This document shows positions 1 to 64,000 of a DNA stretch of 64,000 bases, piece after piece. Where the stretch lies: NCBI GenBank assembly GCA_019311115.1, contig JAFDDB010000002.1, forward strand, positions 25,572 through 89,571, written 5' to 3'. This DNA is from Deltaproteobacteria bacterium. Its GTDB lineage: Bacteria > Myxococcota_A > UBA9160 > SZUA-336. The notes under the pieces are model-generated. The model was not told where the DNA came from, made no database searches, and was given only the letters and a program-made list of their open reading frames with translations. The position numbers were made by a program, and so were the translations under genes. Within the stretch, counting starts at the first letter, position 1; each line of letters starts with the position of its first letter.

Positions 1-517
1 CGATCAGCCGGGCGTCGTTGGTGCCCATGAAGATGCGACGCCGACAGGCGGTAGCGGATCCGGAGACCCGGTCATCGAGCCAGGTCGACACGCCGCGGCA
101 GACCGCCTGGTTCGCATACAGGAGCGTCCGGTCGACCCGGGGATCGTAGACCCAGCGCTCTTCACCCGTCTCGGGGTCGAGGGCGAAGACGCGATTGAAG
201 GGGCTGCACACGTAGAGGAGCCCGTCGACCAGGATCGGAGTCGCCTCGTACGCCGTGCGGTCCGGGGTCTCGGGGTTTCCATCGGAGACATCGCCGCTGT
301 GGTGTACCCACGCGACCTGCAGGTCGGACACGTTGGAGGACCCGATGTCGCTCAAGGGAGAGAAACGCAGCGCGCCGCTTCCTCCCCCGTAGGAGGGCCA
401 TCCGACGGGGGCCGCCGGCTCGGTGGGCCGCTGCGCAAACGCGAGGTACGACACCCCGAAAGCGCACGCGGCGAGCAGGCCGAGGGCGATCGATCGACGG
501 GCGGCACTCCAGATCAT
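1..517 (-). CDS. PQQ-dependent quinoprotein dehydrogenase, N-terminal portion (gene runs off window start)
   Basis: A minus-strand frame not in the ORF track is open from the ATG at 517 to the window edge. It translates as MIWSAARRSIALGLLAACAFGVSYLAFAQ (signal peptide) ...GWPSYGGGSGALRFSPLSDI...RWVYDPRVD...CRGVSTW. The WxYGG..RFSPL segment matches the N-terminal signature of PQQ alcohol/glucose dehydrogenases. Confidence 0.6.
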   Translation of the reverse strand, partial: MIWSAARRSIALGLLAACAFGVSYLAFAQRPTEPAAPVGWPSYGGGSGALRFSPLSDIGSSNVSDLQVAWVHHSGDVSDGNPETPDRTAYEATPILVDGLLYVCSPFNRVFALDPETGEERWVYDPRVDRTLLYANQAVCRGVSTWLDDRVSGSATACRRRIFMGTNDARLI

Positions 518-713
518 GCGGTCCCTCCGGCTTCGGTCGAGATCCAAGAACCGTGCCGGGGCAGGAGACGCAGGGGTGCACCGGATCGCTCGCCGCGGCG
601 CGGATCGCCGCGCGATCGCGGCGACACCTGCAGCGACCGGCCTTCACCGGCCCGAGAGCCGGTGCAGCCTGGTCAGCGGACGCGGCCGAAGTGCAGCGAG
701 CGCCGGATCGGAG

Positions 714-1802
714 TCAGGCGGCGGGCTGGCGCCGGTGGACGAGCACCTTGCGGGTGCCGTCGAAGAGCACCTCGATCTTCGCCGGGCCCAGCTCTCGCTG
801 CACCACGCCCCGGCCGAGCGTGTGGTGCTCGATGGTGTCGCCCGAGCTGAAGATCTCGATCATCGCGTACTTGCGCGTGGGGCGGGACGGGTCCGCCTCG
901 ATGATCTCGTTCGCCGCCGTGCGGCCCCGCCGTTTGGGCTTCGGCTTGCCGGCGCCCGGCTCCCAGGCGGTCAGCACCTCGGGCGCGCCGGTCAGCTCGG
1001 GCCGCGTCTCTTCGGTCGCCCAGTTGGGCTCGCCGGTCAGCTCCAGTCCGAGGAAGCGGATCTCGACGCCGATGATCGGCTGGATCTCGCGCGCCAGGCG
1101 CTCCATCTCGGCGATCCAGGCCGCACCAGACTGCGCGTCGCGCTTGCGGCACAGCTCCCAGTAGCGAAGGTTTCCGATCACGAGCACGAGCGGCTTCTCG
1201 TTCGAGACCTTGCGGTCGAGCTCGCTCTTGGCGTCCTCGATCACGGCGTCGATGTTCGCCTCGAGGATCGCGGAGTAGGCCAGCCCCTCGATCACCGCGC
1301 GCAGCGGAGTCTCACCCGTGGTGCCGCGCTTCGCCTCCGGCGCCACGTACTTGAGCGCGACGACGACCAGTCGGTCATCTTCGGTCACGCCGAGCAGGTC
1401 GATGTTGCCGATGGCCTTATCGTCCTTCGAGCCCTTCAGGTCGGTGTGGTAGTCGATCAGGTCCAGGTTCGAGCCGTCCGGCAGCTCCAGCGGGCCCTCG
1501 TCGCGGCAGCGGTTGTACAGCGCTATCGCGAGGTGCTCATCCTTGTCGGCCTTGGGCTTGCTAGGGAGCGTGCCGTCGTGCTGGCCGAAGTACTTCTTCT
1601 CGGCGTCCCGGCGCTTGGGTGCCAGTTCCTTCTGCTGCTCGTAGAGCTCCAACAGCTTTTCGCCATTGAGCTCGATCGCGGCCTTCCGAAAGCCGGTCAC
1701 CTTCTTGATTTCGCGATCGACTGCGAGCTCGACCAGGGGTTGCTGCGACAAGGCCACCTCCTCGAAAAAGGGTCGGATAGGATAGCGGAGCCGAACGCGC
1801 AA
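714..1802 (-). CDS. hypothetical protein, Lys/Glu-rich, with possible PD-(D/E)xK-like nuclease core
   Basis: Clean 362-aa ORF. Composition is atypical for the locus: K/E-rich with lower local GC. The segment GNIDLLGVTEDDRLVVVALKYV resembles a restriction-endonuclease-fold D...E/D...K motif. I cannot assign a family. Confidence 0.45.
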   Translation of the reverse strand: MRVRLRYPIRPFFEEVALSQQPLVELAVDREIKKVTGFRKAAIELNGEKLLELYEQQKELAPKRRDAEKKYFGQHDGTLPSKPKADKDEHLAIALYNRCRDEGPLELPDGSNLDLIDYHTDLKGSKDDKAIGNIDLLGVTEDDRLVVVALKYVAPEAKRGTTGETPLRAVIEGLAYSAILEANIDAVIEDAKSELDRKVSNEKPLVLVIGNLRYWELCRKRDAQSGAAWIAEMERLAREIQPIIGVEIRFLGLELTGEPNWATEETRPELTGAPEVLTAWEPGAGKPKPKRRGRTAANEIIEADPSRPTRKYAMIEIFSSGDTIEHHTLGRGVVQRELGPAKIEVLFDGTRKVLVHRRQPAA

Positions 1803-1853
1803 GAGGCGCGGCCCCCAAGCGGCCCGAGGGACGGCCGCGCGCGCTGCGCTCGG

Positions 1854-3578
1854 CTACCGGCTCCCGGCGGCCGCAGACGGCCCCGGGGGCTCCGGAAGCG
1901 CTCCGGGGCGCTTCCGAAGCAGTAGCACGCCGGCCACGAAATGCTCGGGAGGGCTCCCGGCCGGCGGCGGGTGGCGCTCGAAGAAGGCCGTGTCCTCCTC
2001 GTAGCGGATCTGCAGGAACCGGTGCAGGGCCGGTGCGTAGCCCGGCAGCCAGGGCGTCCCGGGCCAGCCCAGCATCCCGCGGAATATCATCCGCGGCGGC
2101 TCCCTGCGCAGCTGCTTGACCACCGCCCGGCCCGTTCCCGGGCCGGTCTGGCCCGGGTAGAGCTGCGCGTAGGGCCAGCTGTTGTAGCGGTCCGCCAGGA
2201 AGTAGACGTGCGCCTCGTGGCCGTACACGAAGAAGGGGGCGCCGGGCGGGACCCGGCGCTGGATCTCGAGCACGACGGGCTCGAGCCAGGCCGTCTGCGG
2301 CTCGATCCAGAGATCCGCCCGCTCGAGCTGCAGGTGGTAGGTCGCGCGAGCGTGGAGGGCTCCCGTGAGTCCCGCGCAGACGCCCAGCAGCACGGCGACC
2401 CCGACGGCTTCGAGGCGGGCGGCGCGCCGGCCGGGCGTCCACGAGGCGAAGATCAGCAGCCACACGACGGGGTACACGCTGATCACGTGCGCCCAGTCCG
2501 CCCGCGGAAACGCCGACAGCACGAATCCGAAGGCCAGCTGGGCCAGCAGGAACAGGCGGCCGGTCTCCACGGAGACCGGCCCCCCTCCCCGCCAGGACCG
2601 GAGCCACAGCCACAGCGGCCAGACGAAGACGAGCGGCAGGGACGTGTAGAGCCCGCGCGCGAGCGCCTCGAGCGCCGCCCAGTACACGCCGTACAGGTCC
2701 TCGAACGGAGCGGCTCCCGCCATCAGCAGGTGCCACGGAACCAGCGGCAGGTAGATGCCGCCGACGTTGTCGGCGCGCGTCGCGCCGAAGTCCCACCACG
2801 CCAGCATGTAGCCGGCCGGAATGCCGCTGGTCGGCAGGTAGCCCGTGAACGGGCGCACGAAGCCGCTGTACAGCATCGCCGGCAGCACGCCACGCGCTCC
2901 GAAGTAGCCGAAGAGCGGCACCACGCCGGCGGCCAGTCCGGCTGCGAGCGCGCCCACGCGGCGCAGCCTCTCGCGGCCGGGAACGGGGGCGGTGCGCAGG
3001 AAGACGTGCGGCAACGCCAACTGCAAGAGCAGCGCGGCGGCCAGGTAGATGCCCACGCTCTGCTTCGCCGCGAACGAGATCGCGAGGAAGAGACCCGCCA
3101 GGAACAGGCGCCGCCTCCTCCGGGGCCCGTCGACCAGCACCAGCGGAAGCGCCAGGCAGCCGAAGCAGAAGCTCAGGTCCCAGTACGAGTAGGTGGTGAA
3201 GACGGGGAAGCCGAGCAGCTTGAAGGCGAGCAGCGACGTCCCGAACAGCGCCGCGCGCGCGCGTCCCAGCAGCGGCACGGCCGCCAGGTAGAGGGCCAGG
3301 ACCGTGGCGCAGAAGACCGCGCCCGCCAGCGCGCGGCCGACGCCGACGCTCTCTCCGAAGACCGCCATGGCGAGGGCCACGGCGTAGTTGGCAGCCGGAT
3401 AGGGGTAGGCGTCGATGTCCCGGTAGAACACGCCGCCGTGCAGGACCTTGACGGCGTTGGTGAGCACCGCGCCCTCGTCGGGATTCGGCAGGTGGTGGAC
3501 TCCCCACCAGGCGGAGAGCAGCGCCGCCGCGACTCCCAGCAGCACGCCGAAGCGGGCCGGCTGCAGCCAGATCTGCAT
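1854..3578 (-). CDS. GT-C family membrane glycosyltransferase (GT39/GT83 ArnT/PMT-like)
   Basis: Polytopic membrane protein. It has a PDEG motif in the first periplasmic loop and YPYPAANYAVALAMAVFGES, typical of ArnT/PMT-type polyprenyl-phosphate-sugar transferases. The likely start is the ATG at 3578 (MQIWL), which overlaps the upstream stop as TGATG. Confidence 0.6.
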   Translation of the reverse strand: MQIWLQPARFGVLLGVAAALLSAWWGVHHLPNPDEGAVLTNAVKVLHGGVFYRDIDAYPYPAANYAVALAMAVFGESVGVGRALAGAVFCATVLALYLAAVPLLGRARAALFGTSLLAFKLLGFPVFTTYSYWDLSFCFGCLALPLVLVDGPRRRRRLFLAGLFLAISFAAKQSVGIYLAAALLLQLALPHVFLRTAPVPGRERLRRVGALAAGLAAGVVPLFGYFGARGVLPAMLYSGFVRPFTGYLPTSGIPAGYMLAWWDFGATRADNVGGIYLPLVPWHLLMAGAAPFEDLYGVYWAALEALARGLYTSLPLVFVWPLWLWLRSWRGGGPVSVETGRLFLLAQLAFGFVLSAFPRADWAHVISVYPVVWLLIFASWTPGRRAARLEAVGVAVLLGVCAGLTGALHARATYHLQLERADLWIEPQTAWLEPVVLEIQRRVPPGAPFFVYGHEAHVYFLADRYNSWPYAQLYPGQTGPGTGRAVVKQLRREPPRMIFRGMLGWPGTPWLPGYAPALHRFLQIRYEEDTAFFERHPPPAGSPPEHFVAGVLLLRKRPGALPEPPGPSAAAGSR

Positions 3579-5563
3579 CACTCCACGTACCCCAGGGCGC
3601 GCAGCCGTTCGAGAGCCGCGGCGTCGAGCGCGTCGTCCCCCTGCACGGGAGGCCCTGCGGGCGAGAGGCCGTCGAGCCACTGCGCGAGGGTCCGGGTGTC
3701 CTCGGCGAGCGCAGCCGGGACACTAGGCGCGCCTTCGGGCAGCGAATCCTGCTCGGCGGGGTCGTGCGCGTGTGCGTAGAGTTCGAGCCCTCCGTCGCGC
3801 CGTGCGATGCCCTTCCACGCGCCCCGCTGCAACGAAGCGCGGTGCGGCCGCACGAGCTTGCCGACCTCGAACGCCGGGTCCGGGTGGAGTTCCGCTACGA
3901 CGTCGCGGGGCTCGAAGCGCGCCAACAGGTTGCGGCCGCGCATGTCGTCCGGCCGCGCGGCACCGGCGAGGGCGAGCAGTGTCGGCGCGACGTCGAGCAG
4001 GTCCACCGGCTCGTCGCGGCGCGCGCCGGCGCCCGGGTTGCGCGCATCGTGGATGACCAGGGGCACGCGCAGGGACTCCGTGAACAGCGTGAGCCCGTGG
4101 TTCCAGCGCCCGTGCTCGTGAAACTCCTCGCCGTGATCCGACACCACCACGACGACCGTGTTCTCGCCGTAGCCGCGCTCCTCGAGGCGCCGCAGCAGCT
4201 TCCCGAGTCCCGCGTCGACCGCCGCGATCTCGGCGTCGTACAGGTCGATCATCAGCGCGCGCTCGGCCTCGGGCAGCTCGCGCCCCGACCGGGACAGACG
4301 CCACATGCGGTCCGAGGTGAAGCGCGGTCGCTCACCCGCCGAGGCGGGCCAGGGCCGCGCGAACCTCTCGCGGAAGCGCCGCGGCGGCGTGTAGCCCGCG
4401 TGCGGGTCCATGTAGTGCACGTAAAGGAAGAAGGGGGCGTCCAGCGTCTCGGGCAGCAGATCGAGCGCGGCGCGGTTCACCTCGGGCGCGCGCGGGGCGC
4501 GGAGCGGTGCGGTGCCGCGATAGCGCAGCAGCGGGTCGCCCTTTCCCTCCTCGAGCCGGTGCGACAGCGCACGCCAGCCGTCGAAGCCGCGCGCGAAGCC
4601 CTGCTCCTCGGTGATGTGCACGAAGTTCCCGGAGACGCCGTAGGTGCGGTAGCCCGCGGCTCGCAGCGCCTCGGCCAGCGTCGGCAGGGCTGGGTCGAGT
4701 CCGCTCGCGAACGACACGGCGCCGTGCTCCGACGGCAGGCGCGAGGTGAACAGCGACCCCACCGAGGGCTTCGTCCAGGACGACGTCGCGCTGGCCCGCG
4801 AGAAGAGCGTGCCCGATGCGGCGAGCGCGTCGATCTCGGGCGAGGTCGGGCGCTCGTAGCCGTAGGCGCCCACGTGGTCCGCCCGCAGCGTGTCTATCAT
4901 GACGAGCACCAGGTTCGGTGGACGCGGACCGGCCGCGACGCTCAGCGCGAGCAGCACCTGCCCGCCGAAGTAGAGCGGCAGGCCCCAGAGCCGGTTGCCG
5001 AAGCCGGGGCTCACGAAGCGGTCGCGAGCCACGGCCAGGTCGGACACGAAGAAGAGCGTCGCTCCGGCCAGGATCCGCAGGTCGCCCGCATGAGCCGACG
5101 CCCCGGCCGAGAGCACGACCATGACGGAGATGGCGACCACGTACGCGCGCACGGCGAACACCATGGGTCCCGACACGTGCGGCCCGAGCCAGCGCAGCGC
5201 CACGAACGCCACGACGGCGACGGGGAGCGCGACGGCCCCGGCGACGCGCAGGTCCAGGCCGAGCACGGCAAAGCCGACCGCGTAGGCGACGTGTCCCATC
5301 AGGAAGCTCACGAGGCCGGAGCGGAAGGCGACCGCCGCGTGCGGAATCAGCAGCACGTCGCCGCCGAAGGACAGCGCGAGCCCGGCCAGGATCCAGCGCC
5401 CGTAGGCCGAGTCGGCGGCGCCCGCCGTGACGGCGAGCGCGAAGAGCCCGGCGCTCGCCAGCGGCTTGGCGATCCAGATGCCCGCGCGCCAGCGGCGCCA
5501 GTCGGCCAGCAGCAACGCGGCGAGGAATACCGCGACCCCTGCGATCCAGGAGCCCGCCGTCAC
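3578..5563 (-). CDS. fusion protein: N-terminal YhhN-family (lysoplasmalogenase/TMEM86-like) membrane domain + C-terminal sulfatase/alkaline-phosphatase-superfamily domain
   Basis: N-terminal motifs SFGGDVLL, FLMGHVAYAVGF and LFFVSD match YhhN signatures (LGDxxL, FxxxHxxY, FxSD). C-terminal LVLVMIDTLRADHVGAYGYERPTSPEIDALAASGTLF and VVVVSDHGEEFHEHGRWNHG match sulfatase/PF00884. The start is set at the GTG at 5563, which overlaps the upstream TGA as GTGA; the 250 upstream codons of the listed ORF overlap the neighbouring gene and are high-GC noise. Confidence 0.6.
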   Translation of the reverse strand: MTAGSWIAGVAVFLAALLLADWRRWRAGIWIAKPLASAGLFALAVTAGAADSAYGRWILAGLALSFGGDVLLIPHAAVAFRSGLVSFLMGHVAYAVGFAVLGLDLRVAGAVALPVAVVAFVALRWLGPHVSGPMVFAVRAYVVAISVMVVLSAGASAHAGDLRILAGATLFFVSDLAVARDRFVSPGFGNRLWGLPLYFGGQVLLALSVAAGPRPPNLVLVMIDTLRADHVGAYGYERPTSPEIDALAASGTLFSRASATSSWTKPSVGSLFTSRLPSEHGAVSFASGLDPALPTLAEALRAAGYRTYGVSGNFVHITEEQGFARGFDGWRALSHRLEEGKGDPLLRYRGTAPLRAPRAPEVNRAALDLLPETLDAPFFLYVHYMDPHAGYTPPRRFRERFARPWPASAGERPRFTSDRMWRLSRSGRELPEAERALMIDLYDAEIAAVDAGLGKLLRRLEERGYGENTVVVVVSDHGEEFHEHGRWNHGLTLFTESLRVPLVIHDARNPGAGARRDEPVDLLDVAPTLLALAGAARPDDMRGRNLLARFEPRDVVAELHPDPAFEVGKLVRPHRASLQRGAWKGIARRDGGLELYAHAHDPAEQDSLPEGAPSVPAALAEDTRTLAQWLDGLSPAGPPVQGDDALDAAALERLRALGYVE

Positions 5564-7230
5564 CGCCCGCTCCGGCCGAAGGCGTCCATCTCGTCCGTCA
5601 CCGCGCGCGGCAGCATGAGCACCCAGCGCCCGTCGTCCCCGCCCCGCGCCCGGTAGTTGTCGCGCACCCAGGCCGAGACGCGGGGAGCGACGACGTCGAG
5701 CCCGCGAAGGTGCGACCGGTCGAAGGGTTTGCTCGGCCACACGACCAGCGCCGGCGGCGCGCGCCGCAGCCGGCCCAGGAAGGCCTCCTCCTCTTCGGGC
5801 TCCAGGAACGTGCCGGGAATGATCAGGTCCAGGTGGCCGGGACCGCCGCGGTCGGCGAGCGCGTGGAAGCCGGGCGACGCCGACAGGTCCAGGATCGTCT
5901 GTCCGGGCTCGGTCCACTTGCGGATCGCGAGCAGCCGGGAGTCGAGACGCCGCGCCGTGCGCGAGCTGGCCACGTAGATCGGCCCCTGCGACGTGCGCAG
6001 CTCGTTCGTCGGCCGGCCACTCGGTCCCCCGCGCAGCGGCAGGTCGGAGCCGAGCAGGAATACCCAGACCCCCAACAGGGCGAGACCGCCCGCGACCTGC
6101 ACGGCGCGACGCGGCCCGGCGGCGATCGGGACGGAGCGCAGCCCGAGCCACAGCGAGTGCGCGAGCAGCAGGCACATCGGCGGAACGGCCGAGTCCAGGT
6201 GCGCCCAGTCCGACCGGCCCAGCGAACGCACGAAGAAGAGCACGCCCCAGATCACGATCGCGAACAGCAGCACGTGCTCGAAGCTCTCCCTCCGCCGCAC
6301 CGAGCGCAACCACAACGCCCCGAGCGCCAACGTATAGACGGCGTACACCAGCGGGTGCAGGCGGAACTGGAAGGCGATGAACCAGAGCTTGACCTGCAGC
6401 CGCAGGCCCCAGGAGTCCGGCAGCACCAGGTCCGGGATCGGCTTCGCCTGCTCCGCCGTCATCACCACGGCGCGAACGAAGACGTTGTCCCAGACCGCCG
6501 CGAGACCCACCGTGTACTGGAACCAGACCAGTACGGGCGCCAGGAAGACGGCGATCCCCGCACCGAAGACGAGCCAGTCGCGGAACCAGTCACGCCATCC
6601 CCCCAGACCCCTCTGCGACGTGGAGAAGATGACGCCGAACCCGATGGCGCAACCGGCCGCGAAGGCCGGCGTCGTGCGGAAGCACGCGGCGACCGCCAGC
6701 AAGGCGCCGGCCGCGAAGAGCCAGCGGCGCGATCCCCCGCGCAGGCGGACGTCGAAGCAGAGCAGCGCGAGCGCGCTCCAGACCAGGTAGCGGTAGGCGA
6801 AGAGCCCCTGCGCCCGGTGGGAGTCCGGAGCCGCGACGACGAGCATGAGCGCGGCGAGCAACGCGAAGTTGGCGGGCATCACGCGGCGCGCCAGGAAGTA
6901 CAGCGTACCCACGAGCGCGATGTCGAAGAACGAGTAGACCCAGCGCGCGATCATCTGACCCGGCGGGTCGATCGCCCAGCCCAGCCACGCGGCCAGCACG
7001 TGCCCCGGCGGGAAGACCCAGAAGACCTGCTCGTACATCGTTCCGCCCAGATGCAGTGAACGCGCAGCGTAGAGGGGCCAGCCCTCGTCCATCAGGTTGA
7101 GCCCCGCACGCGTGTAGGCCGCGTGGTACACGCACGCCAGCACCCCGAGCAACGCCAGGTGCCACATCTGTTCGCGGCTCGCGGACAGGCGCGTCGCGAA
7201 CCACCGGGACGACGTTTCCGGAGCCTGCAC
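5560..7230 (-). CDS. GT-C fold polytopic membrane glycosyltransferase (PMT_2/ArnT-like) with C-terminal soluble domain
   Basis: N-terminal loop LNLMDEGWPLYAARSLHLGG carries the DE motif of GT-C enzymes. It is followed by about 10 TM helices and a roughly 150-aa C-terminal soluble region. Confidence 0.55.
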   Translation of the reverse strand: MQAPETSSRWFATRLSASREQMWHLALLGVLACVYHAAYTRAGLNLMDEGWPLYAARSLHLGGTMYEQVFWVFPPGHVLAAWLGWAIDPPGQMIARWVYSFFDIALVGTLYFLARRVMPANFALLAALMLVVAAPDSHRAQGLFAYRYLVWSALALLCFDVRLRGGSRRWLFAAGALLAVAACFRTTPAFAAGCAIGFGVIFSTSQRGLGGWRDWFRDWLVFGAGIAVFLAPVLVWFQYTVGLAAVWDNVFVRAVVMTAEQAKPIPDLVLPDSWGLRLQVKLWFIAFQFRLHPLVYAVYTLALGALWLRSVRRRESFEHVLLFAIVIWGVLFFVRSLGRSDWAHLDSAVPPMCLLLAHSLWLGLRSVPIAAGPRRAVQVAGGLALLGVWVFLLGSDLPLRGGPSGRPTNELRTSQGPIYVASSRTARRLDSRLLAIRKWTEPGQTILDLSASPGFHALADRGGPGHLDLIIPGTFLEPEEEEAFLGRLRRAPPALVVWPSKPFDRSHLRGLDVVAPRVSAWVRDNYRARGGDDGRWVLMLPRAVTDEMDAFGRSGR

Positions 7231-7360
7231 GCGCGGAGTCTACTGGAGCGCCCGTACGCTGTCCGCCGCTCGTGCTGCGCGCGTGCTGCGCATCGGAGTT
7301 CCGGGCGATGGCCTATAATGCCGGCGCGCGGGGGACGCTTCTCCGCCACCGGAGGTTCGA
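7231..7360. promoter_or_regulatory. divergent promoter region; TATAAT at 7315-7320, GGAGG SD 6 nt before the ATG at 7361
   Basis: This is the only sizeable non-coding gap between the divergent GT-C operon and the GT2-methyltransferase gene. It contains a perfect -10 hexamer (ggccTATAATgcc); the -35 is weak. Confidence 0.3.
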
Positions 7361-8887
7361 ATGTCCTCGAAGCCGGAGCCGCGGGTCCACCCGGACCACG
7401 AGCACGTCGAGGGCATCGCGCGGCGCCGAAAGGAGCTCGGCGACGACTCTCCCCGCATCGGCCTGTTCCTCTTCGAGTGCCAGGACGCCGAGCTGCTGAG
7501 ACAGACGCTCGAGCGCGTTCCGGACGCGGCCATCGACTGGATCGAAGAGATCGTGGTCGTGCTCGCCGATCCCGAAGCCGACGTGCAGCTCGAGCCGGTC
7601 GAGCAGCGCGGAGGCCGCGAGGTTCCGGTGCGCATCCACCGTCCGCCGCGCGCCAGCGGCTACGGCGCCACGCGCCGCGAGGCCTTCGAGTACGCGCTGC
7701 GGCGCGGCTTCGACCACGCCGTCGTCATGCGCGGCGACGGACTGCACCCTCCCGAGCGGCTGCCGGACCTGCTCTACCCCGCGCTGCTCGAGGGCCACCC
7801 GCTCGTCGTGCTCTCCCGCATCACCGGGCTGTCCCCCGTGCACAGGACGGCGGCCGCGTTCCAGGGCCGGCTGCTCGGCACGCGCCTGCACGACTACCTG
7901 TCGGGCTTCCGACTGTACAGCGCGGATCTGCTCCGCTGTGTGCCCTTCCAGCTCGACGCGGAGGAGCGCGGCTTCGACGTCGAGATCCTGATCCAATGCC
8001 GCGCACTCGGCATCTCGGCCCACGAAGCCCGCGTCCCCGAGCTGTGGCGCGAGCCCGACCCCCCCGGCGGCGCGCTGGCCCACGCGCTTCGCGCGTGCTG
8101 GATGGCCGTCGAGTACCGGCTGCACCAGCTGCACGTGACCCGCGACGGCCGCTACATGGTCGACCCCGGCACTCACTACACGTTCAAGCAGAGTCCGAGC
8201 GGCTCGCACGTGCAGATCGTCGAGGCGATCCAGCCCGGCAGCGAGGTGCTCGACCTGGGCTGCTCGCAGGGCCTGCTGACGCGGCCCCTTCGAGCGAAGG
8301 GCGTGCGCGTCACCGGCGTCGACATCTGCCCCCCGGAACGCTGGGCCGAGGAGATGGACGCGTACTTCGAGCGCGATCTCGAGATGCCGCTCGAGCTGCC
8401 GGTCGCGCGCAAGTTCGACTACGTGATCGTCGCGGATGTGATCGAGCACGTTCGCGAGCGCGCGCAGCTGCTACGCAGCGTGCGGCGCTACCTGAAGGAA
8501 GACGGGCGCATGCTGATCTCGACGCCGAACATCGCGCTCTGGTTCTACCGGCTCTCGCTGCTGGCCGGACGCTTCGAGTACGGACCGCGCGGCGTGCTCG
8601 ACTACACGCACGTGCACCTGTACACCAAGGCGTCATTTCGCCGCGAAGTCGAGCGCGCCGGCTTCCGCGTGCTGCGCGAGCGCGTGACCTCGCTGCCCTT
8701 CGAGGTCGTCTTCCGCTCGACCGGGCGCAGCCGCTTTATCCGGGCGATCACCGCCACCTACCACGCGGCGGCGCGACTATGGCCACAGATGTTCGCGTAC
8801 CAGAACATCCTGGAGGCCGAGATCACCACCTTGGACGATGAGGCGACCTCGGACCGGGGTTTGACTCGATCCCGGAAACCCTCCTAG
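7361..8887 (+). CDS. bifunctional family-2 glycosyltransferase / class I SAM-dependent methyltransferase
   Basis: The N-terminal half resembles a GT-A/GT2 polyprenyl-phosphate-sugar synthase (ArnC/DPM1-like). The C-terminal half has the SAM methyltransferase motifs VLDLGCSQG, DYVIVADVIEHV and MLISTPN. Confidence 0.7.
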   Translation: MSSKPEPRVHPDHEHVEGIARRRKELGDDSPRIGLFLFECQDAELLRQTLERVPDAAIDWIEEIVVVLADPEADVQLEPVEQRGGREVPVRIHRPPRASGYGATRREAFEYALRRGFDHAVVMRGDGLHPPERLPDLLYPALLEGHPLVVLSRITGLSPVHRTAAAFQGRLLGTRLHDYLSGFRLYSADLLRCVPFQLDAEERGFDVEILIQCRALGISAHEARVPELWREPDPPGGALAHALRACWMAVEYRLHQLHVTRDGRYMVDPGTHYTFKQSPSGSHVQIVEAIQPGSEVLDLGCSQGLLTRPLRAKGVRVTGVDICPPERWAEEMDAYFERDLEMPLELPVARKFDYVIVADVIEHVRERAQLLRSVRRYLKEDGRMLISTPNIALWFYRLSLLAGRFEYGPRGVLDYTHVHLYTKASFRREVERAGFRVLRERVTSLPFEVVFRSTGRSRFIRAITATYHAAARLWPQMFAYQNILEAEITTLDDEATSDRGLTRSRKPS

Positions 8888-8918
8888 AATTGACCGGTTA
8901 CAGGAGATCCGGCAGGCG

Positions 8919-9737
8919 ATGGTAGAGCTCGACTACGCGCGTCTCGAGGCCTTCGCGCGCGACCGGAAGGGCGAGTTCGCGAGCGCCGACCCGTTTCCGC
9001 ACGTGGTGATCGACGACTTCCTGCCCCCGGACGACGCCGAGAAGGTGCTCGCCGAGTTCGCGGTGACCGAGTCCGGCTGGAACCACTACCACCACTACAA
9101 CGAGAAGAAGTTGGCGCTGACCGACGTGTCGCGGATGGGACCGCACACGCAGCAGGTGTTCGCCGCCCTGCAGGACGACCGGTTCGTCGCGTTCCTGGCT
9201 GCGCTCACGGGGATCGACGCGCTGATCTCGGACCCCGACCTCGACGGCGCCGGCATGCACCAGATCGTGCCGGGCGGCTTCCTGAACGTGCACACCGACT
9301 TCCTCTCGCACACGGTGAACTCGGACTGGAGCCGGCAGCTGAACCTGCTGGTCTACTTCAACAAGGACTGGCAGCCGCAGTGGAACGGCGCGCTCGAGCT
9401 CTGGGACGACGAGATGAGCCGCTGCGTCGAGTCCGTGGAGCCGGCCTTCAACCGCGCGGTGCTCTTCCACACGCAGTCCCGTTCCTTCCACGGCCACCCG
9501 CACCGCCTCGCCTGCCCCGACGGCGAGACGCGCAAGTCGATCGCCCTGTACTACTTCCGAGACGAGCACGAACGGCAGGCGCTCACGCCGACGAACTACC
9601 GCGCCATGCCAGACGATCCGGCCTACAAGCACGTGCTCGTCACGGTCGACCGTTGGCTGCTGCGCGTGTACTCGACGCTGAAGCGCTACACGGGTCTGCG
9701 CGACGGCATGATCGACCGTATTCTCGGGCGCTTCTGA
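8919..9737 (+). CDS. 2OG-Fe(II) oxygenase family protein (prolyl-4-hydroxylase-like)
   Basis: HxD...H facial triad (NVHTDF ... HGHPH) and an RxS motif (TRKSIALYY), with a jelly-roll layout. Confidence 0.65.
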   Translation: MVELDYARLEAFARDRKGEFASADPFPHVVIDDFLPPDDAEKVLAEFAVTESGWNHYHHYNEKKLALTDVSRMGPHTQQVFAALQDDRFVAFLAALTGIDALISDPDLDGAGMHQIVPGGFLNVHTDFLSHTVNSDWSRQLNLLVYFNKDWQPQWNGALELWDDEMSRCVESVEPAFNRAVLFHTQSRSFHGHPHRLACPDGETRKSIALYYFRDEHERQALTPTNYRAMPDDPAYKHVLVTVDRWLLRVYSTLKRYTGLRDGMIDRILGRF

Positions 9738-9742
9738 AGCGC

Positions 9743-10624
9743 GTGAACCTCTCCGGCATCATCGCGGCAGGCTGCGCGCTGGGGCTCGCGGCCGCCACGG
9801 CCGGCTGCCTCGGCGACCGGCGTCCCCCGCTCGCCGCCGCCGCGCAGGATGGGGACCTCGCAGCCTTGCGCCGCGCGATCGCCGCGGGCGAGCCCGTCGA
9901 CGAGCCCGTGGCGCTGCGCACCCTCTACAGTCCCAAGAACCCGCCCATGCGGACCCCGTTGCAGCTGGCGGCGGTCTGGAGCCGGGCCGAGGCGGTGCGC
10001 GTCCTGCTCGCGGCGGGAGCCCGGCCCGACCGGACCGAGGTGCGCAGCCAGAAGCGGACGGCGCTCCACCTGGCACTCGAGTACGCCGACGACGAGACGG
10101 TCGGCGCGCTGGTCGAGGGAGGTGCCCGCCTGCGCGCGCCGAACCGCCGCGGCGAGACCCCGCTGCACTATGCCGCCCTCTTCGACCGGCCGGAGCCGGC
10201 GCGGTGGCTGCTCGAGCTCGGCGCGCAGGTCGACGAGCGCGACGAGTTCGGGTACACGGCACTCCACCTGGCGGCGGACCGCGGGTCGCTCCGGACCGCC
10301 GAGGTACTGATCGACAGCGGCGCGGGCGTCAACCTGCGCGGGCGCAGCAACATCGCGCCGCTGCACACGGCCGCGCAGTACGGAGACGTGGCAATGGCGA
10401 GCCTGCTGCTCTCCGCGGGCGCCCGCGTCGACGCCCGGGACCGCGAGGGCTGGACGGCCCTGCACTTCGCAGCCGCGCGCGGCGACGCGGCGACAGTCGC
10501 CCTGCTCCTGGAACACGGCGCGCGTACGGATCGCCGCGAGCGCCGAGGCCAGACAGCGCTCGACCTGGCGCGCGCCGAGGGCGCCGACGCCACCGCAGCA
10601 CTGCTCGACAGCACGGCTCCCTAG
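9743..10624 (+). CDS. ankyrin-repeat lipoprotein
   Basis: GTG start 6 nt after the upstream stop. N-terminus is NLSGIIAAGCALGLAAATAGC, a signal peptide with lipobox. It is followed by about 7 ankyrin repeats (TPLHxAAxxGxxxxVxxLLxxGA). Confidence 0.7.
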   Translation: MNLSGIIAAGCALGLAAATAGCLGDRRPPLAAAAQDGDLAALRRAIAAGEPVDEPVALRTLYSPKNPPMRTPLQLAAVWSRAEAVRVLLAAGARPDRTEVRSQKRTALHLALEYADDETVGALVEGGARLRAPNRRGETPLHYAALFDRPEPARWLLELGAQVDERDEFGYTALHLAADRGSLRTAEVLIDSGAGVNLRGRSNIAPLHTAAQYGDVAMASLLLSAGARVDARDREGWTALHFAAARGDAATVALLLEHGARTDRRERRGQTALDLARAEGADATAALLDSTAP

Positions 10625-10665
10625 TAACTACTCGAAAGACGTGCAGAGGCGGTCGGCCCCGGCGC

Positions 10666-11316
10666 TCAGCCGCGCATGCCTCCCGCCACGGCCACGGGGT
10701 GCAGACTGGCCTCGGCGCTCGGTCGCGAGCCGACGCGCTCGGACCACGCGCCGACGCGCTTCAGCGACGGGTCGAGCGGCTGTCCCACGCCCGGGCCGAA
10801 GTCGGTGATCGCGTACAGCACGATGTCGGCCAGCGTCAGTCGGTTGCCCGCCACGAAGTCACGGCCCTCGAGCCAGCCGTCCAGCCGCTCCAGGTTCTCG
10901 CGCGCGATCGCCTTCAAGTCGTCGGCGGCCTGCGGGATCACGTGGAGCCGGTCCTTGAAGATGTCGAGGCCCTCGCCGTAGCGGAAGCCGTTGGCCAGGG
11001 GCTCGGTGATGTTCAGCTCGATCCGCCGCGTCCACATCCGCGTCTCGGCGCGCTCCTGCGGGCTGGAGCCGATCAGCGCGGGGTCCGGGTGGATCTCCTC
11101 GAGGTACTCGCAGATCGGCACGGTCTCGGCGATCACCGTTCCGTCGTCGAGCTCGAGCGACGGCATCTGTCCGGTCGGGTTCTTCTCCATGTAGGCCGGC
11201 TCACGGTTCGCGCCGGCCATCAGGTCTACCTCTTCGAACGGGATCTCGATCCCCTTCTCGAGCATGAACATGCGGACGAGCCGCGGATTCGGACCCAGCG
11301 AGTTGTAGAACTTCAC
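10666..11316 (-). CDS. glutathione S-transferase
   Basis: GST N- and C-terminal domains (MKFYNSLGPNPRLVRMFMLEKGI...). GTG start with AGGAGG located 7 nt upstream. Confidence 0.8.
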   Translation of the reverse strand: MKFYNSLGPNPRLVRMFMLEKGIEIPFEEVDLMAGANREPAYMEKNPTGQMPSLELDDGTVIAETVPICEYLEEIHPDPALIGSSPQERAETRMWTRRIELNITEPLANGFRYGEGLDIFKDRLHVIPQAADDLKAIARENLERLDGWLEGRDFVAGNRLTLADIVLYAITDFGPGVGQPLDPSLKRVGAWSERVGSRPSAEASLHPVAVAGGMRG

Positions 11317-11377
11317 GGTGTGCCTCCTCAGGTTGCGCGCAGCATATCCGGTCGGGGGCCGCGAGGTACACTGCGGA

Positions 11378-12640
11378 ATGGGCCGAACCATGGCGGAGAA
11401 GATCCTGTCGCGCGCCGCCGACGCACCCGACGCCCGGGCCGGCGACTACGTGACCGCGCGCGCCGACCGCGTCATGGCCCACGAGGCGTTCACGGTCTGT
11501 GCGCTGCAGCTTCGCCGGCTCGGCATCGACCGCGTCTTCGATCCCGAGCGCGTGCTGGTGATCCTGGACCACTACTTCCCGGCGCCGACCGAGCAGATGG
11601 CGCGAGGCCATGTGATCGCGCGCAGCCTGTCGGAGCAGTTCGGGCTGAAGCACTTCCTCGGCCACGCCGGCATCTGCCACCAGGTGCTGACCGAGCGGGG
11701 ACACGTGCTGCCGGGCCAGCTCGTCTTCGGCACCGACTCGCACAGCACCACCTACGGCGCCATCGGAGCGGCGGGAACGGGCATCGGCCTGACCGAGATG
11801 ACGTGGGTGCTGGCCACCGGCGAGCTCTGGCTGCTCGTCCCGCCGACGGTTCGCTTCGTGCTCGACGGGACGCTCGGCGACGCGGTGATGTCGAAGGACG
11901 TCGTACTCTGGCTGGCGGGCCGGTTCGGCACGGAGGTCGCGCAATACCGCGCCATCGAGTTCGCGGGTCCGCTGGCCGCCGGCATGAGCGTCGCCAGCCG
12001 CATGACGATGGCGAACATGGGAGTCGAGCTGGGCGCGAAGTTCGCGTTCTTCGAGGCCGACGACGTGACCCTGGCCTACCTGCGCAGCCGCGCACCGGCC
12101 GCGTCGGCGGGCGTCGAGGCCTTCGGCCCAGATGAGGATGCCGAGTACGAGGCCGTCCACGCGGTCGACGTGAGCGGTCTCGAGCCCCAGATCGCCTGCC
12201 CGCACAATCCGGGCAACGTGCGCCCCGTGTCCGAGGTCGCGGGCACGCCCGTACACCAGGCGTTCCTGGGCTCGTGCACCAACGCGCGTCTCGAGGACCT
12301 GGAGGTGGCGGCGCGGATCCTGAAGGGCCGGCGCGTGCACCCCGCGACGCGGCTGCTGGTCACCCCGGCCTCCCAGCAGGTCGCGGTCGACGCCGCCCGC
12401 GAGGGCGTGCTCGAGACCCTGCTCGAGGCGGGCGCGCACGTCACGGCCTCGGGCTGCGGCGCCTGTCCTGGCGGGCACGGCGGGCTGATCGCCGGCGGAG
12501 AGGTCTGCATCTCGTCGACCAACCGGAACTTCCGTGGCCGCATGGGCAGCGCCGACGCCGAGGTCTACCTGGGCTCGCCCGCCAGCGTGGCGGCCGCCGC
12601 CGTCGCCGGGAAGATCGTCGACCCGAGGGAACTGTGGTGA
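11378..12640 (+). CDS. leuC: 3-isopropylmalate/homoaconitate/methylmalate dehydratase large subunit (archaeal-type small LeuC)
   Basis: Aconitase-family catalytic motifs MAEKIL, GICHQV, GTDSHSTTYGA, CTNARLEDL and STNRNFRGRMG; about 420 aa. The start is MGRTMAEK at 11378 or MAEK at 11390. Confidence 0.8.
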   Translation: MGRTMAEKILSRAADAPDARAGDYVTARADRVMAHEAFTVCALQLRRLGIDRVFDPERVLVILDHYFPAPTEQMARGHVIARSLSEQFGLKHFLGHAGICHQVLTERGHVLPGQLVFGTDSHSTTYGAIGAAGTGIGLTEMTWVLATGELWLLVPPTVRFVLDGTLGDAVMSKDVVLWLAGRFGTEVAQYRAIEFAGPLAAGMSVASRMTMANMGVELGAKFAFFEADDVTLAYLRSRAPAASAGVEAFGPDEDAEYEAVHAVDVSGLEPQIACPHNPGNVRPVSEVAGTPVHQAFLGSCTNARLEDLEVAARILKGRRVHPATRLLVTPASQQVAVDAAREGVLETLLEAGAHVTASGCGACPGGHGGLIAGGEVCISSTNRNFRGRMGSADAEVYLGSPASVAAAAVAGKIVDPRELW

Positions 12641-13143
12641 GCGAGGCTCCTCACAGCGTGCGGGGCCGGGTCTGGAAGTTCGGCGACAACGTCGACACCG
12701 ACGTGATGGCGCCGTGGAACACGATCTCGCTCCCCTGGGAGGAACGGCGCAAGTCGGTGCTGCACGTTCGGCCCGAGTTCGCCGAGCAGGCCGCGCCGGG
12801 CGACCTGATCGTCGCGGGCCGGAACTGGGGCTGTGGCTCGAGCCGCGAGCACGCGCCCGAGAACCTGAAACTGCTCGGCATCGGCGGCGTCGTCGCGGAG
12901 TCGTTCGGACGCATCTACTTCCGCAACTGCGTCGCGATCGCGTTCCCGAACCTGGCATGTCCGGGCATCGCGCAGGCCTGCGAAGAAGGCGACGACCTGG
13001 AGTTCGACGTGGCGAGCGGTGCGGTGCGCAACCACACGCGCGGCGTCGAGCTTTCGGGCGCCGCCTACACACCCGACATGCTGGCGATCCTCGAGCGCGG
13101 CGGCCTGCTCGAGATGCTGAAGGAGCGCTTCAGCGCGGCTTGA
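12634..13143 (+). CDS. leuD: 3-isopropylmalate dehydratase small subunit (LeuD-type swivel domain)
   Basis: GTG start overlapping the leuC stop (GTGA). Motifs GDNVDTD and GRNWGCGSSREHA match the aconitase C-terminal swivel domain. Confidence 0.75.
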   Translation: MVSEAPHSVRGRVWKFGDNVDTDVMAPWNTISLPWEERRKSVLHVRPEFAEQAAPGDLIVAGRNWGCGSSREHAPENLKLLGIGGVVAESFGRIYFRNCVAIAFPNLACPGIAQACEEGDDLEFDVASGAVRNHTRGVELSGAAYTPDMLAILERGGLLEMLKERFSAA

Positions 13144-13152
13144 AGGGCTCCG

Positions 13153-14241
13153 ATGAGCCCCCCGGGAACGCCCGGGGACGCGTGCATGAGCGACAACGAC
13201 TTCAGCCAGGTCTGCCTCGCCTTCGGCGCACTGGCGGTCTTCCTGGGCTTCCAGACGCTTCGCCGCTACCGGATCATCCAGAATACGCCGACGTCGCGGA
13301 TCCGCTCGATGGCGGCCGGACCCGTCGAGCTCTGCGGCCGGATCGACCCCAGCCCGACGCTCGTGTCACCGCTGACCGCGACGCCCTGCGCGTGGTGGTC
13401 GATCCGCATCGAGAAGTACCGCGGCGGCCGGAGCCCCTGGCTGGAGGTCGCGCGCGAGGACTCGAGCGCCTGCCCGCTCCGCCTGGCGGACGAGACCGGC
13501 GAGACGCCGCTCGACCTGACGGATCTGGCGGTGACCCCGACGCACTCGGACTGCAAGCAGTCGCGGCGTCCGCACCGATCGGACCGCCGCATGGCGCGCC
13601 TGCTCCAGCTGCACGGCCTGCTTCCCACGCGCCGCCTGCGCGTGACCGAACAGCGCGTCCACGCGGGCGAACTCGTCTTCCTGCACGGCGTGCTGCGCGT
13701 GGCGGGCGACGTGGCGGCGACCCGGGGGCGCATCGCGCGGCTCAGGTCGCTACGCGACACCTTCGCCGACGCCCCTGCCCCCGAAGTGGTACGCGCCGAG
13801 GCGTCGAACCCACGCGCGCTGCGCGCGGCGATGGCGCGCAGGCTGCGCGCGCTCAAGCGCGAGAGCCTGGCGGAGACGGGTGCGAGGCGCATCTCGCCCG
13901 CGGCGCTGGCGGAACTGCGCGCGCGCGCGCGCGACCAGGTGAACAGCGAGCGCGCCGAGGCGTCGGGCGCGCTGGCGCGGCTCGACGCGCTCTCCCGCGG
14001 GTGGTTCGACGAGTCGAAGGCCGCGTCAAGCGAGGCGCGCGTCGCCGCCCTGCTGCTCCGGGATCCGCGCTGGGCAGCGGAGGCGGCCACCCTCGTCGGA
14101 AGTGACCCCCTGGGACAGGCGGCCGGCTTCCTGCAGCCGGGGAACGAGTCGCAGGCGCTCGCCGCGCACCGCTGGGGGCTGACCGCGATCGCCGCTGGCG
14201 TGCTGGCGATCTCCGCCGGACTGGTCGCGTTCGCGCTCTAG
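13153..14241 (+). CDS. hypothetical membrane protein with N- and C-terminal TM helices (possibly GIDE-like)
   Basis: TM helix near residues 15-35 (VCLAFGALAVFLGF) and another at the C-terminus (LTAIAAGVLAISAGLVAFAL). The motif RIIQNTPTSRIRSMAAGPVELCGRI resembles bacterial GIDE/DUF family N-termini. It converges on a LemA gene. Confidence 0.45.
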   Translation: MSPPGTPGDACMSDNDFSQVCLAFGALAVFLGFQTLRRYRIIQNTPTSRIRSMAAGPVELCGRIDPSPTLVSPLTATPCAWWSIRIEKYRGGRSPWLEVAREDSSACPLRLADETGETPLDLTDLAVTPTHSDCKQSRRPHRSDRRMARLLQLHGLLPTRRLRVTEQRVHAGELVFLHGVLRVAGDVAATRGRIARLRSLRDTFADAPAPEVVRAEASNPRALRAAMARRLRALKRESLAETGARRISPAALAELRARARDQVNSERAEASGALARLDALSRGWFDESKAASSEARVAALLLRDPRWAAEAATLVGSDPLGQAAGFLQPGNESQALAAHRWGLTAIAAGVLAISAGLVAFAL

Positions 14242-14242
14242 C

Positions 14243-14800
14243 TCAGAACGAGATCCGGACGTCGGCGCGGTCCGCCCTGGAGACCTCGAACAGGTCCGCG
14301 GCGGAGTAGGTGAGGAACCGGGCCACGAACAGGTCCGGCAGCTGCTCGATCCGCACGTTGTAGGCGTTGACGCTGTGGTTGTAGAACTCGCGGCGGTCCG
14401 CGATCTGCTCCTCGAGCGCCGAGATCCGCTCCTGCAGCCCCGAGAAGGCGCCGTCGGCCTTGAGTTCCGGGTAGTTCTCGGCGACCGCGAAGAGCCGCGA
14501 GAGCGCCTGCTGGACCGCGCCGTCGGCGTCGCCCTTCTCGTTCACGGTCTGCGCGCCGGCGAACCGCGTGCGGGCTTCGGTGAGCCCGGTGAGCACCTCG
14601 CGCTCGTGCTGCATGTAGCCCTTTACCGTCTCGACGAGCTTGGGAAGCTCGTCGTGGCGCTGCTTCAAGAGCACGTCGATGTTCGCCCACGCCCGCTCCA
14701 TGGCGTGCGAGAGCGAGACGAGCCCGTTGTAGATCACCACGCCGTAGCCGAGGACCGCGGCCGCGGTGACGAGCACGATGCCGAAGACTGCCAGGCCCAT
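14243..14800 (-). CDS. LemA family protein
   Basis: 185-aa product with N-terminal TM (MGLAVFGIVLVTAAAVLGYGVVIYN) and a LemA core (WANIDVLLKQRHDELPKLVETVKGYMQHE...FYNHSVNAYN). The N-terminal 190 codons of the listed ORF are spurious. Confidence 0.8.
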   Translation of the reverse strand: MGLAVFGIVLVTAAAVLGYGVVIYNGLVSLSHAMERAWANIDVLLKQRHDELPKLVETVKGYMQHEREVLTGLTEARTRFAGAQTVNEKGDADGAVQQALSRLFAVAENYPELKADGAFSGLQERISALEEQIADRREFYNHSVNAYNVRIEQLPDLFVARFLTYSAADLFEVSRADRADVRISF

Positions 14801-14978
14801 GTGTACCCCCTGCCGAAGCGCCCTCGCCGGCTCCCGCAGAGGCGGGAGGGCGACGGGCAGGGAGGCGTATCGGCCGGGCGGCAGTCGGGCTTGAGCGTCC
14901 CGCGCCGGCCGACGCGCCCGGGCCGGAGCGGGGAATCCCCCTACAGGTCGCGCGCCGGGACGCCGAAATGCACCCAGG

Positions 14979-16154
14979 ATGAGTACCCCTCCGTCAGTAC
15001 TGCTGCTCGACGATGGCGAACTCGACCGCTTCGCGGCCGCGCTGCGCCACATCGGGGTCGACTTCGTACACCTGCGGGGCCGCCAGATCGGGGCGGTCGT
15101 GGAGTGTCCGACCGACCTGCTGATCGCTTCGCTCCCCCGGACGGTAGAGCCTCCGGAGCTCGAGCCACCGGCCACCTCGACCGAGTACCCGATCCGCATC
15201 TGCGTGCACCAGCAGGACTTCCTGCCGCTGCGCGAGCGGCTGCGGAAGCTCGGCACGCACTTCCTCATCCACTCGCAGGTCGACAGCGAGTCGCTGCGGC
15301 TGCTCGTGCTGCAGATCCTCCACCAGGGGGCCGAGCAGCGCGGCGCGCAGCGCCTGCCCTTCGGCTCCGAGGTCATCTACTGGGCGGACGGCGACCGGCA
15401 CACGGGCCTGCTGTCCGAGCTGTCGGTCGAGAGCTGCCGGCTGGTCACGGGCTCGCCGCTGCGCCCCGACACGCCGGTCCGGCTGAAGCTTCCCCGCGAG
15501 CTCGTCCACCGCGCAGTCGAGCTGACGGCCCTGGCGGTGCGGTGCACTCCGTGTGAGCTGAGCCAGGACCTCAACGGCTACAACGTGGTCCTGGAGTTCT
15601 CGAACGTCGCGCACGAAGTCCAGGCCATGCTCGAGCAGACGCTCGCCGGTCGTCAACTCGGAACGCGCGTGACCCCGCTCTCGCCCGTCCCCACCCTGCT
15701 CGACCGCGCCGAGTCGAAGCCCGAGGACGGCGACCCGGATGACGAGGAAGTGCCGGAGATCATGTTGGACCGGCGCCGCCATGACCGGCACCTGTACGCC
15801 CGGCGCATCGCGGCGCTTACGACCGGAAACGCCGACGCGCCTCAGGTCGTGCTGGGCCGCGACCTGTCGATCTCCGGCATCCGGATCGCCCAGCACCCGG
15901 ATCTCGAGGTCGGCTCCAGGCTGGCGCTGGCCATCTACGGCAGCGAGGGTTCCGACCCCGTCGTGCTCGAGGCCCAAGTCGCCAACGACATGGGGGACGA
16001 GGGCCTCGGCCTCCGCTTCACCGGCGTCACCGCCGCCAACCGCCGCGACCTCGAGACGGTGCTCGGCGAGCTTCCCGCGCTCGAGACGCTCGACGGCGAG
16101 AACACGCACCCCGACCGTCTCTTCCTGTCGAAGGTGCTGCCCTCGAAAGACTGA
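14979..16154 (+). CDS. PilZ domain protein with degenerate N-terminal receiver-like domain
   Basis: C-terminal PilZ motif RRRHDRHLYARRI...DLSISGIRI (RxxxR...DxSxxG). The central region is a second PilZ-like domain. The N-terminal MSTPPSVLLLDDGELDRF resembles a REC domain. Confidence 0.6.
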   Translation: MSTPPSVLLLDDGELDRFAAALRHIGVDFVHLRGRQIGAVVECPTDLLIASLPRTVEPPELEPPATSTEYPIRICVHQQDFLPLRERLRKLGTHFLIHSQVDSESLRLLVLQILHQGAEQRGAQRLPFGSEVIYWADGDRHTGLLSELSVESCRLVTGSPLRPDTPVRLKLPRELVHRAVELTALAVRCTPCELSQDLNGYNVVLEFSNVAHEVQAMLEQTLAGRQLGTRVTPLSPVPTLLDRAESKPEDGDPDDEEVPEIMLDRRRHDRHLYARRIAALTTGNADAPQVVLGRDLSISGIRIAQHPDLEVGSRLALAIYGSEGSDPVVLEAQVANDMGDEGLGLRFTGVTAANRRDLETVLGELPALETLDGENTHPDRLFLSKVLPSKD

Positions 16155-16166
16155 GCGCGGCCGCGC

Positions 16167-17381
16167 CTACGGGGTCGGCGGACCGCTCGGGATCTGGTTG
16201 AACGGGACGCCCTTGTCGACCCGCGGCTCGGTCGGCAGCCGCAGGACCCGCCGCGCGATGATGTCCCGCATGATCTCGTCGGTGCCGCCCGCGATCCGCA
16301 TTCCGGGCGAGCCCAGGTACGAGTCCTGGCAGCCGAAGTCGCGGTCGATCAGGACTCCGGCGGAGCCCTGCAGGTCGATTCCGAACGAGGCCAACTCCTG
16401 CATCATCGGCGCGCCCACGAGCTTGCCGATCGAGGCCTCGGGTCCCGGGATCGATCCGCGCGAGATCGCCGTCTGCGTCCGGTAGCCCGTGTACTTGAGC
16501 CCCGAGGCGCGCACGTAGAAGTCGGCGATCCGCTGGCGGACGCTCGAGTCGTCGAGCCGCCCCACCTTCTTGGCGAGTCCGAGCAGGTCCTCCGCGCGCA
16601 GTCCGCCGCCGCCGCCACCGATCGACGCGCGCTCGTTCATGAGCGTCGTGGTGGCGCCGCGCCAGCCGTCACCGACCGCGCCCACGCGCAGCGAGTCCGG
16701 CGTGCGCACGTCGCTGAAGAACACCTCGTTGAAGCCCGAGGCCCCGTTGATCTGCTTGATCGGACGGATCTCGATGCCGGGCGACTCCATGTCGACGATC
16801 AGGTAGGTGAGCCCGTCGTGCTTCGCCGCGTTGGGGTCGCTCCGCGTGATGACCATGCCCCACTTGCAGTACGTGGCGCCGGTCGTCCAGATCTTCTGGC
16901 CGTTGATCACCCAGTCGTCGCCGTCGCGCACGGCCGAGGTCCGGAGTCCGGCCAGGTCCGAGCCAGCCGCCGGCTCGCTGAAGAGCTGGCACCAGATGTC
17001 GTCGCCGCGCGCCATCCTGGCGAGGAACCGCTCCTTCTGCTCGTCGGTTCCGTGCGCCATGATCGTCGGGCCCATCATGCCGAGGCCGATGCTGAATACG
17101 TTCGGGGGCGTGCGGTACTTGCCCTCTTCCTGGTTCCAGACCACGCTCTCGAGCGAGCTCAGGCCCTGACCGCCGTACTCCTTGGGCCAGGTCAGGCACG
17201 CCCAGCCGTTGTCCTTCTTCAGCGCCTGCCAGGCCTGCGACTTCTTGATCAGGTCGGGGTCGTCGCGCTCCATGAAGCCCGCCGCGGACTCACCGGGGGC
17301 GAGCCGCTCCGCGTGCTCGTCGAGAAATGCGCGCGCCTTCGCCCTGAACTCCGCCTCTGCCGGGGTGTCTTTGAAATCCAT
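16167..17381 (-). CDS. acyl-CoA dehydrogenase family protein
   Basis: Conserved ACAD N-terminal, middle and C-terminal domains (GDDWVINGQKIWTTGA). It pairs with the next ACAD gene 7 nt upstream. Confidence 0.8.
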   Translation of the reverse strand: MDFKDTPAEAEFRAKARAFLDEHAERLAPGESAAGFMERDDPDLIKKSQAWQALKKDNGWACLTWPKEYGGQGLSSLESVVWNQEEGKYRTPPNVFSIGLGMMGPTIMAHGTDEQKERFLARMARGDDIWCQLFSEPAAGSDLAGLRTSAVRDGDDWVINGQKIWTTGATYCKWGMVITRSDPNAAKHDGLTYLIVDMESPGIEIRPIKQINGASGFNEVFFSDVRTPDSLRVGAVGDGWRGATTTLMNERASIGGGGGGLRAEDLLGLAKKVGRLDDSSVRQRIADFYVRASGLKYTGYRTQTAISRGSIPGPEASIGKLVGAPMMQELASFGIDLQGSAGVLIDRDFGCQDSYLGSPGMRIAGGTDEIMRDIIARRVLRLPTEPRVDKGVPFNQIPSGPPTP

Positions 17382-17388
17382 GTCTTCC

Positions 17389-18501
17389 TCAGGCCGCCTG
17401 CTTGGCGATCAAGTGTTGGATGAGCCTCTCGCGCCACTCGTCCGCGGAGCCGAGCACCAGTCCCAGGTGCTTCGCGCGGCGGTAGAACATGTGGCAGTCG
17501 TACTCCCAGGTGTATCCCACGCCTCCGTGCATCTGGACCATCTCGACGCTGGTGAGCTCACCGATGTGCGTCGCGCTGATGCGCGCGTTGCAGGCCGCGA
17601 TGGGAAGCTCGTCGGCGTTCGTCTCGAGCGCCCAGGCGCCGTAGTAGCAGTTCGACCGCGCCAGCTCGAGATCGACGTACTGGTCCGCGAGGCGGTGCCG
17701 GATCGCCTGGAACGACGAGATCGGCCGACCGAACGCGTAGCGGCCGGTCGTGAACTCCTGCGTGATGTCGAAGGCGCGCTGCGCGCCGCCGAGCTGCTCC
17801 CAGGCCGTCAGGATGGCCGCGCGGTCGAGCACGCGCTGCGTCAGCGCCGCGCCCTCGCCCTGCCCGCCCAGAAGCTCGCCGGCCGCTCCCTTGAACTCGA
17901 GCGTCGCCACGGTGCGCGTCGGGTCGATCGAGCGCTGCACGGTCCGGGTCACTCCGTCGGCGCCGAGATCCACGATCACGAGCGACGTCGCGCCGCCGGT
18001 GTTCGCCAGCACGACCGCGGTGTCGGCGGCGCCGCCGTCGGGCACCGCGATCTTGGTGCCGTTCAGGGCGCCGTTCTCGAACGTGGTCGTCACGTCCTCG
18101 AGCTTCACCGGTCCGGGACCTTCGGCGATCGCGAGCGTGCCGATGCGGTCGCCCGCCGCAAGACCCGTCAGGTACTTCTCCTTCTGCTCGGGCTTGCCGG
18201 CCGCCAGGATCGCCTCGGTGGCGAGTCCCACCGACGTGCCGAACGGGATCGGGACCAGGGCGCGCCCGACCTCTTCGGCGATCAGCACCAGTTCCAGGTA
18301 GCCGAAGCCGGCCCCGCCGTACTCCTCGGGGATCGCCGCACCGAGCCAGCCCATCTCGGCGGCGCTCTTCCAGAGCCCCTCGTCGTAGACCGCGTCGGAC
18401 TCGAGCACGGCGCGGTTGACTGCCAGTGGAGCCTGCTCGGTCAGAAAGTCCTGCACCGTCTTCTTGAGCAGCTTCTGCTCTTCCGAGAAGTCGAAATTCA
18501 T
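17389..18501 (-). CDS. acyl-CoA dehydrogenase family protein
   Basis: Starts at MNFDFSEEQKLLK, which is M144 of the listed ORF. ACAD fold (ISATHIGELTSVEMVQMHGGVGYTWEY). Confidence 0.8.
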   Translation of the reverse strand: MNFDFSEEQKLLKKTVQDFLTEQAPLAVNRAVLESDAVYDEGLWKSAAEMGWLGAAIPEEYGGAGFGYLELVLIAEEVGRALVPIPFGTSVGLATEAILAAGKPEQKEKYLTGLAAGDRIGTLAIAEGPGPVKLEDVTTTFENGALNGTKIAVPDGGAADTAVVLANTGGATSLVIVDLGADGVTRTVQRSIDPTRTVATLEFKGAAGELLGGQGEGAALTQRVLDRAAILTAWEQLGGAQRAFDITQEFTTGRYAFGRPISSFQAIRHRLADQYVDLELARSNCYYGAWALETNADELPIAACNARISATHIGELTSVEMVQMHGGVGYTWEYDCHMFYRRAKHLGLVLGSADEWRERLIQHLIAKQAA

Positions 18502-18671
18502 CCGGAGATCTCCCGTCCGCGTGGCCCCTCGGCGCGCAGCCAGGGCGCGCAGGTAACCCGCGGGGCGATTATCCCGCCTCGTTGACCTCGGAATCAACCC
18601 ACCTCGCGGGGCCGCGCTCGAGCGTGGACGGCGACCGCCCCCCCTGATAGCGTGGAGGTGGAGGCGCCACC

Positions 18672-19535
18672 ATGATCCAGAGCAGTGATCTCCGCCCCGG
18701 CGACGTGCTCCTCTCGCGCAGCCCCGGCGAGATCTCGGACCTGGTATGCGCGCTCGGCGAGAGCGACTACTCCCACTCGGCGCTGTGGGACGGCGACCGG
18801 GTGGTCGCCGCGACGCCAAAGGGCGTGCGCGCCCGTGAGCTGGACCGAGAGCTCGACCGCCGCAGCCACATCGACGTCTACCGCTTCCGCTTCTACGACC
18901 ACCTGATGGGCGAGCCGGGCTGGCCGGCAAAGCCCGTGATCGCCGCCGCGCACGAGATGCTGGGCAACGAGCACGCCTACCACGAGACCTTCCTGGCGGG
19001 GCTGCTGGTCGCCATCGGACGCAGGCCCGCTCGCAGCGCGCGGAGCGAGGCGCTTCGGCTCATCTCGCACCGGATCGCGGAGTTCACGCAGAACCACATC
19101 ACGAGCCACAAGCGCCTGCCGATCGTCTGCGCCGAGGTCGTGGCCTCGTCGTTCTGGCGGGCCGCCTCCCTGCCGGAGCACAAGTACGGCCTGAGCGTGC
19201 GCATCGACGGCCGCAGCACCTTCCCCGGCATCCCGGCGCCGGTCAGCTTCGCCCGCGAGCCCGCCGAGCCCCCGGCGAACGACGACGAAGCGCGCATCGA
19301 CACCGACTACGAACGCCTGGCGCAGGATTGCGGGCGGCTGCTGCTGGCGGCGCGTCCGCGCGTGGCCTCGGGGATCCGCGGGCTACAGCACGTGCACGCG
19401 GATGCGGCCCAGCGCCCCGAAGCCGGCGGACTGGTGGTGATCGCCGGCGATTCGCTGCTGCCGCTCGGCTGCGTCACGCCGGGCGACCTGGCGGCGAGCC
19501 CGAGTCTCGAGCCCGTCGGCCGTCTGTCCGGCTGA
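18672..19535 (+). CDS. YiiX/YaeF-family permuted papain-like (C92) amidase-like protein
   Basis: Ordered motifs PGDVLLSRS, DYSHSALW (SH-V/S-A) and LPIVCAEVVASSF (CSExV-like), as in PF05708. Confidence 0.5.
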   Translation: MIQSSDLRPGDVLLSRSPGEISDLVCALGESDYSHSALWDGDRVVAATPKGVRARELDRELDRRSHIDVYRFRFYDHLMGEPGWPAKPVIAAAHEMLGNEHAYHETFLAGLLVAIGRRPARSARSEALRLISHRIAEFTQNHITSHKRLPIVCAEVVASSFWRAASLPEHKYGLSVRIDGRSTFPGIPAPVSFAREPAEPPANDDEARIDTDYERLAQDCGRLLLAARPRVASGIRGLQHVHADAAQRPEAGGLVVIAGDSLLPLGCVTPGDLAASPSLEPVGRLSG

Positions 19536-19579
19536 CGCCGGCCCCAGAGGCGGGGCTCGGGCCACGAGGCGCGGAGCGC

Positions 19580-20764
19580 TCAGGCGACGACGCCGGCGGT
19601 CCTCAGCTTCGCGATCTGCTCGTCGTCGCGTCCGATCTCGCCGAGCACGCCGTCGGTGTGCTCTCCCAGTGACGGAGCGTGGCGCTGCACGTCGGCCGGC
19701 GTGCGGTCGAACCGCGCCGCGGGGCGCGGCTGGCGCATCCGCCCCATCTGCGGGTGCACGGACTCCTGGATCGTTCCGTTCGCGACCACCTGCTCGTGCT
19801 CGAGAAAGGCCTCGAGGCTCGCCACCTCGGCGCACGGCACGTCGGCCGCTTCGAGCTTCGCGAGCAGCTCGGCGGTGGTGTGGTCGCCGCCGGCCGCCTG
19901 CACCAACTCGAGCATCTCCGCCAGGTTCTCCATGCGAGCCTGCAGCGTCGCGAAGCGGGGGTCCTCGAGGAGGTGCCCGAGGTCGAGCGCGTGGAAGAGG
20001 CGCTCCTGCTGGTCCGGCGTCGCCGCGGCCACGGCGAAGAAGCCGTCGCTGGTGCGCCCCATCCGGTACGTCATGGTGACCGAGGGCTGCTCCTGCACGT
20101 CCTCCTCCATCAGCGTGTGCTGCATCATGCCGGCCGGCCACATGAACGACGTCGCGGCGTCGAGCATCGAGAGCCGCACGTGCTGTCCCTGGCCGGTGCG
20201 CTCGCGGCAGAACAGCGCCGCCGTGACCGCCTGCGCCAGCGTGTAGGCCGTGGAGTTGTCGCAGATGGTGTTGCGCACGAAGCCGGGCTCGTCCGAGTCC
20301 GGATCGCCCTGCAGCGCGGCGATCCCCGTCACGGCCTGGATCACGTGGTCGAAGGCGGGCCGCTGGCTCCAGGGTCCGTCGAAGCCGAACGCACAGGACG
20401 ACACGTAGATCAGGTCCGGCTTCAGCCGCCGCATGGCGGGCTCGTCGATGCCGAGCCGCTCGGTCACGCCCGGGCGCCAGTTCTGCACGAAGACGTCGGC
20501 GCCGGCCACCAGCTCCTTCAGCAGCTCGCGCCCCTCGTCCTGCTTCAGGTCGATCACCATCGAGCGCTTGCTGCGGTTGCAGTTGGCGAAGAGCCCCGAC
20601 ATGCCCCCGCGGTTCGTGCCGAGGTAACGCATGACGTCGCCGAGCCCCGGCGGCTCGACCTTGATCACGTCCGCTCCCTGGTCGCCGAGCATCATGGTGG
20701 CGAGCGGGCCGGCGATGAACGCCGAGCAGTCGATCACGCGGATTCCGTCGAGCGGTCCGGCCAT
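19580..20764 (-). CDS. CoA transferase family III (CaiB/BaiF-type)
   Basis: GIRVIDCSAFIAGPLATMMLGDQGADVIKVEPPG... matches family III CoA-transferases. Confidence 0.8.
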   Translation of the reverse strand: MAGPLDGIRVIDCSAFIAGPLATMMLGDQGADVIKVEPPGLGDVMRYLGTNRGGMSGLFANCNRSKRSMVIDLKQDEGRELLKELVAGADVFVQNWRPGVTERLGIDEPAMRRLKPDLIYVSSCAFGFDGPWSQRPAFDHVIQAVTGIAALQGDPDSDEPGFVRNTICDNSTAYTLAQAVTAALFCRERTGQGQHVRLSMLDAATSFMWPAGMMQHTLMEEDVQEQPSVTMTYRMGRTSDGFFAVAAATPDQQERLFHALDLGHLLEDPRFATLQARMENLAEMLELVQAAGGDHTTAELLAKLEAADVPCAEVASLEAFLEHEQVVANGTIQESVHPQMGRMRQPRPAARFDRTPADVQRHAPSLGEHTDGVLGEIGRDDEQIAKLRTAGVVA

Positions 20765-20826
20765 TGCAGCTCCTCCAGTGGCGTGCGCCCATTCTATCCG
20801 ACCGCGGGCGCGAGTATGCTCGCGAA

Positions 20827-21846
20827 ATGGGCGGGCGCAACGGCGACGGTGTGCGCGCGCTGCGGATCGCGGTCACGCTCGCCATGGCGGGAGCCCTGAT
20901 CGGCTGCGCCGCGCCGCGCGATCCCTGGGACCTGGGCGCAGGTCGCGGGCGCGTCGCCGCCATCGTCGAGTGGCACGACGCCGATGCGCAGGTCCACAGC
21001 GAGCTTCGGCTCTTCGGCCCCGGGGAGAACCGGCCGCTCGACGTCGCGGCTCCGCGCACGGCGCGCTGGCTCGACGAGCGCCATCTGCTCGTTGGTGTGC
21101 GCAGTCCCCCGGCCGAGGGCGACTACGTCCCGCGCGTGCAGATCCGGGTCGTCGACCTGGACAGCGGCGAGTCCCGAGCGATCGGACGGAACGGCCTCTA
21201 CTTCGACCTGGAGCCGTCGCCGGACGGGGCCCTGCTGGCGCTCGGCGTGCAGCAGGCTGGACTCGGCGACAGCGACCTTCAGATCTGGGACCTGCGGGCG
21301 CCACGCGAGCCGCTGGCGGAGCGGGCGCAGACGCTCGACCGGCCGCGTTGGAGCCCGGACGGGCGGCACCTGGCGGTGAGCCTGTCGATGCCCGACTCCG
21401 ACGACGCAGAGGTACACGATGGCGTGTCGATCGAGGGTGTCGCGCTGAGCTGGCCGCGGCTCTTCCGGCTGCGCCGCGACCTGGTCGGCAAGCTCGAACC
21501 GCTCCACGACGGCGTCCCGGGTGGAGCCCCGGCACCGGGCGGCACGCTTCCCCTCTGGTGGGACGCGCGCGGCATCTGGGCGCGGCAGCGCGCGGGACTG
21601 GTGCGCTGCGACCCCGAAGGAGGTGGGTGCACCCTGGTCTACGCGCCTGCCGGACGGCGCAGCGTGCTCGGCGGCTGCACGTTCCGCGGAGGCGAAGCCT
21701 GGCTGCTCGTCATGAACGAGGCCACGGCCGGCGGCGACCACCTGGCGAACGAGATGCACCGCGTGGACCTCGCTAGCGGAACGCTGCTGGACCGCTGGCG
21801 GGCGCCCGCGGGGCGCTTCGTCGCCGACCTGGACTGCGGAGACTGA
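20827..21846 (+). CDS. lipoprotein with TolB-like (PD40/WD40-like) beta-propeller repeats
   Basis: MGGRNGDGVRALRIAVTLAMAGALIGC is a signal peptide with lipobox LIGC. Repeated SPDG/RWSPDGRHLAV motifs follow. Confidence 0.5.
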   Translation: MGGRNGDGVRALRIAVTLAMAGALIGCAAPRDPWDLGAGRGRVAAIVEWHDADAQVHSELRLFGPGENRPLDVAAPRTARWLDERHLLVGVRSPPAEGDYVPRVQIRVVDLDSGESRAIGRNGLYFDLEPSPDGALLALGVQQAGLGDSDLQIWDLRAPREPLAERAQTLDRPRWSPDGRHLAVSLSMPDSDDAEVHDGVSIEGVALSWPRLFRLRRDLVGKLEPLHDGVPGGAPAPGGTLPLWWDARGIWARQRAGLVRCDPEGGGCTLVYAPAGRRSVLGGCTFRGGEAWLLVMNEATAGGDHLANEMHRVDLASGTLLDRWRAPAGRFVADLDCGD

Positions 21847-21863
21847 GCGGGCAGCTACACTCC

Positions 21864-21935
21864 CGACAGCGCACCGGGAGGTGCGGCCGACTGCGCACCG
21901 GGAGGTGCCGCCGACTGCGCACTGGGGGGTGCCGG
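21864..21935 (+). repeat. 3 x 24-bp tandem direct repeat in the 5' leader of the symporter gene
   Basis: The three units are cgacagcgcaccgggaggtgcggc, cgactgcgcaccgggaggtgccgc and cgactgcgcactggggggtgccgg, ending 1 nt before the ATG at 21937. Each unit contains a GGGAGG/GGGGGG Shine-Dalgarno-like core. Confidence 0.7.
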
Positions 21936-21936
21936 C

Positions 21937-23484
21937 ATGGACGCGTGGCTGCAGGCGATCTCGGGGTTCGTCTGGGGACCGACGTTCCTGATCCCGCTGC
22001 TGGTGGGGACGGGGATCTTCCTGACGTTCGCGTTGCGCGGGCTGCAGTTCCGCCAACTCGGGCCCGCACTCTGGCTGGCCCTGGTGGTCCGCCACGAACC
22101 GGAAGAAGAGGACCGCGGTCCCTCAGAGGCAGAGGGCGAGATCTCGCACTTCCAGGCGCTGATGACCGCGCTCGCGGCGACGGTCGGCACGGGGAACATC
22201 GCCGGTGTGGCGACGGCGATCGCGGCGGGCGGACCGGGCGCCCTGTTCTGGATGTGGATGACGGGCCTGGTCGGCATGGCCACGAAGTACGCCGAAGCGC
22301 TGCTCTCGGTGCGCTACCGGGAGCGCGACGCGCATGGACGGATGTGCGGCGGGCCGATGTACTTCCTGGAAAAGGGCATCGCCAACCGCAGACTCGGCCG
22401 CGGACTGGCGACCGCGTTCGCGCTGTTCGCCGCGCTCGCCGCGTTCGGCATCGGCAACGGCGTGCAGTCGTTGGAGGTCGGCAAGGCGATCCGCGCCAGC
22501 TTCGGGATCGACCCGAGCGTGACGCAGGCCGTACTGGCCGGGCTCGTCGCCGCCGTCACGCTCGGCGGGATTCGCTCGATCGCACGCGCCTCGAGCGTGG
22601 TCGTGCCGCTGATGATCGGCCTGTACATGGCGGGCGGCATCGTGGCTCTGGTGGTGAACGCGGCCTGGATCCCCGCGGCGCTCGAGGCCGTGTTCCGGAG
22701 CGCGTTCCAGCCGACCGCGCTCGGCGGCGGCGTACTCGGCGCGAGCGTCGCCGCCGCGGTTCGCTTCGGCATCGCGCGCGGCGTGTTCTCGAACGAGAGC
22801 GGACTCGGCTCCGCCGGCATCGCCGCCGCCGCGGCGAAGACGCGCGAGCCGGTACGCCAGGCGCTGGTGTCGATGACCCAGACCTTCATCGATACGCTGG
22901 TGGTCTGCACGGTGACGGGACTGGTGATCCTGACCACGGTGCTGCGCCAGAGCGAGACGGCTCCCGACGTCGGGCCGGAGCGGGTCGCCGCCGCCGTAGA
23001 GCAGCTAGGCGCGATGCGGCCGCCGCTCGACCCGATGGCCGCGGACTTCATCGAGCAGGTCCGGCGCAGCGCTCCGGAACTGGCGCCCGCGGCCGGCGCC
23101 GCGCGCTGGCGCCTGCTGCAGGGCTCGGAGTGGACGGCACTCGCCTTCCGCGAGAGCCTGCCGTTCGGGGGAGGGCTGATCGTCTCGCTCGCCATCTCGT
23201 TCTTCGCGTTCTCGACGATCCTGGGCTGGTGCTACTACGGCGAGAAGGCCGTCGAGTACCTGGCCGGCGACCGCGTCGTGGTTCCGTACCGGGTGGTCTT
23301 CGCGGCGATGGTGCTGCTCGGGCCGATGCTCTTCAGCAACCGTGTATGGTTGGTCTCCGACATCACGAACGGGATGATGGCCGTGCCGAACCTGATCGGG
23401 CTGCTCCTCCTGTGGAAGGTGATTACGGGAGAGACCCGGGACTACTTTGCGCGAGCTCGACACGGCGACGGAGCAGGGGACTGA
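21937..23484 (+). CDS. sodium:alanine (amino acid) symporter, AGCS family
   Basis: Conserved AGCS motifs ([40 protein letters not shown]) and about 11 TM helices. Confidence 0.85.
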
Positions 23485-24691
23485 CGAGCGGAGAGCCGCC
23501 GTACCCGTGGCCCCGCAGGCGGCGTACCGCTGGTTCGGCGCCGGCGTCGGCTCCTGGTTCGGCGGCTTCGGCATCCAGTCGGTCGTCTTCGCGCACCTGC
23601 TGACGAACGAACTGGGCATCGGGGCCGCCGAACTCGGCATGGCACAGAGCGCGACCATGCTCCCGACCCTTGCCTTCCTGCTCATCGGCGGGGCGTTCGT
23701 CGACCGTCGTGACCCGCGCCGCGTGCTCGTCGCCGCCCACCTGCTGAGCGCGGTTCCAGTGATCGCGCTGGCGGCGGCCGCCGCCACGGGCGCGCTCAGC
23801 TACGGCGCCGTCATCCTGCAGGGCTGCGCGCTCGGCGTGATCGGCGCGTTCGCCGTACCGGCGCGCGACAGCCAACTCTCGCAGGTGGCGGGCTCCGACA
23901 TGCTGCGCGCCGTCACGGGCATGACCATCCTGCAGTTCGCGGCGCAGGCGGTCGGCTCACTGCTCGGCGGCGAGGGCGCCCGCCAGATCGGCGCAGTCCA
24001 GATCATGTGCGTGCAGGCGGCGCTGCTGGCCGGCGGCGCGCTCTTCATGCTGCGCATCCCGCCCTCGCCTCCCGTCGAGCGCCCTGCCCGCTCGACGTGG
24101 CACGACATCGGCGAAGGCATCCGCGAGGTGGCGCGCACGCCGGAGCTCCGGGCGCCCGTGCTGTTGGTGCTGGCGGTCGGTACATGCTTCATCGGCCCCT
24201 TCGTCGTCGTCTTCCCGCTGCTCGTGCGCGACCTGTACCAGGGCGGCGCGCGCGAGCTGGGCTGGGTGATGGCGATGTTCCCCGTCGGCACGATCTCGGG
24301 GTCGCTGGTGCTGCGCGCGCTCGGCGTGCGCCGGCGCGGCCGCGCGTCGATGCTCGCGCTGCTCTTCGGCGCAGCGACGCTGATCGGCATCGCGCGCGAC
24401 CTGCCGTTCGCCGGCATGCTCGCGGCGACCGCGGTCTGGGGCGTGGCCGGAGCCGTGTTCATCAACTGCACGCGCGCCATGTTCCAGGAGGCCGCGCCCG
24501 CCGCGCACCGCGCGCGCTGCCTGTCGGTCTTCCAGCTGGCCTTCACCGGCGCGGCTCCGTTCGGAGCCGCGATCGCCGGGGTCTCGAGCGGGGCCATCGG
24601 GCCGCTCGCGACGCTCGACGCCTACGCCGCGACGATGATCGTCATCGTCGCGCTGATCTGGACGCTGACGCCGACGAGCCAGCTGCGCTAG
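23447..24691 (+). CDS. MFS transporter
   Basis: About 12 TM helices in a major facilitator layout ([13 protein letters not shown] loop motif). Confidence 0.75.
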
Positions 24692-24709
24692 CCCGGCGCC
24701 GGGCGGGAG

Positions 24710-25258
24710 TCAGGCGCGCTCGACGTACTTGCGCTCGCGCGTGTCGATCTTGATGCGCTCGCCCCGGTCGATGAAGCTCGGCACCTGTATCTGCGCGCCG
24801 GTCTCGACGGTGGCGGGCTTGAGCCTGCCGCCCTTCTCGGGCGGATCGGTCTCGGTGATCTCGAGCACCACGAAGTTCGGCAACTCGACGCCCACCGGCC
24901 GGTCGTTGTGCAGCAGGACGCGGACCTCGCAGTTCTCGGCGAGCAGATCCACCCCGTCGATCTGATCGGCAGCGATCTCGACCTGCTCGTAGCTCTCCTG
25001 GTCCATGAAGACGCGCTTCTCGCCGTCGTCGTACAGGTACTGCATGGTCCGCTCGGCCACGTCGGCCTGGGGAAGCGAGTCGCCACCCTTCAACGTGCGG
25101 TCGAGTACCGAGCCCGAGATCAGGCTCTTGAGCTTGAGCCGTACGAAGGCGCCGCCCTTGCCGGGCTTCACGTGCTGGTACTGGGTGATCACGAAGGGCT
25201 CGCCGTCGAGCTCTACGCGCGTTCCCGGCCGCATCTTCGACGTGTCGATGGTCGGCAT
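24710..25258 (-). CDS. efp: elongation factor P
   Basis: MPTIDTSKMRPGTRVELDGEPFVITQYQHVKPGKGGAFVRLKLKSL carries the KPGKG loop with the conserved lysine. The ATG overlaps the speE stop as TGATG. Confidence 0.9.
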   Translation of the reverse strand: MPTIDTSKMRPGTRVELDGEPFVITQYQHVKPGKGGAFVRLKLKSLISGSVLDRTLKGGDSLPQADVAERTMQYLYDDGEKRVFMDQESYEQVEIAADQIDGVDLLAENCEVRVLLHNDRPVGVELPNFVVLEITETDPPEKGGRLKPATVETGAQIQVPSFIDRGERIKIDTRERKYVERA

Positions 25259-26112
25259 CACCCGGTCTCCGTCAGCTCGCGCCACCAGGTCGGCAGCGCG
25301 AAGGCGCCGCGGTGAACGTCGGGGTTGTAGTGGCGGCCGCTCCGCTCGTCCCGCGGCTCACGCAGGCTGCGGCCGTCCTTCAGGCCGGCGACGAATGCCA
25401 TCGCGCCGCAGCTGTAGGTGGGAACGGGCGCCGAGTAGACCTCGGCCGAGCCGAATGCCCCCACCGCGTCACGGAAGGCGGAGGGCAGCTCGTCGCGCTG
25501 CACGAAGGGCATGCCCGCCTGCCGGACCATCACGCCGTCCTCGCTCATGCATTCGGACAGGTCGGACAGGAATTTCTCGTGGAAGAGCACTTCGCCGGGA
25601 CCGACGGGATCGGTCGAGTCCACGATCACCACGTCGAAGGGCGCGCCACCCGCCGCGCGGCGAACCCATTCGGCCGCGTCCCCGATCACCAGCTCGGCAC
25701 GCGGATCGTCGTAGTCGCCCTGGAGGCCCAGGTACTTCGCCGCGACCTCGACCACGCGCTCGTCGATCTCGACCATGACGGCGCGCTCGACATGCGGGTG
25801 CGTGAGCACTTCGCGCAGCACGCCCCCGTCCCCTCCGCCCACGATCAGCACCGCGCGGGGCGGGCGCGCGAAGCCCATCAGCGGCACGTGCGAGATCATC
25901 TCGTGGTAGATGAACTCGTCGGCGAGCGTCGTCTGGATGATGCCGTCGAGAGCCAGCACGCGTCCCAGATGGGGGTGCTCGAAGACCTGCAGCATCTGGT
26001 ACTGCGTCTGCTCGGCGTGCAACTCGACGACGTCGAGGCCGATCGAGATGCCCGTCCCGAAGTCGAAGTCGTGCCACCAGCCCGCGGCCTGCGGAACCTT
26101 CGACTCGCTCAT
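25258..26112 (-). CDS. speE: spermidine synthase (polyamine aminopropyltransferase)
   Basis: Starts at MSESKVPQAAGWW, which is M81 of the listed ORF. Motifs LDGIIQTTLADEFIYHEMISHVPL, LIVGGGDGGVLREV and DSTDPVGPGEVLF match SpeE. Confidence 0.9.
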   Translation of the reverse strand: MSESKVPQAAGWWHDFDFGTGISIGLDVVELHAEQTQYQMLQVFEHPHLGRVLALDGIIQTTLADEFIYHEMISHVPLMGFARPPRAVLIVGGGDGGVLREVLTHPHVERAVMVEIDERVVEVAAKYLGLQGDYDDPRAELVIGDAAEWVRRAAGGAPFDVVIVDSTDPVGPGEVLFHEKFLSDLSECMSEDGVMVRQAGMPFVQRDELPSAFRDAVGAFGSAEVYSAPVPTYSCGAMAFVAGLKDGRSLREPRDERSGRHYNPDVHRGAFALPTWWRELTETG

Positions 26113-26114
26113 CG

Positions 26115-26483
26115 TCAGAGCTCCAGCGGCCGGGACATGCCCTCGATCCCGCGCTTGAGTTCGGTCGTGCGCATGTTGCCCACCTGCAGGTTCGCACGCA
26201 GCGACTCCAGCGCGGCGTAGGGATCGCCCGCCCCGCAGAAGAACGCGTCGGCCGCGAAGTAGCCGTACTCGGGCCAGGTGTGGATCGCGATGTGCGACTC
26301 CGCGAGCGTGGCCGTCGCCGTCACGCCCTGGGGGCTGAACTGGTGCGTGCACACGTCGATCACCGTGGCGCCGCCGGCTTCGGCCGCCTCGAGCAGTGCC
26401 TGGCGCACCGCGTCGAGGTCGTTCAGCAGCTCAGCCGGGCAGTCCCAGGCGTCGATGATGAGATGGATACCGAGGTTCATCAT
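26115..26483 (-). CDS. speH: S-adenosylmethionine decarboxylase proenzyme (small pyruvoyl-dependent type)
   Basis: MMNLGIHLIIDAWDC...LAESHIAIHTWPEYGY contains the ES|H self-cleavage site. Its stop is 3 nt before the speE ATG. Confidence 0.8.
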   Translation of the reverse strand: MMNLGIHLIIDAWDCPAELLNDLDAVRQALLEAAEAGGATVIDVCTHQFSPQGVTATATLAESHIAIHTWPEYGYFAADAFFCGAGDPYAALESLRANLQVGNMRTTELKRGIEGMSRPLEL

Positions 26484-26677
26484 CGACCCGTTGGTCTCCC
26501 GGCTCCGACGCACCGGCGTCGGATGACGACTCGAACCCCCGCTCGATCACGGGCGCGACTGGACAGGCCATCAACTCCATCCCCCTGGGAAAGCGGGCCT
26601 AGAAAAGTGCAAAGCGCCCGCGGTGTCAAGCACTTCGGCGCGAATCGCGCAGCTCTCCGGCGCTCCGCGGATCCGAC

Positions 26678-27559
26678 TCAGGCCAGCGAGATCCAGGTGG
26701 CGCGGGCGCGCGCCAGGCAGGCGCCCGACGCGTCGTGGATCGCGGTCCCGGCGATTCCCTTTCGCCCCTCGAGCGCGATCGACCAGGCGCTCAGGACGAC
26801 GCGCTGGCCAGCCCGAAGGTCCGCGTGAAGCTGCGCGGCGAGCCGTCCCAGCACCAGCGGCTCGAGGCGCTGCGCCTCGGGGTCCTCGAGCAGCGGGAAG
26901 GCGCTCGGGCAGTCGAGTGCCGCCCAGATGAACTCGGGGCGCACGCGGCCGGCCGCGTCGCAGAGCGAGGCGTCCGGGATCCAGGCCGCTGCGGCCAGCC
27001 CGGGACCGGCGAGCCAGCCCGGGAAGACCCGCATCCCGTCCCCCGCCGCGCGATCGGGCCCGCAGACGAAGCAGCGCGGGAAGGGGTGCGTCTCGAAGGC
27101 CCGGCAGCGTCCGGCCACCGCCTCGGCCTGCGCGAATCCGGGCGGCGCCGGCACGTCGAGGGCGAGGTTCGTAGGCCGGGCCGTCGCCAGGACCCGGTCT
27201 CCATCGCGAAGCTCCAGCCCCGGCTCGCCGCTCCTGGACTCGGCGGGCTCCACCCGCAGAGCCTGGCCCAGCGGGGCGGGCGCGCGCAGGGTGACCTCGA
27301 CCGCGGCCGCACCCCGCCCACTCGCCCCCGCCGGCGCGGCCAGCCGGACGGCCAGCAGCCCCGCAACGTAGCCGCCGTTGCCCGTCTCGGGGGGCCCGCA
27401 GTAGCGCGGGTCGATCAGGAGGGTCCGGGCGGCGCCGGGCTCGGGGCTGGACACGGGCGGCTCTCCTCCGCGCGGCGCGATCTCGGGCCTCGCCCGGCCT
27501 CCGCCGCGCCCGCAGCTTGCGGAAAAACGCGCGTTCTGGAAACCGATCGGGGCCCCCAC
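26678..27559 (-). CDS. hypothetical protein, possibly TesB-like double-hotdog acyl-CoA thioesterase (start uncertain)
   Basis: TGNGGYVAGLLAV resembles the FGGQVVGQAL motif of TesB-type thioesterases. The length fits a double hotdog fold. The N-terminal 40 codons are Arg/Pro-rich and may not be translated. Confidence 0.35.
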   Translation of the reverse strand: MGAPIGFQNARFSASCGRGGGRARPEIAPRGGEPPVSSPEPGAARTLLIDPRYCGPPETGNGGYVAGLLAVRLAAPAGASGRGAAAVEVTLRAPAPLGQALRVEPAESRSGEPGLELRDGDRVLATARPTNLALDVPAPPGFAQAEAVAGRCRAFETHPFPRCFVCGPDRAAGDGMRVFPGWLAGPGLAAAAWIPDASLCDAAGRVRPEFIWAALDCPSAFPLLEDPEAQRLEPLVLGRLAAQLHADLRAGQRVVLSAWSIALEGRKGIAGTAIHDASGACLARARATWISLA

Positions 27560-27756
27560 GGCGTATTCTCAGTCAACATGGACGGCGATCCCGTACGCTC
27601 TTCCGGGCCCCTTTTTTCCTGCCGGCACCGAACTGTCCGCGCCCTTCCGCGGTCGGATGACGGTAGATTCGAACCGCCCGGATCGCGTATGCTCCGCGCC
27701 CGATGGACCGGGCAGGCGGATCCCCCCTGCGCCGTCTGACCATTGAGGAGAGACCC

Positions 27757-29106
27757 ATGCGTAGCGCAGCCCTGATGCTCAGCTTCGTCCTGCCGCTCGC
27801 GGCTTTCGGCCCCGGCCTGGCCGCGGCCCAGGAGTCGGTCGCCGAGGACGCCCGCCCCGGCATCCCGTTCAAGGAAGGGGATGTCATCAGCTTCGAAACG
27901 ATCGACAAGCTGAAGGACTACCTGCCCCCGGAGTTCTGGGAGCACCGCGAGTACTTCTTCTACGAGGGCATGGAGATCAAGATCGGCCCGACCGGCCGTG
28001 ACTACAGCCCCGCCGCCGCGTACCAGAAGTCGACTGCGGACCACGCGGCCAAGACGAGCATCGGACCCGATGGCGCGCTGATCGACTACCGCGCGGGGCA
28101 GCCCTTCCCGTCCGACGAGATCGACTGCAAGGGTGATCCCCAGGCCGGCAACAAGATCGCGTGGAACTTCGTCAAGCGCTGGAACGGCGACGGCTCGGAC
28201 GCGACCTGGTCGTACACCTACTGGGACCGCGGCGACCAGCTCCCGCTCTACTACAAGGGCACGGCCAAGGCGGTCGCCATGGCCTACCGCAGCGAGCCGA
28301 AGTACGACGAGACGAACGGCGACATCTTCAAGAACGAGCGGCGCATGAACGTGTTCGGCATCGAGGTGACCGAGCCTTTCGACGCACGCGGCATCCTGCT
28401 GCTGACCTACGCCTACAAGTCCGCCGACATGGGAGAGAAGGACGCCAAGAACGACGACACGTGGGTCTACGTGCCCGACCTTCGCCGCACGCGGCGCATC
28501 TCTCGCGCGCAGCGCACCGACTCCGTCCAGGGCACCGACTTCACCATGGACGACCTGAACAGCTTCGCCGGCAAGCCCCCGCAGTACACCTGGACGTGCC
28601 TCGGCGAGACGACGATCATCGCGCCGATGAACACGCAGTCGATGGCCTACCCGTACAACGAGGACTACAACTTCGGTCCCTACGGGTTCTCGTTCGCCAA
28701 CGACCTGTGGGAGGTGCGCGACGTCTGGATCATCCGGTTCGATCCGCGAAACGACGACCACCCGTACGCGTACAAGGACATCTACATCGACAAGCAGGCG
28801 ACCGAGCCGATGTACAGCTTCGCGTACGACCGCCGGAAGGAGCTCTGGAAGATCATCTGGCACAACAAGCGCTGGAGCGAGGACTGGCACACGGGCGACG
28901 AGCGCGCCAAGGGCGGCAACTGGTATCCCGGCTGGGAGGGCGTCGACAAGCCGAACGACCTGCGCATCGTCAGCGACATCATCGTGAACGTGCAGACCGG
29001 TACCGGGAATCGGATCGAGTACTGGGACTCGCACGGAAGGCCATTCACCAGCAAGGGACGAATCCGGCGGTACATCGACATCGGGCGCCTGAACAAGGGA
29101 CGCTAG
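27757..29106 (+). CDS. DUF1329-family secreted protein
   Basis: Signal peptide MRSAALMLSFVLPLAAFGPGLAAAQ. Trp/Tyr-rich body about 450 aa long, typical of DUF1329 (LolA-like) proteins. Local GC is lower than in neighbouring genes. Confidence 0.55.
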   Translation: MRSAALMLSFVLPLAAFGPGLAAAQESVAEDARPGIPFKEGDVISFETIDKLKDYLPPEFWEHREYFFYEGMEIKIGPTGRDYSPAAAYQKSTADHAAKTSIGPDGALIDYRAGQPFPSDEIDCKGDPQAGNKIAWNFVKRWNGDGSDATWSYTYWDRGDQLPLYYKGTAKAVAMAYRSEPKYDETNGDIFKNERRMNVFGIEVTEPFDARGILLLTYAYKSADMGEKDAKNDDTWVYVPDLRRTRRISRAQRTDSVQGTDFTMDDLNSFAGKPPQYTWTCLGETTIIAPMNTQSMAYPYNEDYNFGPYGFSFANDLWEVRDVWIIRFDPRNDDHPYAYKDIYIDKQATEPMYSFAYDRRKELWKIIWHNKRWSEDWHTGDERAKGGNWYPGWEGVDKPNDLRIVSDIIVNVQTGTGNRIEYWDSHGRPFTSKGRIRRYIDIGRLNKGR

Positions 29107-29131
29107 GCGTCGCTCTCTTCTGGGCCTTTTT

Positions 29132-29170
29132 GGGGCCCGGGTTCCTCTCGGGACCCGGGCCCCTTCTTTG
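29132..29170 (+). terminator. intrinsic terminator after DUF1329 gene
   Basis: The stem GGGGCCCGGG (29132-29141) pairs with CCCGGGCCCC (29154-29163) and is followed by TTCTTTG. Confidence 0.55.
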
Positions 29171-29435
29171 TGGAGGCGGCCCGCCTGCGCGCCTCCTGCG
29201 CACTGGGAGGAGCGGGGTGAAGAGGGGGGCGTGGGGGGCGTCTACAGGGATGCCTGTCTGTCTGGCTTGGGGGAGCGGGGTTCACAGGTTGGGAATTGTT
29301 GTTCACTGCCTGCCGGCGCTCGGGGCGGCGGCGGGTGTGCGGGGGGTGAGCAGAAGCGAGGATCAAGTGTGCGCCGGGATGCGGTGTTCTCGTTCGGGGG
29401 GCTCGACGGGCGCTTGGCTTGCATATAGGAGCCCC

Positions 29436-30722
29436 ATGCGCAGACTGTTCATCTCCCTAATTGCGTGCGGACCGCTGGCTTGCGGGTTCGCTCACGTCAA
29501 CCAGGACGCCGCCCAGCGACCCGACCGTGCGATGGGCACGGGGGCGACCCTGATGATGCCGGGGGACTCTCCACCCCGGCTGTCGGAGTACGATCCGTAC
29601 CGCATCGACGGCTCCGAACAGGGCTCGTCGCAGTCCCAGGGGCAGAGCCAGGGACAGCCTGCGCAGCCGACGCGCAGCGCAGGCCCGGCGACCTACGGCG
29701 GGACCGGCTCCGAGTCGTCGAACAGCGGCCCCGGCTCCAGCAGCGGGTCCAGCTCCGGCGGCAGTCCGCCGAGCGGGCCCGATATGACGATGATCGGCGG
29801 CTCGAGCGGCGAGTCGGATTCCGAGTACACGCTGCGCGACATGCCGCTCGGCCCACTGGCCGTGCTGTTCGGCTACCCGTTCTGGATCTTCGGCAAGACG
29901 CTGTCCGAGGAGGCCGACGAGGCGGTCGAGGAGCGCTCGTTGCCCGACCCCGAGCCCAAGCTCAAGCCACGTCCGAGCCACCCGCAGGACGTCGCCGAGC
30001 AGACGCGCCTGGAGCGCGAGAACGCCGAAATGGCCGAGGCCCTGCGCCGCAGCGCGCGCCCGGAGCCGGAGCCCATGTACACGGCCAACTCGAACGCGAT
30101 CCACGACGAACTGGCGGCCCTCGAGCGCTCGCTCGGACGGTCGCCGTCCCCTGCCCCTTCGCGATCCGCCTCGGGTTCCCCAGTAACCTCGCAGCCTCGG
30201 CGCCATGCCGACCGCGACGCGGACGGGCGCTCGGACGTCTGGTCGGAGACCGCTGCCGATGGTACGCGCCGCGAGACGCTCGACGAGAACGGCGATGGGC
30301 GCGTCGACCGCGTCAACTTCTACGACGCGGAGCATCGGCTGGCGAAGTCCGAGGAGGACCTCGACGGCGACGGCCGGCTCGAGACCGTGTCGAAGTACGA
30401 GGGCGGTGAGTTGACGCGCCGCACTGCCGACCAGGACGGCGACGGACGCCCCGACAGCTGGACGCACTACGAGGCCGGCGAGATGGTGCGCCACGAGGTC
30501 GACCAGGACCGCGACGGCCTGCGCGACCTATCGATGATCTACTCGTCCGGTGAGCTGGTCCGTGAAGAACAGGACCGCAATGCGGACGGGCGCCCCGACC
30601 TCATTTCGCACTACCGCAACGGCGAGGTGATCGAGAAGGCCGAGGACACCGACTACGACGGCCATCCCGACCTGCGCTCGTTCTACGAGCACGGCCGCCT
30701 GGTCCGCCGCGAGGTCAGCTGA
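29436..30722 (+). CDS. lipoprotein with Ser/Gly-rich linker and 7 tandem 24-aa DxDGDG (EF-hand-like Ca-binding) repeats
   Basis: ATG with an AGGAG SD. MRRLFISLIACG is a signal peptide with lipobox LIAC. A low-complexity SQGQSQGQ / GSSSGSSSGG region follows, then repeats such as DQDGDGRPDSWTHYEAGEMVRHEV and DRNADGRPDLISHYRNGEVIEKAE. This is the 3' third of the composite listed ORF 28161-30722. Confidence 0.65.
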   Translation: MRRLFISLIACGPLACGFAHVNQDAAQRPDRAMGTGATLMMPGDSPPRLSEYDPYRIDGSEQGSSQSQGQSQGQPAQPTRSAGPATYGGTGSESSNSGPGSSSGSSSGGSPPSGPDMTMIGGSSGESDSEYTLRDMPLGPLAVLFGYPFWIFGKTLSEEADEAVEERSLPDPEPKLKPRPSHPQDVAEQTRLERENAEMAEALRRSARPEPEPMYTANSNAIHDELAALERSLGRSPSPAPSRSASGSPVTSQPRRHADRDADGRSDVWSETAADGTRRETLDENGDGRVDRVNFYDAEHRLAKSEEDLDGDGRLETVSKYEGGELTRRTADQDGDGRPDSWTHYEAGEMVRHEVDQDRDGLRDLSMIYSSGELVREEQDRNADGRPDLISHYRNGEVIEKAEDTDYDGHPDLRSFYEHGRLVRREVS

Positions 30723-31213
30723 TGAGCTCGGCGCCGCCGACTGCGCGTGGCATCGCGGCGTTCGTCGCGGCGCTGTGGGTGAGCCTCACCATCGCCGAGC
30801 GTCCGCTCATGGCGCTCGTCGGGCAGGAGAGCGCGGTCCGCGACCGTGTCAACATCGTCCGCCGCCAGCACGAACTCGTGCAACTCCGCGGACACGACGC
30901 GCTCGCCCGGGTGGCGCGCGCGCACGCCGAAGAGATGGCGCGCGAGAACTACCTGGACCACGTGAACCCCAGCGGCCAGAACCCGCTCGACCGCGTACGC
31001 GCGGCGGGCATCGACGGGTTCCGCCTGCTCGCAGAGAACATCGGCACCACCACCATGCCCGGCGATCGCGTCACGTCGCTGATCGACGGGTGGATGGGAT
31101 CGCCGATCCACCGCGAAAACATCCTCAACCCGGCGTTCAACACGACCGGGATCGCGGTGGTGACTACGGCTGACGGGCGGACCATCGCGGTTCAGCTCTT
31201 CGCCACCTACTGA
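30722..31213 (+). CDS. CAP (SCP/PR-1/YkwD-like) domain protein
   Basis: HAEEMARENYLDHVNPSGQNPLDRVRAAG...GWMGSPIHRENIL matches the CAP domain. The ATG overlaps the upstream stop as TGATG. Confidence 0.7.
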   Translation: MSSAPPTARGIAAFVAALWVSLTIAERPLMALVGQESAVRDRVNIVRRQHELVQLRGHDALARVARAHAEEMARENYLDHVNPSGQNPLDRVRAAGIDGFRLLAENIGTTTMPGDRVTSLIDGWMGSPIHRENILNPAFNTTGIAVVTTADGRTIAVQLFATY

Positions 31214-31231
31214 GGGTTTCGCTTCTTCGGC

Positions 31232-31349
31232 GGCCGGACTGCGGGCCCGCCCGCGGGGACGGCTTCGCCGCCTGCCACGGTTCCTTCGAGGGGCGACGTC
31301 GGTAGAGGCGGCTGCAGATTGCCCCCGCGGGCGGACCCGCAGTCCGGCC
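31232..31349. repeat. 27-bp near-perfect inverted repeat flanking a 64-nt spacer
   Basis: ggccggactgcgggcccgcccgcgggg at 31232-31258 versus ccccgcgggcggacccgcagtccggcc at 31323-31349, with 26 of 27 positions complementary. It lies 19 nt after the CAP gene stop. Confidence 0.6.
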
Positions 31350-31593
31350 TCGCGCCGAGCGGGTTGCACGCGCGCTCCGCTTGTCTGCGCGGTCTGCCCG
31401 ATGAGTCGCGGGTCGCCGGGCTCCCGCTCGTGTCGAGCCTCTACCCACAGGGGAGGCAGGAGCCACGAGCCAGTCACCCCCACGAGCAGGCCCAGCCTCG
31501 ATCCCCGCACACGATCCAGCCCGAGCGAGCGAAGCGACGCGTCACCCTGACTGGCGCGAGCGGGTGGCGCGGAGACCGCGTGCACCTACAAAG

Positions 31594-32451
31594 CTAGGGG
31601 CGGAGCGTCGTCCTCAGCGAGCGGTCGTTCCAGTAGATCTCGATGGGGCGTGCGGGGTGGAAGCTCGCGGGGATGACCACGTAGCCGAGGACCAGCAGGC
31701 CGCCGTCGAGGGTTCCCGCATCGCCGACCAGGATTCCGACCTCGTCCGGGTCCGATTTTTCGGGCCGGAAGGTGCGGCCGTCCTGCACGACCAGGAAGTT
31801 CGGGTGGAACTTCGTGTCCATGACCGCCCGGGCGTAGAACGCGAGCACGCGGTGCTGGCTGGGATCAGAACCCAACTGGCGCAGGATGCGCTGCTCGAAG
31901 CCGTCCGAGTGCGCGAAGCGGATGCGCATCTCGTCCCGCCCGTGTGCGTCCTTCACGGCCAGCGTCGCAGGCGCAACGTTCTGGCGCAGGGCGATCAGCT
32001 TGACCAGGTCACCCAGCTCGGAATCTTCGAACCCGAAGTCCGGGCGGTGCACCTGCGGCGCAGCGACCCCGGTCCCGTCAACTCCTGCACCTGAAGGTGG
32101 GCCGGCCACGGTCCGGGTCTTGGGCGCGAGCGCGGCCTGGGCCTGCTCCGCCCGCAGGGCGCGCAGCCTCTGCGCCTGCTGGACCAGGTAGTACGGGTTG
32201 TTCGTGTTGCGGTGCTCCTGGTCCACGTACCACATGTACGGCTTGGGCAGCAGATCCGGCCGCAGCGGCGGCATCTCCGTCGGGTGCACGAAGTGCGGAT
32301 TGCGGCACGGCGCATCCTTCTCCTGCTGCACGATGAATCCACTCCCGTCCGGGCAGACGCCCGCGACCGGTTCCCCCATGGCGGGGCCCGCAGCCAGCGC
32401 GAGCCCAGCCCCCAGAACGGCTGTAGTGAGCTTTGACATGGCTCGGATCAT
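31594..32451 (-). CDS. hypothetical secreted protein
   Basis: Signal peptide M(IRAM)SKLTTAVLGAGLALAAGPAMG. No recognisable domain. An AT-rich island lies directly upstream. Confidence 0.5.
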   Translation of the reverse strand: MIRAMSKLTTAVLGAGLALAAGPAMGEPVAGVCPDGSGFIVQQEKDAPCRNPHFVHPTEMPPLRPDLLPKPYMWYVDQEHRNTNNPYYLVQQAQRLRALRAEQAQAALAPKTRTVAGPPSGAGVDGTGVAAPQVHRPDFGFEDSELGDLVKLIALRQNVAPATLAVKDAHGRDEMRIRFAHSDGFEQRILRQLGSDPSQHRVLAFYARAVMDTKFHPNFLVVQDGRTFRPEKSDPDEVGILVGDAGTLDGGLLVLGYVVIPASFHPARPIEIYWNDRSLRTTLRP

Positions 32452-32514
32452 ACATCATCTATACATCATAAGTAACTGATTTATTTGATGATTCAGTGCG
32501 CTCTTGCCGCACAT

Positions 32515-33372
32515 CTACTGCCGTCTCGTGTGCTCCGCGTGAGCTCGCAGGCGCTCCAGGGCCGCGTGCTCGTGAGGCGTCACGACCCGCCACTGGCCCG
32601 CGCGCAGCCCCCGAAGCCGCAACGGGCCGAAGCGCGTGCGCAGCAGCTTGCGCACCGGGTGGCCGAGCGTGCGCAGCAGCTCGCGGATCTGCCGGCGCCG
32701 CCCCTCGACGAGCGTCATCTCGAGCAGCGTGCGGTCGCCCTGCGTCTCGACGACCGACGCCTCGCACGGAGCCGTGCGCTTGCCGCGCAGCGTGATGCCG
32801 CGGCGGATGCGCCGCAGCGACGCCTCGCCGACCCGGCCCGACACGGTGACGCGGTAGGTGCGTGGCACCTCGAAGGACGGGTGCAGCATGGCCTGCGCGA
32901 GCTCGCCGTCGTTCGTCAACAGCAGCAGCCCCTCGCTCGGCGCGTCGAGGCGCCCCACCGGGAAGAGCCTCTCGTGGTCCGGCACCAACTCGAGCACCGT
33001 GTGCGCGGCGTGCGGATCCCGGGTCGTGGTCACGACACCGCGCGGCTTGTTCAGCACGTAGTGCCGTCGGGGTCCGCTACGACGGATGGGCTCGCCGTCC
33101 ACCTCGATGCGGTCGCGCACGGGGTCGGCGCGCGTGCCGAGCTCGCTCACGATGGTCCCGTTGACGGACACGCGTCCGTCCCGGATCAGCGTCTCGGACG
33201 CTCGCCGCGACGCCACCCCGGCTGCGGCGAGGATCTTCTGGATCCGCTCGCCGCGCCCGGTCTCCTCGTCGCCGCCGTCGCGCGACGGCCGGGCGTCAGG
33301 CCTTCGGGGCTTCCGCCTCCTCGCCGCCACCGCCCTCCTCCACCCTGGGATCGCCGCCAGCGGCGGCCCCAT
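32515..33372 (-). CDS. rluB: 23S rRNA pseudouridine synthase (RsuA/RluB family)
   Basis: S4 domain ERIQKILAAAGVASRRASETLIRDGRVSVNG, catalytic motif GRLDAPSEGLLLLTNDG, and an Arg-rich C-terminal tail. The 5' end overlaps the scpB 3' end. Confidence 0.8.
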   Translation of the reverse strand: MGPPLAAIPGWRRAVAARRRKPRRPDARPSRDGGDEETGRGERIQKILAAAGVASRRASETLIRDGRVSVNGTIVSELGTRADPVRDRIEVDGEPIRRSGPRRHYVLNKPRGVVTTTRDPHAAHTVLELVPDHERLFPVGRLDAPSEGLLLLTNDGELAQAMLHPSFEVPRTYRVTVSGRVGEASLRRIRRGITLRGKRTAPCEASVVETQGDRTLLEMTLVEGRRRQIRELLRTLGHPVRKLLRTRFGPLRLRGLRAGQWRVVTPHEHAALERLRAHAEHTRRQ

Positions 33373-34033
33373 CTGCCGGGTCGGCGCCCAGCTCGATCTC
33401 CGGCCGCGCGCCCGCTTCCACGTCCACAGGGCCTTCCTCGTCTGGCTCGAGATCGTCCGCAGAGTCCTCCTCCGCCTCCGCCTCAGCGATGGGCGTGCCG
33501 TGCTCCTCGTACAGGTCCACGATCTCGCGCAGCTCGGGCAGGTCGCGGAGGGACTTGAGGCCGAAGGTCTCCAGGAAGTTCGCGCTCGTCCCGTACAGCA
33601 CCGGACGTCCGGGCGCGTCGCGCCTGCCGACGATGCGGATCAGGTGGCGATCGAGCAGGCTCTTCAGCACTGCGCCGCAGTCCACGCAGCGAAGCTCCTC
33701 GATCTCGGCACGCGTGATCGGCTGGCGGTAGGCGATGACCGAGACGGTCTCGAGGGCCGGACGCGAGAGGCGCGTGCGCCGCTCCGGCTGGGCCGACAGG
33801 ATCAAGTCGCCGAACTCGGGCCGCGTGCGGAAGCGGTAGCCGCCGGCCGCCTCGACGATCTCGTAAGGGCGGCCGTCGCGCACCAGTTCCTCGTTGATCT
33901 GCTTCACGTGTTCGCCGATCTCGGCCGGCGCGAGCCTGGGCAGGGCGCGGCGTAGCTGCGCCACCGTCGCGGGGCCCGCTGCGGCGAAGATCAGCGCCTC
34001 GAGTGAAGTCCGGATCGCGTCGTCGTCAGCCAC
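33296..34033 (-). CDS. scpB: segregation and condensation protein B
   Basis: GTG start (VADDDAIRTSLEALIFAA) overlapping the scpA stop. Winged-helix ScpB core with an acidic C-terminal tail. Confidence 0.8.
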   Translation of the reverse strand: MADDDAIRTSLEALIFAAAGPATVAQLRRALPRLAPAEIGEHVKQINEELVRDGRPYEIVEAAGGYRFRTRPEFGDLILSAQPERRTRLSRPALETVSVIAYRQPITRAEIEELRCVDCGAVLKSLLDRHLIRIVGRRDAPGRPVLYGTSANFLETFGLKSLRDLPELREIVDLYEEHGTPIAEAEAEEDSADDLEPDEEGPVDVEAGARPEIELGADPADGAAAGGDPRVEEGGGGEEAEAPKA

Positions 34034-34982
34034 TCTCCCCCTCCTGCACTGCGTCCCCGTGCTCTTCATCCTCCGGCCCCGCATCCTCGGAGGGTTCGTC
34101 GGGCGGCACGGCCAGGTGGACGCGGATCGGGCCGTGCGGACGGCCCTCTGGCGTCGCATTCTGGAAGATGCGCAGCGCCTGGATCTTGGCCAGCTCGAGG
34201 ATCGCAAGGAACGTCATGAGCAGGACGTGCCTCGTACCGCTCGCCCCGCGCAGCAGGTCCTCGAACAGGATCGGCACGCCGGCTCCGGCGCGCAGCAAGT
34301 CCATGACCGCCAGCATCCGGTCCTGCGCGGTCACGCGCTCACGGATGACCTCGTGGTGGCGCGCCTCGGCGGGCAACTCCGCCAGCACCCGGCGCATGGC
34401 GTCGATCAGGTCGGCGACGTTGACCGAGAGCACGGGCTCGCGCGCCGGCAACTCCGAACGGTCCGGCTCCCCGCCGAAGACGTCGCGGCCCAGGCGCGGG
34501 CGCTCGCCCAGCTCGGCCGCCGCCTCCTTGAACACGGCGTACTCCGCCAGGCGCCGGGCCAGCTCCGCACGCGGATCCCCGCCTTCTGCGTCGTCCGCAT
34601 CCGGGTCGACCGGAAGCAGCATGCGCGACTTGATGTGCGCCAGCGTCGCGGCCATGACCAGGTACTCGGCGGCGACGTCGATGTCGAGCCACTGCATCAG
34701 CTCCAGGTACTCGACGTACTGCGCGGAGATCAGCGCGATCGGGATGTCCGTGACGTCGACTTCGTTCGTGCGGATCAGGTGCAGCAGCAGGTCGAGCGGG
34801 CCCTCGAAGATCGGCAGCTTGACGCCGCGCCAGCTCCGCGACCCGTTGGATCCGGTCGACGGCGAGGCGTCGTCGGCGACAGCGGTCTGAACGCCGTGGC
34901 CTCCGTCGGCGTGAGTGGCGTCGGCGTGAGCGGCGTCGGCGGGTTCGGGGTGCGATTCGATCACGGCTCCGTCGGTTCCCAT
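34026..34982 (-). CDS. scpA: segregation and condensation protein A
   Basis: LPIFEGPLDLLLHLIRTNEVDVTDIPIALISAQYVEYL matches the ScpA signature. Confidence 0.8.
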   Translation of the reverse strand: MGTDGAVIESHPEPADAAHADATHADGGHGVQTAVADDASPSTGSNGSRSWRGVKLPIFEGPLDLLLHLIRTNEVDVTDIPIALISAQYVEYLELMQWLDIDVAAEYLVMAATLAHIKSRMLLPVDPDADDAEGGDPRAELARRLAEYAVFKEAAAELGERPRLGRDVFGGEPDRSELPAREPVLSVNVADLIDAMRRVLAELPAEARHHEVIRERVTAQDRMLAVMDLLRAGAGVPILFEDLLRGASGTRHVLLMTFLAILELAKIQALRIFQNATPEGRPHGPIRVHLAVPPDEPSEDAGPEDEEHGDAVQEGESG

Positions 34983-35055
34983 GCCTCGGTACGTGTTTTG
35001 GGAGCGTACAGGCGGGGGCGTACAGAGAGGACGTGCAGAGGAGTGCGGCGCGAAG

Positions 35056-36330
35056 CTAACGAATGTCCTGATGCCGGGCCAACCAGCGGCGCAGCCAGGC
35101 GTCGTCCACGGGGCCCCCGTCGAGGGAACGCGCGCGCGCGGCGCGCAGCAGTTCCCCGACGGCGGGACCGCGCAGGCCCAGCTCCCGGGCGTCCTCTCCG
35201 GTCAGGGGATCGGCTACGTGACGCAGGCGCCCGGCGTAGCGCGCGACGTTGCGGGGTACCGGGGCGGCGCCCGTACACCAACTGAGGAGCAACGCCTCCT
35301 CGCTGGCGTCCGACAGGTGCGCATCCAGCCGCCCTCCGGAGAGGGGCCGCGCCAGCGGACGGCGCAGCTCCACGGTGCGGCGCAGGTCCCCGCGCACCTG
35401 GTCGGCGGGCCGGCCGCGCACGGCGAGCCGTTCGAGCACTCGCGGGCGGTGGCGTGGCGCGACGTCGAAGAGCAGCAGGCGCAGGCCGCAGCCCTGGCGC
35501 GCATCCGGCGCCCCGTGCCACGGCGGGTCCGCTGTGGCGCGGACCAGGCGCCGCAGTCCCGCTCTCGCCGCGTCTCCGACCTCCCAGCCGCGGGCGATCG
35601 CGCCGAAGAGCCCGACGCGCCGCGTGGCCGTGGCTGCGCGCGCCGGATCCGGCTCCTCGATCAGCCGCTCGATCTCGTGGCGGATCCGGTCGCCCGACAC
35701 GCGGTCGAGCGCTCCGCCCTCGACGGCGGAGCGCAGCAGCCGCGCCGTCGGGGGGTCGTAGCGGAAGCCGAGCCGCGCGCCGTAGCGCGCTGCGCGAAGC
35801 AGGCGGGTGGGGTCGTCCAGGAAGCTGCGTTCGTGCAGGCAGCGCAGGCGCCCCCGCTCCAGGTCGGCGCGCCCGCCGAGCGGATCCAGCAGTCCCCGGC
35901 CCGAGCGCGCGTCGAGTGGCAGGGCCATGGCGTTCACGCTGAAGTCCCGCCGCGCGAAGTCCTCCTCGATCGACGCCGGTTCGACCTCGGGCAGCGCGCC
36001 GGAGCGCGCATAACTCTCGCGCCGCGCGCGCGACAGGTCGATGCGCAGCCCAGGCCGCTCGATCGTCGCGGTCAGAAAGCGCGCCCTCAGCACGACCTGG
36101 GCGCGCAGCCGCTCCGCGGACCGCTGCGTCACCGTCTCGAGACCGCGCGTGAGCAGCACGTCCAGGTCACCCACGGGCCGGCGCAGCAGCAGGTCCCGGA
36201 CGGGTCCGCCGACCAGGAAGGCGCCGGCCTTCGCCCGGGCCGCCTCTTCGGCAATTACCGCGAGCGCCTCCGCGTCCGGACCCAGCGCGCTCGCGAGGCG
36301 CCGACGCAGTCCCGACGCCCGGTCGCTCAT
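35056..36330 (-). CDS. cca: tRNA nucleotidyltransferase (CCA-adding enzyme)/poly(A) polymerase family
   Basis: PolyA_pol head motif FLVGGPVRDLLLRRPVGDLDVL. Confidence 0.7.
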   Translation of the reverse strand: MSDRASGLRRRLASALGPDAEALAVIAEEAARAKAGAFLVGGPVRDLLLRRPVGDLDVLLTRGLETVTQRSAERLRAQVVLRARFLTATIERPGLRIDLSRARRESYARSGALPEVEPASIEEDFARRDFSVNAMALPLDARSGRGLLDPLGGRADLERGRLRCLHERSFLDDPTRLLRAARYGARLGFRYDPPTARLLRSAVEGGALDRVSGDRIRHEIERLIEEPDPARAATATRRVGLFGAIARGWEVGDAARAGLRRLVRATADPPWHGAPDARQGCGLRLLLFDVAPRHRPRVLERLAVRGRPADQVRGDLRRTVELRRPLARPLSGGRLDAHLSDASEEALLLSWCTGAAPVPRNVARYAGRLRHVADPLTGEDARELGLRGPAVGELLRAARARSLDGGPVDDAWLRRWLARHQDIR

Positions 36331-36349
36331 GCCCCGACGCGCTCGCCGA

Positions 36350-37240
36350 TCACCCCGCTCCCCCGCGCGGGTGCCGGCTCTCGACCAGGGACTGCAGGCG
36401 CTCGCGGCTCACGTGGGTGTAGATCTCGGTCGTACCGATGTCGGCGTGGCCGAGCATCTCCTGCACCACGCGCAGATCCGCCCCGCCCTCGAGCAGGTGC
36501 GTCGCGAACGAGTGGCGCAGCACGTGCGGCGTGATGTGGCCGCGCACTCCCGCCAGCCGCGCGTAGTGACGGATGCGGTACCAGATCGCCTGGCGAGTTA
36601 CCGAGCGCCCGCGATTCGACACGAACACCTCTTCGACCGCGTCACCCTGCACCCAGCGCGGCCGCACCTCTTCGAGGTAGCGCGAGATCCAGTGCACCGC
36701 CGGCTCGCCGAGCGGCGCGATCCTCTGGCGCCGGCCCTTGCCGAAGACGCGGCAGACGAGCGCCGAAAGCTGCAGATCGGAGAGCCGCAGCGTGGTCAAC
36801 TCGGAGACGCGCAGACCGGCGGCGTAGAGCGTCTCGAGCACGGCACGGTCGCGGATGCCGATCGGCTCCTCGCCCGGCGCTTCGATCAGGACGCGCACCT
36901 CGTTCACGCTCAGCACGCGTGGCACCTTCCGCCCGCGCCGCGGCCGGTGCATGTCCGCCATCGGGTCCTCGACCATGGCCCCCTCGCGCCGGAGAAAAGC
37001 GAGCCACTGCGCGATGGCCGACAGCGCCCGGGCCCGCGTCGAGGCGCCGCGGCCGGTGGCTTCGAGCCGCTCCACGTGCTGGCGCAACAGCCGGGCGTCC
37101 ACGGCCGAGACCGCGATGCCCCCGCTCGTCTCGAGCAGCGCCGCGAGGTCGCGCGCGTAGGCCTGGACGGTCGACGCCGCCAGGCCCCGCTCGACGGCCA
37201 GGTGTGAGAGGAACGCGTCGATCGACGCTTCGATCCTCAA
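36350..37240 (-). CDS. xerD: tyrosine recombinase XerC/XerD
   Basis: Integrase core-binding plus catalytic domain with R..HxxR..Y (HVLRHSFATHLLEGGADLRVVQEMLGHADIGTTEIYTHV). TTG start overlaps the glnD stop as TTGA; the rest of listed ORF 36350-39241 is antisense or the glnD frame. Confidence 0.8.
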   Translation of the reverse strand: MRIEASIDAFLSHLAVERGLAASTVQAYARDLAALLETSGGIAVSAVDARLLRQHVERLEATGRGASTRARALSAIAQWLAFLRREGAMVEDPMADMHRPRRGRKVPRVLSVNEVRVLIEAPGEEPIGIRDRAVLETLYAAGLRVSELTTLRLSDLQLSALVCRVFGKGRRQRIAPLGEPAVHWISRYLEEVRPRWVQGDAVEEVFVSNRGRSVTRQAIWYRIRHYARLAGVRGHITPHVLRHSFATHLLEGGADLRVVQEMLGHADIGTTEIYTHVSRERLQSLVESRHPRGGAG

Positions 37241-39933
37241 CCGCCGTCCTGCCGGATGGCGCGGAGCACCGCCTCTTCGACCCTCTTCGAGCGCTCCGGG
37301 TCGGTGAGCTTGTGGCCCCCGTCGGTGACGTAGAAGGCGTCCGTCGCGCGGTTCGCGCGCGTAGACGCGCGCGACAGGACCACGTCCAGGTCGCACTCCG
37401 CCAACGCGCGCGTGATGTCGAAGAGCAGCGCCGGCCGGTCGTTCGTCGCCACCTCGATCACCGTGTACAGGTCCGACTCGCCGTTCAGCACGCGCACGCT
37501 GGGTGGCGCCGAGCGCATGGCGACCGGCGCCGAGCCTGACCTGCGGTCGATCTGTCCCAGCTCGCGGCGTCCTTCGAAGATGTCCACCAGCCGCTCCTCG
37601 ACGCGGTGGCACTCGAACTCGGCCTCTTCCTCGCCACCGGCGATCGGCGCCATCACGTAGATCTCGACCGCCAGCCGGTCCCGCGTCGTGTAGACCTGCG
37701 CCGCCAGGATGTCGTGGCCCAGCACCGTCAGCACACCGGTCACGGTGGAGAAGAGCGCGGGCCGGTCGCGCGTCATGACCACGACGCCCCAGAAGGGCTG
37801 CGCGTCGCTCGAGTCGACGAACGGGACGACGGCCGCCTGCTTGCCCGAGTCCGAGAAGTCGAGCGCAGCTCTCACGTGCACGGCGATCTCGGACGGCAAG
37901 TGGTTCAACAGGTAGCGGCGCGGCATCTGCTCGAGAAAGGCCGCCGCGCGCTGGCCGTCGATGCCCTGCTCCCCGAGCAAGGCGAGAGCCTCGCGCTCGG
38001 CCCGCTCGAAGTTCCGGAGCGCCCGGTCCAGGAAGAACTTCTCGGCGGCGGCGTCCTCGGCGCCCGCCTCCAGCCACTCCGCCCCGTTGCGGTAGAACGC
38101 CTCGAGCAGGCCGGCCTTCCAGGGCGTCCAGGCCTCGGGGGACACGCTGCGGATGTCGGCGACCGTCAGCAGGTACAGGCTGCGCAGCATCTCGCGGGAG
38201 CCGGTCAGGCTGACCAGGCGCATGATCTGGCGCGGGTCGTGAACGTCGCGCTGCTCGGCCATCGCGCTCATCGTCAGGTGGTGGCGCACCAGGAACTCGA
38301 TCACTCGCACGTCCTCGCCGGCCAGGCCGAGGCGCTCGCAGACGGCGGGCACCATGCGTGCACCCTTCTCGGAGTGGCCCCCGCCGCGTCCCTTGCCCAC
38401 GTCGTGCAGCAGACAGCTCAGGAAGAGGTGCAGCGGTGACCGCACTTCGCGTACCAGCTCCGTCGCCAGTGTCAGCTCGTCGCCGAAGCGCCCCTTCTTC
38501 AGCCGCCGAAGCTGTTCGACGAGGAAGAGCGAGTGCACGTCGACGGTATACGTGTGGTACATGTCGTGCTGCCACAGCCCGACGACGCTGCCGAACTCGG
38601 GGATGTAGGCGCCCAGGATCCCGATCTCCGACATCAGCTTCAGCGCGCGGTACACGCGCGTCGGCGAGCACAGGATCCGCTTGAACAGGTCCGCCGCCTC
38701 GGGGTCGCACCGGAACGCATCGTCGATCAGGTGCAGATGCTGGCGCAGCAATCGCTGCGCGCGGCCCGAGATCGCGATGTCGTGGTGCTGCGCGACCGCG
38801 AAGGCGGCCAGCAGCCTTACGGGGCGACCTTCGAGGATTTCGGGGCTCGGGATCTCGAGCCGCCCGTCCACGACGACGAAGCCCTCCTCGACCGGGTAGG
38901 CGGGAATCGAGCGTCCGCGACGCAGCAGCGTCTGCGCGTGGCTCACGACCTGCCGCGAGATGTAGTCGATCGTGCGCGCGTGGCCGTAGTAGTCGCGCAT
39001 GAGCTTCTCGACGGCGAGCGTGTTCCCCTCGTCCTCGTAGCCCAGCCGCTCGACCAGGCGCCTCTGCGCCTCGTAGTGAAGCTGGTCGTCCTTGCGTCCG
39101 CTCCGGTGCAGTTCGTTGCGCGCGCGCCACATGAAGTCGAGCGCCCGCAGCAGCGACTTGCCTTCGTCCGCGTCGATGAAGCCGTGCAGCGGCAGGTGCT
39201 CGGGCTTCCGCACGTTCCACTGCGCGGCTCGCGCGATCCACAGCGCGGTGTGGTAGTCGCGCAGCCCTCCCACGCTCTCGCGCAGGTTCGGCTGCAACAG
39301 GTAGAGCGACTCGTGGTATCTCTCGTGCCTCGCGCGCTGCTCCTCGATCTTGTCCTGGACGAAATCGCGCCGGACCTTGCGCATCTGGCCGCGAACCGCC
39401 TCCTCGTACTCGGCGTACAGCTCCAGGTCGCCGATCAGGAAGCGTGAATCCAAGTACGAGGTCATCGTCGGCACGTCACGCGCGCCCAGCCGCAGGCACT
39501 CGCGGATGGTGCGCGTGGCTGCGCCGACCACGAGGCGCGCGTCCCACAGGCGGTGCGTCAGGGACTCGGCGATCGTCTCGATGTACGGGTTGGTCTTTCC
39601 CCGGTGGATGAAGAGCAGGTCGATGTCCGATCCCAGCGCCAACTCACGCCGCCCGTAGCCGCCGACGGCGGCGATCGCGATGCGGAAGTTCAGCCGCGGG
39701 AAGTGCTCGAAGTAGCGGTCCTCGGCCATCCGGAACAGCTGCCGGATCAGCCGGTCGATCATGGAGGAGTTCCGCTCGTTCACGTACCGGGCTGGCGCGC
39801 CGCTGTCGTGCAACTCGAGCACCCAGGCGCGCGCGTCGTCGAGGTAGGCGCGCACGTGCGGGTTCAGGTGCAAGGAGGACGGCCCCGCCGGGGCGGAGAG
39901 ATCCTTGAAGTAGTCCTCGCAGATCGGCTGCAT
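37237..39933 (-). CDS. glnD: [protein-PII] uridylyltransferase/uridylyl-removing enzyme
   Basis: NTase motif GGYGRRELALGSDIDLLF, HD domain HDVGKG, and two C-terminal ACT domains. Confidence 0.85.
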   Translation of the reverse strand: MQPICEDYFKDLSAPAGPSSLHLNPHVRAYLDDARAWVLELHDSGAPARYVNERNSSMIDRLIRQLFRMAEDRYFEHFPRLNFRIAIAAVGGYGRRELALGSDIDLLFIHRGKTNPYIETIAESLTHRLWDARLVVGAATRTIRECLRLGARDVPTMTSYLDSRFLIGDLELYAEYEEAVRGQMRKVRRDFVQDKIEEQRARHERYHESLYLLQPNLRESVGGLRDYHTALWIARAAQWNVRKPEHLPLHGFIDADEGKSLLRALDFMWRARNELHRSGRKDDQLHYEAQRRLVERLGYEDEGNTLAVEKLMRDYYGHARTIDYISRQVVSHAQTLLRRGRSIPAYPVEEGFVVVDGRLEIPSPEILEGRPVRLLAAFAVAQHHDIAISGRAQRLLRQHLHLIDDAFRCDPEAADLFKRILCSPTRVYRALKLMSEIGILGAYIPEFGSVVGLWQHDMYHTYTVDVHSLFLVEQLRRLKKGRFGDELTLATELVREVRSPLHLFLSCLLHDVGKGRGGGHSEKGARMVPAVCERLGLAGEDVRVIEFLVRHHLTMSAMAEQRDVHDPRQIMRLVSLTGSREMLRSLYLLTVADIRSVSPEAWTPWKAGLLEAFYRNGAEWLEAGAEDAAAEKFFLDRALRNFERAEREALALLGEQGIDGQRAAAFLEQMPRRYLLNHLPSEIAVHVRAALDFSDSGKQAAVVPFVDSSDAQPFWGVVVMTRDRPALFSTVTGVLTVLGHDILAAQVYTTRDRLAVEIYVMAPIAGGEEEAEFECHRVEERLVDIFEGRRELGQIDRRSGSAPVAMRSAPPSVRVLNGESDLYTVIEVATNDRPALLFDITRALAECDLDVVLSRASTRANRATDAFYVTDGGHKLTDPERSKRVEEAVLRAIRQDGG

Positions 39934-39942
39934 CGCGAGAGT

Positions 39943-41100
39943 TTAGCGCCCTGCGACGATGCTGCGGGCGTGGCTGTCGCGATAGCGGAGGATGCCCGCC
40001 GCGATCCCGTCGGAGACGGTGCGCGCGAAGGCGCGGCCGCGCAAGCGCTTGGACTCGGAGCGGTTGGTGACGAAGCCGACCTCCACCAGGATGGCCGGCA
40101 TGTCGGCCTGGAACAGCACCACGAACGGGCCACGCTTCACGCCCAGGTCCCGGGTCTTGCCGTACTTTCCGCGCAGCGATGCCATCAGCCCCGTGTGCAC
40201 CTTCTCGGCCAGGGGCGCCGCGTAACGCTCGCTGTAGGACAAGCGCAGCGACGCCAGGATGCGCTGGAGGTCGTTCAGCTCCGCCACCGTCGTCCCGTTC
40301 TCGCGAGCTGCCACGCGGGCCGTGTTCTTGTCGTAGCGCGTGTCGAGCAGGTACGTCTCCACGCCGTTCGACTTCCGGTTGCGCGAGGCATTCGCGTGGA
40401 TCGAGACGAAGAGATCTCCCTTCCACTGGTTCGCGAGCAGCGTGCGCTTGTCGAGCGGGATGAAGACGTCCTTGTCGCGCGTCAGGTGGACCTCGAGTCC
40501 TTCGGCGCGCAGGCGCTTGGCGAGCTCGCGCGCCACGCGCAGGACCACGTCCTTCTCCCGAAGCCCTCGCGAACCGATGGCGCCCGGGTCCTTGCCGCCG
40601 TGTCCCGGATCGATGACGACGCTGCGCACCGGGCGGCGGTCGAAGGACGCCGGCCCGCGCGCGACCCGAGAGTGTCTCGGGGGCGGCGCGCCGTCGTGGA
40701 AGATGTCGGTGACGATCCGGAACGGGTGCGGCGAGCGGACCTCGAAGGTCTCGCGCACCCGCCCCGGCCGGTCGAGCTCGACGACGACGCGCGCCTTGCG
40801 CAAGGTGTTCTGGCCGCCGCGCACCTTGCGCACCACCTCGGTGCTCGACAGGGCGTGGGGCTCGCCCGCCTCGGGCTCGATCCACGTCTCCTCGATGTCT
40901 ACGTAGTACCGCGGCGGATCCGCGACGAAGCCCGTGTGCCACTCGGCGGAGCGGGACAGGTCGATCACGACGCGCGTGTGCGTGTCGTGCGAGAAGACGC
41001 GCACTCCGGTCACGTCGCCGAGACCCGGGGGACGTTCTCCCGGGGCGAGCAGCGTGAAGGCCACGACGGCGAGCAGCAGCCGGCGCGAGCTGCGGGTCAT
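39943..41100 (-). CDS. N-acetylmuramoyl-L-alanine amidase (AMIN + Amidase_3, AmiC-like)
   Basis: Signal peptide MTRSSRRLLLAVVAFTLLA. AMIN domain, then the Amidase_3 motif VIDPGHGGKDPGA. The ATG overlaps the mutS stop as ATGA. Confidence 0.8.
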   Translation of the reverse strand: MTRSSRRLLLAVVAFTLLAPGERPPGLGDVTGVRVFSHDTHTRVVIDLSRSAEWHTGFVADPPRYYVDIEETWIEPEAGEPHALSSTEVVRKVRGGQNTLRKARVVVELDRPGRVRETFEVRSPHPFRIVTDIFHDGAPPPRHSRVARGPASFDRRPVRSVVIDPGHGGKDPGAIGSRGLREKDVVLRVARELAKRLRAEGLEVHLTRDKDVFIPLDKRTLLANQWKGDLFVSIHANASRNRKSNGVETYLLDTRYDKNTARVAARENGTTVAELNDLQRILASLRLSYSERYAAPLAEKVHTGLMASLRGKYGKTRDLGVKRGPFVVLFQADMPAILVEVGFVTNRSESKRLRGRAFARTVSDGIAAGILRYRDSHARSIVAGR

Positions 41101-43721
41101 GCGTCCTCTCCCGGGTCGTCCCCGCCCGAGGGAGCGTCTCCGCGTGCGAGGCGGCACAGGTGGTCGAGCGCGGCGATGGCCTCGATCGGCGTCATCTGAT
41201 CTGGTACGAGACGGCGAAGCGCCTCGCGTAGTGGGTCGCGAGCCGGCTCGAACAGCGCGAGCTGCTGCGGCGCATCGCCGCTGCTCTCGCGTGCCAGGCG
41301 GGGCTCTCCCCGCTCGTCGAACTCTCCCCCCTCCAGGTTCGCGAGGACCGCCCGTGCGCGGCGGATCACCTCGGGGGGGAGACCCGCGTGCCGTGCGACC
41401 TCGATTCCGTAGCTACGACTGGCGGCTCCGGGCTCCATGCGGCGCAGGAACAGGATCTCGCTCGCGCCTTCCGCCCCACCGGACCCGTCCCCCCCTACGG
41501 AGGTGGACGGAGCACACGTGAAGTGGAAGTTCCTCACCCCTGCGCGGGTCTGGGCCAGATCCGCCAGCTCGTGGTAGTGGGTGGCGAAGAACGTCCGGGG
41601 TCGCAACCCCGGGGTGTCGTGGAGATACTCCACGACGGCCCAGGCGATCGAAAGTCCATCGAAAGTCGAGGTGCCCCGCCCGATCTCGTCGAGCAGCACC
41701 AGGCTGCGGTGCGTCGCCTCGGCCAGGATCACGGCCGTCTCCCGCATCTCGACCATGAAGGTGCTCTCGCCGGTCACGAGCGAGTCCGACGCGCCGACCC
41801 GCGTGAAGATGCGGTCCACGACCCCGACCCGCGCCTGCCGGGCGGGAACCCACGAGCCCATCTGCGCCAGCAGGGCGATCAGCGCGACCTGCCGCAGCAG
41901 GGTCGACTTTCCGGCCATGTTCGGGCCGGTCAGGATCACGAAGCCGGCGTCGTCCCCGTCGAGGTGGACGTCGTTCGGAACGAAGCCCTCCTCGACGTAG
42001 CGCTCCACGACCGGATGGCGGCCCGCGTCGATGTCGAGCGACAGCGACGCGTCGATCTCGGGGCGCGCGAAGTCCTGGGTCCGCGCCACCTCGGCCAGCG
42101 ACTGGAGCGTGTCCAGTTCGGCGATCTCCTCGGCCGTGACGCGCACGCTCTCGCTCGCGTCCGCGACGCTACGGCGCAACTCGCCGAGAACTCGGGCCTC
42201 GACGGCAGCCGCGCTCTCGCGTCCGCGAAGCACGACGCCCTCCCAGCGCTGAAGCTCCTCGGTGGTGAAGCGCTCCGCGTTCGCCGTCGTCTGCTTGCGC
42301 ACGTACTCGTCGGGCACCCGCGCGAGGTGCGGCCGGGTGACCTCGATCGAGTGGCCGAAGACGCGGTTGTAACGCAGCCGCAGCGTGGGGATGCCGAGCC
42401 TCTCGCGCTCGCGCGCCTCGAGCGAGGCGAGGAACGCGTTGCCCTCCTCACCGTCGGCGCGCACCCGGTCGAGCTCGGCATCGACGCCGTCGCGCACGTA
42501 GCCCGTGTGCGGCTCGCCGCGCGGGACGGGAGGTGGGTCGTCGACCAGCGCCCCTTCGAGCGCCGAGCGCAGCTCGTCCAGCGGGTCGGCGAGGGGCGCG
42601 ACCTCGTGCACGGCGACGACTCCCGAGAGCGAGGCGCGCAGTCCGGCGAAGTCGCGCGGGCCCGAGGCCGGCAGACACACGCGCGTCAGGATTCGCTCCA
42701 GGTCGCCGACGGAGCGAAGCGCCTCGGCCAGTGCGCGGCGCCGGCTGTCGGGCTCGATCCACTCCTGGAGGCGGTCCTGGCGAGCCGCGATCTCCTCGAC
42801 GTCGACCAACGGCTCGCCGATCCAGCGCACCAGGCGCCGCCGGCCCATCGGCGTCCGCGTGCGGTCGAGAAGCTCGAGCAGCGTGCCCCTCGTGCCGCCG
42901 TCCTGCAGGTTGGCGACCAGCTCCAGGTGCCGGCGCGTCGAGCGGTCGAGCACCATGCGGTCCAGCGCTACGTAGCGGCGCAGGCGCCGAAGCTGCTCGA
43001 GAGCCTGGGGCTGCAAGGTGGCGACCGCGACCCAGAGTGCGGCCGCCGCGCGCGAGGCGGGGTCGCGCTGCGCCGGCTCCAGCCCCTGGGGCAGCCGGCC
43101 GACCCGGCGCTCGGCGGCGGCCGGGTCGAAGTCGGCATCGGGCGCCTGCCGGCGTGGAAGCGCATCGGCCAGGCCCTTCTCCGCGTCGCGCAGCACCAGC
43201 TCGCGGGGCGAGACCCGGTCGAGCTCGGCCTCGAGCACCGCGCGCTCCGCCGTCTCGGTCGCCGCGAACTCGCCGGTCGAGATGTCGAGGTACGCCAGAC
43301 CGAAGCCCGACTCGTCCGAGAGCACCGCGGCGATGTAGTTGGATGCCGACCCCGGAAGCCGGTCGCCGTTCGCCACCAGCCCGGGGGATACGACCTCGAC
43401 GATCTCGCGCCGCACCAGCCCCTTGGCGAGCTTGGGGTCCTCGACCTGTTCGGCGATCGCCACCGCGCGTCCCGCTTCGAGCAGGCGCCGGATGTAGCCC
43501 TCGGCCGCGTGGTACGGCAGCCCGCACATGGGGACCGGGTTCGGCACGCCCTTGTCGCGCGTCGTCAGGACCAGGTCGAGCAGCGGCGCCGCCGTCTCCG
43601 CGTCCTCGAGAAACAGCTCGTAGAAGTCACCCATGCGGAAGAGCAGCAGCGCTTCGGGCACCTGGGCCTTCAGCCGCAGGTACTGCTGCATCATCGGCGT
43701 GTCCACGCCCTTGGACGGCAT
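41097..43721 (-). CDS. mutS: DNA mismatch repair protein MutS
   Basis: N-terminal TPMMQQYLRLKAQ and Walker A GPNMAGKST. Full-length domains I-V. Confidence 0.9.
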   Translation of the reverse strand: MPSKGVDTPMMQQYLRLKAQVPEALLLFRMGDFYELFLEDAETAAPLLDLVLTTRDKGVPNPVPMCGLPYHAAEGYIRRLLEAGRAVAIAEQVEDPKLAKGLVRREIVEVVSPGLVANGDRLPGSASNYIAAVLSDESGFGLAYLDISTGEFAATETAERAVLEAELDRVSPRELVLRDAEKGLADALPRRQAPDADFDPAAAERRVGRLPQGLEPAQRDPASRAAAALWVAVATLQPQALEQLRRLRRYVALDRMVLDRSTRRHLELVANLQDGGTRGTLLELLDRTRTPMGRRRLVRWIGEPLVDVEEIAARQDRLQEWIEPDSRRRALAEALRSVGDLERILTRVCLPASGPRDFAGLRASLSGVVAVHEVAPLADPLDELRSALEGALVDDPPPVPRGEPHTGYVRDGVDAELDRVRADGEEGNAFLASLEARERERLGIPTLRLRYNRVFGHSIEVTRPHLARVPDEYVRKQTTANAERFTTEELQRWEGVVLRGRESAAAVEARVLGELRRSVADASESVRVTAEEIAELDTLQSLAEVARTQDFARPEIDASLSLDIDAGRHPVVERYVEEGFVPNDVHLDGDDAGFVILTGPNMAGKSTLLRQVALIALLAQMGSWVPARQARVGVVDRIFTRVGASDSLVTGESTFMVEMRETAVILAEATHRSLVLLDEIGRGTSTFDGLSIAWAVVEYLHDTPGLRPRTFFATHYHELADLAQTRAGVRNFHFTCAPSTSVGGDGSGGAEGASEILFLRRMEPGAASRSYGIEVARHAGLPPEVIRRARAVLANLEGGEFDERGEPRLARESSGDAPQQLALFEPARDPLREALRRLVPDQMTPIEAIAALDHLCRLARGDAPSGGDDPGEDA

Positions 43722-43841
43722 CGCCACCCCCCGTCGTCGCGTCCCCGCCGAGTCTAGCGGATCCACCTGCGGGCCCCGGGCGCCGGCCCGCGGCGGCCGG
43801 CGTCGTTGACGACCCCCGGGACGGGTGCCACACTGCCGCAG

Positions 43842-43913
43842 ATGATTCCTCGCGACTTCGCCAGCCCCTATTTCTGGTACGGCTTTACGGCCGGGCGGAG
43901 GGGCTGCGTCTAG
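43842..43913 (+). CDS. putative attenuator leader peptide (23 aa, 6 aromatic codons) for the DAHP synthase gene
   Basis: ATG ATT CCT CGC GAC TTC GCC AGC CCC TAT TTC TGG TAC GGC TTT ACG ... TAG translates to MIPRDFASPYFWYGFTAGRRGCV. A candidate promoter sits upstream (TTGACG at 43806-43811, 17 nt spacer, CACACT). Confidence 0.5.
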   Translation: MIPRDFASPYFWYGFTAGRRGCV

Positions 43914-43942
43914 CGACGACAGGATTCAGAGAGACCCCGACG

Positions 43943-43972
43943 CCCCGAGCCAGACCGCTCGGGGCTTTTTTT
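43943..43972 (+). terminator. intrinsic terminator/attenuator hairpin immediately upstream of the DAHP synthase RBS
   Basis: CCCCGAGC-cagacc-GCTCGGGG followed by CTTTTTTT. It lies 30 nt after the leader ORF stop and 40 nt before the ATG at 44014. Confidence 0.65.
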
Positions 43973-44013
43973 GTCCCTACCTCCGTTCCAGGAGGATCCC
44001 AGGAGAGACCGAA

Positions 44014-45120
44014 ATGAGCTCGCCCATCCCTCTCGAAGCGCCCGGCCGGGCTGCGGCCGCGTCCGCCCTGCCCGCCCCGCCCGGAGGACGGGCCGAAGTC
44101 CTGCCGTCGCCGCTCGAGCTGCAGGCCGCGCTACCCGCGGGCGAGGCGGTTTCGGCGCGCGTGGCGGAGACGCGCCAGGCGATCCGGGACCTGCTCCACG
44201 GGCGCGACCCCAAGCGCCTGCTGGCGGTCGTGGGTCCCTGTTCCATCCACGACCCCAGGGCCGCTCTCGAGTACGCACGCCTGCTCGAGAAGACGGCCCG
44301 CGCCACGCGCGACCAGCTCGTGATCGTGATGCGCACGTACTTCGAGAAGCCGCGCACGAGCGTCGGCTGGAAGGGCTGGATCTACGACCCGCACCTCGAC
44401 GGGTCGGGAGACGTGGCGGCCGGACTGCGCAGCGCCCGCTCGCTGCTGCTCGACGTCAACCAGCTGGGACTGCCGTGCGCCGGCGAGATCCTCGACCCGA
44501 TCTCCTGCCGCTACCTCTCCGACCTGATGAGCTGGGGAGCGATCGGCGCGCGCACGGCCGAGAGCCAGACGCACCGCGAGCTGGCGAGCGGACTGCCCAT
44601 GCCGATCGGCGTGAAGAACCCGACCCACGGCGACCTCGACGTGGCCGTCAACGCCATGCAGGCGGTGGCCGCGCCGCACCCGGTGCTGGGCCTCTCGGAC
44701 TCGGGCGCCGCCGCGGTGTTGCGAACGCCGGGGAACCCCGACGGCAGCCTGGTGTTGCGCGGCTCGGTGCAGCGCCCGAACTTCCACCCGCTCGACGTCG
44801 CGGCGGCGCTGCGCGCGCTGCGCCGGAGTCGAGGAGCAGATCTCGAGCGCCCGCTCCTGGTCGACTGCTCGCACGACAACTCGCGCCAGGACCACCGGCG
44901 GCAAGGCGAGGTCGCGCGCTCCGTGTTCCGGCAGATCCGCGGCGGCCAGCGTGCCATCATGGGCTTCCTCCTCGAAGGGCACCTTCGTCCCGGACGCCAG
45001 CCGCTCGGTGACGGCCGCGCCCTCGAGTACGGGCTGTCGATCACGGACGCCTGCATCGGCTGGCCCGAGACCGAGGCGCTGCTCTTCGAAGCGGCAGAGG
45101 CCGTGGAGCGATCCAGGTGA
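44014..45120 (+). CDS. 3-deoxy-7-phosphoheptulonate (DAHP) synthase, class I alpha (AroG/F/H type)
   Basis: [30 protein letters not shown] and [10 protein letters not shown] match class-I DAHP synthase. Confidence 0.9.
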
Positions 45121-45148
45121 AGATGAAGCCGAGCCGACGAGGTCAGCA

Positions 45149-45634
45149 TTGAGCGAGCGACCGTTCCGCGTACTGGGAATCCAGCAGATCGCCGTCGGCG
45201 CAGCCGACAAGGCCGGCCTCCGCCGGCTCTGGATCGACCTGCTGGGACTCGAGATCACCGGCAACTTCCGCAGCGAAGCCGAGAACGTCGACGAGGACAT
45301 CGCCGCGATCGGCTCGGGTCCGCTGCGCGTCGAGGTCGACCTGATGGAGCCCGTCGATCCCGACGGGCGCCCGCGCGTGAGCGACCCGGCGCTGAACCAC
45401 GTCGGCCTCTGGATCGACGACCTGCCCGCCGCGGTCGAGTGGCTCGGTCAGCAGGGCGTGCGCTTCACGCCCGGCGGTGTCCGCAAAGGCGCCTCGGGGT
45501 TCGACGTCTGCTTCATCCACCCCAAGGGCGGAGGGGACACCCCGATCGGCGGCGAAGGCGTCCTGATCGAACTCGTCCAGGCCCCCCCGGAAGTCATCCA
45601 AGCCTTCCAACGCCTCGCCCAACAAGACGCCTGA
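45149..45634 (+). CDS. VOC (glyoxalase/bleomycin-resistance) family protein
   Basis: The [29 protein letters not shown]-terminal half has a βαβββ VOC layout. The start is a tentative TTG at 45149; the listed ORF 44951-45634 overlaps the aro gene. Confidence 0.5.
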
Positions 45635-45692
45635 GACGAGCGGTCTGGCAGGCCGCTGAACCAGGCGTGGAGACGCCCCGTTCAGCAGCCGC

Positions 45693-46853
45693 CTACTTGG
45701 AGAAGAGTTCGCGGCCGATCAGCATGCGGCGGATCTCGCTGGTGCCGGCGCCGATCTCGTAGAGCTTGGCGTCGCGCAGTAGCCGGCCCGTCGGCGACTC
45801 GTTGATGTAGCCCGTACCTCCGAGCGCCTGGATCGCCTGGAGCGCCACCTGGGTCGCGCGCTCGGACGCGAAGAGGATGCACCCTGCGGCGTCCTGCCGC
45901 GTGGTCTCGCCGCGGTCGCAGGCGGCCGCCACTGCGTACACGTAGGCGCGCGAGGCGGAGAGCGCGGTGTACATGTCGGCGAGCTTCCCCTGCATCAGCT
46001 GGAACTCGCCGATCGGCCGGCCGAACTGCTCGCGCTCCCGCACGTACGGGAGGACGACGTCCAAGCAAGCCTGCATCAGCCCGACCGGACCTGCGGCGAG
46101 GACGACGCGCTCGTAGTCGAGCCCGCTCATCAGCACGCGGACGCCCTCGCCCGGCTTGCCGAGCACGTTCTCGGCCGGGATCCGGCAGTCCTCGAAGACG
46201 AGCTCGCAGGTGTCGGATCCGCGCATGCCGAGCTTGTCGAGCTTCTGCGCCGTCGAGTAGCCGGGAGAGCCGCGCTCGACCAGGAAGGCCGTGATTCCCG
46301 ACGCGCCCGCGTCGGGATCGGTCTTTCCGTACACGACGACGACGTCGGCCTCCGGGCCGTTCGTGATCCACATCTTCGTTCCGGTCAGCCGGTAGGCGTC
46401 GCCGTCCCTCTCGGCGCGGAGCTTCATGCTGACCACGTCCGAGCCGGCGCCGGGCTCGCTCATGGCGAGCGCGCCCACGTGTTCGCCGCTGATCAGCTTC
46501 GGCAGGAAACGGTGGCGCTGCGCGTCGTTGCCGTTGCGGAAGATCTGGTTCACGCACAGGTTCGAGTGCGCGCCATAGCTGAGCCCCACGCTGCCCGAGG
46601 CCCGGGAGAGCTCCTCGACCGCGATGCAGTGCGCCAGGTAGCCCAGTCCCGCTCCGCCGAACTCGTCCGAGACCGTGACCCCGAGCAGTCCCAGCTCTCC
46701 CAGCCGCGGCCAGAGCTCGCGCGGAAAGCGGTTCGTCCGGTCGATCTCGTCGGCGATGGGCGCCACGTGGTCGCGGCTGAAGGCGCGCACCGTCTCGCGC
46801 AGGAGATCGAGTGTCTCCCCGTGACCGAAGCCCAGACCGTCGTCGCCCGCCAT
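45693..46853 (-). CDS. acyl-CoA dehydrogenase (isovaleryl-CoA dehydrogenase-like)
   Basis: Starts at [22 protein letters not shown], which is M45 of the listed ORF. Motifs [11 protein letters not shown] and [13 protein letters not shown] match the ACAD fold. Confidence 0.8.
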
Positions 46854-46987
46854 GACTTCGAGGCTAGGACCGGCACCGCGCGGGTGCAATGCGCCCCGTC
46901 CCCGTTGCGGCCGGAGCCGCGGCGAGCCTATAGTCCCGACCCGCCCGCCGCGCCCGCCCCTGGCGCAGCCATGCGTACGGAGCACCC

Positions 46988-47974
46988 GTGTCGCAGATCG
47001 TCGTCGAGGATCTGGTCAAGACGTACCGCGTGGCCGAGCGCCGCCCGGGACTCGGCGGCGCCATTCGCGGCCTGGTCCGCCGCGAGCACCGCACGGTGCG
47101 CGCGCTCGACGGCGTGGACTTTCGCATCGAACCGGGCGAACTCGTCGGCTACGTCGGCCCGAACGGCGCCGGCAAGTCGACGACGATCAAGATCCTGTCC
47201 GGGATCCTGGTTCCCGACTCGGGGCGCTGCGAGGTACTCGGCCACGTGCCCTGGCGCGACCGCGTGCGCTACGTCTCGGGCATCGGCGTCGTGTTCGGCC
47301 AGCGCACCCAGCTCTGGTGGGACCTGCCGGTGATCGAGTCCTTCGACCTGCTCTCCGCGATCTACCGCGTCGAGCCGGAGCGCTACCGCCGCTCGCGGGA
47401 CGAGCTCGTCTCGCGGCTGGCACTGGAGCCCCTGCTCGACATACCCGTGCGTCAGCTGAGTCTCGGGCAGCGCATGCGCTGCGACCTGGCCGCGTCGCTC
47501 CTGCACGAGCCCCCGCTGCTCTTCCTGGACGAGCCGAGCATCGGTCTCGACGCGGTGTCGAAGCTGGCTGTGCGGGACTTCATTCGCGAACTGAACGAGA
47601 CGCGCGGCGTCACCGTCATCCTCACGACGCACGACATGGACGACATCGAGGCGCTGTGCCGGCGCGTGATCGTGATCGGGCGCGGGACGATCCTGACCGA
47701 CGGAACGCTCGACGACCTGCGCGCGCGCACCCGCGGAGAGCGCCGACTGATTCTCGACCTCGTCGAGGACGAGCCCGTGTCGGACCGCGACGCCGAAGTC
47801 GTGTCGCGCTCGGGAACGCGCGTCGAGCTGCGCTTCGACCCGGCGCGGGTGACGGCGACCGAGCTGATCTCCCGCCTCACGGCCAGGCACGCCGTCCGCG
47901 ACCTGTTCGTGGAGAACCCGCCGATCGAAGAGGTGATCGCGCGGCTCTACGCGGACGAGGACCGCGAGGCTTGA
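46988..47974 (+). CDS. ABC transporter ATP-binding protein
   Basis: Walker [10 protein letters not shown], signature LSLGQRMR, Walker B LLFLDEP. Confidence 0.85.
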
Positions 47975-48786
47975 GGCCCTACCTGGCGATCCTGAGTGCG
48001 CGCTACCGCATGCTGCTGCAGTACCGCGCGGCCGCGCTCGCCGGCATCACGACGCAGTTCTTCTGGGGCTTCATCCGCATCATGATCCTGGGCGCGTTCT
48101 ACGCCGCGAGCGACGTCGACCCGCCGATGGCATTCGCCGCCGTCGTGACCTACGTGTGGCTCGGACAGGCGCTGCTCGGCATGCTGCCCTGGAACCTCGA
48201 GCCCGAGATCGAAGCCATGGTGCGCGAGGGCAACGTGGCCTTCGAACTGGTGCGCCCGGTCGATCTGTACAGCCTGTGGTACATGCGCACGCTCGCGCTG
48301 CGCACCGCGTCGACTTCACTTCGAGCCGTGCCGATCGTCTTGCTCGCGGGCTTCGTCCTGCCCTGGACGCCGCTCGCCGACTGGGCGCTCGCGGCCCCCG
48401 CCGGCCTCGCAGCCGCGGGCCTGTGGATGCTGGCCACGGTCGTCGCCATGGCGCTCGGCTGCGCGCTCACCATGCTGGTCCACGTGTCGCTGATGTGGAC
48501 GATCTCGGGAGACGGTCTCTCCCGGGTCGTGCCGTCGCTGGTGTCGGTGTTCTCGGGCATGGTGGTGCCGCTGCCGCTCTTCCCCGACGTGCTCCAACCG
48601 CTCCTCCACGCCCTCCCCTTCCGGGGTCTGGTCGACGTGCCCCTGCGCATCTGGGCGGGTCACCTGGAGGGGGCCGAGGCGTGGACCGCGCTGGGCGGGG
48701 CCGCGCTCTGGGCGCTGGCGCTGGTCGCGCTGGGCCGCTTCCTGCTCGCGCGGGGCTGCCGGCGCCTGGTCGTCCAGGGAGGCTGA
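47971..48786 (+). CDS. ABC-2 family transporter permease
   Basis: Six-TM ABC-2 type membrane protein. The probable start is a TTG overlapping the ATPase stop (TTGA); the alternative is the ATG at 48010. Confidence 0.6.
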   Translation: MRPYLAILSARYRMLLQYRAAALAGITTQFFWGFIRIMILGAFYAASDVDPPMAFAAVVTYVWLGQALLGMLPWNLEPEIEAMVREGNVAFELVRPVDLYSLWYMRTLALRTASTSLRAVPIVLLAGFVLPWTPLADWALAAPAGLAAAGLWMLATVVAMALGCALTMLVHVSLMWTISGDGLSRVVPSLVSVFSGMVVPLPLFPDVLQPLLHALPFRGLVDVPLRIWAGHLEGAEAWTALGGAALWALALVALGRFLLARGCRRLVVQGG

Positions 48787-48789
48787 GCG

Positions 48790-49593
48790 GTGACCGACTC
48801 CCTGCGGCTCTGGATCCGCTACATGGCGCTCTCGGTCCGGGCGCAGATGCAGTACCGGGCGTCGTTCTTTCTTGCCGCGCTCGGCCAGTTCCTGGGCACA
48901 GCGACCGAGTTCGCGGGAATCTGGGCGCTCTTCTCTCGCTTCGGCGAGCTCCGCGACTGGACGCTGTGGGAGGTCGCCCTCTTCTACGGCGTCGTGAACG
49001 TGGCGTTCGCGCTGGCCGACGCGCTGTCGACCGGCTTCGACCGCTTCGGGGACACCGTCAAGCGCGGGCACTTCGATCGGCTGCTGGTGCGGCCGCGCAG
49101 CACGGTCCTGCAGCTGGCCGGGCAGGAGCTCGCCTTCCGCCGAGTGGGCCGCCTGCTTCAGGGTGCGCTGGTGCTGGGCGTCGCGTCGGCTTCGCTGGAG
49201 CTGGACTGGACGGCGGCCCGCGCGGCCCTGCTGGCGGCGGCGATCCTCGGCGGGGCGTGCGTCTTCTTCGGGCTCTTCGTCGTCCACGCGACGATCGCGT
49301 TCTGGACCATCGAGTCGCTCGAGCTGATGAATACCCTGACGTACGGCGGCGTGCAGACCGCGCAGTACCCGCTCTCGATCTACGCCGCGCCGTTCCGCCG
49401 GTTCTTCACGTTCGCCGTTCCGCTGGCCTGCGTGGCGTACTTTCCGGTCGTCGCGATCCTCGAGCGTGACGATCCGCTCGGCAGCCCCTTCTGGCTGCAG
49501 TGCATCGCCCCGCTCGCCGGGGTCGTGTTCCTGGCCGCCAGCCTTCAGTTCTGGCGCTTCGGCGAGCGCCACTACACGTCGACCGGCAGCTAG
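48790..49593 (+). CDS. ABC-2 family transporter permease (second)
   Basis: GTG start 4 nt after the previous stop. Six-TM ABC-2 type permease paralogous to the preceding gene. Confidence 0.65.
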   Translation: MTDSLRLWIRYMALSVRAQMQYRASFFLAALGQFLGTATEFAGIWALFSRFGELRDWTLWEVALFYGVVNVAFALADALSTGFDRFGDTVKRGHFDRLLVRPRSTVLQLAGQELAFRRVGRLLQGALVLGVASASLELDWTAARAALLAAAILGGACVFFGLFVVHATIAFWTIESLELMNTLTYGGVQTAQYPLSIYAAPFRRFFTFAVPLACVAYFPVVAILERDDPLGSPFWLQCIAPLAGVVFLAASLQFWRFGERHYTSTGS

Positions 49594-49690
49594 CCCGCAG
49601 CGCGCGCGCAGCGAAAGTTCCAGCGGCGGACCGCCGATGCGATCTCGACTCGTACGGACGGGGGGCCGTGCGTTCGCGAGGTTCTCGCAA

Positions 49691-50038
49691 ATGCAGCCTG
49701 TGCAGTCCATGGGCCAGCTCGGATACGAGACCGCATCACCCAAGAGCTACACGACCGCGGTGGTGCTCTCGAGCGTACTCGGGTGGATGGGTGCCCAGCA
49801 CTTCTACCTGGGGCGCTGGGCCGAGGGCTTCCTCGACCTGGGCCTCACCCTGGGGTTCGTGTCGGCCTTCCTGACCGGACACCCCTTCTGGGGAATGGGA
49901 CTGCTCGCCGTCGATCTGGCTCACGAAGGGTTCGTGACGATCGCGCTGCTCACCGGGAACTTCCGGGACGGGGATGGACTCCGGGTCATGTACCCGGGAC
50001 AGCGCCCCGCCCCGCAACCTGACACAGGAGTGTGGTGA
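49691..50038 (+). CDS. TM2 domain-containing protein
   Basis: [26 protein letters not shown] matches the TM2 (PF05154) GxxGxHxFYxG motif. This is the C-terminal 115 codons of the listed ORF. Confidence 0.6.
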
Positions 50039-50289
50039 TGCAAGACGCGACGATGAACAGCCCGGCGATGATGTCGGAAGTGAGCGACAAGGGATTCGTT
50101 CCCACGGTGCTGCTCTGCTTCTTCCTCGGCGGATTCGGCGTGCACCGCTTCTACGCCGGAAAGGTCGGAACCGGCCTGCTCCAACTGTTGACGCTGGGCG
50201 GCCTGGGCATCTGGACGCTCGTGGACCTGATCTTGCTCGTCACGGGCAACTTCAAGGACAAGAGCGGAGCGCCGATCAAGGCGTCCTGA
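50038..50289 (+). CDS. TM2 domain-containing protein
   Basis: [27 protein letters not shown] is a TM2 motif. The ATG overlaps the preceding stop as TGATG. Confidence 0.65.
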
Positions 50290-50577
50290 CTCCAGCTGCA
50301 GATCGGATCCAAGAGGCCCCCCCGGTGCACAGCCCGGGGGGGCCTCCGACGTCTGGGCGGCCCGCACTCCGCGACTCGCCGGGAACTCCGCGGGCCCACG
50401 GCACCCCGCTGCCAGCGCACGCGCCGGCAGCCCGAAGGCAAGAAAAGCCGCGCTCCGCGCGTCACCTATTCGGCGCTCGCACCACTACTGAGTGGCTGCC
50501 CGCGCGTTCACGGGCCGAAGCTGGCGAGTCGCCGGCGGGCGGCCAACTGATGAACGCTCGTTGCGGAGGTTGAGAAG

Positions 50578-51195
50578 GTGGCTCCCAAGATGATGATCCG
50601 GCTGTGCCTGCTGGTCGCGCTCGCGCTTCCCCAGGCGGCCCTCGCCACGCCTCTCGACCTGACATTGCCCCTGAGTCCGGACATCATGTCCGGCTTCATA
50701 GACGTGACGTTCGACGCTTCGTCCGACACGCTCGAGGCCACGGGCTTCGCGCTCACGCTGGACGGCGCCCCGATCTCGAACGGTACCTTCCTGCTGATCG
50801 TGGACCTGGCCGCAATCAGCGGGACGCTCGACATCGGCGGGAACGTCGGAGGCTCGGGGCCGAGCCTCCTGACCGGAGACCTGACCGCCTTCGGCTTCAT
50901 CCCGGGCGGGGGTGATCCGCTCGAGTTCACGTTCAGCGCCACCGGCGGCGACCTGCTCAGCCTCTTCGGCGGCCTCTCGGCGCCGATCGGCGTGATCCTG
51001 TCGGGCACGGCCTTCCCGGGCGACTTCGCCTCGGACTTCGACAACCGGCTCGGGCTGGCCCAGGGCACGGGATCGGGCGTGGCCGACGCCGCGGCGGTCC
51101 CTGAAGCCGGCACCGCCGTCCTGCTCCTGCTCGGAGGCTTCGGTCTGGCGACGCGCCGTGCAAGCCGGATCCGCCGGACCGGCGTGCAGCGCTGA
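50578..51195 (+). CDS. secreted protein with PEP-CTERM-like C-terminal sorting signal
   Basis: N-terminal signal peptide, then a Gly/Ser/Thr/Asp-rich body. The C-terminal VPEAGTAVLLLLGGFGLATRRASRIRR combines a motif, a TM helix and a basic cluster, the architecture of exosortase substrates; the motif itself is PEA rather than PEP. Confidence 0.5.
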   Translation: MAPKMMIRLCLLVALALPQAALATPLDLTLPLSPDIMSGFIDVTFDASSDTLEATGFALTLDGAPISNGTFLLIVDLAAISGTLDIGGNVGGSGPSLLTGDLTAFGFIPGGGDPLEFTFSATGGDLLSLFGGLSAPIGVILSGTAFPGDFASDFDNRLGLAQGTGSGVADAAAVPEAGTAVLLLLGGFGLATRRASRIRRTGVQR

Positions 51196-51210
51196 CCGTC
51201 GTCGACCCGT

Positions 51211-51654
51211 TCAGCCGGTAGACGGGCGCGACGCGAGCGCCCAGACGGCCCAGGCCACGGGCGCGACGAGCCCCGCCGCGCCGACGGGCACGAGCAGGAT
51301 GCCGAGTCCGGGGTCGCCCCCGTAGACGAACAGGCCACCGAGCAGGAAGCCACCCGGCAGCACGAGGGTGGCGCCCACGAGGCAGAGCGAACTCCAGCGC
51401 TGCCCCGCAGCCTCGGAGACCGCGGCCAGCTGGAGCGTCGCGGCGTAGGCGACGTGCACCAGGCCGAGCAACGCTCCGTGCGCGTGCGCCAGCGTGAACA
51501 TGTGCCGGCGCGTGGCGTTCGCCGCGTCGACGTACCAGCCCAGCTTGAAGCCGTGCAGCGCCTCGAGCACCACGCCGAAGAGCAGGAAGAAGAGCAGCGT
51601 CGACCAGCCCCAGAGCAGGTGCCGCTGTGCCGCCGGAGTCAGGTCGGCCGGCAC
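51211..51654 (-). CDS. hypothetical small membrane protein (4 TM) co-transcribed with the multiheme cytochrome
   Basis: GTG start with a GGGGGAG SD, 2 nt after the cytochrome gene stop. The product is VPADLTPAAQRHLLWGWSTLLFFLLFGVVLEALHGF... It is the C-terminal 147 codons of the composite listed ORF 51211-53991. Confidence 0.45.
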   Translation of the reverse strand: MPADLTPAAQRHLLWGWSTLLFFLLFGVVLEALHGFKLGWYVDAANATRRHMFTLAHAHGALLGLVHVAYAATLQLAAVSEAAGQRWSSLCLVGATLVLPGGFLLGGLFVYGGDPGLGILLVPVGAAGLVAPVAWAVWALASRPSTG

Positions 51655-51656
51655 GC

Positions 51657-53669
51657 CTACTCCCCCAGCCTGAACGGCGTGTCGTCCCGCGCCGCAAGCG
51701 CCCGGGCCTGGGCCGCCGAGTCGAGCGAGCCGTCCTTCGCGATCAGGATCTCGGGGCGGCCGGGGCGCGGGGCGGCGCGGAGCGACCACTGGAGCAACGC
51801 GCGCTCTGCCGCCTCGGTCCACGCCGGCGGCTCCGCCACGTAGGCGTACTCGAAGTGCTCGAAGCCGGGCAGGGTTCGCAGCGACCAGAACGAGATCCAG
51901 CGCACGGCGTGGTAGGGATCTTCCAGCAGCGGCGCCAGGTGGGCGGCGATCCACTCCGTACCCGCGGCCTCCTGCGCCGGAGCCCAGCCGGCGTGCCACG
52001 CGGCGAGCGCTCGCTGGCCCGCGTCTCCGCTGAGCAGCCAGCGCACGCCGGCGCCGATCTCCTGGTCCGCGCTCTCGAGCGATGGCTCGGGCGTGCCGTA
52101 CCACTCGGCCAGCCGGGCCGCGGTCCAGCCGAGCGGCCGGTCGAGGTGGCACAGGTTGCAGGCGTTCGGCCGCCCGGTCTCGAGCGTCTCCTGCACGCTG
52201 GGGCTGCTGACCTGGTGGCTGCGGCTCGCCTTGAGGATGCCCAGCACGGTGTGGGGCATGTGACAGTCCTGGCAGGCGCTGCCGCGGGAGTCCGCCGCGT
52301 GGTGCGTATGCGCCTCGCGCGGGCCGTCGTCGGCAAGCCCCGGGTGGCACTGCAGGCAGGCCGTGTCGCCACGCATCAGCGGACCGAGCTGGTCGTCCGC
52401 CCACTTCTTGCGGGGGCGTCTGTCCGCCGAAGCCTGGTGCATGACGTGGCACGTCTGACACGTCATGCCGCCGCCGGCGAAGCATGGCGACTCGATGGTC
52501 CCGTGGTACTCGCGGCCGGACACCCGGACCATGCCGTCGGACCAGAACAGCTGGCGCATGTGCGAGTCGATGTCCTCGATCTCGCGGAGCAGCACGGCTC
52601 GATTTCCGCTCGTGTCGCCGGGATCCAGATACTTCTTGCGCGCGTACACGCGGGTCTCGGACAGCGCGTCCCCCGGCCGGTAGGTCCGTCGGTTCGGCGC
52701 GTTCGCCACATTCGTCGGTTGGCGGTCGACCCAGTTTCCGTGGCACTGCCCGCACACGTCGACGGCGAGCTGGGCGGACAGGTTCGCCGGGTTCACGATC
52801 GAGGCGTCCTCGCCTCCCGACAGGTGCAGCCGGTAGCGGTGGCGCGGGTCGCGGTTCAGCCGCACGTGGGAGTCCCCCGGACCGTGGCAGGACTCGCAAG
52901 CGATGCCGAGCTCGGCGACCTGGGTGTCGGCGGCCGCGCGCGGTCCCTCTCCCTTTCCGCGCTCGAAGAGCGACTGGCCGTGCGTCGCGTGGCACTGGAT
53001 GCAGCTCTCGTTCCACTCGCCGCGCGGGTTGAAGCCGGGAGAGGCCGCCGGGTACAGGAAGCTCCAGCCGTAGGGGATCCACATGCGCGGCCCGATCCGG
53101 TAGTCGATGGGCAGCCGTTGCACGGCGCGCGCACCGGGAGTCTCGAACCAGTAGTCCTGGTCGTGGTGCGAGCCGGTCGTCATGACCAGCTGTCGCCACA
53201 CGCGCGGCACCGAGGGGGCCTCGCCGTCCTCGTAGTCCGGATCGACGAAGAAGTCCGGATCGGGGAGTTCCACCCAGAACTCCCGTCCGCGGCGCTCGAA
53301 GCGGTAGCTCACGCCCTCGAGCTCGAGCTCGAGTCCGTCGAGATCGGGGATCACGCTCTCGGGCCCCGCCACCTGCGTCATGGAGCTGTGGTACGAGCCG
53401 GACCAGCTGGCGTGCTGGTCCGGGTGACAGGACTGGCAGGCCTTCGACGAGACGAAGCCGTCGCTCCGCACCTCGACCGGACGATTCGCCGCATTGTCGA
53501 CAGTGGCGAGCCGCGGCGCGTGCCGAACGGCGTTGCCCGCCAGCGCGGCGAACGCGACGACGGCCACGGCGACGCCCAGCTTTCGGGGCCGCCAGCCCGC
53601 GAGCATCGCGACCACCGGCATCAGCGCGGCCGCGCCGAGCACGCTCACGAGGATGGCTTCGATCGGCAC
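51657..53669 (-). CDS. multiheme c-type cytochrome (8 CxxCH motifs) with N-terminal membrane anchor
   Basis: Heme-binding motifs CQSCH, CIQCH, CESCH, CGQCH, CQTCH, CLQCH, CQDCH and CNLCH. N-terminal TM MPIEAILVSVLGAAALMPVVAMLAGW. Confidence 0.8.
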   Translation of the reverse strand: MPIEAILVSVLGAAALMPVVAMLAGWRPRKLGVAVAVVAFAALAGNAVRHAPRLATVDNAANRPVEVRSDGFVSSKACQSCHPDQHASWSGSYHSSMTQVAGPESVIPDLDGLELELEGVSYRFERRGREFWVELPDPDFFVDPDYEDGEAPSVPRVWRQLVMTTGSHHDQDYWFETPGARAVQRLPIDYRIGPRMWIPYGWSFLYPAASPGFNPRGEWNESCIQCHATHGQSLFERGKGEGPRAAADTQVAELGIACESCHGPGDSHVRLNRDPRHRYRLHLSGGEDASIVNPANLSAQLAVDVCGQCHGNWVDRQPTNVANAPNRRTYRPGDALSETRVYARKKYLDPGDTSGNRAVLLREIEDIDSHMRQLFWSDGMVRVSGREYHGTIESPCFAGGGMTCQTCHVMHQASADRRPRKKWADDQLGPLMRGDTACLQCHPGLADDGPREAHTHHAADSRGSACQDCHMPHTVLGILKASRSHQVSSPSVQETLETGRPNACNLCHLDRPLGWTAARLAEWYGTPEPSLESADQEIGAGVRWLLSGDAGQRALAAWHAGWAPAQEAAGTEWIAAHLAPLLEDPYHAVRWISFWSLRTLPGFEHFEYAYVAEPPAWTEAAERALLQWSLRAAPRPGRPEILIAKDGSLDSAAQARALAARDDTPFRLGE

Positions 53670-53770
53670 GCACTCTCGATCGGCCCGGCCTGCCGGTGAC
53701 TGGAGTCCCGGGCGGCGCTCCTGTCGTCGGCTGACGCCGCCTGCTACACCTCTGCGCGGGAGGGGGAGAC

Positions 53771-54808
53771 ATGGCCCGCGAGCCGAGCGCGCGGCGCGCG
53801 TTCCTGCTGCACGGCCTCGACGACCGCGGCACGCTCGTCGGCGTCGACGAGGTAGCGAGCGGTCGGACCGCTCTCTCCTGCCCGTACTGCGAGACGCGGC
53901 TGCTCGCGAAGAAGGGGCGCGTGCTGGCGGCGCACTTCGCCCACGACGGAGAGACGTGCCGCGAGTCGGCCGAGCGGCAGGCCGCGCGCATCCCGTTCTA
54001 CGACGACTTCGAGACGCTCGAGCCGCTCGGCCGCGCGGACCTGAAGCTGTGCCGCAGCCTGCGCGGCCAGACCATCAACCACACCTCGCTGCGCGGCTGG
54101 CGACGCGCCTCGCTGCGCAGGCTGGTGGACGCCGGACTGATCGAAGAGGTCCCGCGCGGCCAGCGCTGGGTCGACGGCATCGGCTCGCACCGCCACACCG
54201 CCTGGGGCGAGGCCGTGGCAGCGGCCACCCGTCACCGCCTGACGCTGGCCGCCATGGCGGAGGTGCAGGCGCGCGCCGCCCTCGCCAAGCTGGACGCCCT
54301 CGAAGCCAGGGCCGCCGACCGCGCCAGCCCGCTGTCCAGCGTGGACCTGCGCCTCTACCGCGCGAGCCTCGCCCGCCTGCTCTCCCTGGACCTCTACCTG
54401 CTCGAAGCCCGCGCCGACGGCCGCGTCCTGCACAAGATCGGCGTCACGGCCCGGAGCATCGACGACCGCCTCCCCGAGATCCGCACCGACCTGTCCGCCC
54501 ACTTCGAGCAGGTCGAGGTCGACGTGCACGGAGTGTGGCCCCAGCGGGGCTCGCTGGAGCTCTACTTCAAGCAACGCTTCGCCCCCCGCCGCGCGACGCT
54601 GGGCAGCCACACCGAGTACTTCGAGTTCGACACCCGCGCCGAAGGCGGCCGCCTGTACCGCGTCCCGTTCAAGATGCTCGCCGAACTGGACACCACCCCC
54701 GTGCCACAGAGACTCGCCGACCTCCTCCACCCCCCCGAGACCCCCGACCCCACGCCATCCAGAGCAAGCGCGGCAGCGGAACGCACGAAGGCGCTTCCGA
54801 GCCCCTAG
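53771..54808 (+). CDS. CoiA-like family protein (competence protein CoiA-type N-terminal zinc-ribbon/HFAH motif)
   Basis: LSCPYCETRLLAKKGRVLAAHFAHDGETC matches the CPxC...HFAH...C N-terminal signature of PF06054. Confidence 0.45.
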   Translation: MAREPSARRAFLLHGLDDRGTLVGVDEVASGRTALSCPYCETRLLAKKGRVLAAHFAHDGETCRESAERQAARIPFYDDFETLEPLGRADLKLCRSLRGQTINHTSLRGWRRASLRRLVDAGLIEEVPRGQRWVDGIGSHRHTAWGEAVAAATRHRLTLAAMAEVQARAALAKLDALEARAADRASPLSSVDLRLYRASLARLLSLDLYLLEARADGRVLHKIGVTARSIDDRLPEIRTDLSAHFEQVEVDVHGVWPQRGSLELYFKQRFAPRRATLGSHTEYFEFDTRAEGGRLYRVPFKMLAELDTTPVPQRLADLLHPPETPDPTPSRASAAAERTKALPSP

Positions 54809-55896
54809 ACGAAGCTGTCCCACTCCCCGCACTGCGGGCAGCGCCAGTGGAGCCGCGTGTCCTGGCTGCCGCAACCCGTGCAGCGGCGGCGGTCCGGCTG
54901 GAGCGGCAGGCGGCCGAGCAGCTCGTCGAAGGCCTTCAATGCGTCGGCGCTGCGGCTCTCGTCGAGCAGCAGGCGGCCGATCTCGGCGTGCGCGGCCAGT
55001 CGATCGGGCGAGCGGTCGAGCAGCCGCCGGAGCGCCGAGAGCGCCTCGTCCACGCGCCCCTGCTTCGCCATCGCGCGGGCCAGCCAGAGTGCGGCCTCGG
55101 CGTCTTCGGGATTCTCGTCCAAGCGGTCGCGGAGCAGGCTCTCGAACGCCGGCAGGTCACCCGCCTGCGCGAAGGCCTCGCAGAAGCGCGGGTAGAGCAC
55201 CGGGCCGAGTGCGGCGTGCAGCGGCAGCGCGCGCTGCCAGTGGCCGATGGCGCGACGGGCCTTGCCCTCGCGCAGCGACTGCTCGCCCAGCGCGATGTAG
55301 ACCTCGGCGCAGTTCTTGTCTCGTGAGAGCGCCCGACGGAACGCGCGGCGCGCCCCACCCTCGTCGCCGTTCAACGCCGCGGCGTTGCCGAGCCCCGCCC
55401 ACAGGTGGGCCAGGATGCTCGGGGTCGCCGCGTCGGCGGCGCCGATCTTGCGCCGGATCTGGATCGCCGACTCCCAGTCGCCGCTCTCGACACGCAGCCG
55501 CTCCAGCTCGCGCAGCGCCTGCAGGTTGCCGGGGTCGGCCTCGAGCAGCTCCTCGAAGGATGCCGCAGCCCGGCGCAGGAACCCGCCGGCGCGGAAGTCG
55601 AGGGCCAGCGAGAGCAGGCTCTCGACGCGCAACGCCTCGGACAAGTCGGGCTGCAGGAGCAGGTTCTGGTGGATCTGGATGGCTCGGCCGATCTCGCCGC
55701 GGGCGCGGTACAGGTTCGCCAGCGCCATGTACACGTCGGCCGACGAGGAGTCGATGCGGGCCGCCTCGGCCAGCTCGAGCTCGGCCGCCCCCAGGTCGCC
55801 TGCCAGCACCAGGTGCAGCGCGCGCCGCATGTGCGCGCTGGTCGAGGAGTGGGGCTCCGGAGACCTGCGGAGTCGGCGGAGCCAGCGAGGCGCCAC
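54805..55896 (-). CDS. lapB: lipopolysaccharide assembly protein B (TPR repeats + C-terminal rubredoxin-like zinc finger)
   Basis: TPR repeats followed by CTGCGSQDTRLHWRCPQCGEWDSFV, diagnostic of LapB/YciM. The true start may be the internal MRRALHLV near 55830. Confidence 0.8.
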   Translation of the reverse strand: MAPRWLRRLRRSPEPHSSTSAHMRRALHLVLAGDLGAAELELAEAARIDSSSADVYMALANLYRARGEIGRAIQIHQNLLLQPDLSEALRVESLLSLALDFRAGGFLRRAAASFEELLEADPGNLQALRELERLRVESGDWESAIQIRRKIGAADAATPSILAHLWAGLGNAAALNGDEGGARRAFRRALSRDKNCAEVYIALGEQSLREGKARRAIGHWQRALPLHAALGPVLYPRFCEAFAQAGDLPAFESLLRDRLDENPEDAEAALWLARAMAKQGRVDEALSALRRLLDRSPDRLAAHAEIGRLLLDESRSADALKAFDELLGRLPLQPDRRRCTGCGSQDTRLHWRCPQCGEWDSFV

Positions 55897-56220
55897 TCAG
55901 CCGTCTCGCGCTTCGACCGCCTTCGCCTCGTCGTCCTCGGACAGCGGCAGCGTGCGCAGCCCGTGGACTTCCTGCTCGAGCAGGGCGACGCGGCGCGACT
56001 CGCGCCGCAGCCGCATGCGGACGCGCACGATGGGCCAGGTGAAGGCGACCGCGGTGATCCCGACTCCGATCAGCAGGGCGCCGAGTACGATCAGTCCCAG
56101 CGGCTGATGGGTCTCGTGAAAGACCAGGTTGAGCGGAACCTCGGCCCGGTTCCAGGTGCCGAGGAGGGTCAGGTAGACCGCAGGCACCAGGCCGAGCAGG
56201 ACCCGGAACAACGTCTTCAC
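55897..56220 (-). CDS. lapA: lipopolysaccharide assembly protein A (DUF1049)
   Basis: Small 2-TM protein immediately upstream of lapB (MKTLFRVLLGLVPAVYLTLLG...EQEVHGLR). Confidence 0.7.
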   Translation of the reverse strand: MKTLFRVLLGLVPAVYLTLLGTWNRAEVPLNLVFHETHQPLGLIVLGALLIGVGITAVAFTWPIVRVRMRLRRESRRVALLEQEVHGLRTLPLSEDDEAKAVEARDG

Positions 56221-56227
56221 GCGGCCC

Positions 56228-56572
56228 TCAGCCGGCGTCCGAAGCCGTGCCGCCTTCGGCGGCCGCCCCGGCCGTCGGCGGCGAAGCCCGACGTTCGGAG
56301 TCGATCCGCTCCTTCAGCTCCTTGCCGACCTTGAAGAACGGCGTGCGCTTGGCGGGGATCTGCACCTCTTCGCCGGTCTTGGGGTTCCGGCCCTCGCGCG
56401 CCTCGCGGATCTTGACCTGAAAGCTGCCGAAGCCGCGGATCTCGATCCGCTTCGACCCCTTCAGCGCCTCGGTCATGCCCTCGAAGATCGTGTTGACGAC
56501 GAGCTCCGTGTCCTTCTTGGAGATGTGCGGAACGCGGGCAGCCACTCGCTCGATCAGATCGCTCTTCGTCAT
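56228..56572 (-). CDS. ihfB: integration host factor subunit beta
   Basis: MTKSDLIERVA...RIEIRGFGSFQVKIREAREGRNPKTGEEVQIPAKRTPFFKVGKELKERI matches the IHF-beta/HU fold. It sits in the classic position downstream of rpsA. Confidence 0.8.
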   Translation of the reverse strand: MTKSDLIERVAARVPHISKKDTELVVNTIFEGMTEALKGSKRIEIRGFGSFQVKIREAREGRNPKTGEEVQIPAKRTPFFKVGKELKERIDSERRASPPTAGAAAEGGTASDAG

Positions 56573-56615
56573 CCGGGAGCCCCCTCGGTCTCTCTCGCTT
56601 CCGCAGCCGACGACG

Positions 56616-58436
56616 CTAGTCGTCCTCTCGGTCGCCTCCGCGCAGCCGCTCGAGCATCTCCGAGGAGAACTGGTCGCCCAGCGTCGCCGTCTGCGTTCGG
56701 GCCTGCTGCGATACGCGGGCGATCGCCTCGCGCTCCTGGTGCTCGGTGATGGCGCGCATCGAGAGCGCGATCTTCTGCTCGGCGGTGTCCACGCGGACGA
56801 CCAGGCACTCGACCTCTTCGCCGACCTTCACCGCGTCGCGCAGGTTCTCGATGTCGCGGCCCACTTCGGAGGAGTAGACGAGACCCTCGATGCCCGGCTC
56901 GAGCTCCACGAAGACGCCGAAGTCGGCGACGCTCGTGACCTTGCCCTGGATGCGCGTGCGCACCGGGTACTTCAAGCCCATCTCTTCCCACGGGTTCCGC
57001 TCGAGCTGCTTGATGCCGAGCGAGAACTTCTCGTTCTCCCGGTCGACCTTGAGCACGACCGCCTCGATCTCGTCGCCCTTCGTGTACAGGTCCTTCGGGT
57101 CGCGGATCCGCTGCGTCCACGAGATGTCGGACACGTGCACGAGGCCGTCGATCTCCTCGTCCTCGATGCCCGCGAAGACGCCGAAGTTCGTCACGTTGCG
57201 GACGACGCCCTTGACGCGCGTCCCCGGCGGGTACTTGTCTTCGAGCAGCGCCCACGGGTTCGGCTCGGTCTGCTTCATGCCGAGCGAGATCTTCCGGTCT
57301 GCCTCGTCGACGTTGAGCACGAGCACGTCAGTCTCGTCGCCGATCGCGACCACCTTCGAGGGGTGCTTGACGCGGCGCGTCCAGCTCATCTCGGAGATGT
57401 GGATCAGCCCCTCGATGCCCGGCTCGAGCTCCACGAAGGCGCCGTAGTCCGCCAACGAGACGACCTTGCCCGAGAGGCGCAGGCCGATCGGGTAGCGCTC
57501 CGCAACGCTGTGCCACGGATCGGGCTGCGTCTGCTTCAGGCCCAGCGAAACGCGCTCGGTCTCCACGTCGAACTTGAGGACCTTGACCTTCAGCTGGTCG
57601 CCGACCTGGAACAGCTCCGTCGGATGCGAGATGCGGCCCCACGACATGTCGGTGATGTGGAGCAGGCCGTCGACGCCGCCCAGGTCGATGAAGGCGCCGT
57701 AGTCCGTGATGTTCTTGATCACGCCTTCGATGACCGCGCCCTCTTCCAGTTGCTTGAGCGTGTCGCCGCGCAGCGCCTCGCGCTCGGTCTCGAGCAGGAC
57801 ACGGCGCGAGAGCACGATGTTCCCGCGGCGCTGGTTGAACTTGATGATCTTGAACTTGTGGTTCTCGCCGATCAGGCGCTCCAGGTTCCGCACCGGGCGC
57901 AGATCGACCTGGCTGCCGGGCAGGAAGGCCTTGATGCCCTGGACGTTCACCGACAGGCCGCCCTTCACGCGGCCCGTGATGACGCCCTCGACGACTTCGT
58001 CCGCCTCCTGCACCGCCGACAGGCGGTCCCAGACGCGAACGCGGTCCGCCTTCTCCTTGGACAGGACGACGACGCCCTCGTCGTTCTCGGGCTGCTCGAC
58101 CATCACCTCGACTTCGGCGCCGGGATCGATGTTGACCAGACCCTGGCGGTCGGCGAACTCCCAGGTGGCGATCAACCCCTCGGACTTGTAGCCGATGTCG
58201 ACCAGCACGTGCTCCGGATCGATTCGCAGGACTATGCCCTTGACGACCTCTCCGGCCTTGATCAGCCGGACGCTGCTCTCGAAGAGGTCCGCAAAGCTCT
58301 CCTCTCCGTTGGAGTCCTCGCTCCCGCTGGCGTCCTCACTCCCGTTGGAGTCCTCACTCGGGGCGGGCGTGGCTTGGGTGGCCGCCGCGTCCGCGGTCTC
58401 GTCGGTCTGCGTCTCTCCAGTCATGCGCGTCTTCAC
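56616..58436 (-). CDS. rpsA: 30S ribosomal protein S1 with about 50-aa acidic low-complexity N-terminal extension
   Basis: Six S1 domains. The canonical N-terminus SFADLFESS begins near residue 47, preceded by TDETADAAATQATPAPSEDSNGSEDASGSEDSNGEE. Confidence 0.9.
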   Translation of the reverse strand: MKTRMTGETQTDETADAAATQATPAPSEDSNGSEDASGSEDSNGEESFADLFESSVRLIKAGEVVKGIVLRIDPEHVLVDIGYKSEGLIATWEFADRQGLVNIDPGAEVEVMVEQPENDEGVVVLSKEKADRVRVWDRLSAVQEADEVVEGVITGRVKGGLSVNVQGIKAFLPGSQVDLRPVRNLERLIGENHKFKIIKFNQRRGNIVLSRRVLLETEREALRGDTLKQLEEGAVIEGVIKNITDYGAFIDLGGVDGLLHITDMSWGRISHPTELFQVGDQLKVKVLKFDVETERVSLGLKQTQPDPWHSVAERYPIGLRLSGKVVSLADYGAFVELEPGIEGLIHISEMSWTRRVKHPSKVVAIGDETDVLVLNVDEADRKISLGMKQTEPNPWALLEDKYPPGTRVKGVVRNVTNFGVFAGIEDEEIDGLVHVSDISWTQRIRDPKDLYTKGDEIEAVVLKVDRENEKFSLGIKQLERNPWEEMGLKYPVRTRIQGKVTSVADFGVFVELEPGIEGLVYSSEVGRDIENLRDAVKVGEEVECLVVRVDTAEQKIALSMRAITEHQEREAIARVSQQARTQTATLGDQFSSEMLERLRGGDREDD

Positions 58437-58566
58437 CGTCTCCTGATTCGGGCTTGTCTGTCTAGGGGGGCGGGGCTTGTCCCGCCGCCTCGTATCCGCT
58501 CCAGAACGCCACAGCCGCTCCCTTCGGCGGACGGGCTATCTGGTCGATTTTTCTCGCCATTACCGG

Positions 58567-59397
58567 TTAGCGTTCTAGCTCCTTCAGAGCCTTCTGGCCA
58601 GACCGCAGCGCCTCGAGCAACGCTTCACGGTCTCCCCGGACCAGGGCTTCGTGCAGAACTCCGAGGTCTTTCTCGAATCGAGCAAGCTCTTCGGCCACCG
58701 CGGACCGGTTCATGAGCAGAATCTCACACCACAGCGCAGGGTTGGCGCGCGCGATGCGGATGAAATCACGCAGGCCCCCGCCCGCCAGCCGGAGCTCCTC
58801 TGCTGCCGGCAGTCCGCGGGCGAATGCGTAGGCGATGAGATGAGGCGCGTGGGACAGCGCCGCGCTGATCGCGTCGTGTTCCGCCGGCGTCTTTCGAACC
58901 GTAAATGTGCCGAAACACTGCCAGAATTCGTCCACCCGGTCCACCACGGCCGCCGGTTCGTGCCCCTCCAGGGCGAGAATGCAGGCCGCACCCTCGAACA
59001 GGTCGGACCGGGCATGAGCGAATCCGGTGGCGTCTCCGCCGGCCATGGGGTGCGCGCCGACGCAGCGCTCCGGGCGATCCAGCCAGCGGCGCGCGGCGAC
59101 GGCCACTGGGCGCTTCACGCTGGCGACGTCCGTGAGAATGGTCTCCTCGCCCAGGTGAGGGGCGATTCCCTCGAGCACGGGGTCGAGCTGGTCGAGAGGC
59201 ATGGCGAGCACGAGCAGGTCGGCCCAGGCGGCGGCCTCTTCGAGGCCCACGAGCGGGATCGGACCGGCCTCCCGCAGGCCCGGGTCCACGCCCCTCACGG
59301 CCGCCGCGACGTCCCGCTCGATGGCACCCAGCGCGACCGACCCCCCGACCAGGCCGAGACCGACGACCGCGAGCCGCTCGATGCGGGGAGCCGTCAC
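58567..59397 (-). CDS. tyrA: prephenate dehydrogenase
   Basis: NAD-binding motif VVGLGLVGGS and catalytic GAHPMAG, matching the TyrA family. Confidence 0.8.
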   Translation of the reverse strand: MTAPRIERLAVVGLGLVGGSVALGAIERDVAAAVRGVDPGLREAGPIPLVGLEEAAAWADLLVLAMPLDQLDPVLEGIAPHLGEETILTDVASVKRPVAVAARRWLDRPERCVGAHPMAGGDATGFAHARSDLFEGAACILALEGHEPAAVVDRVDEFWQCFGTFTVRKTPAEHDAISAALSHAPHLIAYAFARGLPAAEELRLAGGGLRDFIRIARANPALWCEILLMNRSAVAEELARFEKDLGVLHEALVRGDREALLEALRSGQKALKELER

Positions 59398-60494
59398 CGG
59401 CCGAGCTCCGCGCGCAGGGCCTCGATGAAGCGGTCGTTCTCCTCGGGGAGCCCCACCGTCACCCGAAGGTGCGACGACAGGCCGAACGCGCCAAGCGCGC
59501 GCGTGATCACACCGCGCCGCAGCAGGCGCTGGTACAGGCCGGCCGCGTCGTCCCCGACCTCGACCAGCACGTAGTTCGCGTCACTCCGCGCCCAGGCCAG
59601 CCCCAGCTCGTCGAACGCGCGCTCGAGCTTCTCCAGGCCCCGGTGCGTCAGCTCGCGCACGCGTGCCAGGTGGTCCGCGTCGCGCAGTGCGCCCAGCGCG
59701 GCGGCCTGCGCCATGGAGTTGACGTTGAACGGGTGACGCGCGCGCTCCAGGTAGCCGACCAGCTCGGGGTCGCCGATGGCGTAGCCGACGCGCAGGCCGG
59801 CCAGGCCGTAGACCTTGGAGAACGTGCGCAGGCTCAGCACCGTCGGGCGCCTGCGGATCGCCGCCAGCGTGTCGGGAAAGTCGTCGCGGCGCACGTAGTC
59901 CAGGTAGGCCTCGTCGTGCACCAGGATCACGCGCTCCGGCAGGCCGTCGACCAGCACGTCGAACTCGGCCTGGCCGATCGAAGTCCCGGTCGGGTTGTTC
60001 GGGTTGGCCAGGAAGACGACGCGCGTGCGGTCGGTGACGGCCGAGAGCACGCTCGCCACGTCGAAGCGGAAGTCGCTGTCGAGCGCGACCTCGACGGGCT
60101 TCGCGCCCATGCCGCGCGTCACGATCGGGTACATGGCGAAGCTCGGCCAGGGGAAGACCGCCTCGTCGCCCGGGCCGAGCACGCACTTGGCCAGGATCTC
60201 GAGCAGCTCGCTGGAGCCCGTGCCGAAGATCAGCGCCTCGGGAGCGACTCCGAGCTGCGACGCCAGCGCCTCGCGAAGGTAGTAGCTGGAGCCGTCGGGA
60301 TAGCGGTTCAGCCCCTCGGTCGCCTGGACCGCCGCTTCGAGCGCGCGGCGCGACGGGCCGAGCGGCGACTCGTTCGACGCCAGCTTGATCGAGCCCGAGA
60401 TGCCGAGCTCGCGCTCCAGTTCCTCGACGGGCTTGCCGGGCGGGTAGGCCTCGAGCTCGAGGATGTGCGGCTTCATCAGGTCCGCGATCTTCAC
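59394..60494 (-). CDS. hisC: histidinol-phosphate/aromatic aminotransferase
   Basis: LANPNNPTG and the PLP-lysine context FSKVYGLAGLRVGY. It sits between pheA and tyrA as in the proteobacterial pheA-hisC-tyrA arrangement. Confidence 0.85.
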   Translation of the reverse strand: MKIADLMKPHILELEAYPPGKPVEELERELGISGSIKLASNESPLGPSRRALEAAVQATEGLNRYPDGSSYYLREALASQLGVAPEALIFGTGSSELLEILAKCVLGPGDEAVFPWPSFAMYPIVTRGMGAKPVEVALDSDFRFDVASVLSAVTDRTRVVFLANPNNPTGTSIGQAEFDVLVDGLPERVILVHDEAYLDYVRRDDFPDTLAAIRRRPTVLSLRTFSKVYGLAGLRVGYAIGDPELVGYLERARHPFNVNSMAQAAALGALRDADHLARVRELTHRGLEKLERAFDELGLAWARSDANYVLVEVGDDAAGLYQRLLRRGVITRALGAFGLSSHLRVTVGLPEENDRFIEALRAELGR

Positions 60495-61594
60495 GACGCC
60501 TCCGCCCGGGGATAGCTGCCCAGGACCTTGACGAAGTCACACCTCGGCTCCAGCTGGGCGATCGCCGCGGCGACGGGCTCGTCGTCCACGTGGCCCTCGA
60601 AGTCGCAGAAGAACACGTACTCCCAGGCGCGGACGCGCGTCGGGCGCGACTCGATGCGAGTCAGGTTCACGTCGTGCTCCGCGAACGGCTCGAGCGCCTT
60701 GTAGAGCGCCCCCGACTGGTCGCGCTTGATCGAGAAGAGCAGCGACGTGATGTCGCGCGCGCTCCTCTTGGAGGGCACGCGGCTGATCACGAGGAAGCGG
60801 GTGGTGTTGTCGCTGTTGTCCTCGATTCCGCTGCGCACGGCGCGCAGGCCGTAGAGCCCGGCCGCGACCGGGCTCGCGATGGCCGCGATCGTCGCGTCGC
60901 GGCTCGCCATCTCGGCGGCCTCGGCCGTCGAGTGCGCCGAGTGCTGCGGCACCCCGGTCAGGTTCAGCTCGAGCCAGCGGCGGCACTGCGCCAGCGGCTG
61001 AGGGTGCGAGTAGACCGCGCGCACCTCGGCCAGGTCTCCGCTCAGCGAGAGCAGGTCGTGGTGGACGGCGACGTGGATCTCGGCGCTGATCGTCAGCGGC
61101 GACTCGACGAAGAGGTCGAGCGTGTGACTCACCACGCCCTCGTTCGAGTTCTCGACCGGCACGACGCCGAACTCGGCGCGCTCGGACTCGACCGCCTCGA
61201 AGATGTCGGCGAAGGTCGTCGCCGGCAGCAGGTCCGCCATCTGTCCGAACTGCTGGATGGCCGCCTGGTGCGAGTAGGTGCCGCGCGGCCCCAGGTACGA
61301 GACGCTCACGCCGCGCTGCAGCGAGATCGAGGCCGAGATGATCTCGCGAAAGACGTTGCGGATGGCCGACGTCGGAAAGGGGCCCGCGTTCGCGCCCTCG
61401 AGCCGCTCGAAGATCTCCAGCTCGCGGCTCGGAACGAAGGACGTACTGCCCTCGCCCGCCTTGAGGCGCCCGATCTCCGCATTGAGCCGCGCGCGGTCGT
61501 TGAGGAGGTCGAGGATCCGATCGTCGATCTCATCGATATTCCGCCGCGCGCCGTCCAAGGGGTCCCGGGATCTGGATCGTCGTGAATCACCCAT
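60491..61594 (-). CDS. pheA: bifunctional chorismate mutase/prephenate dehydratase
   Basis: Chorismate mutase domain IDEIDDRILDLLNDRARL, prephenate dehydratase motif YLGPRGTYSHQAA, and a C-terminal ACT domain. Confidence 0.85.
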   Translation of the reverse strand: MGDSRRSRSRDPLDGARRNIDEIDDRILDLLNDRARLNAEIGRLKAGEGSTSFVPSRELEIFERLEGANAGPFPTSAIRNVFREIISASISLQRGVSVSYLGPRGTYSHQAAIQQFGQMADLLPATTFADIFEAVESERAEFGVVPVENSNEGVVSHTLDLFVESPLTISAEIHVAVHHDLLSLSGDLAEVRAVYSHPQPLAQCRRWLELNLTGVPQHSAHSTAEAAEMASRDATIAAIASPVAAGLYGLRAVRSGIEDNSDNTTRFLVISRVPSKRSARDITSLLFSIKRDQSGALYKALEPFAEHDVNLTRIESRPTRVRAWEYVFFCDFEGHVDDEPVAAAIAQLEPRCDFVKVLGSYPRAEAS

Positions 61595-61719
61595 CGATCA
61601 CTTCCGTGGAGGGGCGCGATGATACCCCAGCGCCGGAGCGCCCGCCAAAGGAAAGCCCAGCGATCCCGGCGACTTCCGTGCCCACAGCAGCACGAGAGCG
61701 TGGCGTATACTCGCGCCCC

Positions 61720-62367
61720 ATGAGTGGCGTGCGGAGCGTGGTGATCGGCCTCACGGGCGGAATCGGGACGGGCAAGACGCGCGTATCGGACCTGCTGCGC
61801 GAACTCGGCGCCGCCATCGTCTGCTCGGACGAGATCGTCCGGCAGCTGCAGGCACCGGGCGGCGAGGTGCTCGAACGCATCCGCGAGACCTTCGGCGACG
61901 AGTACGTCCTGGCCTCGGGAGAGCTCGACCGCGCGCGGCTCGGCGAGCTGGTCTTCAACGACCCCGCCGAGCGCCAGCGGCTGAACGCCGTCGTCCACCC
62001 CGCCGTAGGCCGGGAGACTTCGAGGCAGCTCGAGGCCCACCGCAAGGCCGAGGTGCCCGTGATCGTGCTCGACATCCCGTTGCTCTTCGAGGTGCGCCGC
62101 CCCGGCACGGCGGCCGCACATCCGACGGACTTCGTCGTGACGGTCTACGCGCCGGCCGAAACTCAGCTCGAGCGCGTGCTCGCGCGCGACGACCTGGAGC
62201 CCGCCGAGGCGCGCGCGCGCATCGACTCGCAGATCCCGATCGAGGAGAAGCGCGAGCTGGCCGACGTGGTGATCGACAACTCGGGGGCCTGGGACGCGAC
62301 CGAGAAGCAGGTACGCGAGCTCTACGCGCTGTGGGTCAGCCGCGCGCGCTCCGCACCGCCTGGCTGA
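61720..62367 (+). CDS. coaE: dephospho-CoA kinase
   Basis: Starts at MSGVRSVVIGLTGGIGTGKT (P-loop), which is M47 of the listed ORF. Confidence 0.8.
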   Translation: MSGVRSVVIGLTGGIGTGKTRVSDLLRELGAAIVCSDEIVRQLQAPGGEVLERIRETFGDEYVLASGELDRARLGELVFNDPAERQRLNAVVHPAVGRETSRQLEAHRKAEVPVIVLDIPLLFEVRRPGTAAAHPTDFVVTVYAPAETQLERVLARDDLEPAEARARIDSQIPIEEKRELADVVIDNSGAWDATEKQVRELYALWVSRARSAPPG

Positions 62368-63142
62368 GTTCGCGTACGAACGCGCCCGCCGCCTCGATGG
62401 CTTCGGCGCGGGAGCCGGCCGCGTGGACGCGCTGCACGAGCTCGCTGCCCACGATGACGCCGTCGGCGAAACCCGCGATCTGGCCGGCCTGCTCCGGCGT
62501 CGACACGCCGAAGCCGACGCAGACCGGGAGCGAGCTCACGCGCTGGATGCGTCCCACGAGCGTGCGCAGGTCGGTCGGCAGCTGCTTGCGCGCGCCGGTC
62601 ACGCCGGTGACCGAGACGCAGTACAGGAAACCCTTGCTGTGCTGCGCCACCCGCACGATCCGCTCCGGCGGGCTGGTCGGCGTGATCAGCAGGATCGGGT
62701 GCACGTCCTTCGCGGCGCAGGTCTCGGCCAGCACCGGGGCTTCTTCGTAGGGCAGGTCCACCGCGATCAGCCCGTCGATGCCCGAGTCGGCGCAGGTCTC
62801 GATGAACGGCTCTTCGCCGCGCGCCAGGATGTTGTTCGCGTAACCCATCAGCACGAGCGGAATCTCGCTGACCTCGCGCAGGCGCCGGACCAGGTCGAAG
62901 ATCTGCGCCGGCGTCACGCCGCCCTTCAGCGCGCGCAGCGAGGCGGCCTGGACGGTCGGTCCGTCGCCGATCGCGTCGCTGTGCGGCAGGCCCAGCTCGA
63001 TCACGTCGGCGCCCGCCGCCGCCAGCTCCGGCACCAGCTCGGCCGTCATCTCGAGATCGGGGTCGCCCGCGGTGACGAAGACGATCAACGCGGCGCGCCC
63101 TTCGGCGCGGGTGCGTTCGAAGGCGGCGTCGATGCGGTTCAC
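62336..63142 (-). CDS. trpA: tryptophan synthase alpha chain
   Basis: GTG start overlapping the trpB stop (GTGA). [14 protein letters not shown]...[13 protein letters not shown]...[10 protein letters not shown] matches TrpA. Confidence 0.85.
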
Positions 63143-64000
63143 CTGCGCACCTCGAGCAGGCGGCGCGCCTCGGCCACGTCCTTGTCCCCGCGGCCCGACA
63201 GGTTGAGCACGACGAGGCTGCCCTCGGGCAGCGACGGGGCGCGGCGCCGCAGCTCGGCGATCGCGTGCGCGGACTCGAACGCGGGCAGGATCCCCTCGGT
63301 CCGGGCCAGGTAGACGAAGGCGTCGAGCGCCTCGGCGTCCGTGGCCGGCACGTACTCGGCTCGCCCGGTCTCCTTGTAGAAGCTGTGCTCGGGCCCGACG
63401 CCCGGGTAGTCGAGCCCGGCCGAGATCGAGTGCGCCTCGAAGATCTGGCCGTCGTCGTCCTGCAGCACGTAGGAGCGGCTGCCGTGGAGCACTCCCGGCG
63501 AGCCCGCAGTGAGCGTCGCCCCGTGCGGGCCGACCCCGACTCCCTCCCCTCCGGCCTCGACGCCGACCATGGCCACGCCGTCGTCGTGGCGAAAGGGGTG
63601 GAAGAAGCCGATGGCGTTGCTGCCCCCACCGACGCACGCGATCAACAGGTCCGGCAGCCGTCCCTCGGCCGCCAGGATCTGCTCGCGCGCCTCCTCGCCG
63701 ATCACCGTCTGGAGCTCGCGGACCAGCAGCGGGTAGGGATGCGGACCGGCCGCCGACCCGATCAGGTAGTAGGTGGTGCGCACGTTCGTGGCCCAGTCGC
63801 GCATGGCCTCGTTCATGGCGTCCTTGAGGGTGCGGCTGCCCGACTCGACGGAGTGCACGCGCGCACCGAGCAGCTCCATGCGGAAGACGTTCAGCTCCTG
63901 GCGCCGCACGTCCTCGGCGCCCATGAACACCTCGCAGTCGAGCCCGTAGCGGGCGCAGGCGGTCGCGGCCGCGACGCCGTGCTGTCCCGCCCCGGTCTCG
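63139..64000 (-). CDS. trpB: tryptophan synthase beta chain, C-terminal portion (gene continues beyond window end)
   Basis: [23 protein letters not shown] and [15 protein letters not shown] match TrpB. The frame stays open to the window edge (upstream [16 protein letters not shown]). Confidence 0.85.

Follow-up and report, generated by a model that had tools for sequence, protein, structure and literature searches.

A YhhN membrane domain joined to a predicted threonine-type phosphoryl-transfer domain between two GT39 genes

Lysoplasmalogenases of the YhhN/TMEM86A/TMEM86B type, among them Legionella Lpg1991 and M. tuberculosis Rv1401, carry conserved intramembrane polar residues whose roles are taken here from published work (PMC9052158, PMC9283435, PMC11994398); catalysis by TMEM86A requires the two Asp residues (PMC9283435, PMC11994398). 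The window, meaning the whole stretch of 64,000 nucleotides analysed, encodes a protein in which a YhhN half is followed by a sulfatase-fold alkaline-phosphatase-superfamily (AP) domain. The fusion protein resembles the lysoplasmalogenases in its full-length PF07947 match, its eight TM helices, its conserved K33, D69, H91, D175 and Y198 set, and an identity of 58–60%, over the full length of the YhhN half, to bacterial stand-alone YhhN proteins of 210 aa. Known lysoplasmalogenases of this type measure ~200–260 aa and consist of the YhhN domain alone; the fusion protein differs in bearing a predicted periplasmic enzyme of 450 aa at its C-terminus and in sitting in a glycosyltransferase operon, and its activity is a prediction.

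The AP domain can be set beside three groups of described enzymes. With the S1 formylglycine-dependent sulfatases and phosphonate monoester hydrolases (7oz8, 6hr5, 4upl, 2w8s) it shares the sulfatase fold and a PF00884 match, but it has a Thr nucleophile instead of Cys/Ser, Val for Arg, and Asn and His for the Lys pair, and it is membrane-anchored. With EptA/MCR-1, EptC, LtaS/LtaP, OpgB and the related PbgA/YejM it shares the Thr nucleophile, a strand-1 acidic residue and a D-H-G-E...H-G block of identical spacing; the overall layout, with the periplasmic AP domain placed behind a polytopic membrane domain, and the company of GT39 (ArnT-like) and GT2 genes are also alike. However, the fusion is devoid of the 5-TM lipid-binding domain, and EptA/MCR models match its catalytic segments only, with scores below the NCBIfam transferase cut-offs (33 bits vs 1100 for MCR-1 and 43 bits vs 500 for P_eth_NH2_trans). 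The NPP/ENPP phosphodiesterases (PF01663; Xac NPP, ENPP6, ENPP7) likewise use a Thr nucleophile, and the Asn and His/Asp residues of the fusion would fit a two-metal site; the Pfam match to PF01663 is short and lies on the metal-binding segment.

The surrounding genes recall three-component periplasmic glycosylation systems (ArnC/ArnT, GtrB/GtrA/Gtr, CsbB/GtcA/YfhO, Ppm1/Pmt), the cassette combining a GT-C (PMT_2/GT39) transferase with a putative GT2 protein like polyprenyl- or dolichyl-phosphate hexose synthases. Unlike those systems, it has two paralogous GT-C genes, joins its GT2 domain to a methyltransferase, shows no recognisable flippase, and includes the Thr-type AP enzyme as an optional extra module.

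Architecture of the fusion gene

The fusion gene is a genuine end-to-end joining of two complete proteins (Table 1). It starts with a GTG at 5563 and stops with the TGA at 3580–3578, and its product is a 100% match to P0001. The initial annotation had described a fusion of YhhN to a sulfatase-superfamily domain at 3578–5563; its coordinates are right, with the gene on the minus strand, and the motifs it named were all found (GGDVLL at 67–72, FLMGHVAYAVGF at 87–98, LFFVSD at 170–175 and SWTKPS at 262–267). Pfam matched the full-length YhhN profile PF07947 at aa 30–209 (profile positions 3–182 of 182, E 1.7e-33, 116 bits vs a cut-off of 25.6) and the full-length Sulfatase profile PF00884 at aa 216–535 (profile positions 1–301 of 301, E 8.6e-54, 183 bits vs a cut-off of 25). 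The identical architecture and junction were found in P0002 (64% identity), in P0003 (60% identity, at the syntenic locus L001) and in a partial gene of L022, all three from independent metagenomes; given this recurrence, the fusion cannot be put down to faulty assembly.

Table 1 Features of the fusion gene and of the neighbouring genes in the window.
Feature	Position	Strand	Basis or remark
YhhN-AP fusion gene, 661 aa	3578..5563	-	Translation and DNA, Pfam
YhhN domain, aa 1–211	4931..5563	-	Pfam PF07947, identity to stand-alone YhhN, AF2 helices
Tether GPRPPN, six residues, aa 212–217	4913..4930	-	Junction compared with YhhN C-termini and lipoprotein N-termini
AP domain (predicted periplasmic), aa 218–661	3581..4912	-	
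D224 codon, predicted first metal ligand, in IDTLRADH (223–230)	4892..4894	-	Conservation, MCR-1 profile
T264 codon, predicted nucleophile, within S261-S-W-T-K-P-S-V268	4772..4774	-	Alignment to C/S-x-P-x-R
S475-D476-H477-G-E...H484...H489 block	4097..4138	-	Predicted metal ligands D476 and H477; second-site H489
C-terminal LRALGYVE, aa 654–661	3581..3604	-	Family-wide LxxLGY+2 C-terminal motif
345-aa soluble protein	714..1751	-	Comes after GT39-B in every relative
GT39-B, PMT_2-like GT-C protein, 574 aa, downstream of fusion	1854..3578	-	Weak PMT_2 match, E 4.5e-4
GT39-A, polytopic GT39/PMT_2-family (GT-C) protein, upstream of fusion	5560..7167	-	Homologue families
GT2 and SAM-methyltransferase fusion, 508 aa, divergent	7361..8887	+	Methyltransf_23 E 6.7e-24, GT2 E 1.3e-3
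2OG-Fe(II) oxygenase, 272 aa	8919..9737	+	PF13640 E 1.7e-16; syntenic in L001

Judged by the Pfam match, the identity to stand-alone YhhN proteins and the conserved residues, the N-terminal half is YhhN proper and not the 5-TM anchor of EptA/LtaS-type enzymes, and the first description of this half thus held. Eight TM helices (3–22, 26–46, 53–71, 77–101, 105–129, 134–159, 162–184 and 188–211) were assigned by DSSP on the AF2 model, in which the YhhN helices span residues 3–211 at pLDDT >94. Besides the five polar residues named above, P34, S174, R180, R182, N190 and Q202 are kept, and the dN/dS of this half against L022 is 0.26. Of the positions that reach 90% conservation or more across 120 stand-alone YhhN proteins, the window copy retains nearly all, every polar one included, and departs only by the conservative changes E21D, F40L, A97G and A152S. 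The AF2 model of the whole protein has a pLDDT of 94.6 and a pTM of 0.89, a value that hints at a defined interface between the two halves.

Active site and family of the AP domain

In HMMER alignments to solved sulfatases, T264 falls in the nucleophile column. The T-K-P-S-V of the fusion aligns with S-T-P-A-R in 7oz8 and with x-G-P-S-R in 4upi, so that V268 replaces the Arg of C/S-x-P-x-R. Thr occupies the nucleophile position in all 160 aligned stand-alone homologues and is invariant across ~250 homologues, those matching the motif pattern reading T-x-P-[SA]-x. With Thr at the nucleophile position and the motif Arg absent, the AP domain is not a formylglycine sulfatase, in agreement with the initial annotation, which had called a Thr nucleophile and no true sulfatase.

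The remaining catalytic residues are those of the LtaS/EptA-like domain originally proposed: an EptA/MCR-1-type Asp/Thr/Asp-His/His set is present and conserved in the family. Among the 160 aligned homologues D224 is conserved in 99%, D476, H477, G478, E479 and H489 in 100% each, and H388, like T264, is invariant; N313 is conserved in the family. In BLASTP the D-H-G-E...H block aligned without gaps to SDHGESLGENGIYLHGL of E. coli EptA (E 4e-7), the D476-H477...H489 block matches the MCR-2/6 profile coordinates, and D224, T264, D476, H477 and H489 are colinear with their counterparts in the MCR profiles and in E. coli EptA. T264 and D224 stand at MCR-1 profile positions 285 and 246. Phosphoryl transfer through a phospho-Thr264 intermediate is the most likely chemistry for such a residue set.

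The Thr-type family comprises at least several hundred sequences, mainly from Myxococcota metagenomes, and for 150 of the 160 homologues the last 8 residues include LGY. Most of these relatives are lipoproteins; some carry a fused PMT/PMT_2 (GT39) glycosyltransferase. The domain thereby reveals a large sulfatase-fold family annotated 'arylsulfatase' despite its Thr nucleophile and EptA-like ligands, and tied to GT39/PMT_2 glycosyltransferases through both gene neighbourhood and gene fusion. Knowing its reaction would correct a widespread mis-annotation and could uncover a new envelope-modification step.

Junction, topology and gene neighbourhood

At the junction, the native YhhN C-terminus runs directly into the tether that follows the lipobox Cys of mature AP sequences. 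GPRPPN corresponds to the Pro-rich stretch after this Cys in stand-alone AP homologues, and no signal-peptide remnant was found in the junction comparison. The stand-alone AP lipoproteins show no obvious inner-membrane retention residue at +2, so the family may as a rule act elsewhere than at the inner membrane. YhhN sequences contain on average 7.7 K+R in odd loops vs 0.8 in even loops, which by the positive-inside rule indicates an N-out/C-out topology. From this rule and the lipoboxes of the homologues we infer that the AP domain is periplasmic, on the opposite membrane face from the YhhN catalytic residues, whose conserved polar cluster is placed towards the odd-loop (cytoplasmic) side. 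For the YhhN family the fusion could serve as a ready-made topology marker: the predicted periplasmic enzyme on the C-terminus and the positive-inside signal agree and argue for an N-out/C-out arrangement with a cytoplasm-facing active site. This departs from the published TMHMM topology of the M. tuberculosis enzyme.

The fusion gene overlaps both of its neighbours, the stop of GT39-A with the fusion start (GTGA) and the fusion stop with the ATG of GT39-B (TGATG), consistent with translational coupling to the two GT39 genes. GT39-A (535 aa as called, up to 556 aa if GTG 7230 is used) gave no direct Pfam match; its homologues (45–49% identity), which go by the name glycosyltransferase family 39, have PF13231. 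GT39-B is paralogous to GT39-A (E 3e-8), and its L001 ortholog has PF13231. The 345-aa protein, for which no Pfam, NCBIfam or PDB match was found, has equivalents in L001, L015 and L019-21. The GT2 assignment of the divergent 508-aa protein is weak, the dolichyl-phosphate hexose transferase model scoring E 2.1e-5, under the model's cut-off. AP-family genes cluster with GT39/PMT_2, GT2 and methyltransferase genes in five further loci (L001, L002, L016, L017, L018), and no Pfam family of small flippases (GtrA or ArnE/F type) was found in the cluster genes of these loci or of the window. The substrate of the AP domain, as we infer from this company, would be an envelope glycoconjugate or a lipid-linked intermediate of the GT39 and GT2-methyltransferase cassette.

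Possible roles of the fusion

In the reading we prefer, to which we give about an even chance, a periplasmic phosphoryl-transfer enzyme with a GT39-linked envelope role has exchanged its lipoprotein anchor for YhhN, and the two activities are independent. The AP half would be the mature part of an enzyme whose superfamily branch, large and uncharacterised, kept the S1-sulfatase fold while swapping the formylglycine machinery for T264, with an EptA/NPP-like ligand set of D224, D476, H477, H388, H489 and N313. In the fusion lineage, a full-length 8-TM YhhN with intact catalytic residues and both ends facing the periplasm would have taken the place of signal peptide and lipobox, and so would pin the AP enzyme to the inner membrane. 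The anchored enzyme, presumably co-translated between two GT39 proteins, would hydrolyse a phosphodiester or transfer a phospho-substituent. At the cytoplasmic leaflet the YhhN half probably still works as a lyso-lipid hydrolase in its own right, and it would hand no substrate directly to the AP domain. The biological payoff of the YhhN fusion itself is uncertain.

The initial annotation had suggested ether-lipid or headgroup remodelling, in which YhhN would bind or cleave a lyso-ether lipid and the AP domain would remove or transfer its phospho-headgroup; in variants of this idea YhhN takes the role of the EptA/LtaS 5-TM domain, or the AP domain acts as an ENPP6-like phosphodiesterase on a glycerophosphodiester released by YhhN. 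Both halves appear catalytically competent from their residues, four variants keep the fusion under purifying selection on both halves, and the tether is short and the pTM high, but no link to such remodelling was found. The predicted catalytic centres lie on opposite membrane faces, the AP partners are glycosyltransferase and methyltransferase genes and not lipid genes, and no ether-lipid genes were present among the window ORFs scanned. Additionally, hundreds of AP members function without YhhN, the L019-21 sister lineage has the same cassette and no fusion gene, the nearest stand-alone YhhN genes adjoin an acetyl-CoA-synthetase-like gene elsewhere, unlinked to AP genes, and P0002 has lost the conserved TM2 Lys-Pro (K33N/P34T). 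Concerted remodelling is accordingly unlikely in our estimate.

That YhhN lost its enzymatic function after the fusion and was kept merely as an eight-helix anchor is slightly less probable again. The P0002 substitutions fit such a loss, as do the long YhhN branches of P0002 (0.36) and P0003 (0.31) compared with stand-alone proteins (0.256 ± 0.026), the lower identity among the fusions of YhhN halves (54–60%) vs AP halves (65–70%), and a dN/dS slightly above that of neighbouring genes. However, the branch length of the window copy is normal (0.243), its conserved polar residues are all present and are retained in L022 and P0003 as well, and one TM helix or a lipobox would suffice for anchoring.

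Retention of the fusion across ~60% sequence divergence, together with the intact YhhN site, could instead reflect functional coupling rather than an anchor swap. There is a small chance that YhhN is more than an anchor: it would bind a lyso-ether lipid or polyprenyl-phosphate-linked substrate, or conduct it through the membrane, and offer it to the periplasmic AP domain, which would transfer the phospho-headgroup onto a GT39-built glycoconjugate. If true, this would define a new phospho-headgroup transferase class in which the YhhN fold replaces the EptA/LtaS membrane domain, and would extend the role of YhhN past lysoplasmalogen breakdown.

A true sulfatase attached to YhhN is very improbable. 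S1 sulfatases give the best matches in both sequence and fold, and homologues are named 'arylsulfatase A-like' in source databases, but all NCBIfam sulfatase models score far under their cut-offs (e.g. 140 bits vs 481). The sulfate-binding Lys pair, which we take to be K123 and K302 of human ASA (sequence and numbering assumed, comparison by eye), is replaced by family-conserved residues in the HMMER alignments, K123 by N313 (against 7stt) and K302 by H489 (against 7oz8). Thr, moreover, is unable to yield formylglycine (PMC5066984). The AP domain is nearest to true sulfatases, and it may represent a novel Thr-based sulfatase or have another activity.

A chimeric assembly, missed stop or frameshift uniting adjacent genes, for which the sole point is the rarity of the architecture, is hardly credible given four independent sequences from different metagenomes with one shared in-frame junction and the clean passage from the YhhN C-terminus into mature AP sequence. 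The fusion is a rare lineage-specific variant, as unusual as first supposed: a single 50%-identity cluster out of 1.84 billion representatives has it, four variants were seen, and the 120 N-terminal-domain matches listed are all ~200–260 aa long with the YhhN domain only.

Architecture and rarity of the fusion gene

The fusion gene encodes a 661-amino acid protein on the minus strand. The interval assigned to it in the initial annotation (3578-5563) was correct, but the plus-strand reading was rejected because its translation yielded no sensible protein. Two Pfam domains were recovered in the minus-strand product, each over its whole profile and far above the curated cut-off: YhhN (PF07947) at residues 30-209 (E = 1.7e-33) and Sulfatase (PF00884), hereafter the alkaline-phosphatase-superfamily (AP) domain, at residues 216-535 (E = 8.6e-54). 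The proposed fusion of YhhN to a sulfatase-like domain was thereby confirmed, and all of the motifs quoted for it were located (GGDVLL at 67-72, FLMGHVAYAVGF at 87-98, LFFVSD at 170-175 and SWTKPS at 262-267). Identical architecture and junction were found in the homologues P0002 (64% identity) and P0003 (60% identity, at a syntenic locus), as well as in a partial gene at locus L022. Since these originate from separate metagenomes, an assembly error can be ruled out.

The fusion is also as unusual as had been suggested. In hit lists where YhhN joined to a more distant PF00884 domain would not have ranked, both domains occurred together only in P0001-P0003 (P0001 matching the window protein at 100%) among 5.8 billion clusters, and one full-length match was returned by an exhaustive search of 1.84 billion 50%-identity representatives, all others among the best 150 matches covering the AP part only. 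A scan of 185,579 GTDB species genomes with two narrow peptide patterns retrieved AP-domain relatives only and no fusion, and a literature search found no paper naming "YhhN" together with "sulfatase". The YhhN-AP fusion is thus real and rare; the architecture is new, while both superfamilies are already known.

Catalytic features of the two halves

Residues 1-212 of the fusion share 58-60% identity over their whole length with stand-alone YhhN proteins of ~210 amino acids from Myxococcota-type metagenomes, and the AlphaFold2 model of the fusion (pLDDT 94.6, pTM 0.89) has eight helices spanning residues 3-211. Every polar residue conserved in at least 90% of 120 stand-alone YhhN proteins is retained in the window copy. 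The conserved residues kept are K33, P34, D69, H91, Y141, M148, S174, D175, R180, R182, N190, Y198 and Q202, and departures at positions conserved to this level are exclusively conservative (E21D, F40L, A97G and A152S). The activity of TMEM86A requires two Asp residues that are the counterparts of both YhhN Asp residues in the fusion (PMC9283435, PMC11994398), and the Lys/Asp/His/Asp/Tyr set was proposed as the putative active site of the M. tuberculosis YhhN enzyme (PMC9052158). The YhhN domain is under purifying selection: in the comparison with the closest fused relative, its dN/dS is 0.26 and that of the neighbouring gene 0.17. The YhhN half is probably still an enzyme in its own right.

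In P0002, Asn-Thr takes the place of the Lys-Pro pair at residues 33-34, which is near-invariant in YhhN helix 2, and the YhhN domains of both P0002 and P0003 lie on long branches. The Lys-Pro loss on a long branch hints that YhhN catalysis has been lost in part of the fusion clade; catalytic constraint may therefore be relaxing there, although not visibly in the window gene. E. coli K-12 yhhN itself encodes Asn at the position of the second catalytic Asp (D175 in the fusion, D190 in TMEM86A). No YhhN relative was retrieved by a PDB sequence search, and three esterase matches (E about 0.002) were discarded as composition artefacts.

Among solved structures, the AP domain matches S1 sulfatases and phosphonate monoester hydrolases best by sequence (E = 1e-31 to 1e-17) and EptA/MCR-1 domains much more weakly (~1e-10). 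The same ranking was obtained by structure comparison (S1 sulfatases, 35-40; PbgA, 32; LtaP, 31; EptC, 29; EptA, 27; MCR-1, 26; NPP, 24). The active site differs from that of the sulfatases. In HMMER alignments, T264 occupies the column of the Cys/Ser formylglycine precursor, and the fusion reads T-K-P-S-V where sulfatases read C/S-x-P-x-R, the motif Arg being replaced by Val; formylglycine cannot be made from Thr (PMC5066984). With the E. coli EptA sequence and NCBIfam profile coordinates as references for the MCR/EptA comparison, the fusion block SDHGEEFHEHGRWNHGL aligned without gaps to SDHGESLGENGIYLHGL of EptA. Residues D224, T264, D476, H477 and H489 coincide with MCR profile positions equivalent to E246, T285, D465, H466 and H478 of MCR-1. 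The two sulfate-binding Lys positions of arylsulfatase A correspond to N313 and H489 in the fusion (7stt and 7oz8 alignments).

Sixteen positions are 94-100% conserved in 160 stand-alone homologues: D224, R227, D229, W263, T264, P266, H280, N313, H388, D443, D450, D476, H477, E479, H484 and H489. T-x-P-[SA]-x is the motif of those homologues that fitted the search pattern, and C/S-x-P-x-R was found in 0 of the 258 homologues collected. The Thr in the nucleophile column, the EptA/MCR-like residues and their conservation together argue for an active-looking family whose active site is not of the sulfatase type, in agreement with the initial reading of SWTKPS as a Thr-nucleophile site. The family thus combines a sulfatase scaffold with the ligands typical of Thr-type phosphoryl-transfer enzymes. 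The Thr-type branch that includes the AP half is large, mis-annotated and biochemically unexplored; a literature search found nothing relevant on Thr-type sulfatase-fold enzymes or on the PF13231 + PF00884 combination.

Members of the AP family (P0004-P0378 and the window protein) share a conserved LxxLGY motif followed by only two residues at the C-terminus, with LGY lying within the last 8 residues in 150 of 160 homologues. Many AP relatives carry fused TPR repeats, a module that often binds C-terminal peptides. Architectures observed (P0064, P0074, P0258, P0283, P0241 and P0263) include PMT/PMT_2 + TPR + AP (about 1100 amino acids), PMT_2 + AP + AP and tandem AP-AP. Other AP proteins, of 720-785 amino acids, have an N-terminal domain of about 300 amino acids, and P0306 and P0369 join small 3-4-TM domains to AP.

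Origin and predicted membrane topology of the fusion

Stand-alone YhhN proteins end in ...GQVLLALSVA followed by 2-3 residues, and in the fusion ...GQVLLALSVAA runs directly into GPRPPNLVLVMIDT. Lipoprotein homologues of the AP domain have a comparable Pro-rich stretch after the lipobox Cys, leading into the same first strand. The first metal ligand lies a median of 16 residues after this Cys and, in the fusion, 13 residues after the end of helix 8. The native YhhN end, the post-Cys-like stretch and the similar spacing indicate that a whole YhhN took the place of the signal peptide and lipobox in front of a mature lipoprotein. A simple fusion of neighbouring genes was rejected, as the closest YhhN genes lie in an unrelated context and AP loci lack YhhN. 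Replacement by YhhN of a GtrA-like flippase upstream of stand-alone AP was likewise rejected, the 133-amino acid ORF upstream of P0004 being non-membrane and probably not a gene.

Across 29 aligned YhhN domains, Lys plus Arg averaged 7.7 per sequence in odd-numbered loops versus 0.8 in the N-terminus and even loops combined. Under the positive-inside rule, this predicts that both YhhN termini face the periplasm, and the Lys/Arg bias of E. coli YhhN likewise predicts N-out/C-out. This differs from the "N-in, C-in" topology that was reported from TMHMM for the M. tuberculosis YhhN protein (PMC9052158). A periplasmic C-terminus agrees with the lipoprotein signal peptides (e.g., LAGC, LISC and CLAC) with which stand-alone AP homologues start. 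Within the helices, the conserved YhhN polar residues are in the halves nearest the odd loops, i.e., cytoplasm-ward by the helix boundaries of the model. With a periplasmic AP domain, these boundaries and loop charges predict that the two catalytic centres are on opposite membrane faces.

Among stand-alone AP lipoproteins P0004-P0021, the residue at +2 after the lipobox Cys is R, G, S, T or A, none of which is an obvious signal for retention in the inner membrane. Free AP lipoproteins may reside on the outer membrane, whereas AP domains fused to YhhN or GT39 stay in the inner membrane.

Genomic context and proposed role

The fusion gene is the second gene of a tightly packed minus-strand operon, flanked by two GT39/PMT_2-family genes.

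Coordinates of the fusion gene, its neighbours and related loci
Feature	Sequence	Coordinates	Strand	Remarks
Fusion gene	Window	3578..5563	-	GTG start 5563; TGA stop 3580-3578
GT39-A	Window	7167..5560	-	Stop overlaps fusion start in GTGA
GT39-B	Window	3578..1854	-	ATG overlaps fusion stop in TGATG
345-aa protein	Window	714-1751	-	Lys-rich, soluble; operon member after GT39-B
AP C-terminal motif	Window	3581-3604	-	aa 654-661
LapB-like protein	Window	54805-55896	-	TPR + LapB zinc ribbon
CoiA_N / T5orf172-domain protein	Window	53771-54808	+	Adjoins LapB-like gene
Cassette of sister lineage	L019-21	1870-5228		Fusion gene absent
ACAS_N + AMP-binding gene with overlapping YhhN	L005	6064-8645		YhhN overlaps upstream stop codon
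ACAS_N + AMP-binding gene with overlapping YhhN	L006	6115-8645		YhhN overlaps upstream stop codon
E. coli K-12 yhhN	L024	5752-6378

GT39-A has no direct Pfam match; its homologues (45-49% identity) contain PMT_2 and are annotated as glycosyltransferase family 39 or ArnT-like, and GT39-A and GT39-B are distant paralogues. The 345-amino acid protein had no Pfam, NCBIfam or PDB match, and its gene holds the same position after GT39-B in L001 (the locus of P0003), L015 and L019-21. The G+C fraction dips to about 0.68 in this stretch. A scan for promoters and terminators gave no useful signal in the window DNA, which is 70% G+C. A divergently transcribed pair encodes a GT2 + SAM-methyltransferase fusion (GT2-MT), in which the GT2 portion shows weak similarity to dolichyl-phosphate hexose transferases, and a 2OG-Fe(II) oxygenase. 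This six-gene layout is repeated around P0003. Distant stand-alone AP loci contain PMT_2 genes, 550-730-amino acid polytopic proteins, GT2 genes and methyltransferase genes, several adding extra AP paralogues, MBOAT/other acyltransferases and sugar-nucleotide enzymes. Together with the direct fusion of AP to PMT/PMT_2, with or without TPR repeats (P0064, P0258 and P0283), these neighbourhoods tie the AP family to GT-C glycosyltransferases.

The stand-alone YhhN genes closest to that of the fusion have an acetyl-CoA-synthetase-like gene upstream of them and neither AP nor GT39 genes in the vicinity; the overlap with the stop codon of this upstream gene suggests that YhhN is conservedly paired with an acyl- or acetyl-activating enzyme. 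In the sister lineage L019-21 (GT39-A 63% identical), the cassette reads GT2-MT / GT39-A / GT39-B / 345-aa gene and GT39-A overlaps GT39-B directly, so the fusion gene is a gained or lost accessory module.

The best-supported reading is that the AP module is an optional periplasmic part of a GT39 / GT2-methyltransferase envelope-glycosylation cassette. The concerted ether-lipid or headgroup remodelling enzyme envisaged in the initial annotation would accord with two active-looking halves and a fusion conserved with a very short tether, but is disfavoured by the predicted opposite-face topology, the glycosyltransferase and methyltransferase partners of the AP family, the separate genomic setting of free YhhN genes and the existence of the GT39 cassette without the fusion gene.

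As part of a glycosylation cassette, the fusion lineage would have exchanged the AP lipid anchor for a complete YhhN whose C-terminus was already periplasmic, and this anchor would fix the AP domain in the inner membrane beside the co-translated GT39 proteins. The chemistry is likely phosphoryl transfer via phospho-Thr264 on a metal site, by which the domain could either hydrolyse a phosphodiester in a glycoconjugate or lipid-linked intermediate or attach a phospho-substituent to it. EptA acts beside the GT2/GT-C pair ArnC/ArnT, LtaS beside CsbB/YfhO, and OpgB and BcsG beside GT2 synthases. By analogy, the fusion AP domain would resemble these Thr-type AP enzymes in its proximity to glycosyltransferases. 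The broader AP-GT39 association and the topology information for YhhN are of greater value than the fusion as such.

The window contains no further YhhN or AP gene, and no ether-lipid genes were found among the ORFs scanned, which outside the operon region are housekeeping (EF-P, MutS, amidase, GlnD, ribosomal protein S1, LapB and DAHP synthase). The LapB-like protein suggests a Gram-negative organism with LPS, and the adjoining CoiA_N / T5orf172-domain protein may be of mobile-element origin.

Follow-up and report, generated by a model that had tools for sequence, protein, structure and literature searches.

The speH-speE-efp locus

The window, by which we mean the whole 64,000-nucleotide stretch of DNA analysed here, carries three consecutive genes on its minus strand:

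26115-26483, minus strand: speH, encoding a 122-aa small class-1 S-adenosylmethionine decarboxylase proenzyme (PF02675, TIGR03330)
25258-26112, minus strand: speE, encoding a 284-aa polyamine aminopropyltransferase, or spermidine synthase (TIGR00417, NF002010)
24710-25258, minus strand: efp, encoding a 182-aa elongation factor P (three EF-P Pfam domains, TIGR00038)

All three products score above their NCBIfam equivalog cut-offs. The coordinates, strand and identities agree with a first-pass annotation of this DNA, and the unit is as compact as described there, with stop and start codons that overlap or abut.

The speH product matches PF02675 in a Pfam search (E = 4e-38) and reaches 132.1 bits against TIGR03330, where the class-1 AdoMet decarboxylase cut-off is 75.65. 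It aligns end to end with the Thermotoga maritima AdoMetDC (1TLU), keeping the self-processing site ESHI(A/T)IHTWPE (here LAES/HIAIHTWPE) and the FxCG cysteine (FFCG). Neofunctionalised SpeD homologues use L-Orn or L-Arg in place of AdoMet, and the configuration taken to mark a bona fide AdoMetDC is speE together with a single speD homologue (PMC10407285). The window matches this configuration, and at 8 of 8 loci speH is the one speD homologue coupled in translation to speE, a context in which AdoMet is the predicted substrate of SpeH. SpeE in turn exceeds the equivalog cut-offs of TIGR00417 (262.1 bits against 249.55) and NF002010 (281.6 against 260), and its alignment to the enzymes of E. 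coli (3O4F) and B. subtilis (1IY9) shows that DEFIYHEM, GGGDG, VEID and D-S-T-D-P-x-G-P are all kept, including the GGGDG dcAdoMet site and the D-x-x-D catalytic/gatekeeper loop. Judged by its sequence, SpeE is a canonical spermidine synthase with the standard diamine-site motifs, whose acceptor may be putrescine, agmatine or another amine.

The speH TGA (26117-26115) and the speE ATG (26112-26110) are separated by a 2-nt spacer, 'cg', and not by the 3 nt reported in the first pass, and a GGAG at 26124-26121 precedes the speE start by exactly 8 nt. This junction is tight at 8 of 8 loci, with either a 2-nt gap or an overlap of 4 or 8 nt, and two of the eight (L172 and L173) keep the tight pair although no efp follows it. 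Bacterial speD/speH-speE operons, such as speED of E. coli and the class-1 speH-speE operons of many phyla, likewise have the gene for a pyruvoyl AdoMet decarboxylase next to that for an aminopropyltransferase, and there too the stop of one gene overlaps or abuts the start of the other; the catalytic motifs of the window's pair are intact. Taken on their own, speH and then speE are probably an ordinary two-gene spermidine module.

Flanking regions

Three further features border the unit, and a fourth, the speE-efp junction, joins its last two genes:

26678-27454, minus strand: hyp, a 258-aa TesB-like double hot-dog protein, listed for context and outside the spe-efp unit
26624-26630, minus strand: CTTGACA box at a distance of 141 nt before the speH ATG, the putative -35 element of a promoter for speH
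25256-25270, minus strand: speE-efp coupling junction, with GGAG at 25270-25267, 8 nt, and the TGATG stop/start overlap at 25260-25256
24692-24709: 18-nt intergenic gap between efp and a convergent MFS-transporter gene, containing the palindrome GCCCGGCGCCGGGC (read from the sequence)

The 194 nt between hyp and speH hold the conserved TTGACA box. In six of six aligned hyp-speH intergenic regions CTTGACA is invariant, where mean column identity elsewhere is 43%; a consensus scan finds no good -10 element. We considered a terminator between hyp and speH, but the sole terminator-like hairpin (26637-26610) overlaps the invariant box, and this is more likely a promoter region. A riboswitch or structured leader of speH was also rejected: Rfam gives no match at the gathering threshold in the window and none at E<=1 in 24600-26800, the 123-nt leader folds as its shuffled sequences do (z=0.01), and the consensus fold of five leader sequences is weak (-3.8 kcal/mol). 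At the other end of the unit, a terminator scan finds no T-tract terminator in the efp-MFS gap (24692-24709).

Distribution among relatives

What sets the window apart from other bacterial speD/speH-speE operons is the translation factor gene efp as third cistron. We surveyed 160 efp loci from GTDB genomes and JGI metagenomes, 122 of them with at least 1.5 kb of upstream sequence, and speE adjoins efp at one only (L082), a member of the window's own clade. Neither speE nor speH lies near efp at the 159 loci outside this arrangement, the speHE loci L172 and L173 do not have efp as third cistron either, and we found no described speE-efp or polyamine-efp operon in bacteria in the literature. The first-pass remark that efp is an unusual distal gene is thus well founded.

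Among close relatives, the block DUF1329/thioesterase-like/speH/speE/efp is kept in five related metagenomic lineages whose EF-Ps are 75-100% identical. The DUF1329 gene is divergently transcribed and syntenic with the rest of the block, so the conservation is regional and not specific to the speE-efp pair. Spacing between speE and efp in the five linked lineages is -1, -1, +7, +95 and +407 nt. The two overlaps are those of the window (TGATG) and L162 (TAGTG), and the 7-nt gap is that of L166. The lineage of L163, L164, L165 and L082 has +95 nt with the arrangement TTGAGA-17-TATGGT-9-ATG, and L171 has +407 nt, with an antisense 68-aa ORF and TTGAGC-17-TACCGT-9-GTG, so that a promoter-like box stands 9 nt before the efp start in both long spacers. 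The same box directly precedes efp in unlinked relatives (TATGGT-9 in L169, TATCGT-9 in L167, TATGGT-8 in L083 and TTTACA-18-TAAGGT-9 in L002).

In seven relatives with 60-74% EF-P identity, efp lies elsewhere while the lysine loop is identical, YQHVKPGKGGAFVR(L/M)(K/R)LKS. In one ENA assembly, efp (L174) and speHE (L172) are on separate scaffolds. Two loci, L176 and L002, read CAP...hyp...efp...MFS without speHE and with about 4.4 kb of unrelated genes between hyp and efp, from which the hyp-efp-MFS neighbourhood seems older than speHE at this site. The pair L173 (speHE-ADH) and L175 (efp-ADH) was rejected as evidence for an excision of efp, since identity between the two ADHs is only about 31% and the gene in the upstream 'hyp' position at L173 is an unrelated one. 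Gene-order conservation, the check named in the first pass, gave a divided answer: the order is kept in five lineages, but with a junction anywhere from -1 to +407 nt, and it is absent in seven relatives with the same loop.

In the EF-P tree the linked loci form two sub-clades (bootstrap 94% and 97%). EF-P identity between the two is only about 75%, and each has its own set of genes downstream of efp. We do not treat the linked loci as one EF-P clade, as the tree, built on 182 aa, supports the two sub-clades but not their placement among the unlinked relatives. The speE-efp arrangement seems to have arisen once, so that the linkage represents one evolutionary event. Across speH, speE, efp and their neighbours GC3 stays at a uniform 0.91-0.94 and gives no sign of recent foreign origin; a recent horizontal acquisition of speHE was set aside on the same grounds, its GC3 of 0.92-0.93 equalling that of the neighbours, and an old transfer would still be compatible with these values. 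The arrangement is a rare, shallow and loosely conserved gene-order event, with no transferase among the neighbouring genes scanned.

Probable spacer loss and fusion of efp to the spermidine genes

At the speE-efp junction the speE TGA (25260-25258) and the efp ATG (25258-25256) overlap by 1 nt, which confirms the TGATG noticed in the first pass, and the GGAG stands exactly 8 nt ahead of the efp start, the same distance as at speE. Consensus scans (promoters over 24400-27700) reveal no promoter-like or terminator-like site between speH, speE and efp. From this layout we infer that the three genes are co-transcribed and translationally coupled, in keeping with the co-translation of all three proposed in the first pass.

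If there were no real operon here, efp would be expressed mainly from an unrecognised promoter within the 3' end of speE, with the overlap reflecting nothing but compaction. Relatives with a spacer do show a separate promoter-like box to be the normal state for efp in this clade; overlaps are not unusual in this genome, occurring at 5 of the 13 same-strand junctions in an 18-kb gene table; and the promoter consensus scan is insensitive in DNA of 71% GC, where the conserved TTGACA box also escaped flagging. Yet the window has GACGGA at the very position, 9 nt before the efp start, where relatives carry the TAnnGT box, the scan of 24400-27700 offers no substitute, and the GGAG is correctly spaced for ribosome loading on a longer mRNA. 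We therefore regard an efp expressed apart from speHE as quite unlikely.

The reading we prefer, with a probability of roughly 65%, is that in one uncultured Myxococcota lineage speHE fills a variable slot directly before efp, and that efp joined the operon when the spacer between them disappeared. In the relatives, efp has a promoter-like element of its own in the form of the TAnnGT box 8-9 nt before its start codon, a distance that implies a leaderless or nearly leaderless efp mRNA. In the window's sub-lineage this spacer would have been lost, leaving efp to begin at the final base of the speE stop codon, behind a GGAG at a distance of 8 nt. Transcription from near the TTGACA box, which precedes speH by about 140 nt, would then yield a tricistronic mRNA, on which ribosomes terminating at the speH TGA could re-initiate 2 nt downstream at speE, and those terminating at the speE TGA could re-initiate at the overlapping efp ATG. 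A tricistronic mRNA read by re-initiation in this way would tie EF-P synthesis to the expression of the spermidine enzymes. Spacer loss is the presumed direction of change; spacer gain is the alternative, and the EF-P tree does not separate the two. If this account is right, the locus is a small, clear example of operon growth by spacer loss, in which a seemingly leaderless, self-promoted efp has become a Shine-Dalgarno-led, translationally coupled distal cistron.

A related possibility is that the fusion was adaptive. Spermidine and EF-P both serve the ribosome, and a single growth-rate-tuned transcript could have been selected with no covalent link between the two. The linkage persists in both sub-clades despite rearrangement downstream of efp, so some selection for proximity is possible, and a 7-nt gap or an overlap is found in three lineages spanning both sub-clades. 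On the other hand, two linked lineages have a separate promoter-like element for efp, efp is often unlinked in close relatives, the divergent DUF1329 and thioesterase-like genes are equally conserved, and none of the other 159 efp loci has the arrangement. Selected co-regulation thus appears unlikely, if still worth weighing. Coordinated expression, as suggested in the first pass, fits what is seen in the sub-lineage of the window, whether or not it is under selection. The linkage is probably an operon fusion within a regionally syntenic block rather than a sign that polyamines and EF-P are chemically linked.

The loop lysine and a proposed polyamine-derived modification

The efp product contains all three EF-P domains (PF08207, PF01132 and PF09285, E about 1e-20 to 1e-22), scores 216.9 bits against the TIGR00038 equivalog cut-off of 185.8, and has the Clostridium thermocellum EF-P 1YBY as its best PDB match (2e-48). 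Its modifiable loop is as follows:

25148-25168, minus strand: beta3-omega-beta4 loop KPGKGGA, with the tip lysine K34 at 25157-25159

Within HVKPGKGGAF residue 34 is the tip lysine, with P32 and G33 retained, so the modifiable lysine is kept as the first pass had stated. Of the 120 closest EF-P clusters, 92 have the same YQHVKPGKGGAF stretch, which linked and unlinked relatives also share. The protein falls far below the EfpL and YeiP cut-offs (130.6 bits against 216 and 110.3 against 264; NF003392/TIGR02178), and those proteins have an arginine tip in an extended loop, where the window's EF-P has a lysine tip in a 7-residue loop.

Bacterial EF-P is activated by EpmA/EpmB/EpmC beta-lysylation, by EarP rhamnosylation or, in Bacillus, by 5-aminopentanolylation (ynbB/gsaB/ymfI); epmA is a single-domain class II LysRS paralogue and epmB a lysine 2,3-aminomutase. 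The EF-Ps of the EpmA and Bacillus types have a lysine-type loop with a proline two residues before the tip, as does KPGKGGA in the window. A tip lysine in place of arginine excludes the EarP rhamnosylation type. Unmodified EF-P of the PGKGP type has a palindromic loop in which another proline follows the tip (PMC13602936, PMC12856214), so the PGKGG loop here does not belong to the unmodified actinobacterial type.

It has long been asked whether any bacterium uses a hypusine-like modification derived from polyamines. A conserved speE-efp operon would be a good lead; the lead here is weak. The first pass had raised such a modification of EF-P as one of two ideas suggested by the linkage. If it were present, K34 might receive an aminobutyl group from spermidine through a DHS-like enzyme whose gene lies elsewhere, or be aminopropylated directly from decarboxylated AdoMet by the co-transcribed SpeE, and the operon would unite substrate supply with target. 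Some observations fit this proposal. Coupling of speE to efp is tight in the window and in L162, the lysine-type loop retains P32 and G33, and the modification state is unsettled for about half of bacterial EF-P types, which fall outside the known modification classes (PMC13602936). A DHS-based modification of EF-P has been suggested but never shown (PMC6544042). A parallel is found in archaea: about 62% of Euryarchaeota cluster aIF5A with agmatinase and DHS, placing an EF-P/IF5A family member beside polyamine-pathway genes much as in the window, with the transferase DHS included and (deoxy)hypusine detected by MS (PMC5178350). Unlike those clusters, the window's arrangement comes with no transferase that we could find, belongs to a single shallow lineage and varies in spacing.

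Our Pfam scans covered 37 high-GC3 ORFs across the window and the JGI gene table for ~17-35 kb, leaving out a few ORFs in gaps and at the ends of the window, among them 1-643, 50023-50289, 63139-63999 and a sulfatase-like ORF at ~3578-5560. Neither the scanned ORFs nor the gene tables of related loci yielded a DHS (PF01916), EpmA/B/C or EarP domain, in line with the first-pass statement that epmA, epmB and earP are not nearby. That no known modification gene was found in the scanned ORFs is, for the part of the genome covered, a difference from the EpmA/EpmB/EpmC and EarP systems and would fit a polyamine-derived group; that these ORFs and the linked loci yielded no DHS or other candidate transferase argues against one. 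No transferase candidate travels with speHE-efp, the only conserved neighbour of unassigned function being the TesB-like hyp. Pfam and NCBIfam give nothing past threshold for this protein, only 4HBT_3 at E=0.068. Its AF2 model (pLDDT 92.9) matches acyl-CoA thioesterase II/TesB in a Foldseek search of the PDB (E=3.5e-11, TM 0.64), and we rejected it as the missing EF-P or polyamine transferase, as the model predicts a TesB-type double hot-dog acyl-CoA thioesterase fold instead.

The remaining evidence also runs against a polyamine-derived group. SpeE has the scores and diamine-site motifs of a canonical spermidine synthase, speE and efp are loosely joined in three of the five linked lineages, and both long-spacer lineages have the promoter-like box before efp, the longest with an inserted antisense ORF. 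Seven relatives with an identical loop have efp unlinked, and the arrangement, seemingly of single origin, amounts to one event. The bacterial DHS homologues characterised so far are homospermidine synthases, SpeY (PMC10407285). With a variable junction, unlinked relatives sharing the loop, regional synteny and no candidate transferase found, the first-pass step from linkage to modification is not supported. We consider modification by either of the two routes very unlikely, and it is highly improbable that K34 carries an aminopropyl group (from decarboxylated AdoMet) or an aminobutyl group (from spermidine) supplied by SpeH and SpeE from the same transcript. We infer instead that this EF-P bears no polyamine-derived group. 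Such a group, if it did exist, would be a bacterial counterpart of (deoxy)hypusination.

A deletion in EF-P domain III

Alignment to EF-Ps in the PDB places one further feature in the efp product:

24812-24847, minus strand: domain-III loop I, 4 residues shorter (DPPEKG----GRLKPA)

The conserved GDT motif is missing from this loop, a difference from the EF-Ps of the known bacterial activation systems. In canonical EF-P, 144-GDT-146 contacts the E-site codon (PMC11611912). By score the window's protein is still an EF-P, yet its sequence marks it as a divergent one. This raises the possibility that the window's efp is a specialised paralogue, with a canonical EF-P encoded elsewhere and a position behind speHE that reflects the specialised role. 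Removal of a conserved motif by a 4-residue deletion would fit such a role, as would the long branch, at about 50% identity, between this clade and canonical EF-Ps. The score above the TIGR00038 equivalog cut-off speaks against it, however, as do the EfpL and YeiP cut-offs being far from reached, and no second efp was found within the 64-kb window. The GDT deletion is also common to all unlinked relatives and so does not correlate with linkage to speHE. That this efp is a specialised paralogue is accordingly unlikely. Were K34 to carry a polyamine group after all, that group might compensate for the clade's lost loop. The 7-residue domain-III loop occurs at 13 loci, all of this clade, whereas 79 other loci have 11-12 residues with GD(T/S). 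An EF-P in a Myxococcota clade that does without the GDT loop, the presumed reader of the E-site codon, is relevant to the way in which EF-P recognises stalled ribosomes.

The three genes and their surroundings

In this 71% GC stretch, genes for an S-adenosylmethionine decarboxylase, a spermidine synthase and elongation factor P (EF-P) follow one another on the minus strand, preceded by a same-strand gene that we call hyp:

26678-27454, minus: hyp, 258 aa, no family match, 194 nt upstream of speH
26115-26483, minus: speH, 122 aa; PF02675; TIGR03330, 132 bits (cut-off 76)
25258-26112, minus: speE, 284 aa; TIGR00417, 262 bits (250); NF002010, 282 bits (260)
24710-25258, minus: efp, 182 aa; three EF-P domains; TIGR00038, 217 bits (186)

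SpeH can be aligned over its full length with Thermotoga AdoMetDC (1TLU), with the ES/H self-processing site and catalytic Cys present, SpeE is alignable to the spermidine synthases of E. coli and B. subtilis and retains the GGGDG and D-S-T-D-P motifs, and EF-P scores far under the EfpL/YeiP cut-offs. The first-pass annotation had read these genes as one operon, with speH ending 3 nt before speE and the speE stop overlapping the efp start. The close spacing holds, but the gap is 2 nt; the shared TGATG is as described. GGAG lies exactly 8 nt 5' of both the speE and efp starts, GC3 is even across the genes, and consensus scans returned no promoter-like or terminator-like site between them. The operon reading is reasonable. 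Overlaps of this kind are frequent in the genome: an 18-kb gene table shows them at 5 of 13 same-strand junctions.

Beyond hyp lies a divergent DUF1329 gene. Downstream, an MFS transporter gene converges on efp at a distance of 18 nt, and an alanine/sodium symporter gene comes after it. No tRNAs or Rfam families occur in the window. As had been proposed for epmA, epmB and earP, no EpmA, EpmB, EpmC, EarP or deoxyhypusine synthase (DHS) domain was found among 37 high-GC3 window ORFs scanned against Pfam and the JGI gene table for approximately 17-35 kb, a survey that passed over a small number of ORFs located in gaps or near the ends of the window, among them one at 3578-5560.

A rare and loosely conserved arrangement

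We sampled 80 efp loci from a one-genome-per-species GTDB set and 80 from JGI metagenomes (Nitrospirota, Actinomycetota, Desulfobacterota, Campylobacterota, Lactobacillaceae and others), 122 of the 160 extending 1.5 kb or more beyond efp on its upstream side. Because speE or speH flanked efp only in L082, a locus of the window's own clade, efp behind speH-speE is rare, in keeping with the earlier view that efp is an unusual distal gene, and we found no published description of it.

Relatives were taken from contigs of the closest EF-P and SpeE clusters in a large protein collection. The block of divergent DUF1329, hyp, speH, speE and efp is present in five distinct lineages.

Linked loci: EF-P identity to the window and speE-efp spacing
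Window: 100%; -1 nt; TGATG overlap
L162: 89%; -1 nt; TAGTG overlap
L163 = L164 = L165 = L082: 79-80%; +95 nt; promoter-like box in spacer
L166: 76-77%; +7 nt
L171: 75%; +407 nt; 68-aa ORF in opposite orientation in gap; promoter-like box

In seven further lineages (L167, L174, L083, L175, L169, L176 and L002; EF-P 60-74% identical) efp lies in other contexts, and two SpeE relatives, L172 and L173, carry speH-speE without a downstream efp; L172 and L174 are separate scaffolds of one ENA assembly. The gene order is thus kept in five lineages, but seven are unlinked and the spacing runs from -1 to +407 nt: the arrangement is shallow and loosely conserved. The speH-speE junction, in contrast to the varied speE-efp spacing, stays tight in all eight loci, where the two genes are 2 nt apart or overlap by 4 or 8 nt.

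The upstream block common to the linked loci argues for a single origin. A neighbor-joining bootstrap tree of EF-P groups the window with L162 and L163 (94%) and L166 with L171 (97%), and does not resolve these two linked sub-clades relative to unlinked sequences. L176 and L002 retain a neighbourhood of CAP-domain gene, hyp, efp and MFS gene, with about 4.4 kb of unrelated genes at the position of speH-speE, which indicates that the hyp-efp-MFS neighbourhood is probably older and that speH-speE occupies a variable slot within it.

The upstream protein hyp

The AF2 model of hyp is confident (pLDDT 92.9), and Foldseek matches it to TesB-type double hot-dog acyl-CoA thioesterases (E=3.5e-11), so a TesB-like double hot-dog fold is predicted; on the strength of this match hyp was rejected as a travelling transferase. 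Proteins of this family are about 240 aa long, and neither Pfam nor NCBIfam has a model for them. The family counts 1348 homologues at E<=1e-5 (the named ones all Myxococcota) and has a CFVCGP..R..GDG stretch among its invariant residues. The gene remains near efp even in L002 and L176, which have no speH-speE at the site.

Does the linkage point to a polyamine-derived modification?

The first-pass annotation took the linkage as a possible sign that EF-P carries a polyamine-derived group. Of the 120 nearest EF-P clusters, 92 contain the loop stretch YQHVKPGKGGAF, which does not differ between linked and unlinked relatives. KPGKGGAF occurs in many unrelated phyla, and no transferase travels with speH-speE-efp among the conserved neighbours, the conserved upstream protein being TesB-like. 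The closest true parallel is in archaea, where about 62% of Euryarchaeota keep an aIF5A-agmatinase-DHS cluster (PMC5178350), but that cluster carries its transferase, DHS, whereas none was found beside the genes studied here. DHS-based modification of EF-P in bacteria has been proposed and never demonstrated (PMC6544042), the bacterial DHS homologues characterised to date produce homospermidine (PMC10407285), and for roughly half of EF-P types no modification has been assigned (PMC13602936). We consider a polyamine-derived EF-P modification in this lineage very improbable, and nothing in these results lends it positive support.

Transcription of efp

The 95-nt spacer contains TTGAGA-17 nt-TATGGT-9 nt-ATG (L163, 3884-3978) and the 407-nt spacer ends in TTGAGC-17-TACCGT-9-GTG (L171, 6200-6244). 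A -10-like TAnnGT box 8-9 nt before the efp start also occurs in unlinked L169, L167, L083 and L002, and in three loci a TTGAGA, TTGAGC or TTTACA box stands 17-18 nt above it; in this group efp thus appears to be served, as a rule, by a promoter of its own, and the box position suggests a leaderless or near-leaderless efp mRNA in the clade. No such efp-proximal box stands in the window, L162 or L166, the loci in which efp abuts speE. Upstream of speH, six hyp-speH intergenic regions that otherwise show little conservation share an invariant CTTGACA heptamer (26624-26630, minus, in the window). After it comes a T-rich stretch with no recognisable TATAAT-type -10, and the heptamer may be a -35 element or regulator binding site for speH.

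In one Myxococcota lineage a standard speH-speE module precedes efp, and our preferred explanation is that the window's sub-lineage has lost the spacer with efp's own promoter. There efp would now be a third cistron, Shine-Dalgarno-led and translationally coupled, read from a promoter marked by the CTTGACA box some 140 nt upstream of speH, and EF-P output would thereby be tied to expression of the spermidine enzymes, a tie that may be either selected or neutral. This is a new gene-order variant whose components are all known.

Other observations

Throughout this clade, domain-III loop I of EF-P (24812-24847, minus; residues 138-149) is four residues shorter and the conserved GDT motif is lost with them: 13 clade loci have a 7-residue loop, with the sequence KG----GRLKPA, against KGDTAxGGxKPA and 11-12 residues with GD(T/S) in 79 others. 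In E. coli EF-P, D145 and T146 of this loop touch the E-site codon (PMC11611912). Because the deletion is present in relatives with and without speH-speE (L002, L083, L162-L171, L174-L176, besides the window), it is independent of the linkage, and it may be of more interest to EF-P specialists.

At 3578-5560 (minus), the long ORF missed by the GC3-based gene filter has an apparent N-terminal multi-pass membrane region and C-terminal sulfatase/alkaline-phosphatase-like domain with the motif MIDTLRADH. At 7319-9734 (plus), the gene for a 522-aa protein whose C-terminal domain is a SAM-methyltransferase slightly overlaps the next, for a 290-aa 2OG-Fe(II) oxygenase; these may be a small pair of genes for modification or tailoring. 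They are 15 kb away from efp, and nothing ties them to it. At 29436-31213 (plus), a 428-aa protein without a Pfam match combines a Ser/Gly/Pro-rich low-complexity region with repeated D-x-D-G-D-G-R-x-D motifs; its gene overlaps the next, for a CAP-domain protein, by 1 nt, and this pair and DUF1329 are syntenic in L162 and L176.

Follow-up and report, generated by a model that had tools for sequence, protein, structure and literature searches.

We analysed a 64,000-nucleotide stretch of DNA (the window; 71% GC) from an uncultured MAG, in which the gene for a class I DAHP synthase, here aroG, is preceded by a short aromatic-rich open reading frame and an intrinsic terminator. The genes and signals of the locus are as follows:

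43806–43811, + strand: putative leader-promoter −35 box, TTGACG, from the conservation of TTGAC(G/C)
43826–43834, + strand: putative extended −10 element TGc-CACACT, from the conservation of TGnCA(G/C)ACT
43842–43913, + strand: leader ORF of 23 codons plus stop, MIPRDFASPYFWYGFTAGRRGCV (ATG 43842, TAG 43911–43913)
43869–43886, + strand: regulatory codon cluster Tyr-Phe-Trp-Tyr-Gly-Phe, a unique six-codon stretch and the proposed ribosome stall site
43942–43972, + strand: intrinsic terminator with a 9-bp stem (GCCCCGAGC / GCUCGGGGC), a 6-nt loop and a U7 tract
44001–44006, + strand: Shine-Dalgarno-like AGGAGA of aroG, read from the sequence
44014–45120, + strand: aroG, class I (AroG/F/H-type) DAHP synthase, 368 aa (PF00793, E = 8e-73)
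45149–45634, + strand: Glyoxalase_4 / VOC-family gene (PF13669) with a putative TTG start, the probable second gene of the operon

The first-pass annotation of this DNA had named the regulated gene a class I DAHP synthase, and the full-length PF00793 match bears this out: residues 59–356 align to DAHP_synth_1 with 245 bits and, among the matches listed, the protein is 50–51% identical to enterobacterial AroG-type enzymes. DAHP synthase catalyses the committed step by which the shikimate pathway is entered. The same annotation had placed 247 nt between mutS and aroG, which holds only if mutS starts at GTG 43766; with the start at 43721 that a 100%-identical database MutS (P0121, 874 aa) implies, the gap is 292 nt.

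Both the aromatic mini-ORF and the terminator between its stop and aroG are present as originally described. Six of the 23 leader codons are aromatic, five of them within YFWYGF, and this is the sole six-codon stretch with at least five aromatic codons in the six frames of the 64-kb window (20 simulated sequences yielded none). The terminator arms, GCCCCGAGC (43942–43950) and GCTCGGGGC (43957–43965), are followed directly by T7 (43966–43972); the hairpin has an energy of −19.3 kcal/mol and starts 28–29 nt past the leader stop, and 41 nt separate its end from the aroG ATG. The whole window has only two runs of at least six T, one of them being the terminator tail. Since YFWYGF is unique and such T runs number only two in DNA of 71% GC, the anatomy of leader plus terminator exceeds chance expectation. 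That a chance ORF lies beside a terminator that is constitutive or decaying and regulates nothing is barely credible in view of this enrichment and of the covariation and cross-phylum conservation described below; moreover, a strong unregulated terminator between promoter and aroG would silence aroG.

Neither the mini-ORF nor the hairpin is lost in the close relatives. All seven related metagenomic loci with upstream DNA (L091, L092, L083, L085, L082, L089 and L099) keep a terminator and an in-frame aromatic-rich leader ORF at the same position relative to the RNA structure, and do so despite nucleotide and length changes, as the leader peptides of L083 (VNRFSNLFGWYGYFAAFTAFAAGRRGCV), L089 (MSSLLQFPGAFFFYAWFTPGWRSFT) and L099 (VSRSGSSAFAFGYYRWFSAGARGICAID) illustrate. 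Where measured, the aroG products of this clade are 62–75% identical to that of the window; CCAGGAGA is kept before aroG in most clade members and the Glyoxalase_4 / VOC gene follows aroG in every one. Outside the clade, we did not find the leader in L094, a locus of lower GC with an aroG 61% identical to ours. L099 and L100, found via MutS, carry a further leader. In L098, L101 and L102 aroG is not adjacent to mutS and no leader lies beside mutS either, from which we conclude, as judged by gene order, that the leader goes with aroG.

The leader transcript can adopt alternative pairings, for which four further elements, all on the + strand, need to be defined:

43862–43869, + strand: region 1, 5' strand of the anti-antiterminator, CAGCCCCU, from the minimum-energy fold
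43893–43903, + strand: region 2, 5' strand of the antiterminator, GGGCG-GA-GGGG, from ribosome-mask folds and compensatory changes
43904–43922, + strand: inner hairpin of the antiterminator, CUG-CGUC / UAGC / GACG-A-CAG, with the stop codon UAG (43911–43913) in its loop
43935–43945, + strand: region 3, 3' strand of the antiterminator, CCCC-GA-CGCCC, from ribosome-mask folds and covariation

The first-pass annotation had read these pairings as the 1:2 / 2:3 / 3:4 logic of a Phe/Tyr/Trp-sensing attenuator. Its 1:2 pairing is part of the minimum-energy fold (−36.1 kcal/mol, z = −3.2), in which the eight nucleotides of CAGCCCCU pair with AGGGGCUG (43899–43906) and the helix reaches outward to about 43847–43925. 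Before region 3 is made, folding predicts in all eight clade members that region 2 pairs with leader-ORF nucleotides upstream of it; the partner overlaps the aromatic-codon cluster in seven of the eight and lies just upstream of it in L091, and the nucleotides serving as region 1 vary among the eight predicted folds. Region 2 itself is encoded by codons 18–21 of the leader (Gly-Arg-Arg-Gly). Region 3 shares 43942–43945, the first four nucleotides of the 5' arm, with the terminator, and the antiterminator (43893–43903:43935–43945) and the terminator are thus mutually exclusive.

A mutually exclusive 2:3 structure exists as had been proposed, but the register first given (ggggctgcgtc with gacgcccc), though possible, is not the best supported: it fits the five near-identical sequences, with 91.7% of all cells paired, but four of its eight pairs break in L089. 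The conserved antiterminator is, on comparative grounds, the bipartite helix 43893–43903:43935–43945 enclosing the stop-codon hairpin, equivalents of which are seen in L083/L092 (CUGCG...CGCAG), L091 and L099. Relative to its relatives, the window has a C-C mismatch at one antiterminator pair (43892 with 43946), a register shifted by one nucleotide and a slightly weaker helix.

Covariation was counted on covariance-model alignments fitted to the terminator only. On alignments A5 and A6 the antiterminator pairing holds in 95% of cells with 5 compensatory pairs and in 92.7% with 10 compensatory cells; its covariation score was matched by none of 500 shuffles, and controls in which the pairing was slid reached at most 64% paired cells. 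The terminator on A5 is paired in 97% of cells, with 2 compensatory pairs. One terminator position shows covariation with each of its two alternative partners: at the C/U position of GCCCYGAG, changes go with the antiterminator G/A and with the G/A of the terminator 3' arm. A permutation across 16 diverse loci gave a mean pairing energy between the 3' end of the ORF and the terminator 5' arm of −20.2 kcal/mol for native combinations and −16.8 ± 0.63 kcal/mol for shuffled locus pairs (p about 5e-5). As most close sequences are near-identical in regions 2–4, the covariation comes from a few lineages (L089, L099, L054/L062, L010, L027 and L061; L010 is Synechococcus sp. H60.4).

These changes also bear on the idea that the site functions through its terminated transcript of roughly 130 nt, or through the peptide, as a trans-acting sRNA or hydrophobic micropeptide, with control of aroG secondary. 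Trans-acting attenuator sRNAs and leader peptides do exist (PMC6614838; bioRxiv 10.1101/606483), rnTrpL of Sinorhizobium being an example, and the C-terminal AGRRGCV of our leader is kept within the clade. However, AGRRGCV is explained by the RNA pairing that it encodes, and changes together with the partner strand in L089, L054/L062 and L010; apart from the aromatic cluster, the peptide shows no conservation; and the element always lies directly upstream of aroG and is gone where aroG is absent. We consider this explanation very unlikely. A trans function would in any case be additional to attenuation rather than exclusive of it.

To mimic translation, a ribosome was represented as a mask on the RNA, and the masked folds give the expected switch between 2:3 and 3:4. 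A mask at codons 10–13 frees the antiterminator. With the early or middle aromatic codons masked, all eight clade leaders pair part of the terminator 5' arm, seven of them through the same G-rich/C-rich bipartite helix, while a mask on the last aromatic codon or on the stop codon covers the antiterminator 5' strand. For full-length RNA the thermodynamic minimum always contains the terminator, and L083 and L085 form it even with a stalled ribosome in place; the antiterminator appears in every member only for transcripts truncated before the terminator 3' arm. As the full-length minimum always contains the terminator, antitermination has to be kinetic in these models, as in classical systems. 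When truncated transcripts are folded with no ribosome, it is frequently the antiterminator that wins over the 1:2 helix.

The signals upstream of the leader suggest where its transcription and translation would start. At a spacing of 17–18 nt to the −10 box, TTGAC(G/C) is kept in the window, L083, L092, L089 and L099 (in L091 the −35 box reads TTGCGG) and recurs in the distant loci L027, L051, L054, L057, L062 and L063; TGnCA(G/C)ACT is common to all five clade members with promoter DNA. The −10 element ends 7 nt before the leader ATG in the window; its distance to the start codon is 7–9 nt in the clade as a whole and 7–10 nt in eight distant loci (8–10 nt by scan in L053, L057, L062, L063 and L066; 7–8 nt as read by eye in L027, L051 and L059). 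No Shine-Dalgarno is visible before the leader ORF in the window sequence. Because the leader ORF begins 7–10 nt past a conserved −10 box, a leaderless mRNA, or one with a 5' UTR of at most 3 nt, is probable, a reading drawn from promoter geometry. Leaderless mRNAs are thought to be rare in Gram-negatives. Two clade members would require a GTG start for leaderless translation, and GTG starts on leaderless mRNA are inefficient in E. coli. In Actinobacteria, amino-acid attenuators often have a leader ORF that is transcribed leaderless, as in S. lividans (PMC8079986) and C. glutamicum ilvL (PMC11857589), seemingly like the start predicted here.

Taken together, conservation, compensatory changes and ribosome-mask folds support the reading originally put forward for this site, and we consider it very likely that a ribosome-mediated leader-peptide transcription attenuator controls the class I DAHP synthase operon (aroG plus the glyoxalase-family gene). 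Transcription would start at, or within about 3 nt of, ATG 43842 from the putative promoter TTGACG-17-TGnCACACT, and the 23-codon leader would be translated as a leaderless mRNA. With Phe-, Tyr- and Trp-tRNAs charged, the ribosome would reach the UAG and cover GGGCGGAGGGG (43893–43903), leaving 43935–43945 free, so that the terminator (43942–43972) forms and ends transcription 41 nt short of aroG. If any aromatic aminoacyl-tRNA were scarce, a stall in YFWY (43869–43880) would melt 1:2 and free region 2, which with region 3 would form the antiterminator, remove GCCC from the terminator stem and allow readthrough into aroG; it is in this sense that we infer a readthrough response to aromatic starvation. 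In the absence of any translation, region 1 would sequester region 2 and the terminator would again form.

Beyond the clade, an aromatic-rich mini-ORF plus terminator is found at about 13 more aroG loci, which belong to Binatia, other Myxococcota, Spirochaetaceae, Synechococcus, Pseudomonadales-like gammaproteobacteria and Acidimicrobiia. These come from 80 loci obtained by searching a genome collection with the DAHP synthase, where no relative among the matches listed exceeded 59% identity. Of the 80 aroG upstream regions among the matches listed, 11 were marked by an automatic scan that looks for an aromatic ORF with a terminator, as compared with 2 matches in 1.0 Mb of background taken from these loci. 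In none of the sampled enterobacterial aroG loci, among the matches listed, is there an aromatic leader plus terminator. A covariance model detects the leader family in Myxococcota, Binatia, Spirochaetaceae and Synechococcus; two of its matches, L022 6487–6566 (− strand) and L082 1385–1475 (− strand), were discarded as lying inside coding sequences without a terminator. An exact-pattern scan of metagenome_contigs for GGAGGNGYTNCRYCTAG-N(20-50)-CCCCGAGC returned three chance matches in coding sequences and no family members. At the gathering threshold, the Rfam families tested (Trp_leader, Phe_leader, His_leader, Leu_leader, Thr_leader, T-box and known riboswitches) gave no leader-family or T-box match in the whole window, and with E up to 10 on 43780–44030 only weak, terminator-driven matches to unrelated sRNAs were seen.

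The lack of an Rfam match, T-box and known riboswitches included, is relevant to a further explanation, by which the switch is real but set by a riboswitch, a T-box-like tRNA contact or a TRAP/PyrR-type protein, the ORF being incidental. Alternative structures do not by themselves reveal what flips a switch, and an open 23-codon frame is unremarkable in GC-rich DNA; yet the aromatic-codon enrichment is extreme for the genome, and the aromatic codons are kept in frame in about 20 loci despite nucleotide differences that include synonymous TAC/TAT and TTC/TTT changes and whole-codon indels. Also fixed are the position of the stop codon within the antiterminator and the distance from promoter to start codon, and we regard a non-translational switch as very unlikely.

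We judge the chances to be evenly balanced that a single 'aroG leader' RNA family, ancient or horizontally mobile, travels with class I-alpha DAHP synthase across at least four phyla (Myxococcota, Binatia, Spirochaetota and Cyanobacteria), using one mixed F/Y/W peptide to sense the three aromatic aminoacyl-tRNA pools and being leaderless in most lineages, Gram-negative ones included. The gammaproteobacterial and Acidimicrobiia versions are similar, perhaps of independent origin. In the searchable literature we found no description of such a family. Transcriptional control of DAHP synthase is textbook knowledge only for E. coli and a few Gram-positives (T-box; Corynebacterium aroR). If the family reading is right, a single translational sensor of Phe, Tyr and Trp codons together would be a common arrangement in several phyla that have been little studied. 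The RNA family, defined by seed alignment and structure, could enter Rfam and serve annotation, the natural mixed-aromatic leader variants would be usable for biosensor design, and the loci would supply candidate cases of leaderless translation beyond Actinobacteria and Deinococcus. The understanding of attenuation itself would be unchanged.

The E. coli aroF, aroG and aroH genes share the enzyme family (50–51% identity) and the purpose, feedback at the entry of the shikimate pathway, but are controlled at the promoter by the TyrR and TrpR repressors. To our knowledge, neither attenuation at aroF-tyrA nor termination at aroH has become established. Both were suggested, the former by Camakaris (1980) and the latter by Zurawski (1981), as cited in PMC2659441. 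With trpL-trpEDCBA and pheL-pheA our leader shares the four-region logic, in which region 1 overlaps, in our case by prediction, the regulatory codons, 2:3 is the antiterminator and 3:4 the U-tract terminator, as well as a stop codon placed so that the terminating ribosome blocks region 2. However, trpL and pheL control terminal-pathway operons, each sensing one amino acid, and their leader ORFs have a Shine-Dalgarno; the antiterminator here is, unlike theirs, a bipartite long-range helix enclosing a stop-codon hairpin, with no Rfam match.

The closest functional parallel is in C. glutamicum, where the DAHP synthase operon of aroF is under attenuation through the leader peptide aroR, with Phe-Tyr-Phe (Neshat et al. 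2014, J Biotechnol 190:55, as described in PMC11802643, PMC4046766 and PMC3890552). The first-pass view that DAHP synthase genes have no established leader-peptide attenuation is, given this precedent, outdated. In both systems a short mixed-aromatic leader peptide precedes a DAHP synthase operon and ribosome stalling raises, or here would raise, its transcription, a likeness that is a functional analogy drawn from the literature. The differences are that aroR-aroF belongs to Actinobacteria and our leader to a Myxococcota-like MAG, that aroR, according to PMC11802643, responded to limitation of Phe and not of Tyr, and that the leader described here carries all three aromatics, Trp included, in a denser cluster (five of six codons). 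The mechanism is thus a textbook one, already known for DAHP synthase in Corynebacterium, and what is new is the sequence family without an Rfam match.

The class I DAHP synthase gene of the window, aroG, is preceded by an aromatic mini-ORF and an intrinsic terminator, which confirms this part of the first-pass annotation:

41097-43721/43766, minus strand: mutS, divergent from aroG
43806-43811, plus strand: putative −35 box TTGACG, conserved in the clade
43826-43834, plus strand: putative −10 box TGc-CACACT, conserved in the clade, 17-nt spacer from the −35 box
43842 (ATG) to 43913 (TAG), plus strand: leader ORF of 23 codons, peptide MIPRDFASPYFWYGFTAGRRGCV
43942-43950 with 43957-43965, plus strand: terminator stem with a 6-nt loop, followed by T7 at 43966-43972; starts 28 nt past the leader stop
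44014-45120, plus strand: aroG (PF00793, E = 8e-73)
45149-45634, plus strand: Glyoxalase_4 gene, following aroG in every clade member and probably co-transcribed with it

Across six frames of the 64 kb, YFWYGF is the sole stretch of 6 codons of which 5 or more are aromatic, and 20 Markov-simulated windows contained none. The terminator hairpin has a folding energy of −19.3 kcal/mol, the 136-nt leader folds more stably than its shuffles (z = −3.2), and the Shine-Dalgarno sequence and ATG of aroG lie 41 nt downstream of the terminator. The window, with a GC content of 71%, has just two T runs of six or more, about four terminator-like sites counting both strands, and a single occurrence of the leader motif. 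One of these very few terminator-like sites is a 14-bp GC-rich hairpin with a weak T tail (GGGGCCCGGGTTCC…GGGACCCGGGCCCC; 29132-29163, plus strand), directly after an ORF ending at 29106 and probably the terminator of that gene.

The window MutS matches, at 100% identity, a protein from an NCBI MAG named 'Deltaproteobacteria bacterium'. Only six database clusters are more than 61% identical to the window DAHP synthase; their contigs, plus one reached via MutS (the MutS relatives carry the label Myxococcota), yielded seven further distinct leaders, which together with the window make up the clade. In all seven, an in-frame aromatic-rich ORF and a terminator are kept immediately 5′ of aroG. The leaders differ in length by whole codons, and several aromatic-codon differences are synonymous. 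The peptides, by locus, are:

L091: MSPRPSTSSQRLFFAGWYGYFAFMAGRRGCV
L092: VNRSSNPFGWYAYFAFMAGRRGCV
L083: VNRFSNLFGWYGYFAAFTAFAAGRRGCV
L085: population variant of L083
L082: VIHVSNPFGWYAYFAFTAGRRGCV
L089: MSSLLQFPGAFFFYAWFTPGWRSFT
L099: VSRSGSSAFAFGYYRWFSAGARGICAID

L085 (25-111) and L083 (3465-3551) encode identical DAHP synthases, and their leaders differ by Leu to Val and Tyr to Cys; the latter (TAC to TGC) falls inside the aromatic cluster, a case of a regulatory codon varying within a natural population. Three MutS relatives (MutS 66–70% identical) have no aroG beside mutS: L098 (1247-2501), L101 (1960-2501) and L102 (1729-2501). Since their mutS intergenic regions contain no leader, the leader belongs to aroG, and since both are absent from the mutS-divergent position, gain and loss seem to affect aroG and leader together, as one cassette. 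The position is occupied by a 151-aa protein without a Pfam hit in L098 and by LemA/TPM genes in L102, and in L101 a glyoxalase gene abuts mutS with a gap of 61 nt. The order mutS, AMIN-domain N-acetylmuramoyl-L-alanine amidase, GlnD-like uridylyltransferase (window 37237-43766, minus strand) is kept in all MutS relatives examined (L098-L102, 2501-7550).

We folded the eight clade leaders while masking 29 nt for a ribosome. When its A site was placed on early or middle aromatic codons, all eight formed an antiterminator that engages part of the terminator 5′ arm; seven share one G-rich/C-rich bipartite helix, L099 instead forming CGGGGC:GCCCCG and CGGG:CUCG. The window antiterminator is predicted as follows:

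43893-43903 with 43935-43945, plus strand: GGGCG-GA-GGGG with CCCC-GA-CGCCC

In these folds, it takes GCCC out of the terminator stem and closes around a small hairpin (43904-43922) that has the stop codon as its loop; a ribosome that has reached the last aromatic codon or the stop codon masks the G-rich strand. As long as region 3 (the antiterminator 3′ strand) has not been transcribed, region 2 (its 5′ strand) has a predicted pairing partner further upstream in the leader ORF in 8/8 members, the partner overlapping the aromatic-codon stretch in seven and lying just upstream of it in L091. The window fold reproduces the 1:2 pairing drawn in the first-pass annotation, 43862-43869 with 43899-43906, and lengthens it into a helix of −36 kcal/mol. 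The 2:3 register drawn there holds in the five sequences that are nearly identical but loses four of its eight pairs in L089, and as the conserved antiterminator we replace it with the bipartite helix. As modelled, the aroG leader follows the classical 1:2 / 2:3 / 3:4 design. Position 43892 is C in the window and G in L091, L092, L083, L082, L089 and L099; in the window alone it creates a C-C mismatch with C 43946 (pair 9-89 in A5, a covariance-model alignment), and the antiterminator register there is shifted by one nucleotide (GGGCG:CGCCC) and slightly weaker.

The alignments used for covariation were produced by a terminator-only model and are therefore not fitted to the antiterminator. Its 10 pairs have 95% of cells paired among 12 distinct sequences (5 compensatory pairs; 0/500 shuffles at this score; slid controls ≤64%) and 92.7% among 15 (5 compensatory pairs, 10 cells; 0/500 shuffles; slid controls ≤62%), and the terminator has 97% with 2 compensatory pairs. 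The C/U of GCCC(C/U)GAG covaries with G/A in the antiterminator strand (CCGGGGC to CCAGGGC in L054, L062 and L010) and also with G/A in the terminator 3′ arm, a double covariation that marks a position alternating between two partners. A permutation test that needs no alignment, run on 16 diverse loci, gives a concordant result: native duplexes of the ORF 3′ end with the terminator 5′ arm reach −20.2 kcal/mol on average, versus −16.8 ± 0.63 with loci permuted (p about 5e-5).

Clade members have 7–9 nt between the end of the −10 box and the leader start codon, and the leader ORF has no Shine-Dalgarno sequence. A distance of 7–10 nt recurs in eight distant loci: 8–10 nt in L053, L057, L062, L063 and L066 (by scan) and 7–8 nt in L027, L051 and L059 (upstream sequences inspected by eye); the 5′ UTRs of L052, L010 and L041 are longer. 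Judged from promoter–start geometry only, the leader is probably translated leaderless, as probably is the sequence family. Leaderless leader ORFs are documented in Actinobacteria, namely in S. lividans (PMC8079986) and for C. glutamicum ilvL (PMC11857589).

Beyond the clade, we scanned the best 80 GTDB matches to the window enzyme (47–59% identical) for mini-ORFs having 4 or more aromatic residues within 8, with a terminator at most 90 nt downstream. Against 2 matches in 1.0 Mb of background taken from these loci, 11 of the 80 aroG upstream regions matched:

L010: Synechococcus sp. H60.4
L027: Binatia
L052, L054, L057, L061, L062: Myxococcota
L053, L063: Pseudomonadales-like
L059: Spirochaetaceae
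L070: Acidimicrobiia

Inspection by eye added L051, L041 and L066, while about 45 Nitrospirota loci and the enterobacterial loci among these 80 had no aromatic leader with terminator. Phe, Tyr and Trp occur together in nearly every leader. A first covariance model, seeded with six clade sequences and having the terminator as its only structure, gave full-length matches exactly 5′ of aroG in L099, L062, L054, L051, L041 and L061 (E 2e-10 to 1e-3); a second iteration added L027, L059, L010 and L052 (E 3e-5 to 2e-3, rough values) and did not detect L070, L057 or three gammaproteobacterial loci. In these, the aromatic codons lie at the very C-terminus of the leader, and they may be independent inventions. 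The gammaproteobacterial leaders (L053 ~2767-2940, L063 ~2740-2895, L066 ~2740-2890; aroG at 3001) end in …GCWFGYWPR*, …GGYWFFTS* and …GFQFFGYWRVT*, followed by an ACCCCG… terminator, with a −10 box 8–9 nt ahead of the ATG; because the leader covariance models R1 and R2 miss them, they may have arisen independently or belong to a branch that has diverged very far. In L041 (~1015-1140, Myxococcota; E about 1e-10 with R2), the leader ORF (MRRASSENFTHITVSWLAPGRRGIVLIG) contains no more than a single Phe and a single Trp, and no U tract follows the hairpin (…GGGGCTTCGTGCTTCTGG); this may be a decaying or re-purposed attenuator. Rfam 15 gave no match at the gathering threshold and nothing relevant at E up to 10 in the leader region.

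Further aromatic genes lie from 58567 to the window end, as the first-pass annotation had pointed out:

58567-59397, minus strand: tyrA
59394-60494, minus strand: aminotransferase
60491-61594, minus strand: pheA
62336 to about 63120, minus strand: trpA
running off the window end, minus strand: trpB

The dephospho-CoA kinase gene coaE (61582-62367, plus strand) separates trpBA from pheA-hisC-tyrA-rpsA on the opposite strand, and the two groups are therefore not one operon. We saw no leader-like element ahead of pheA in the window.

Once its antiterminator and its claim of novelty are corrected, the attenuator reading of the first-pass annotation is supported, and the aroG leader very likely works as a leader-peptide attenuator. 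What is new is the leader sequence family, a putative mixed Phe/Tyr/Trp sensor conserved over several phyla and not in Rfam; in the literature searched, whose incomplete coverage is not proof of absence, no account of an aromatic leader peptide ahead of a DAHP synthase gene turned up for any organism but Corynebacterium. Predicted attenuators of Vibrio aroA(I-alpha)-tyrA are listed in the Merino database (PMC1173090), and older work on E. coli aroF-tyrA and aroH, as cited in PMC2659441, hinted at attenuation. The mechanism itself is already known, including for a DAHP synthase gene, contrary to the first-pass annotation, which held it not to be established for such genes. According to the accounts in PMC11802643, PMC4046766 and PMC3890552, the C. 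glutamicum aroF operon is preceded by the AroR leader peptide with Phe-Tyr-Phe, and ribosome stalling raises its transcription (Neshat et al. 2014); in aroR-aroF, leader-peptide attenuation of a DAHP synthase gene has already been shown, and the aroG leader would be a further case.
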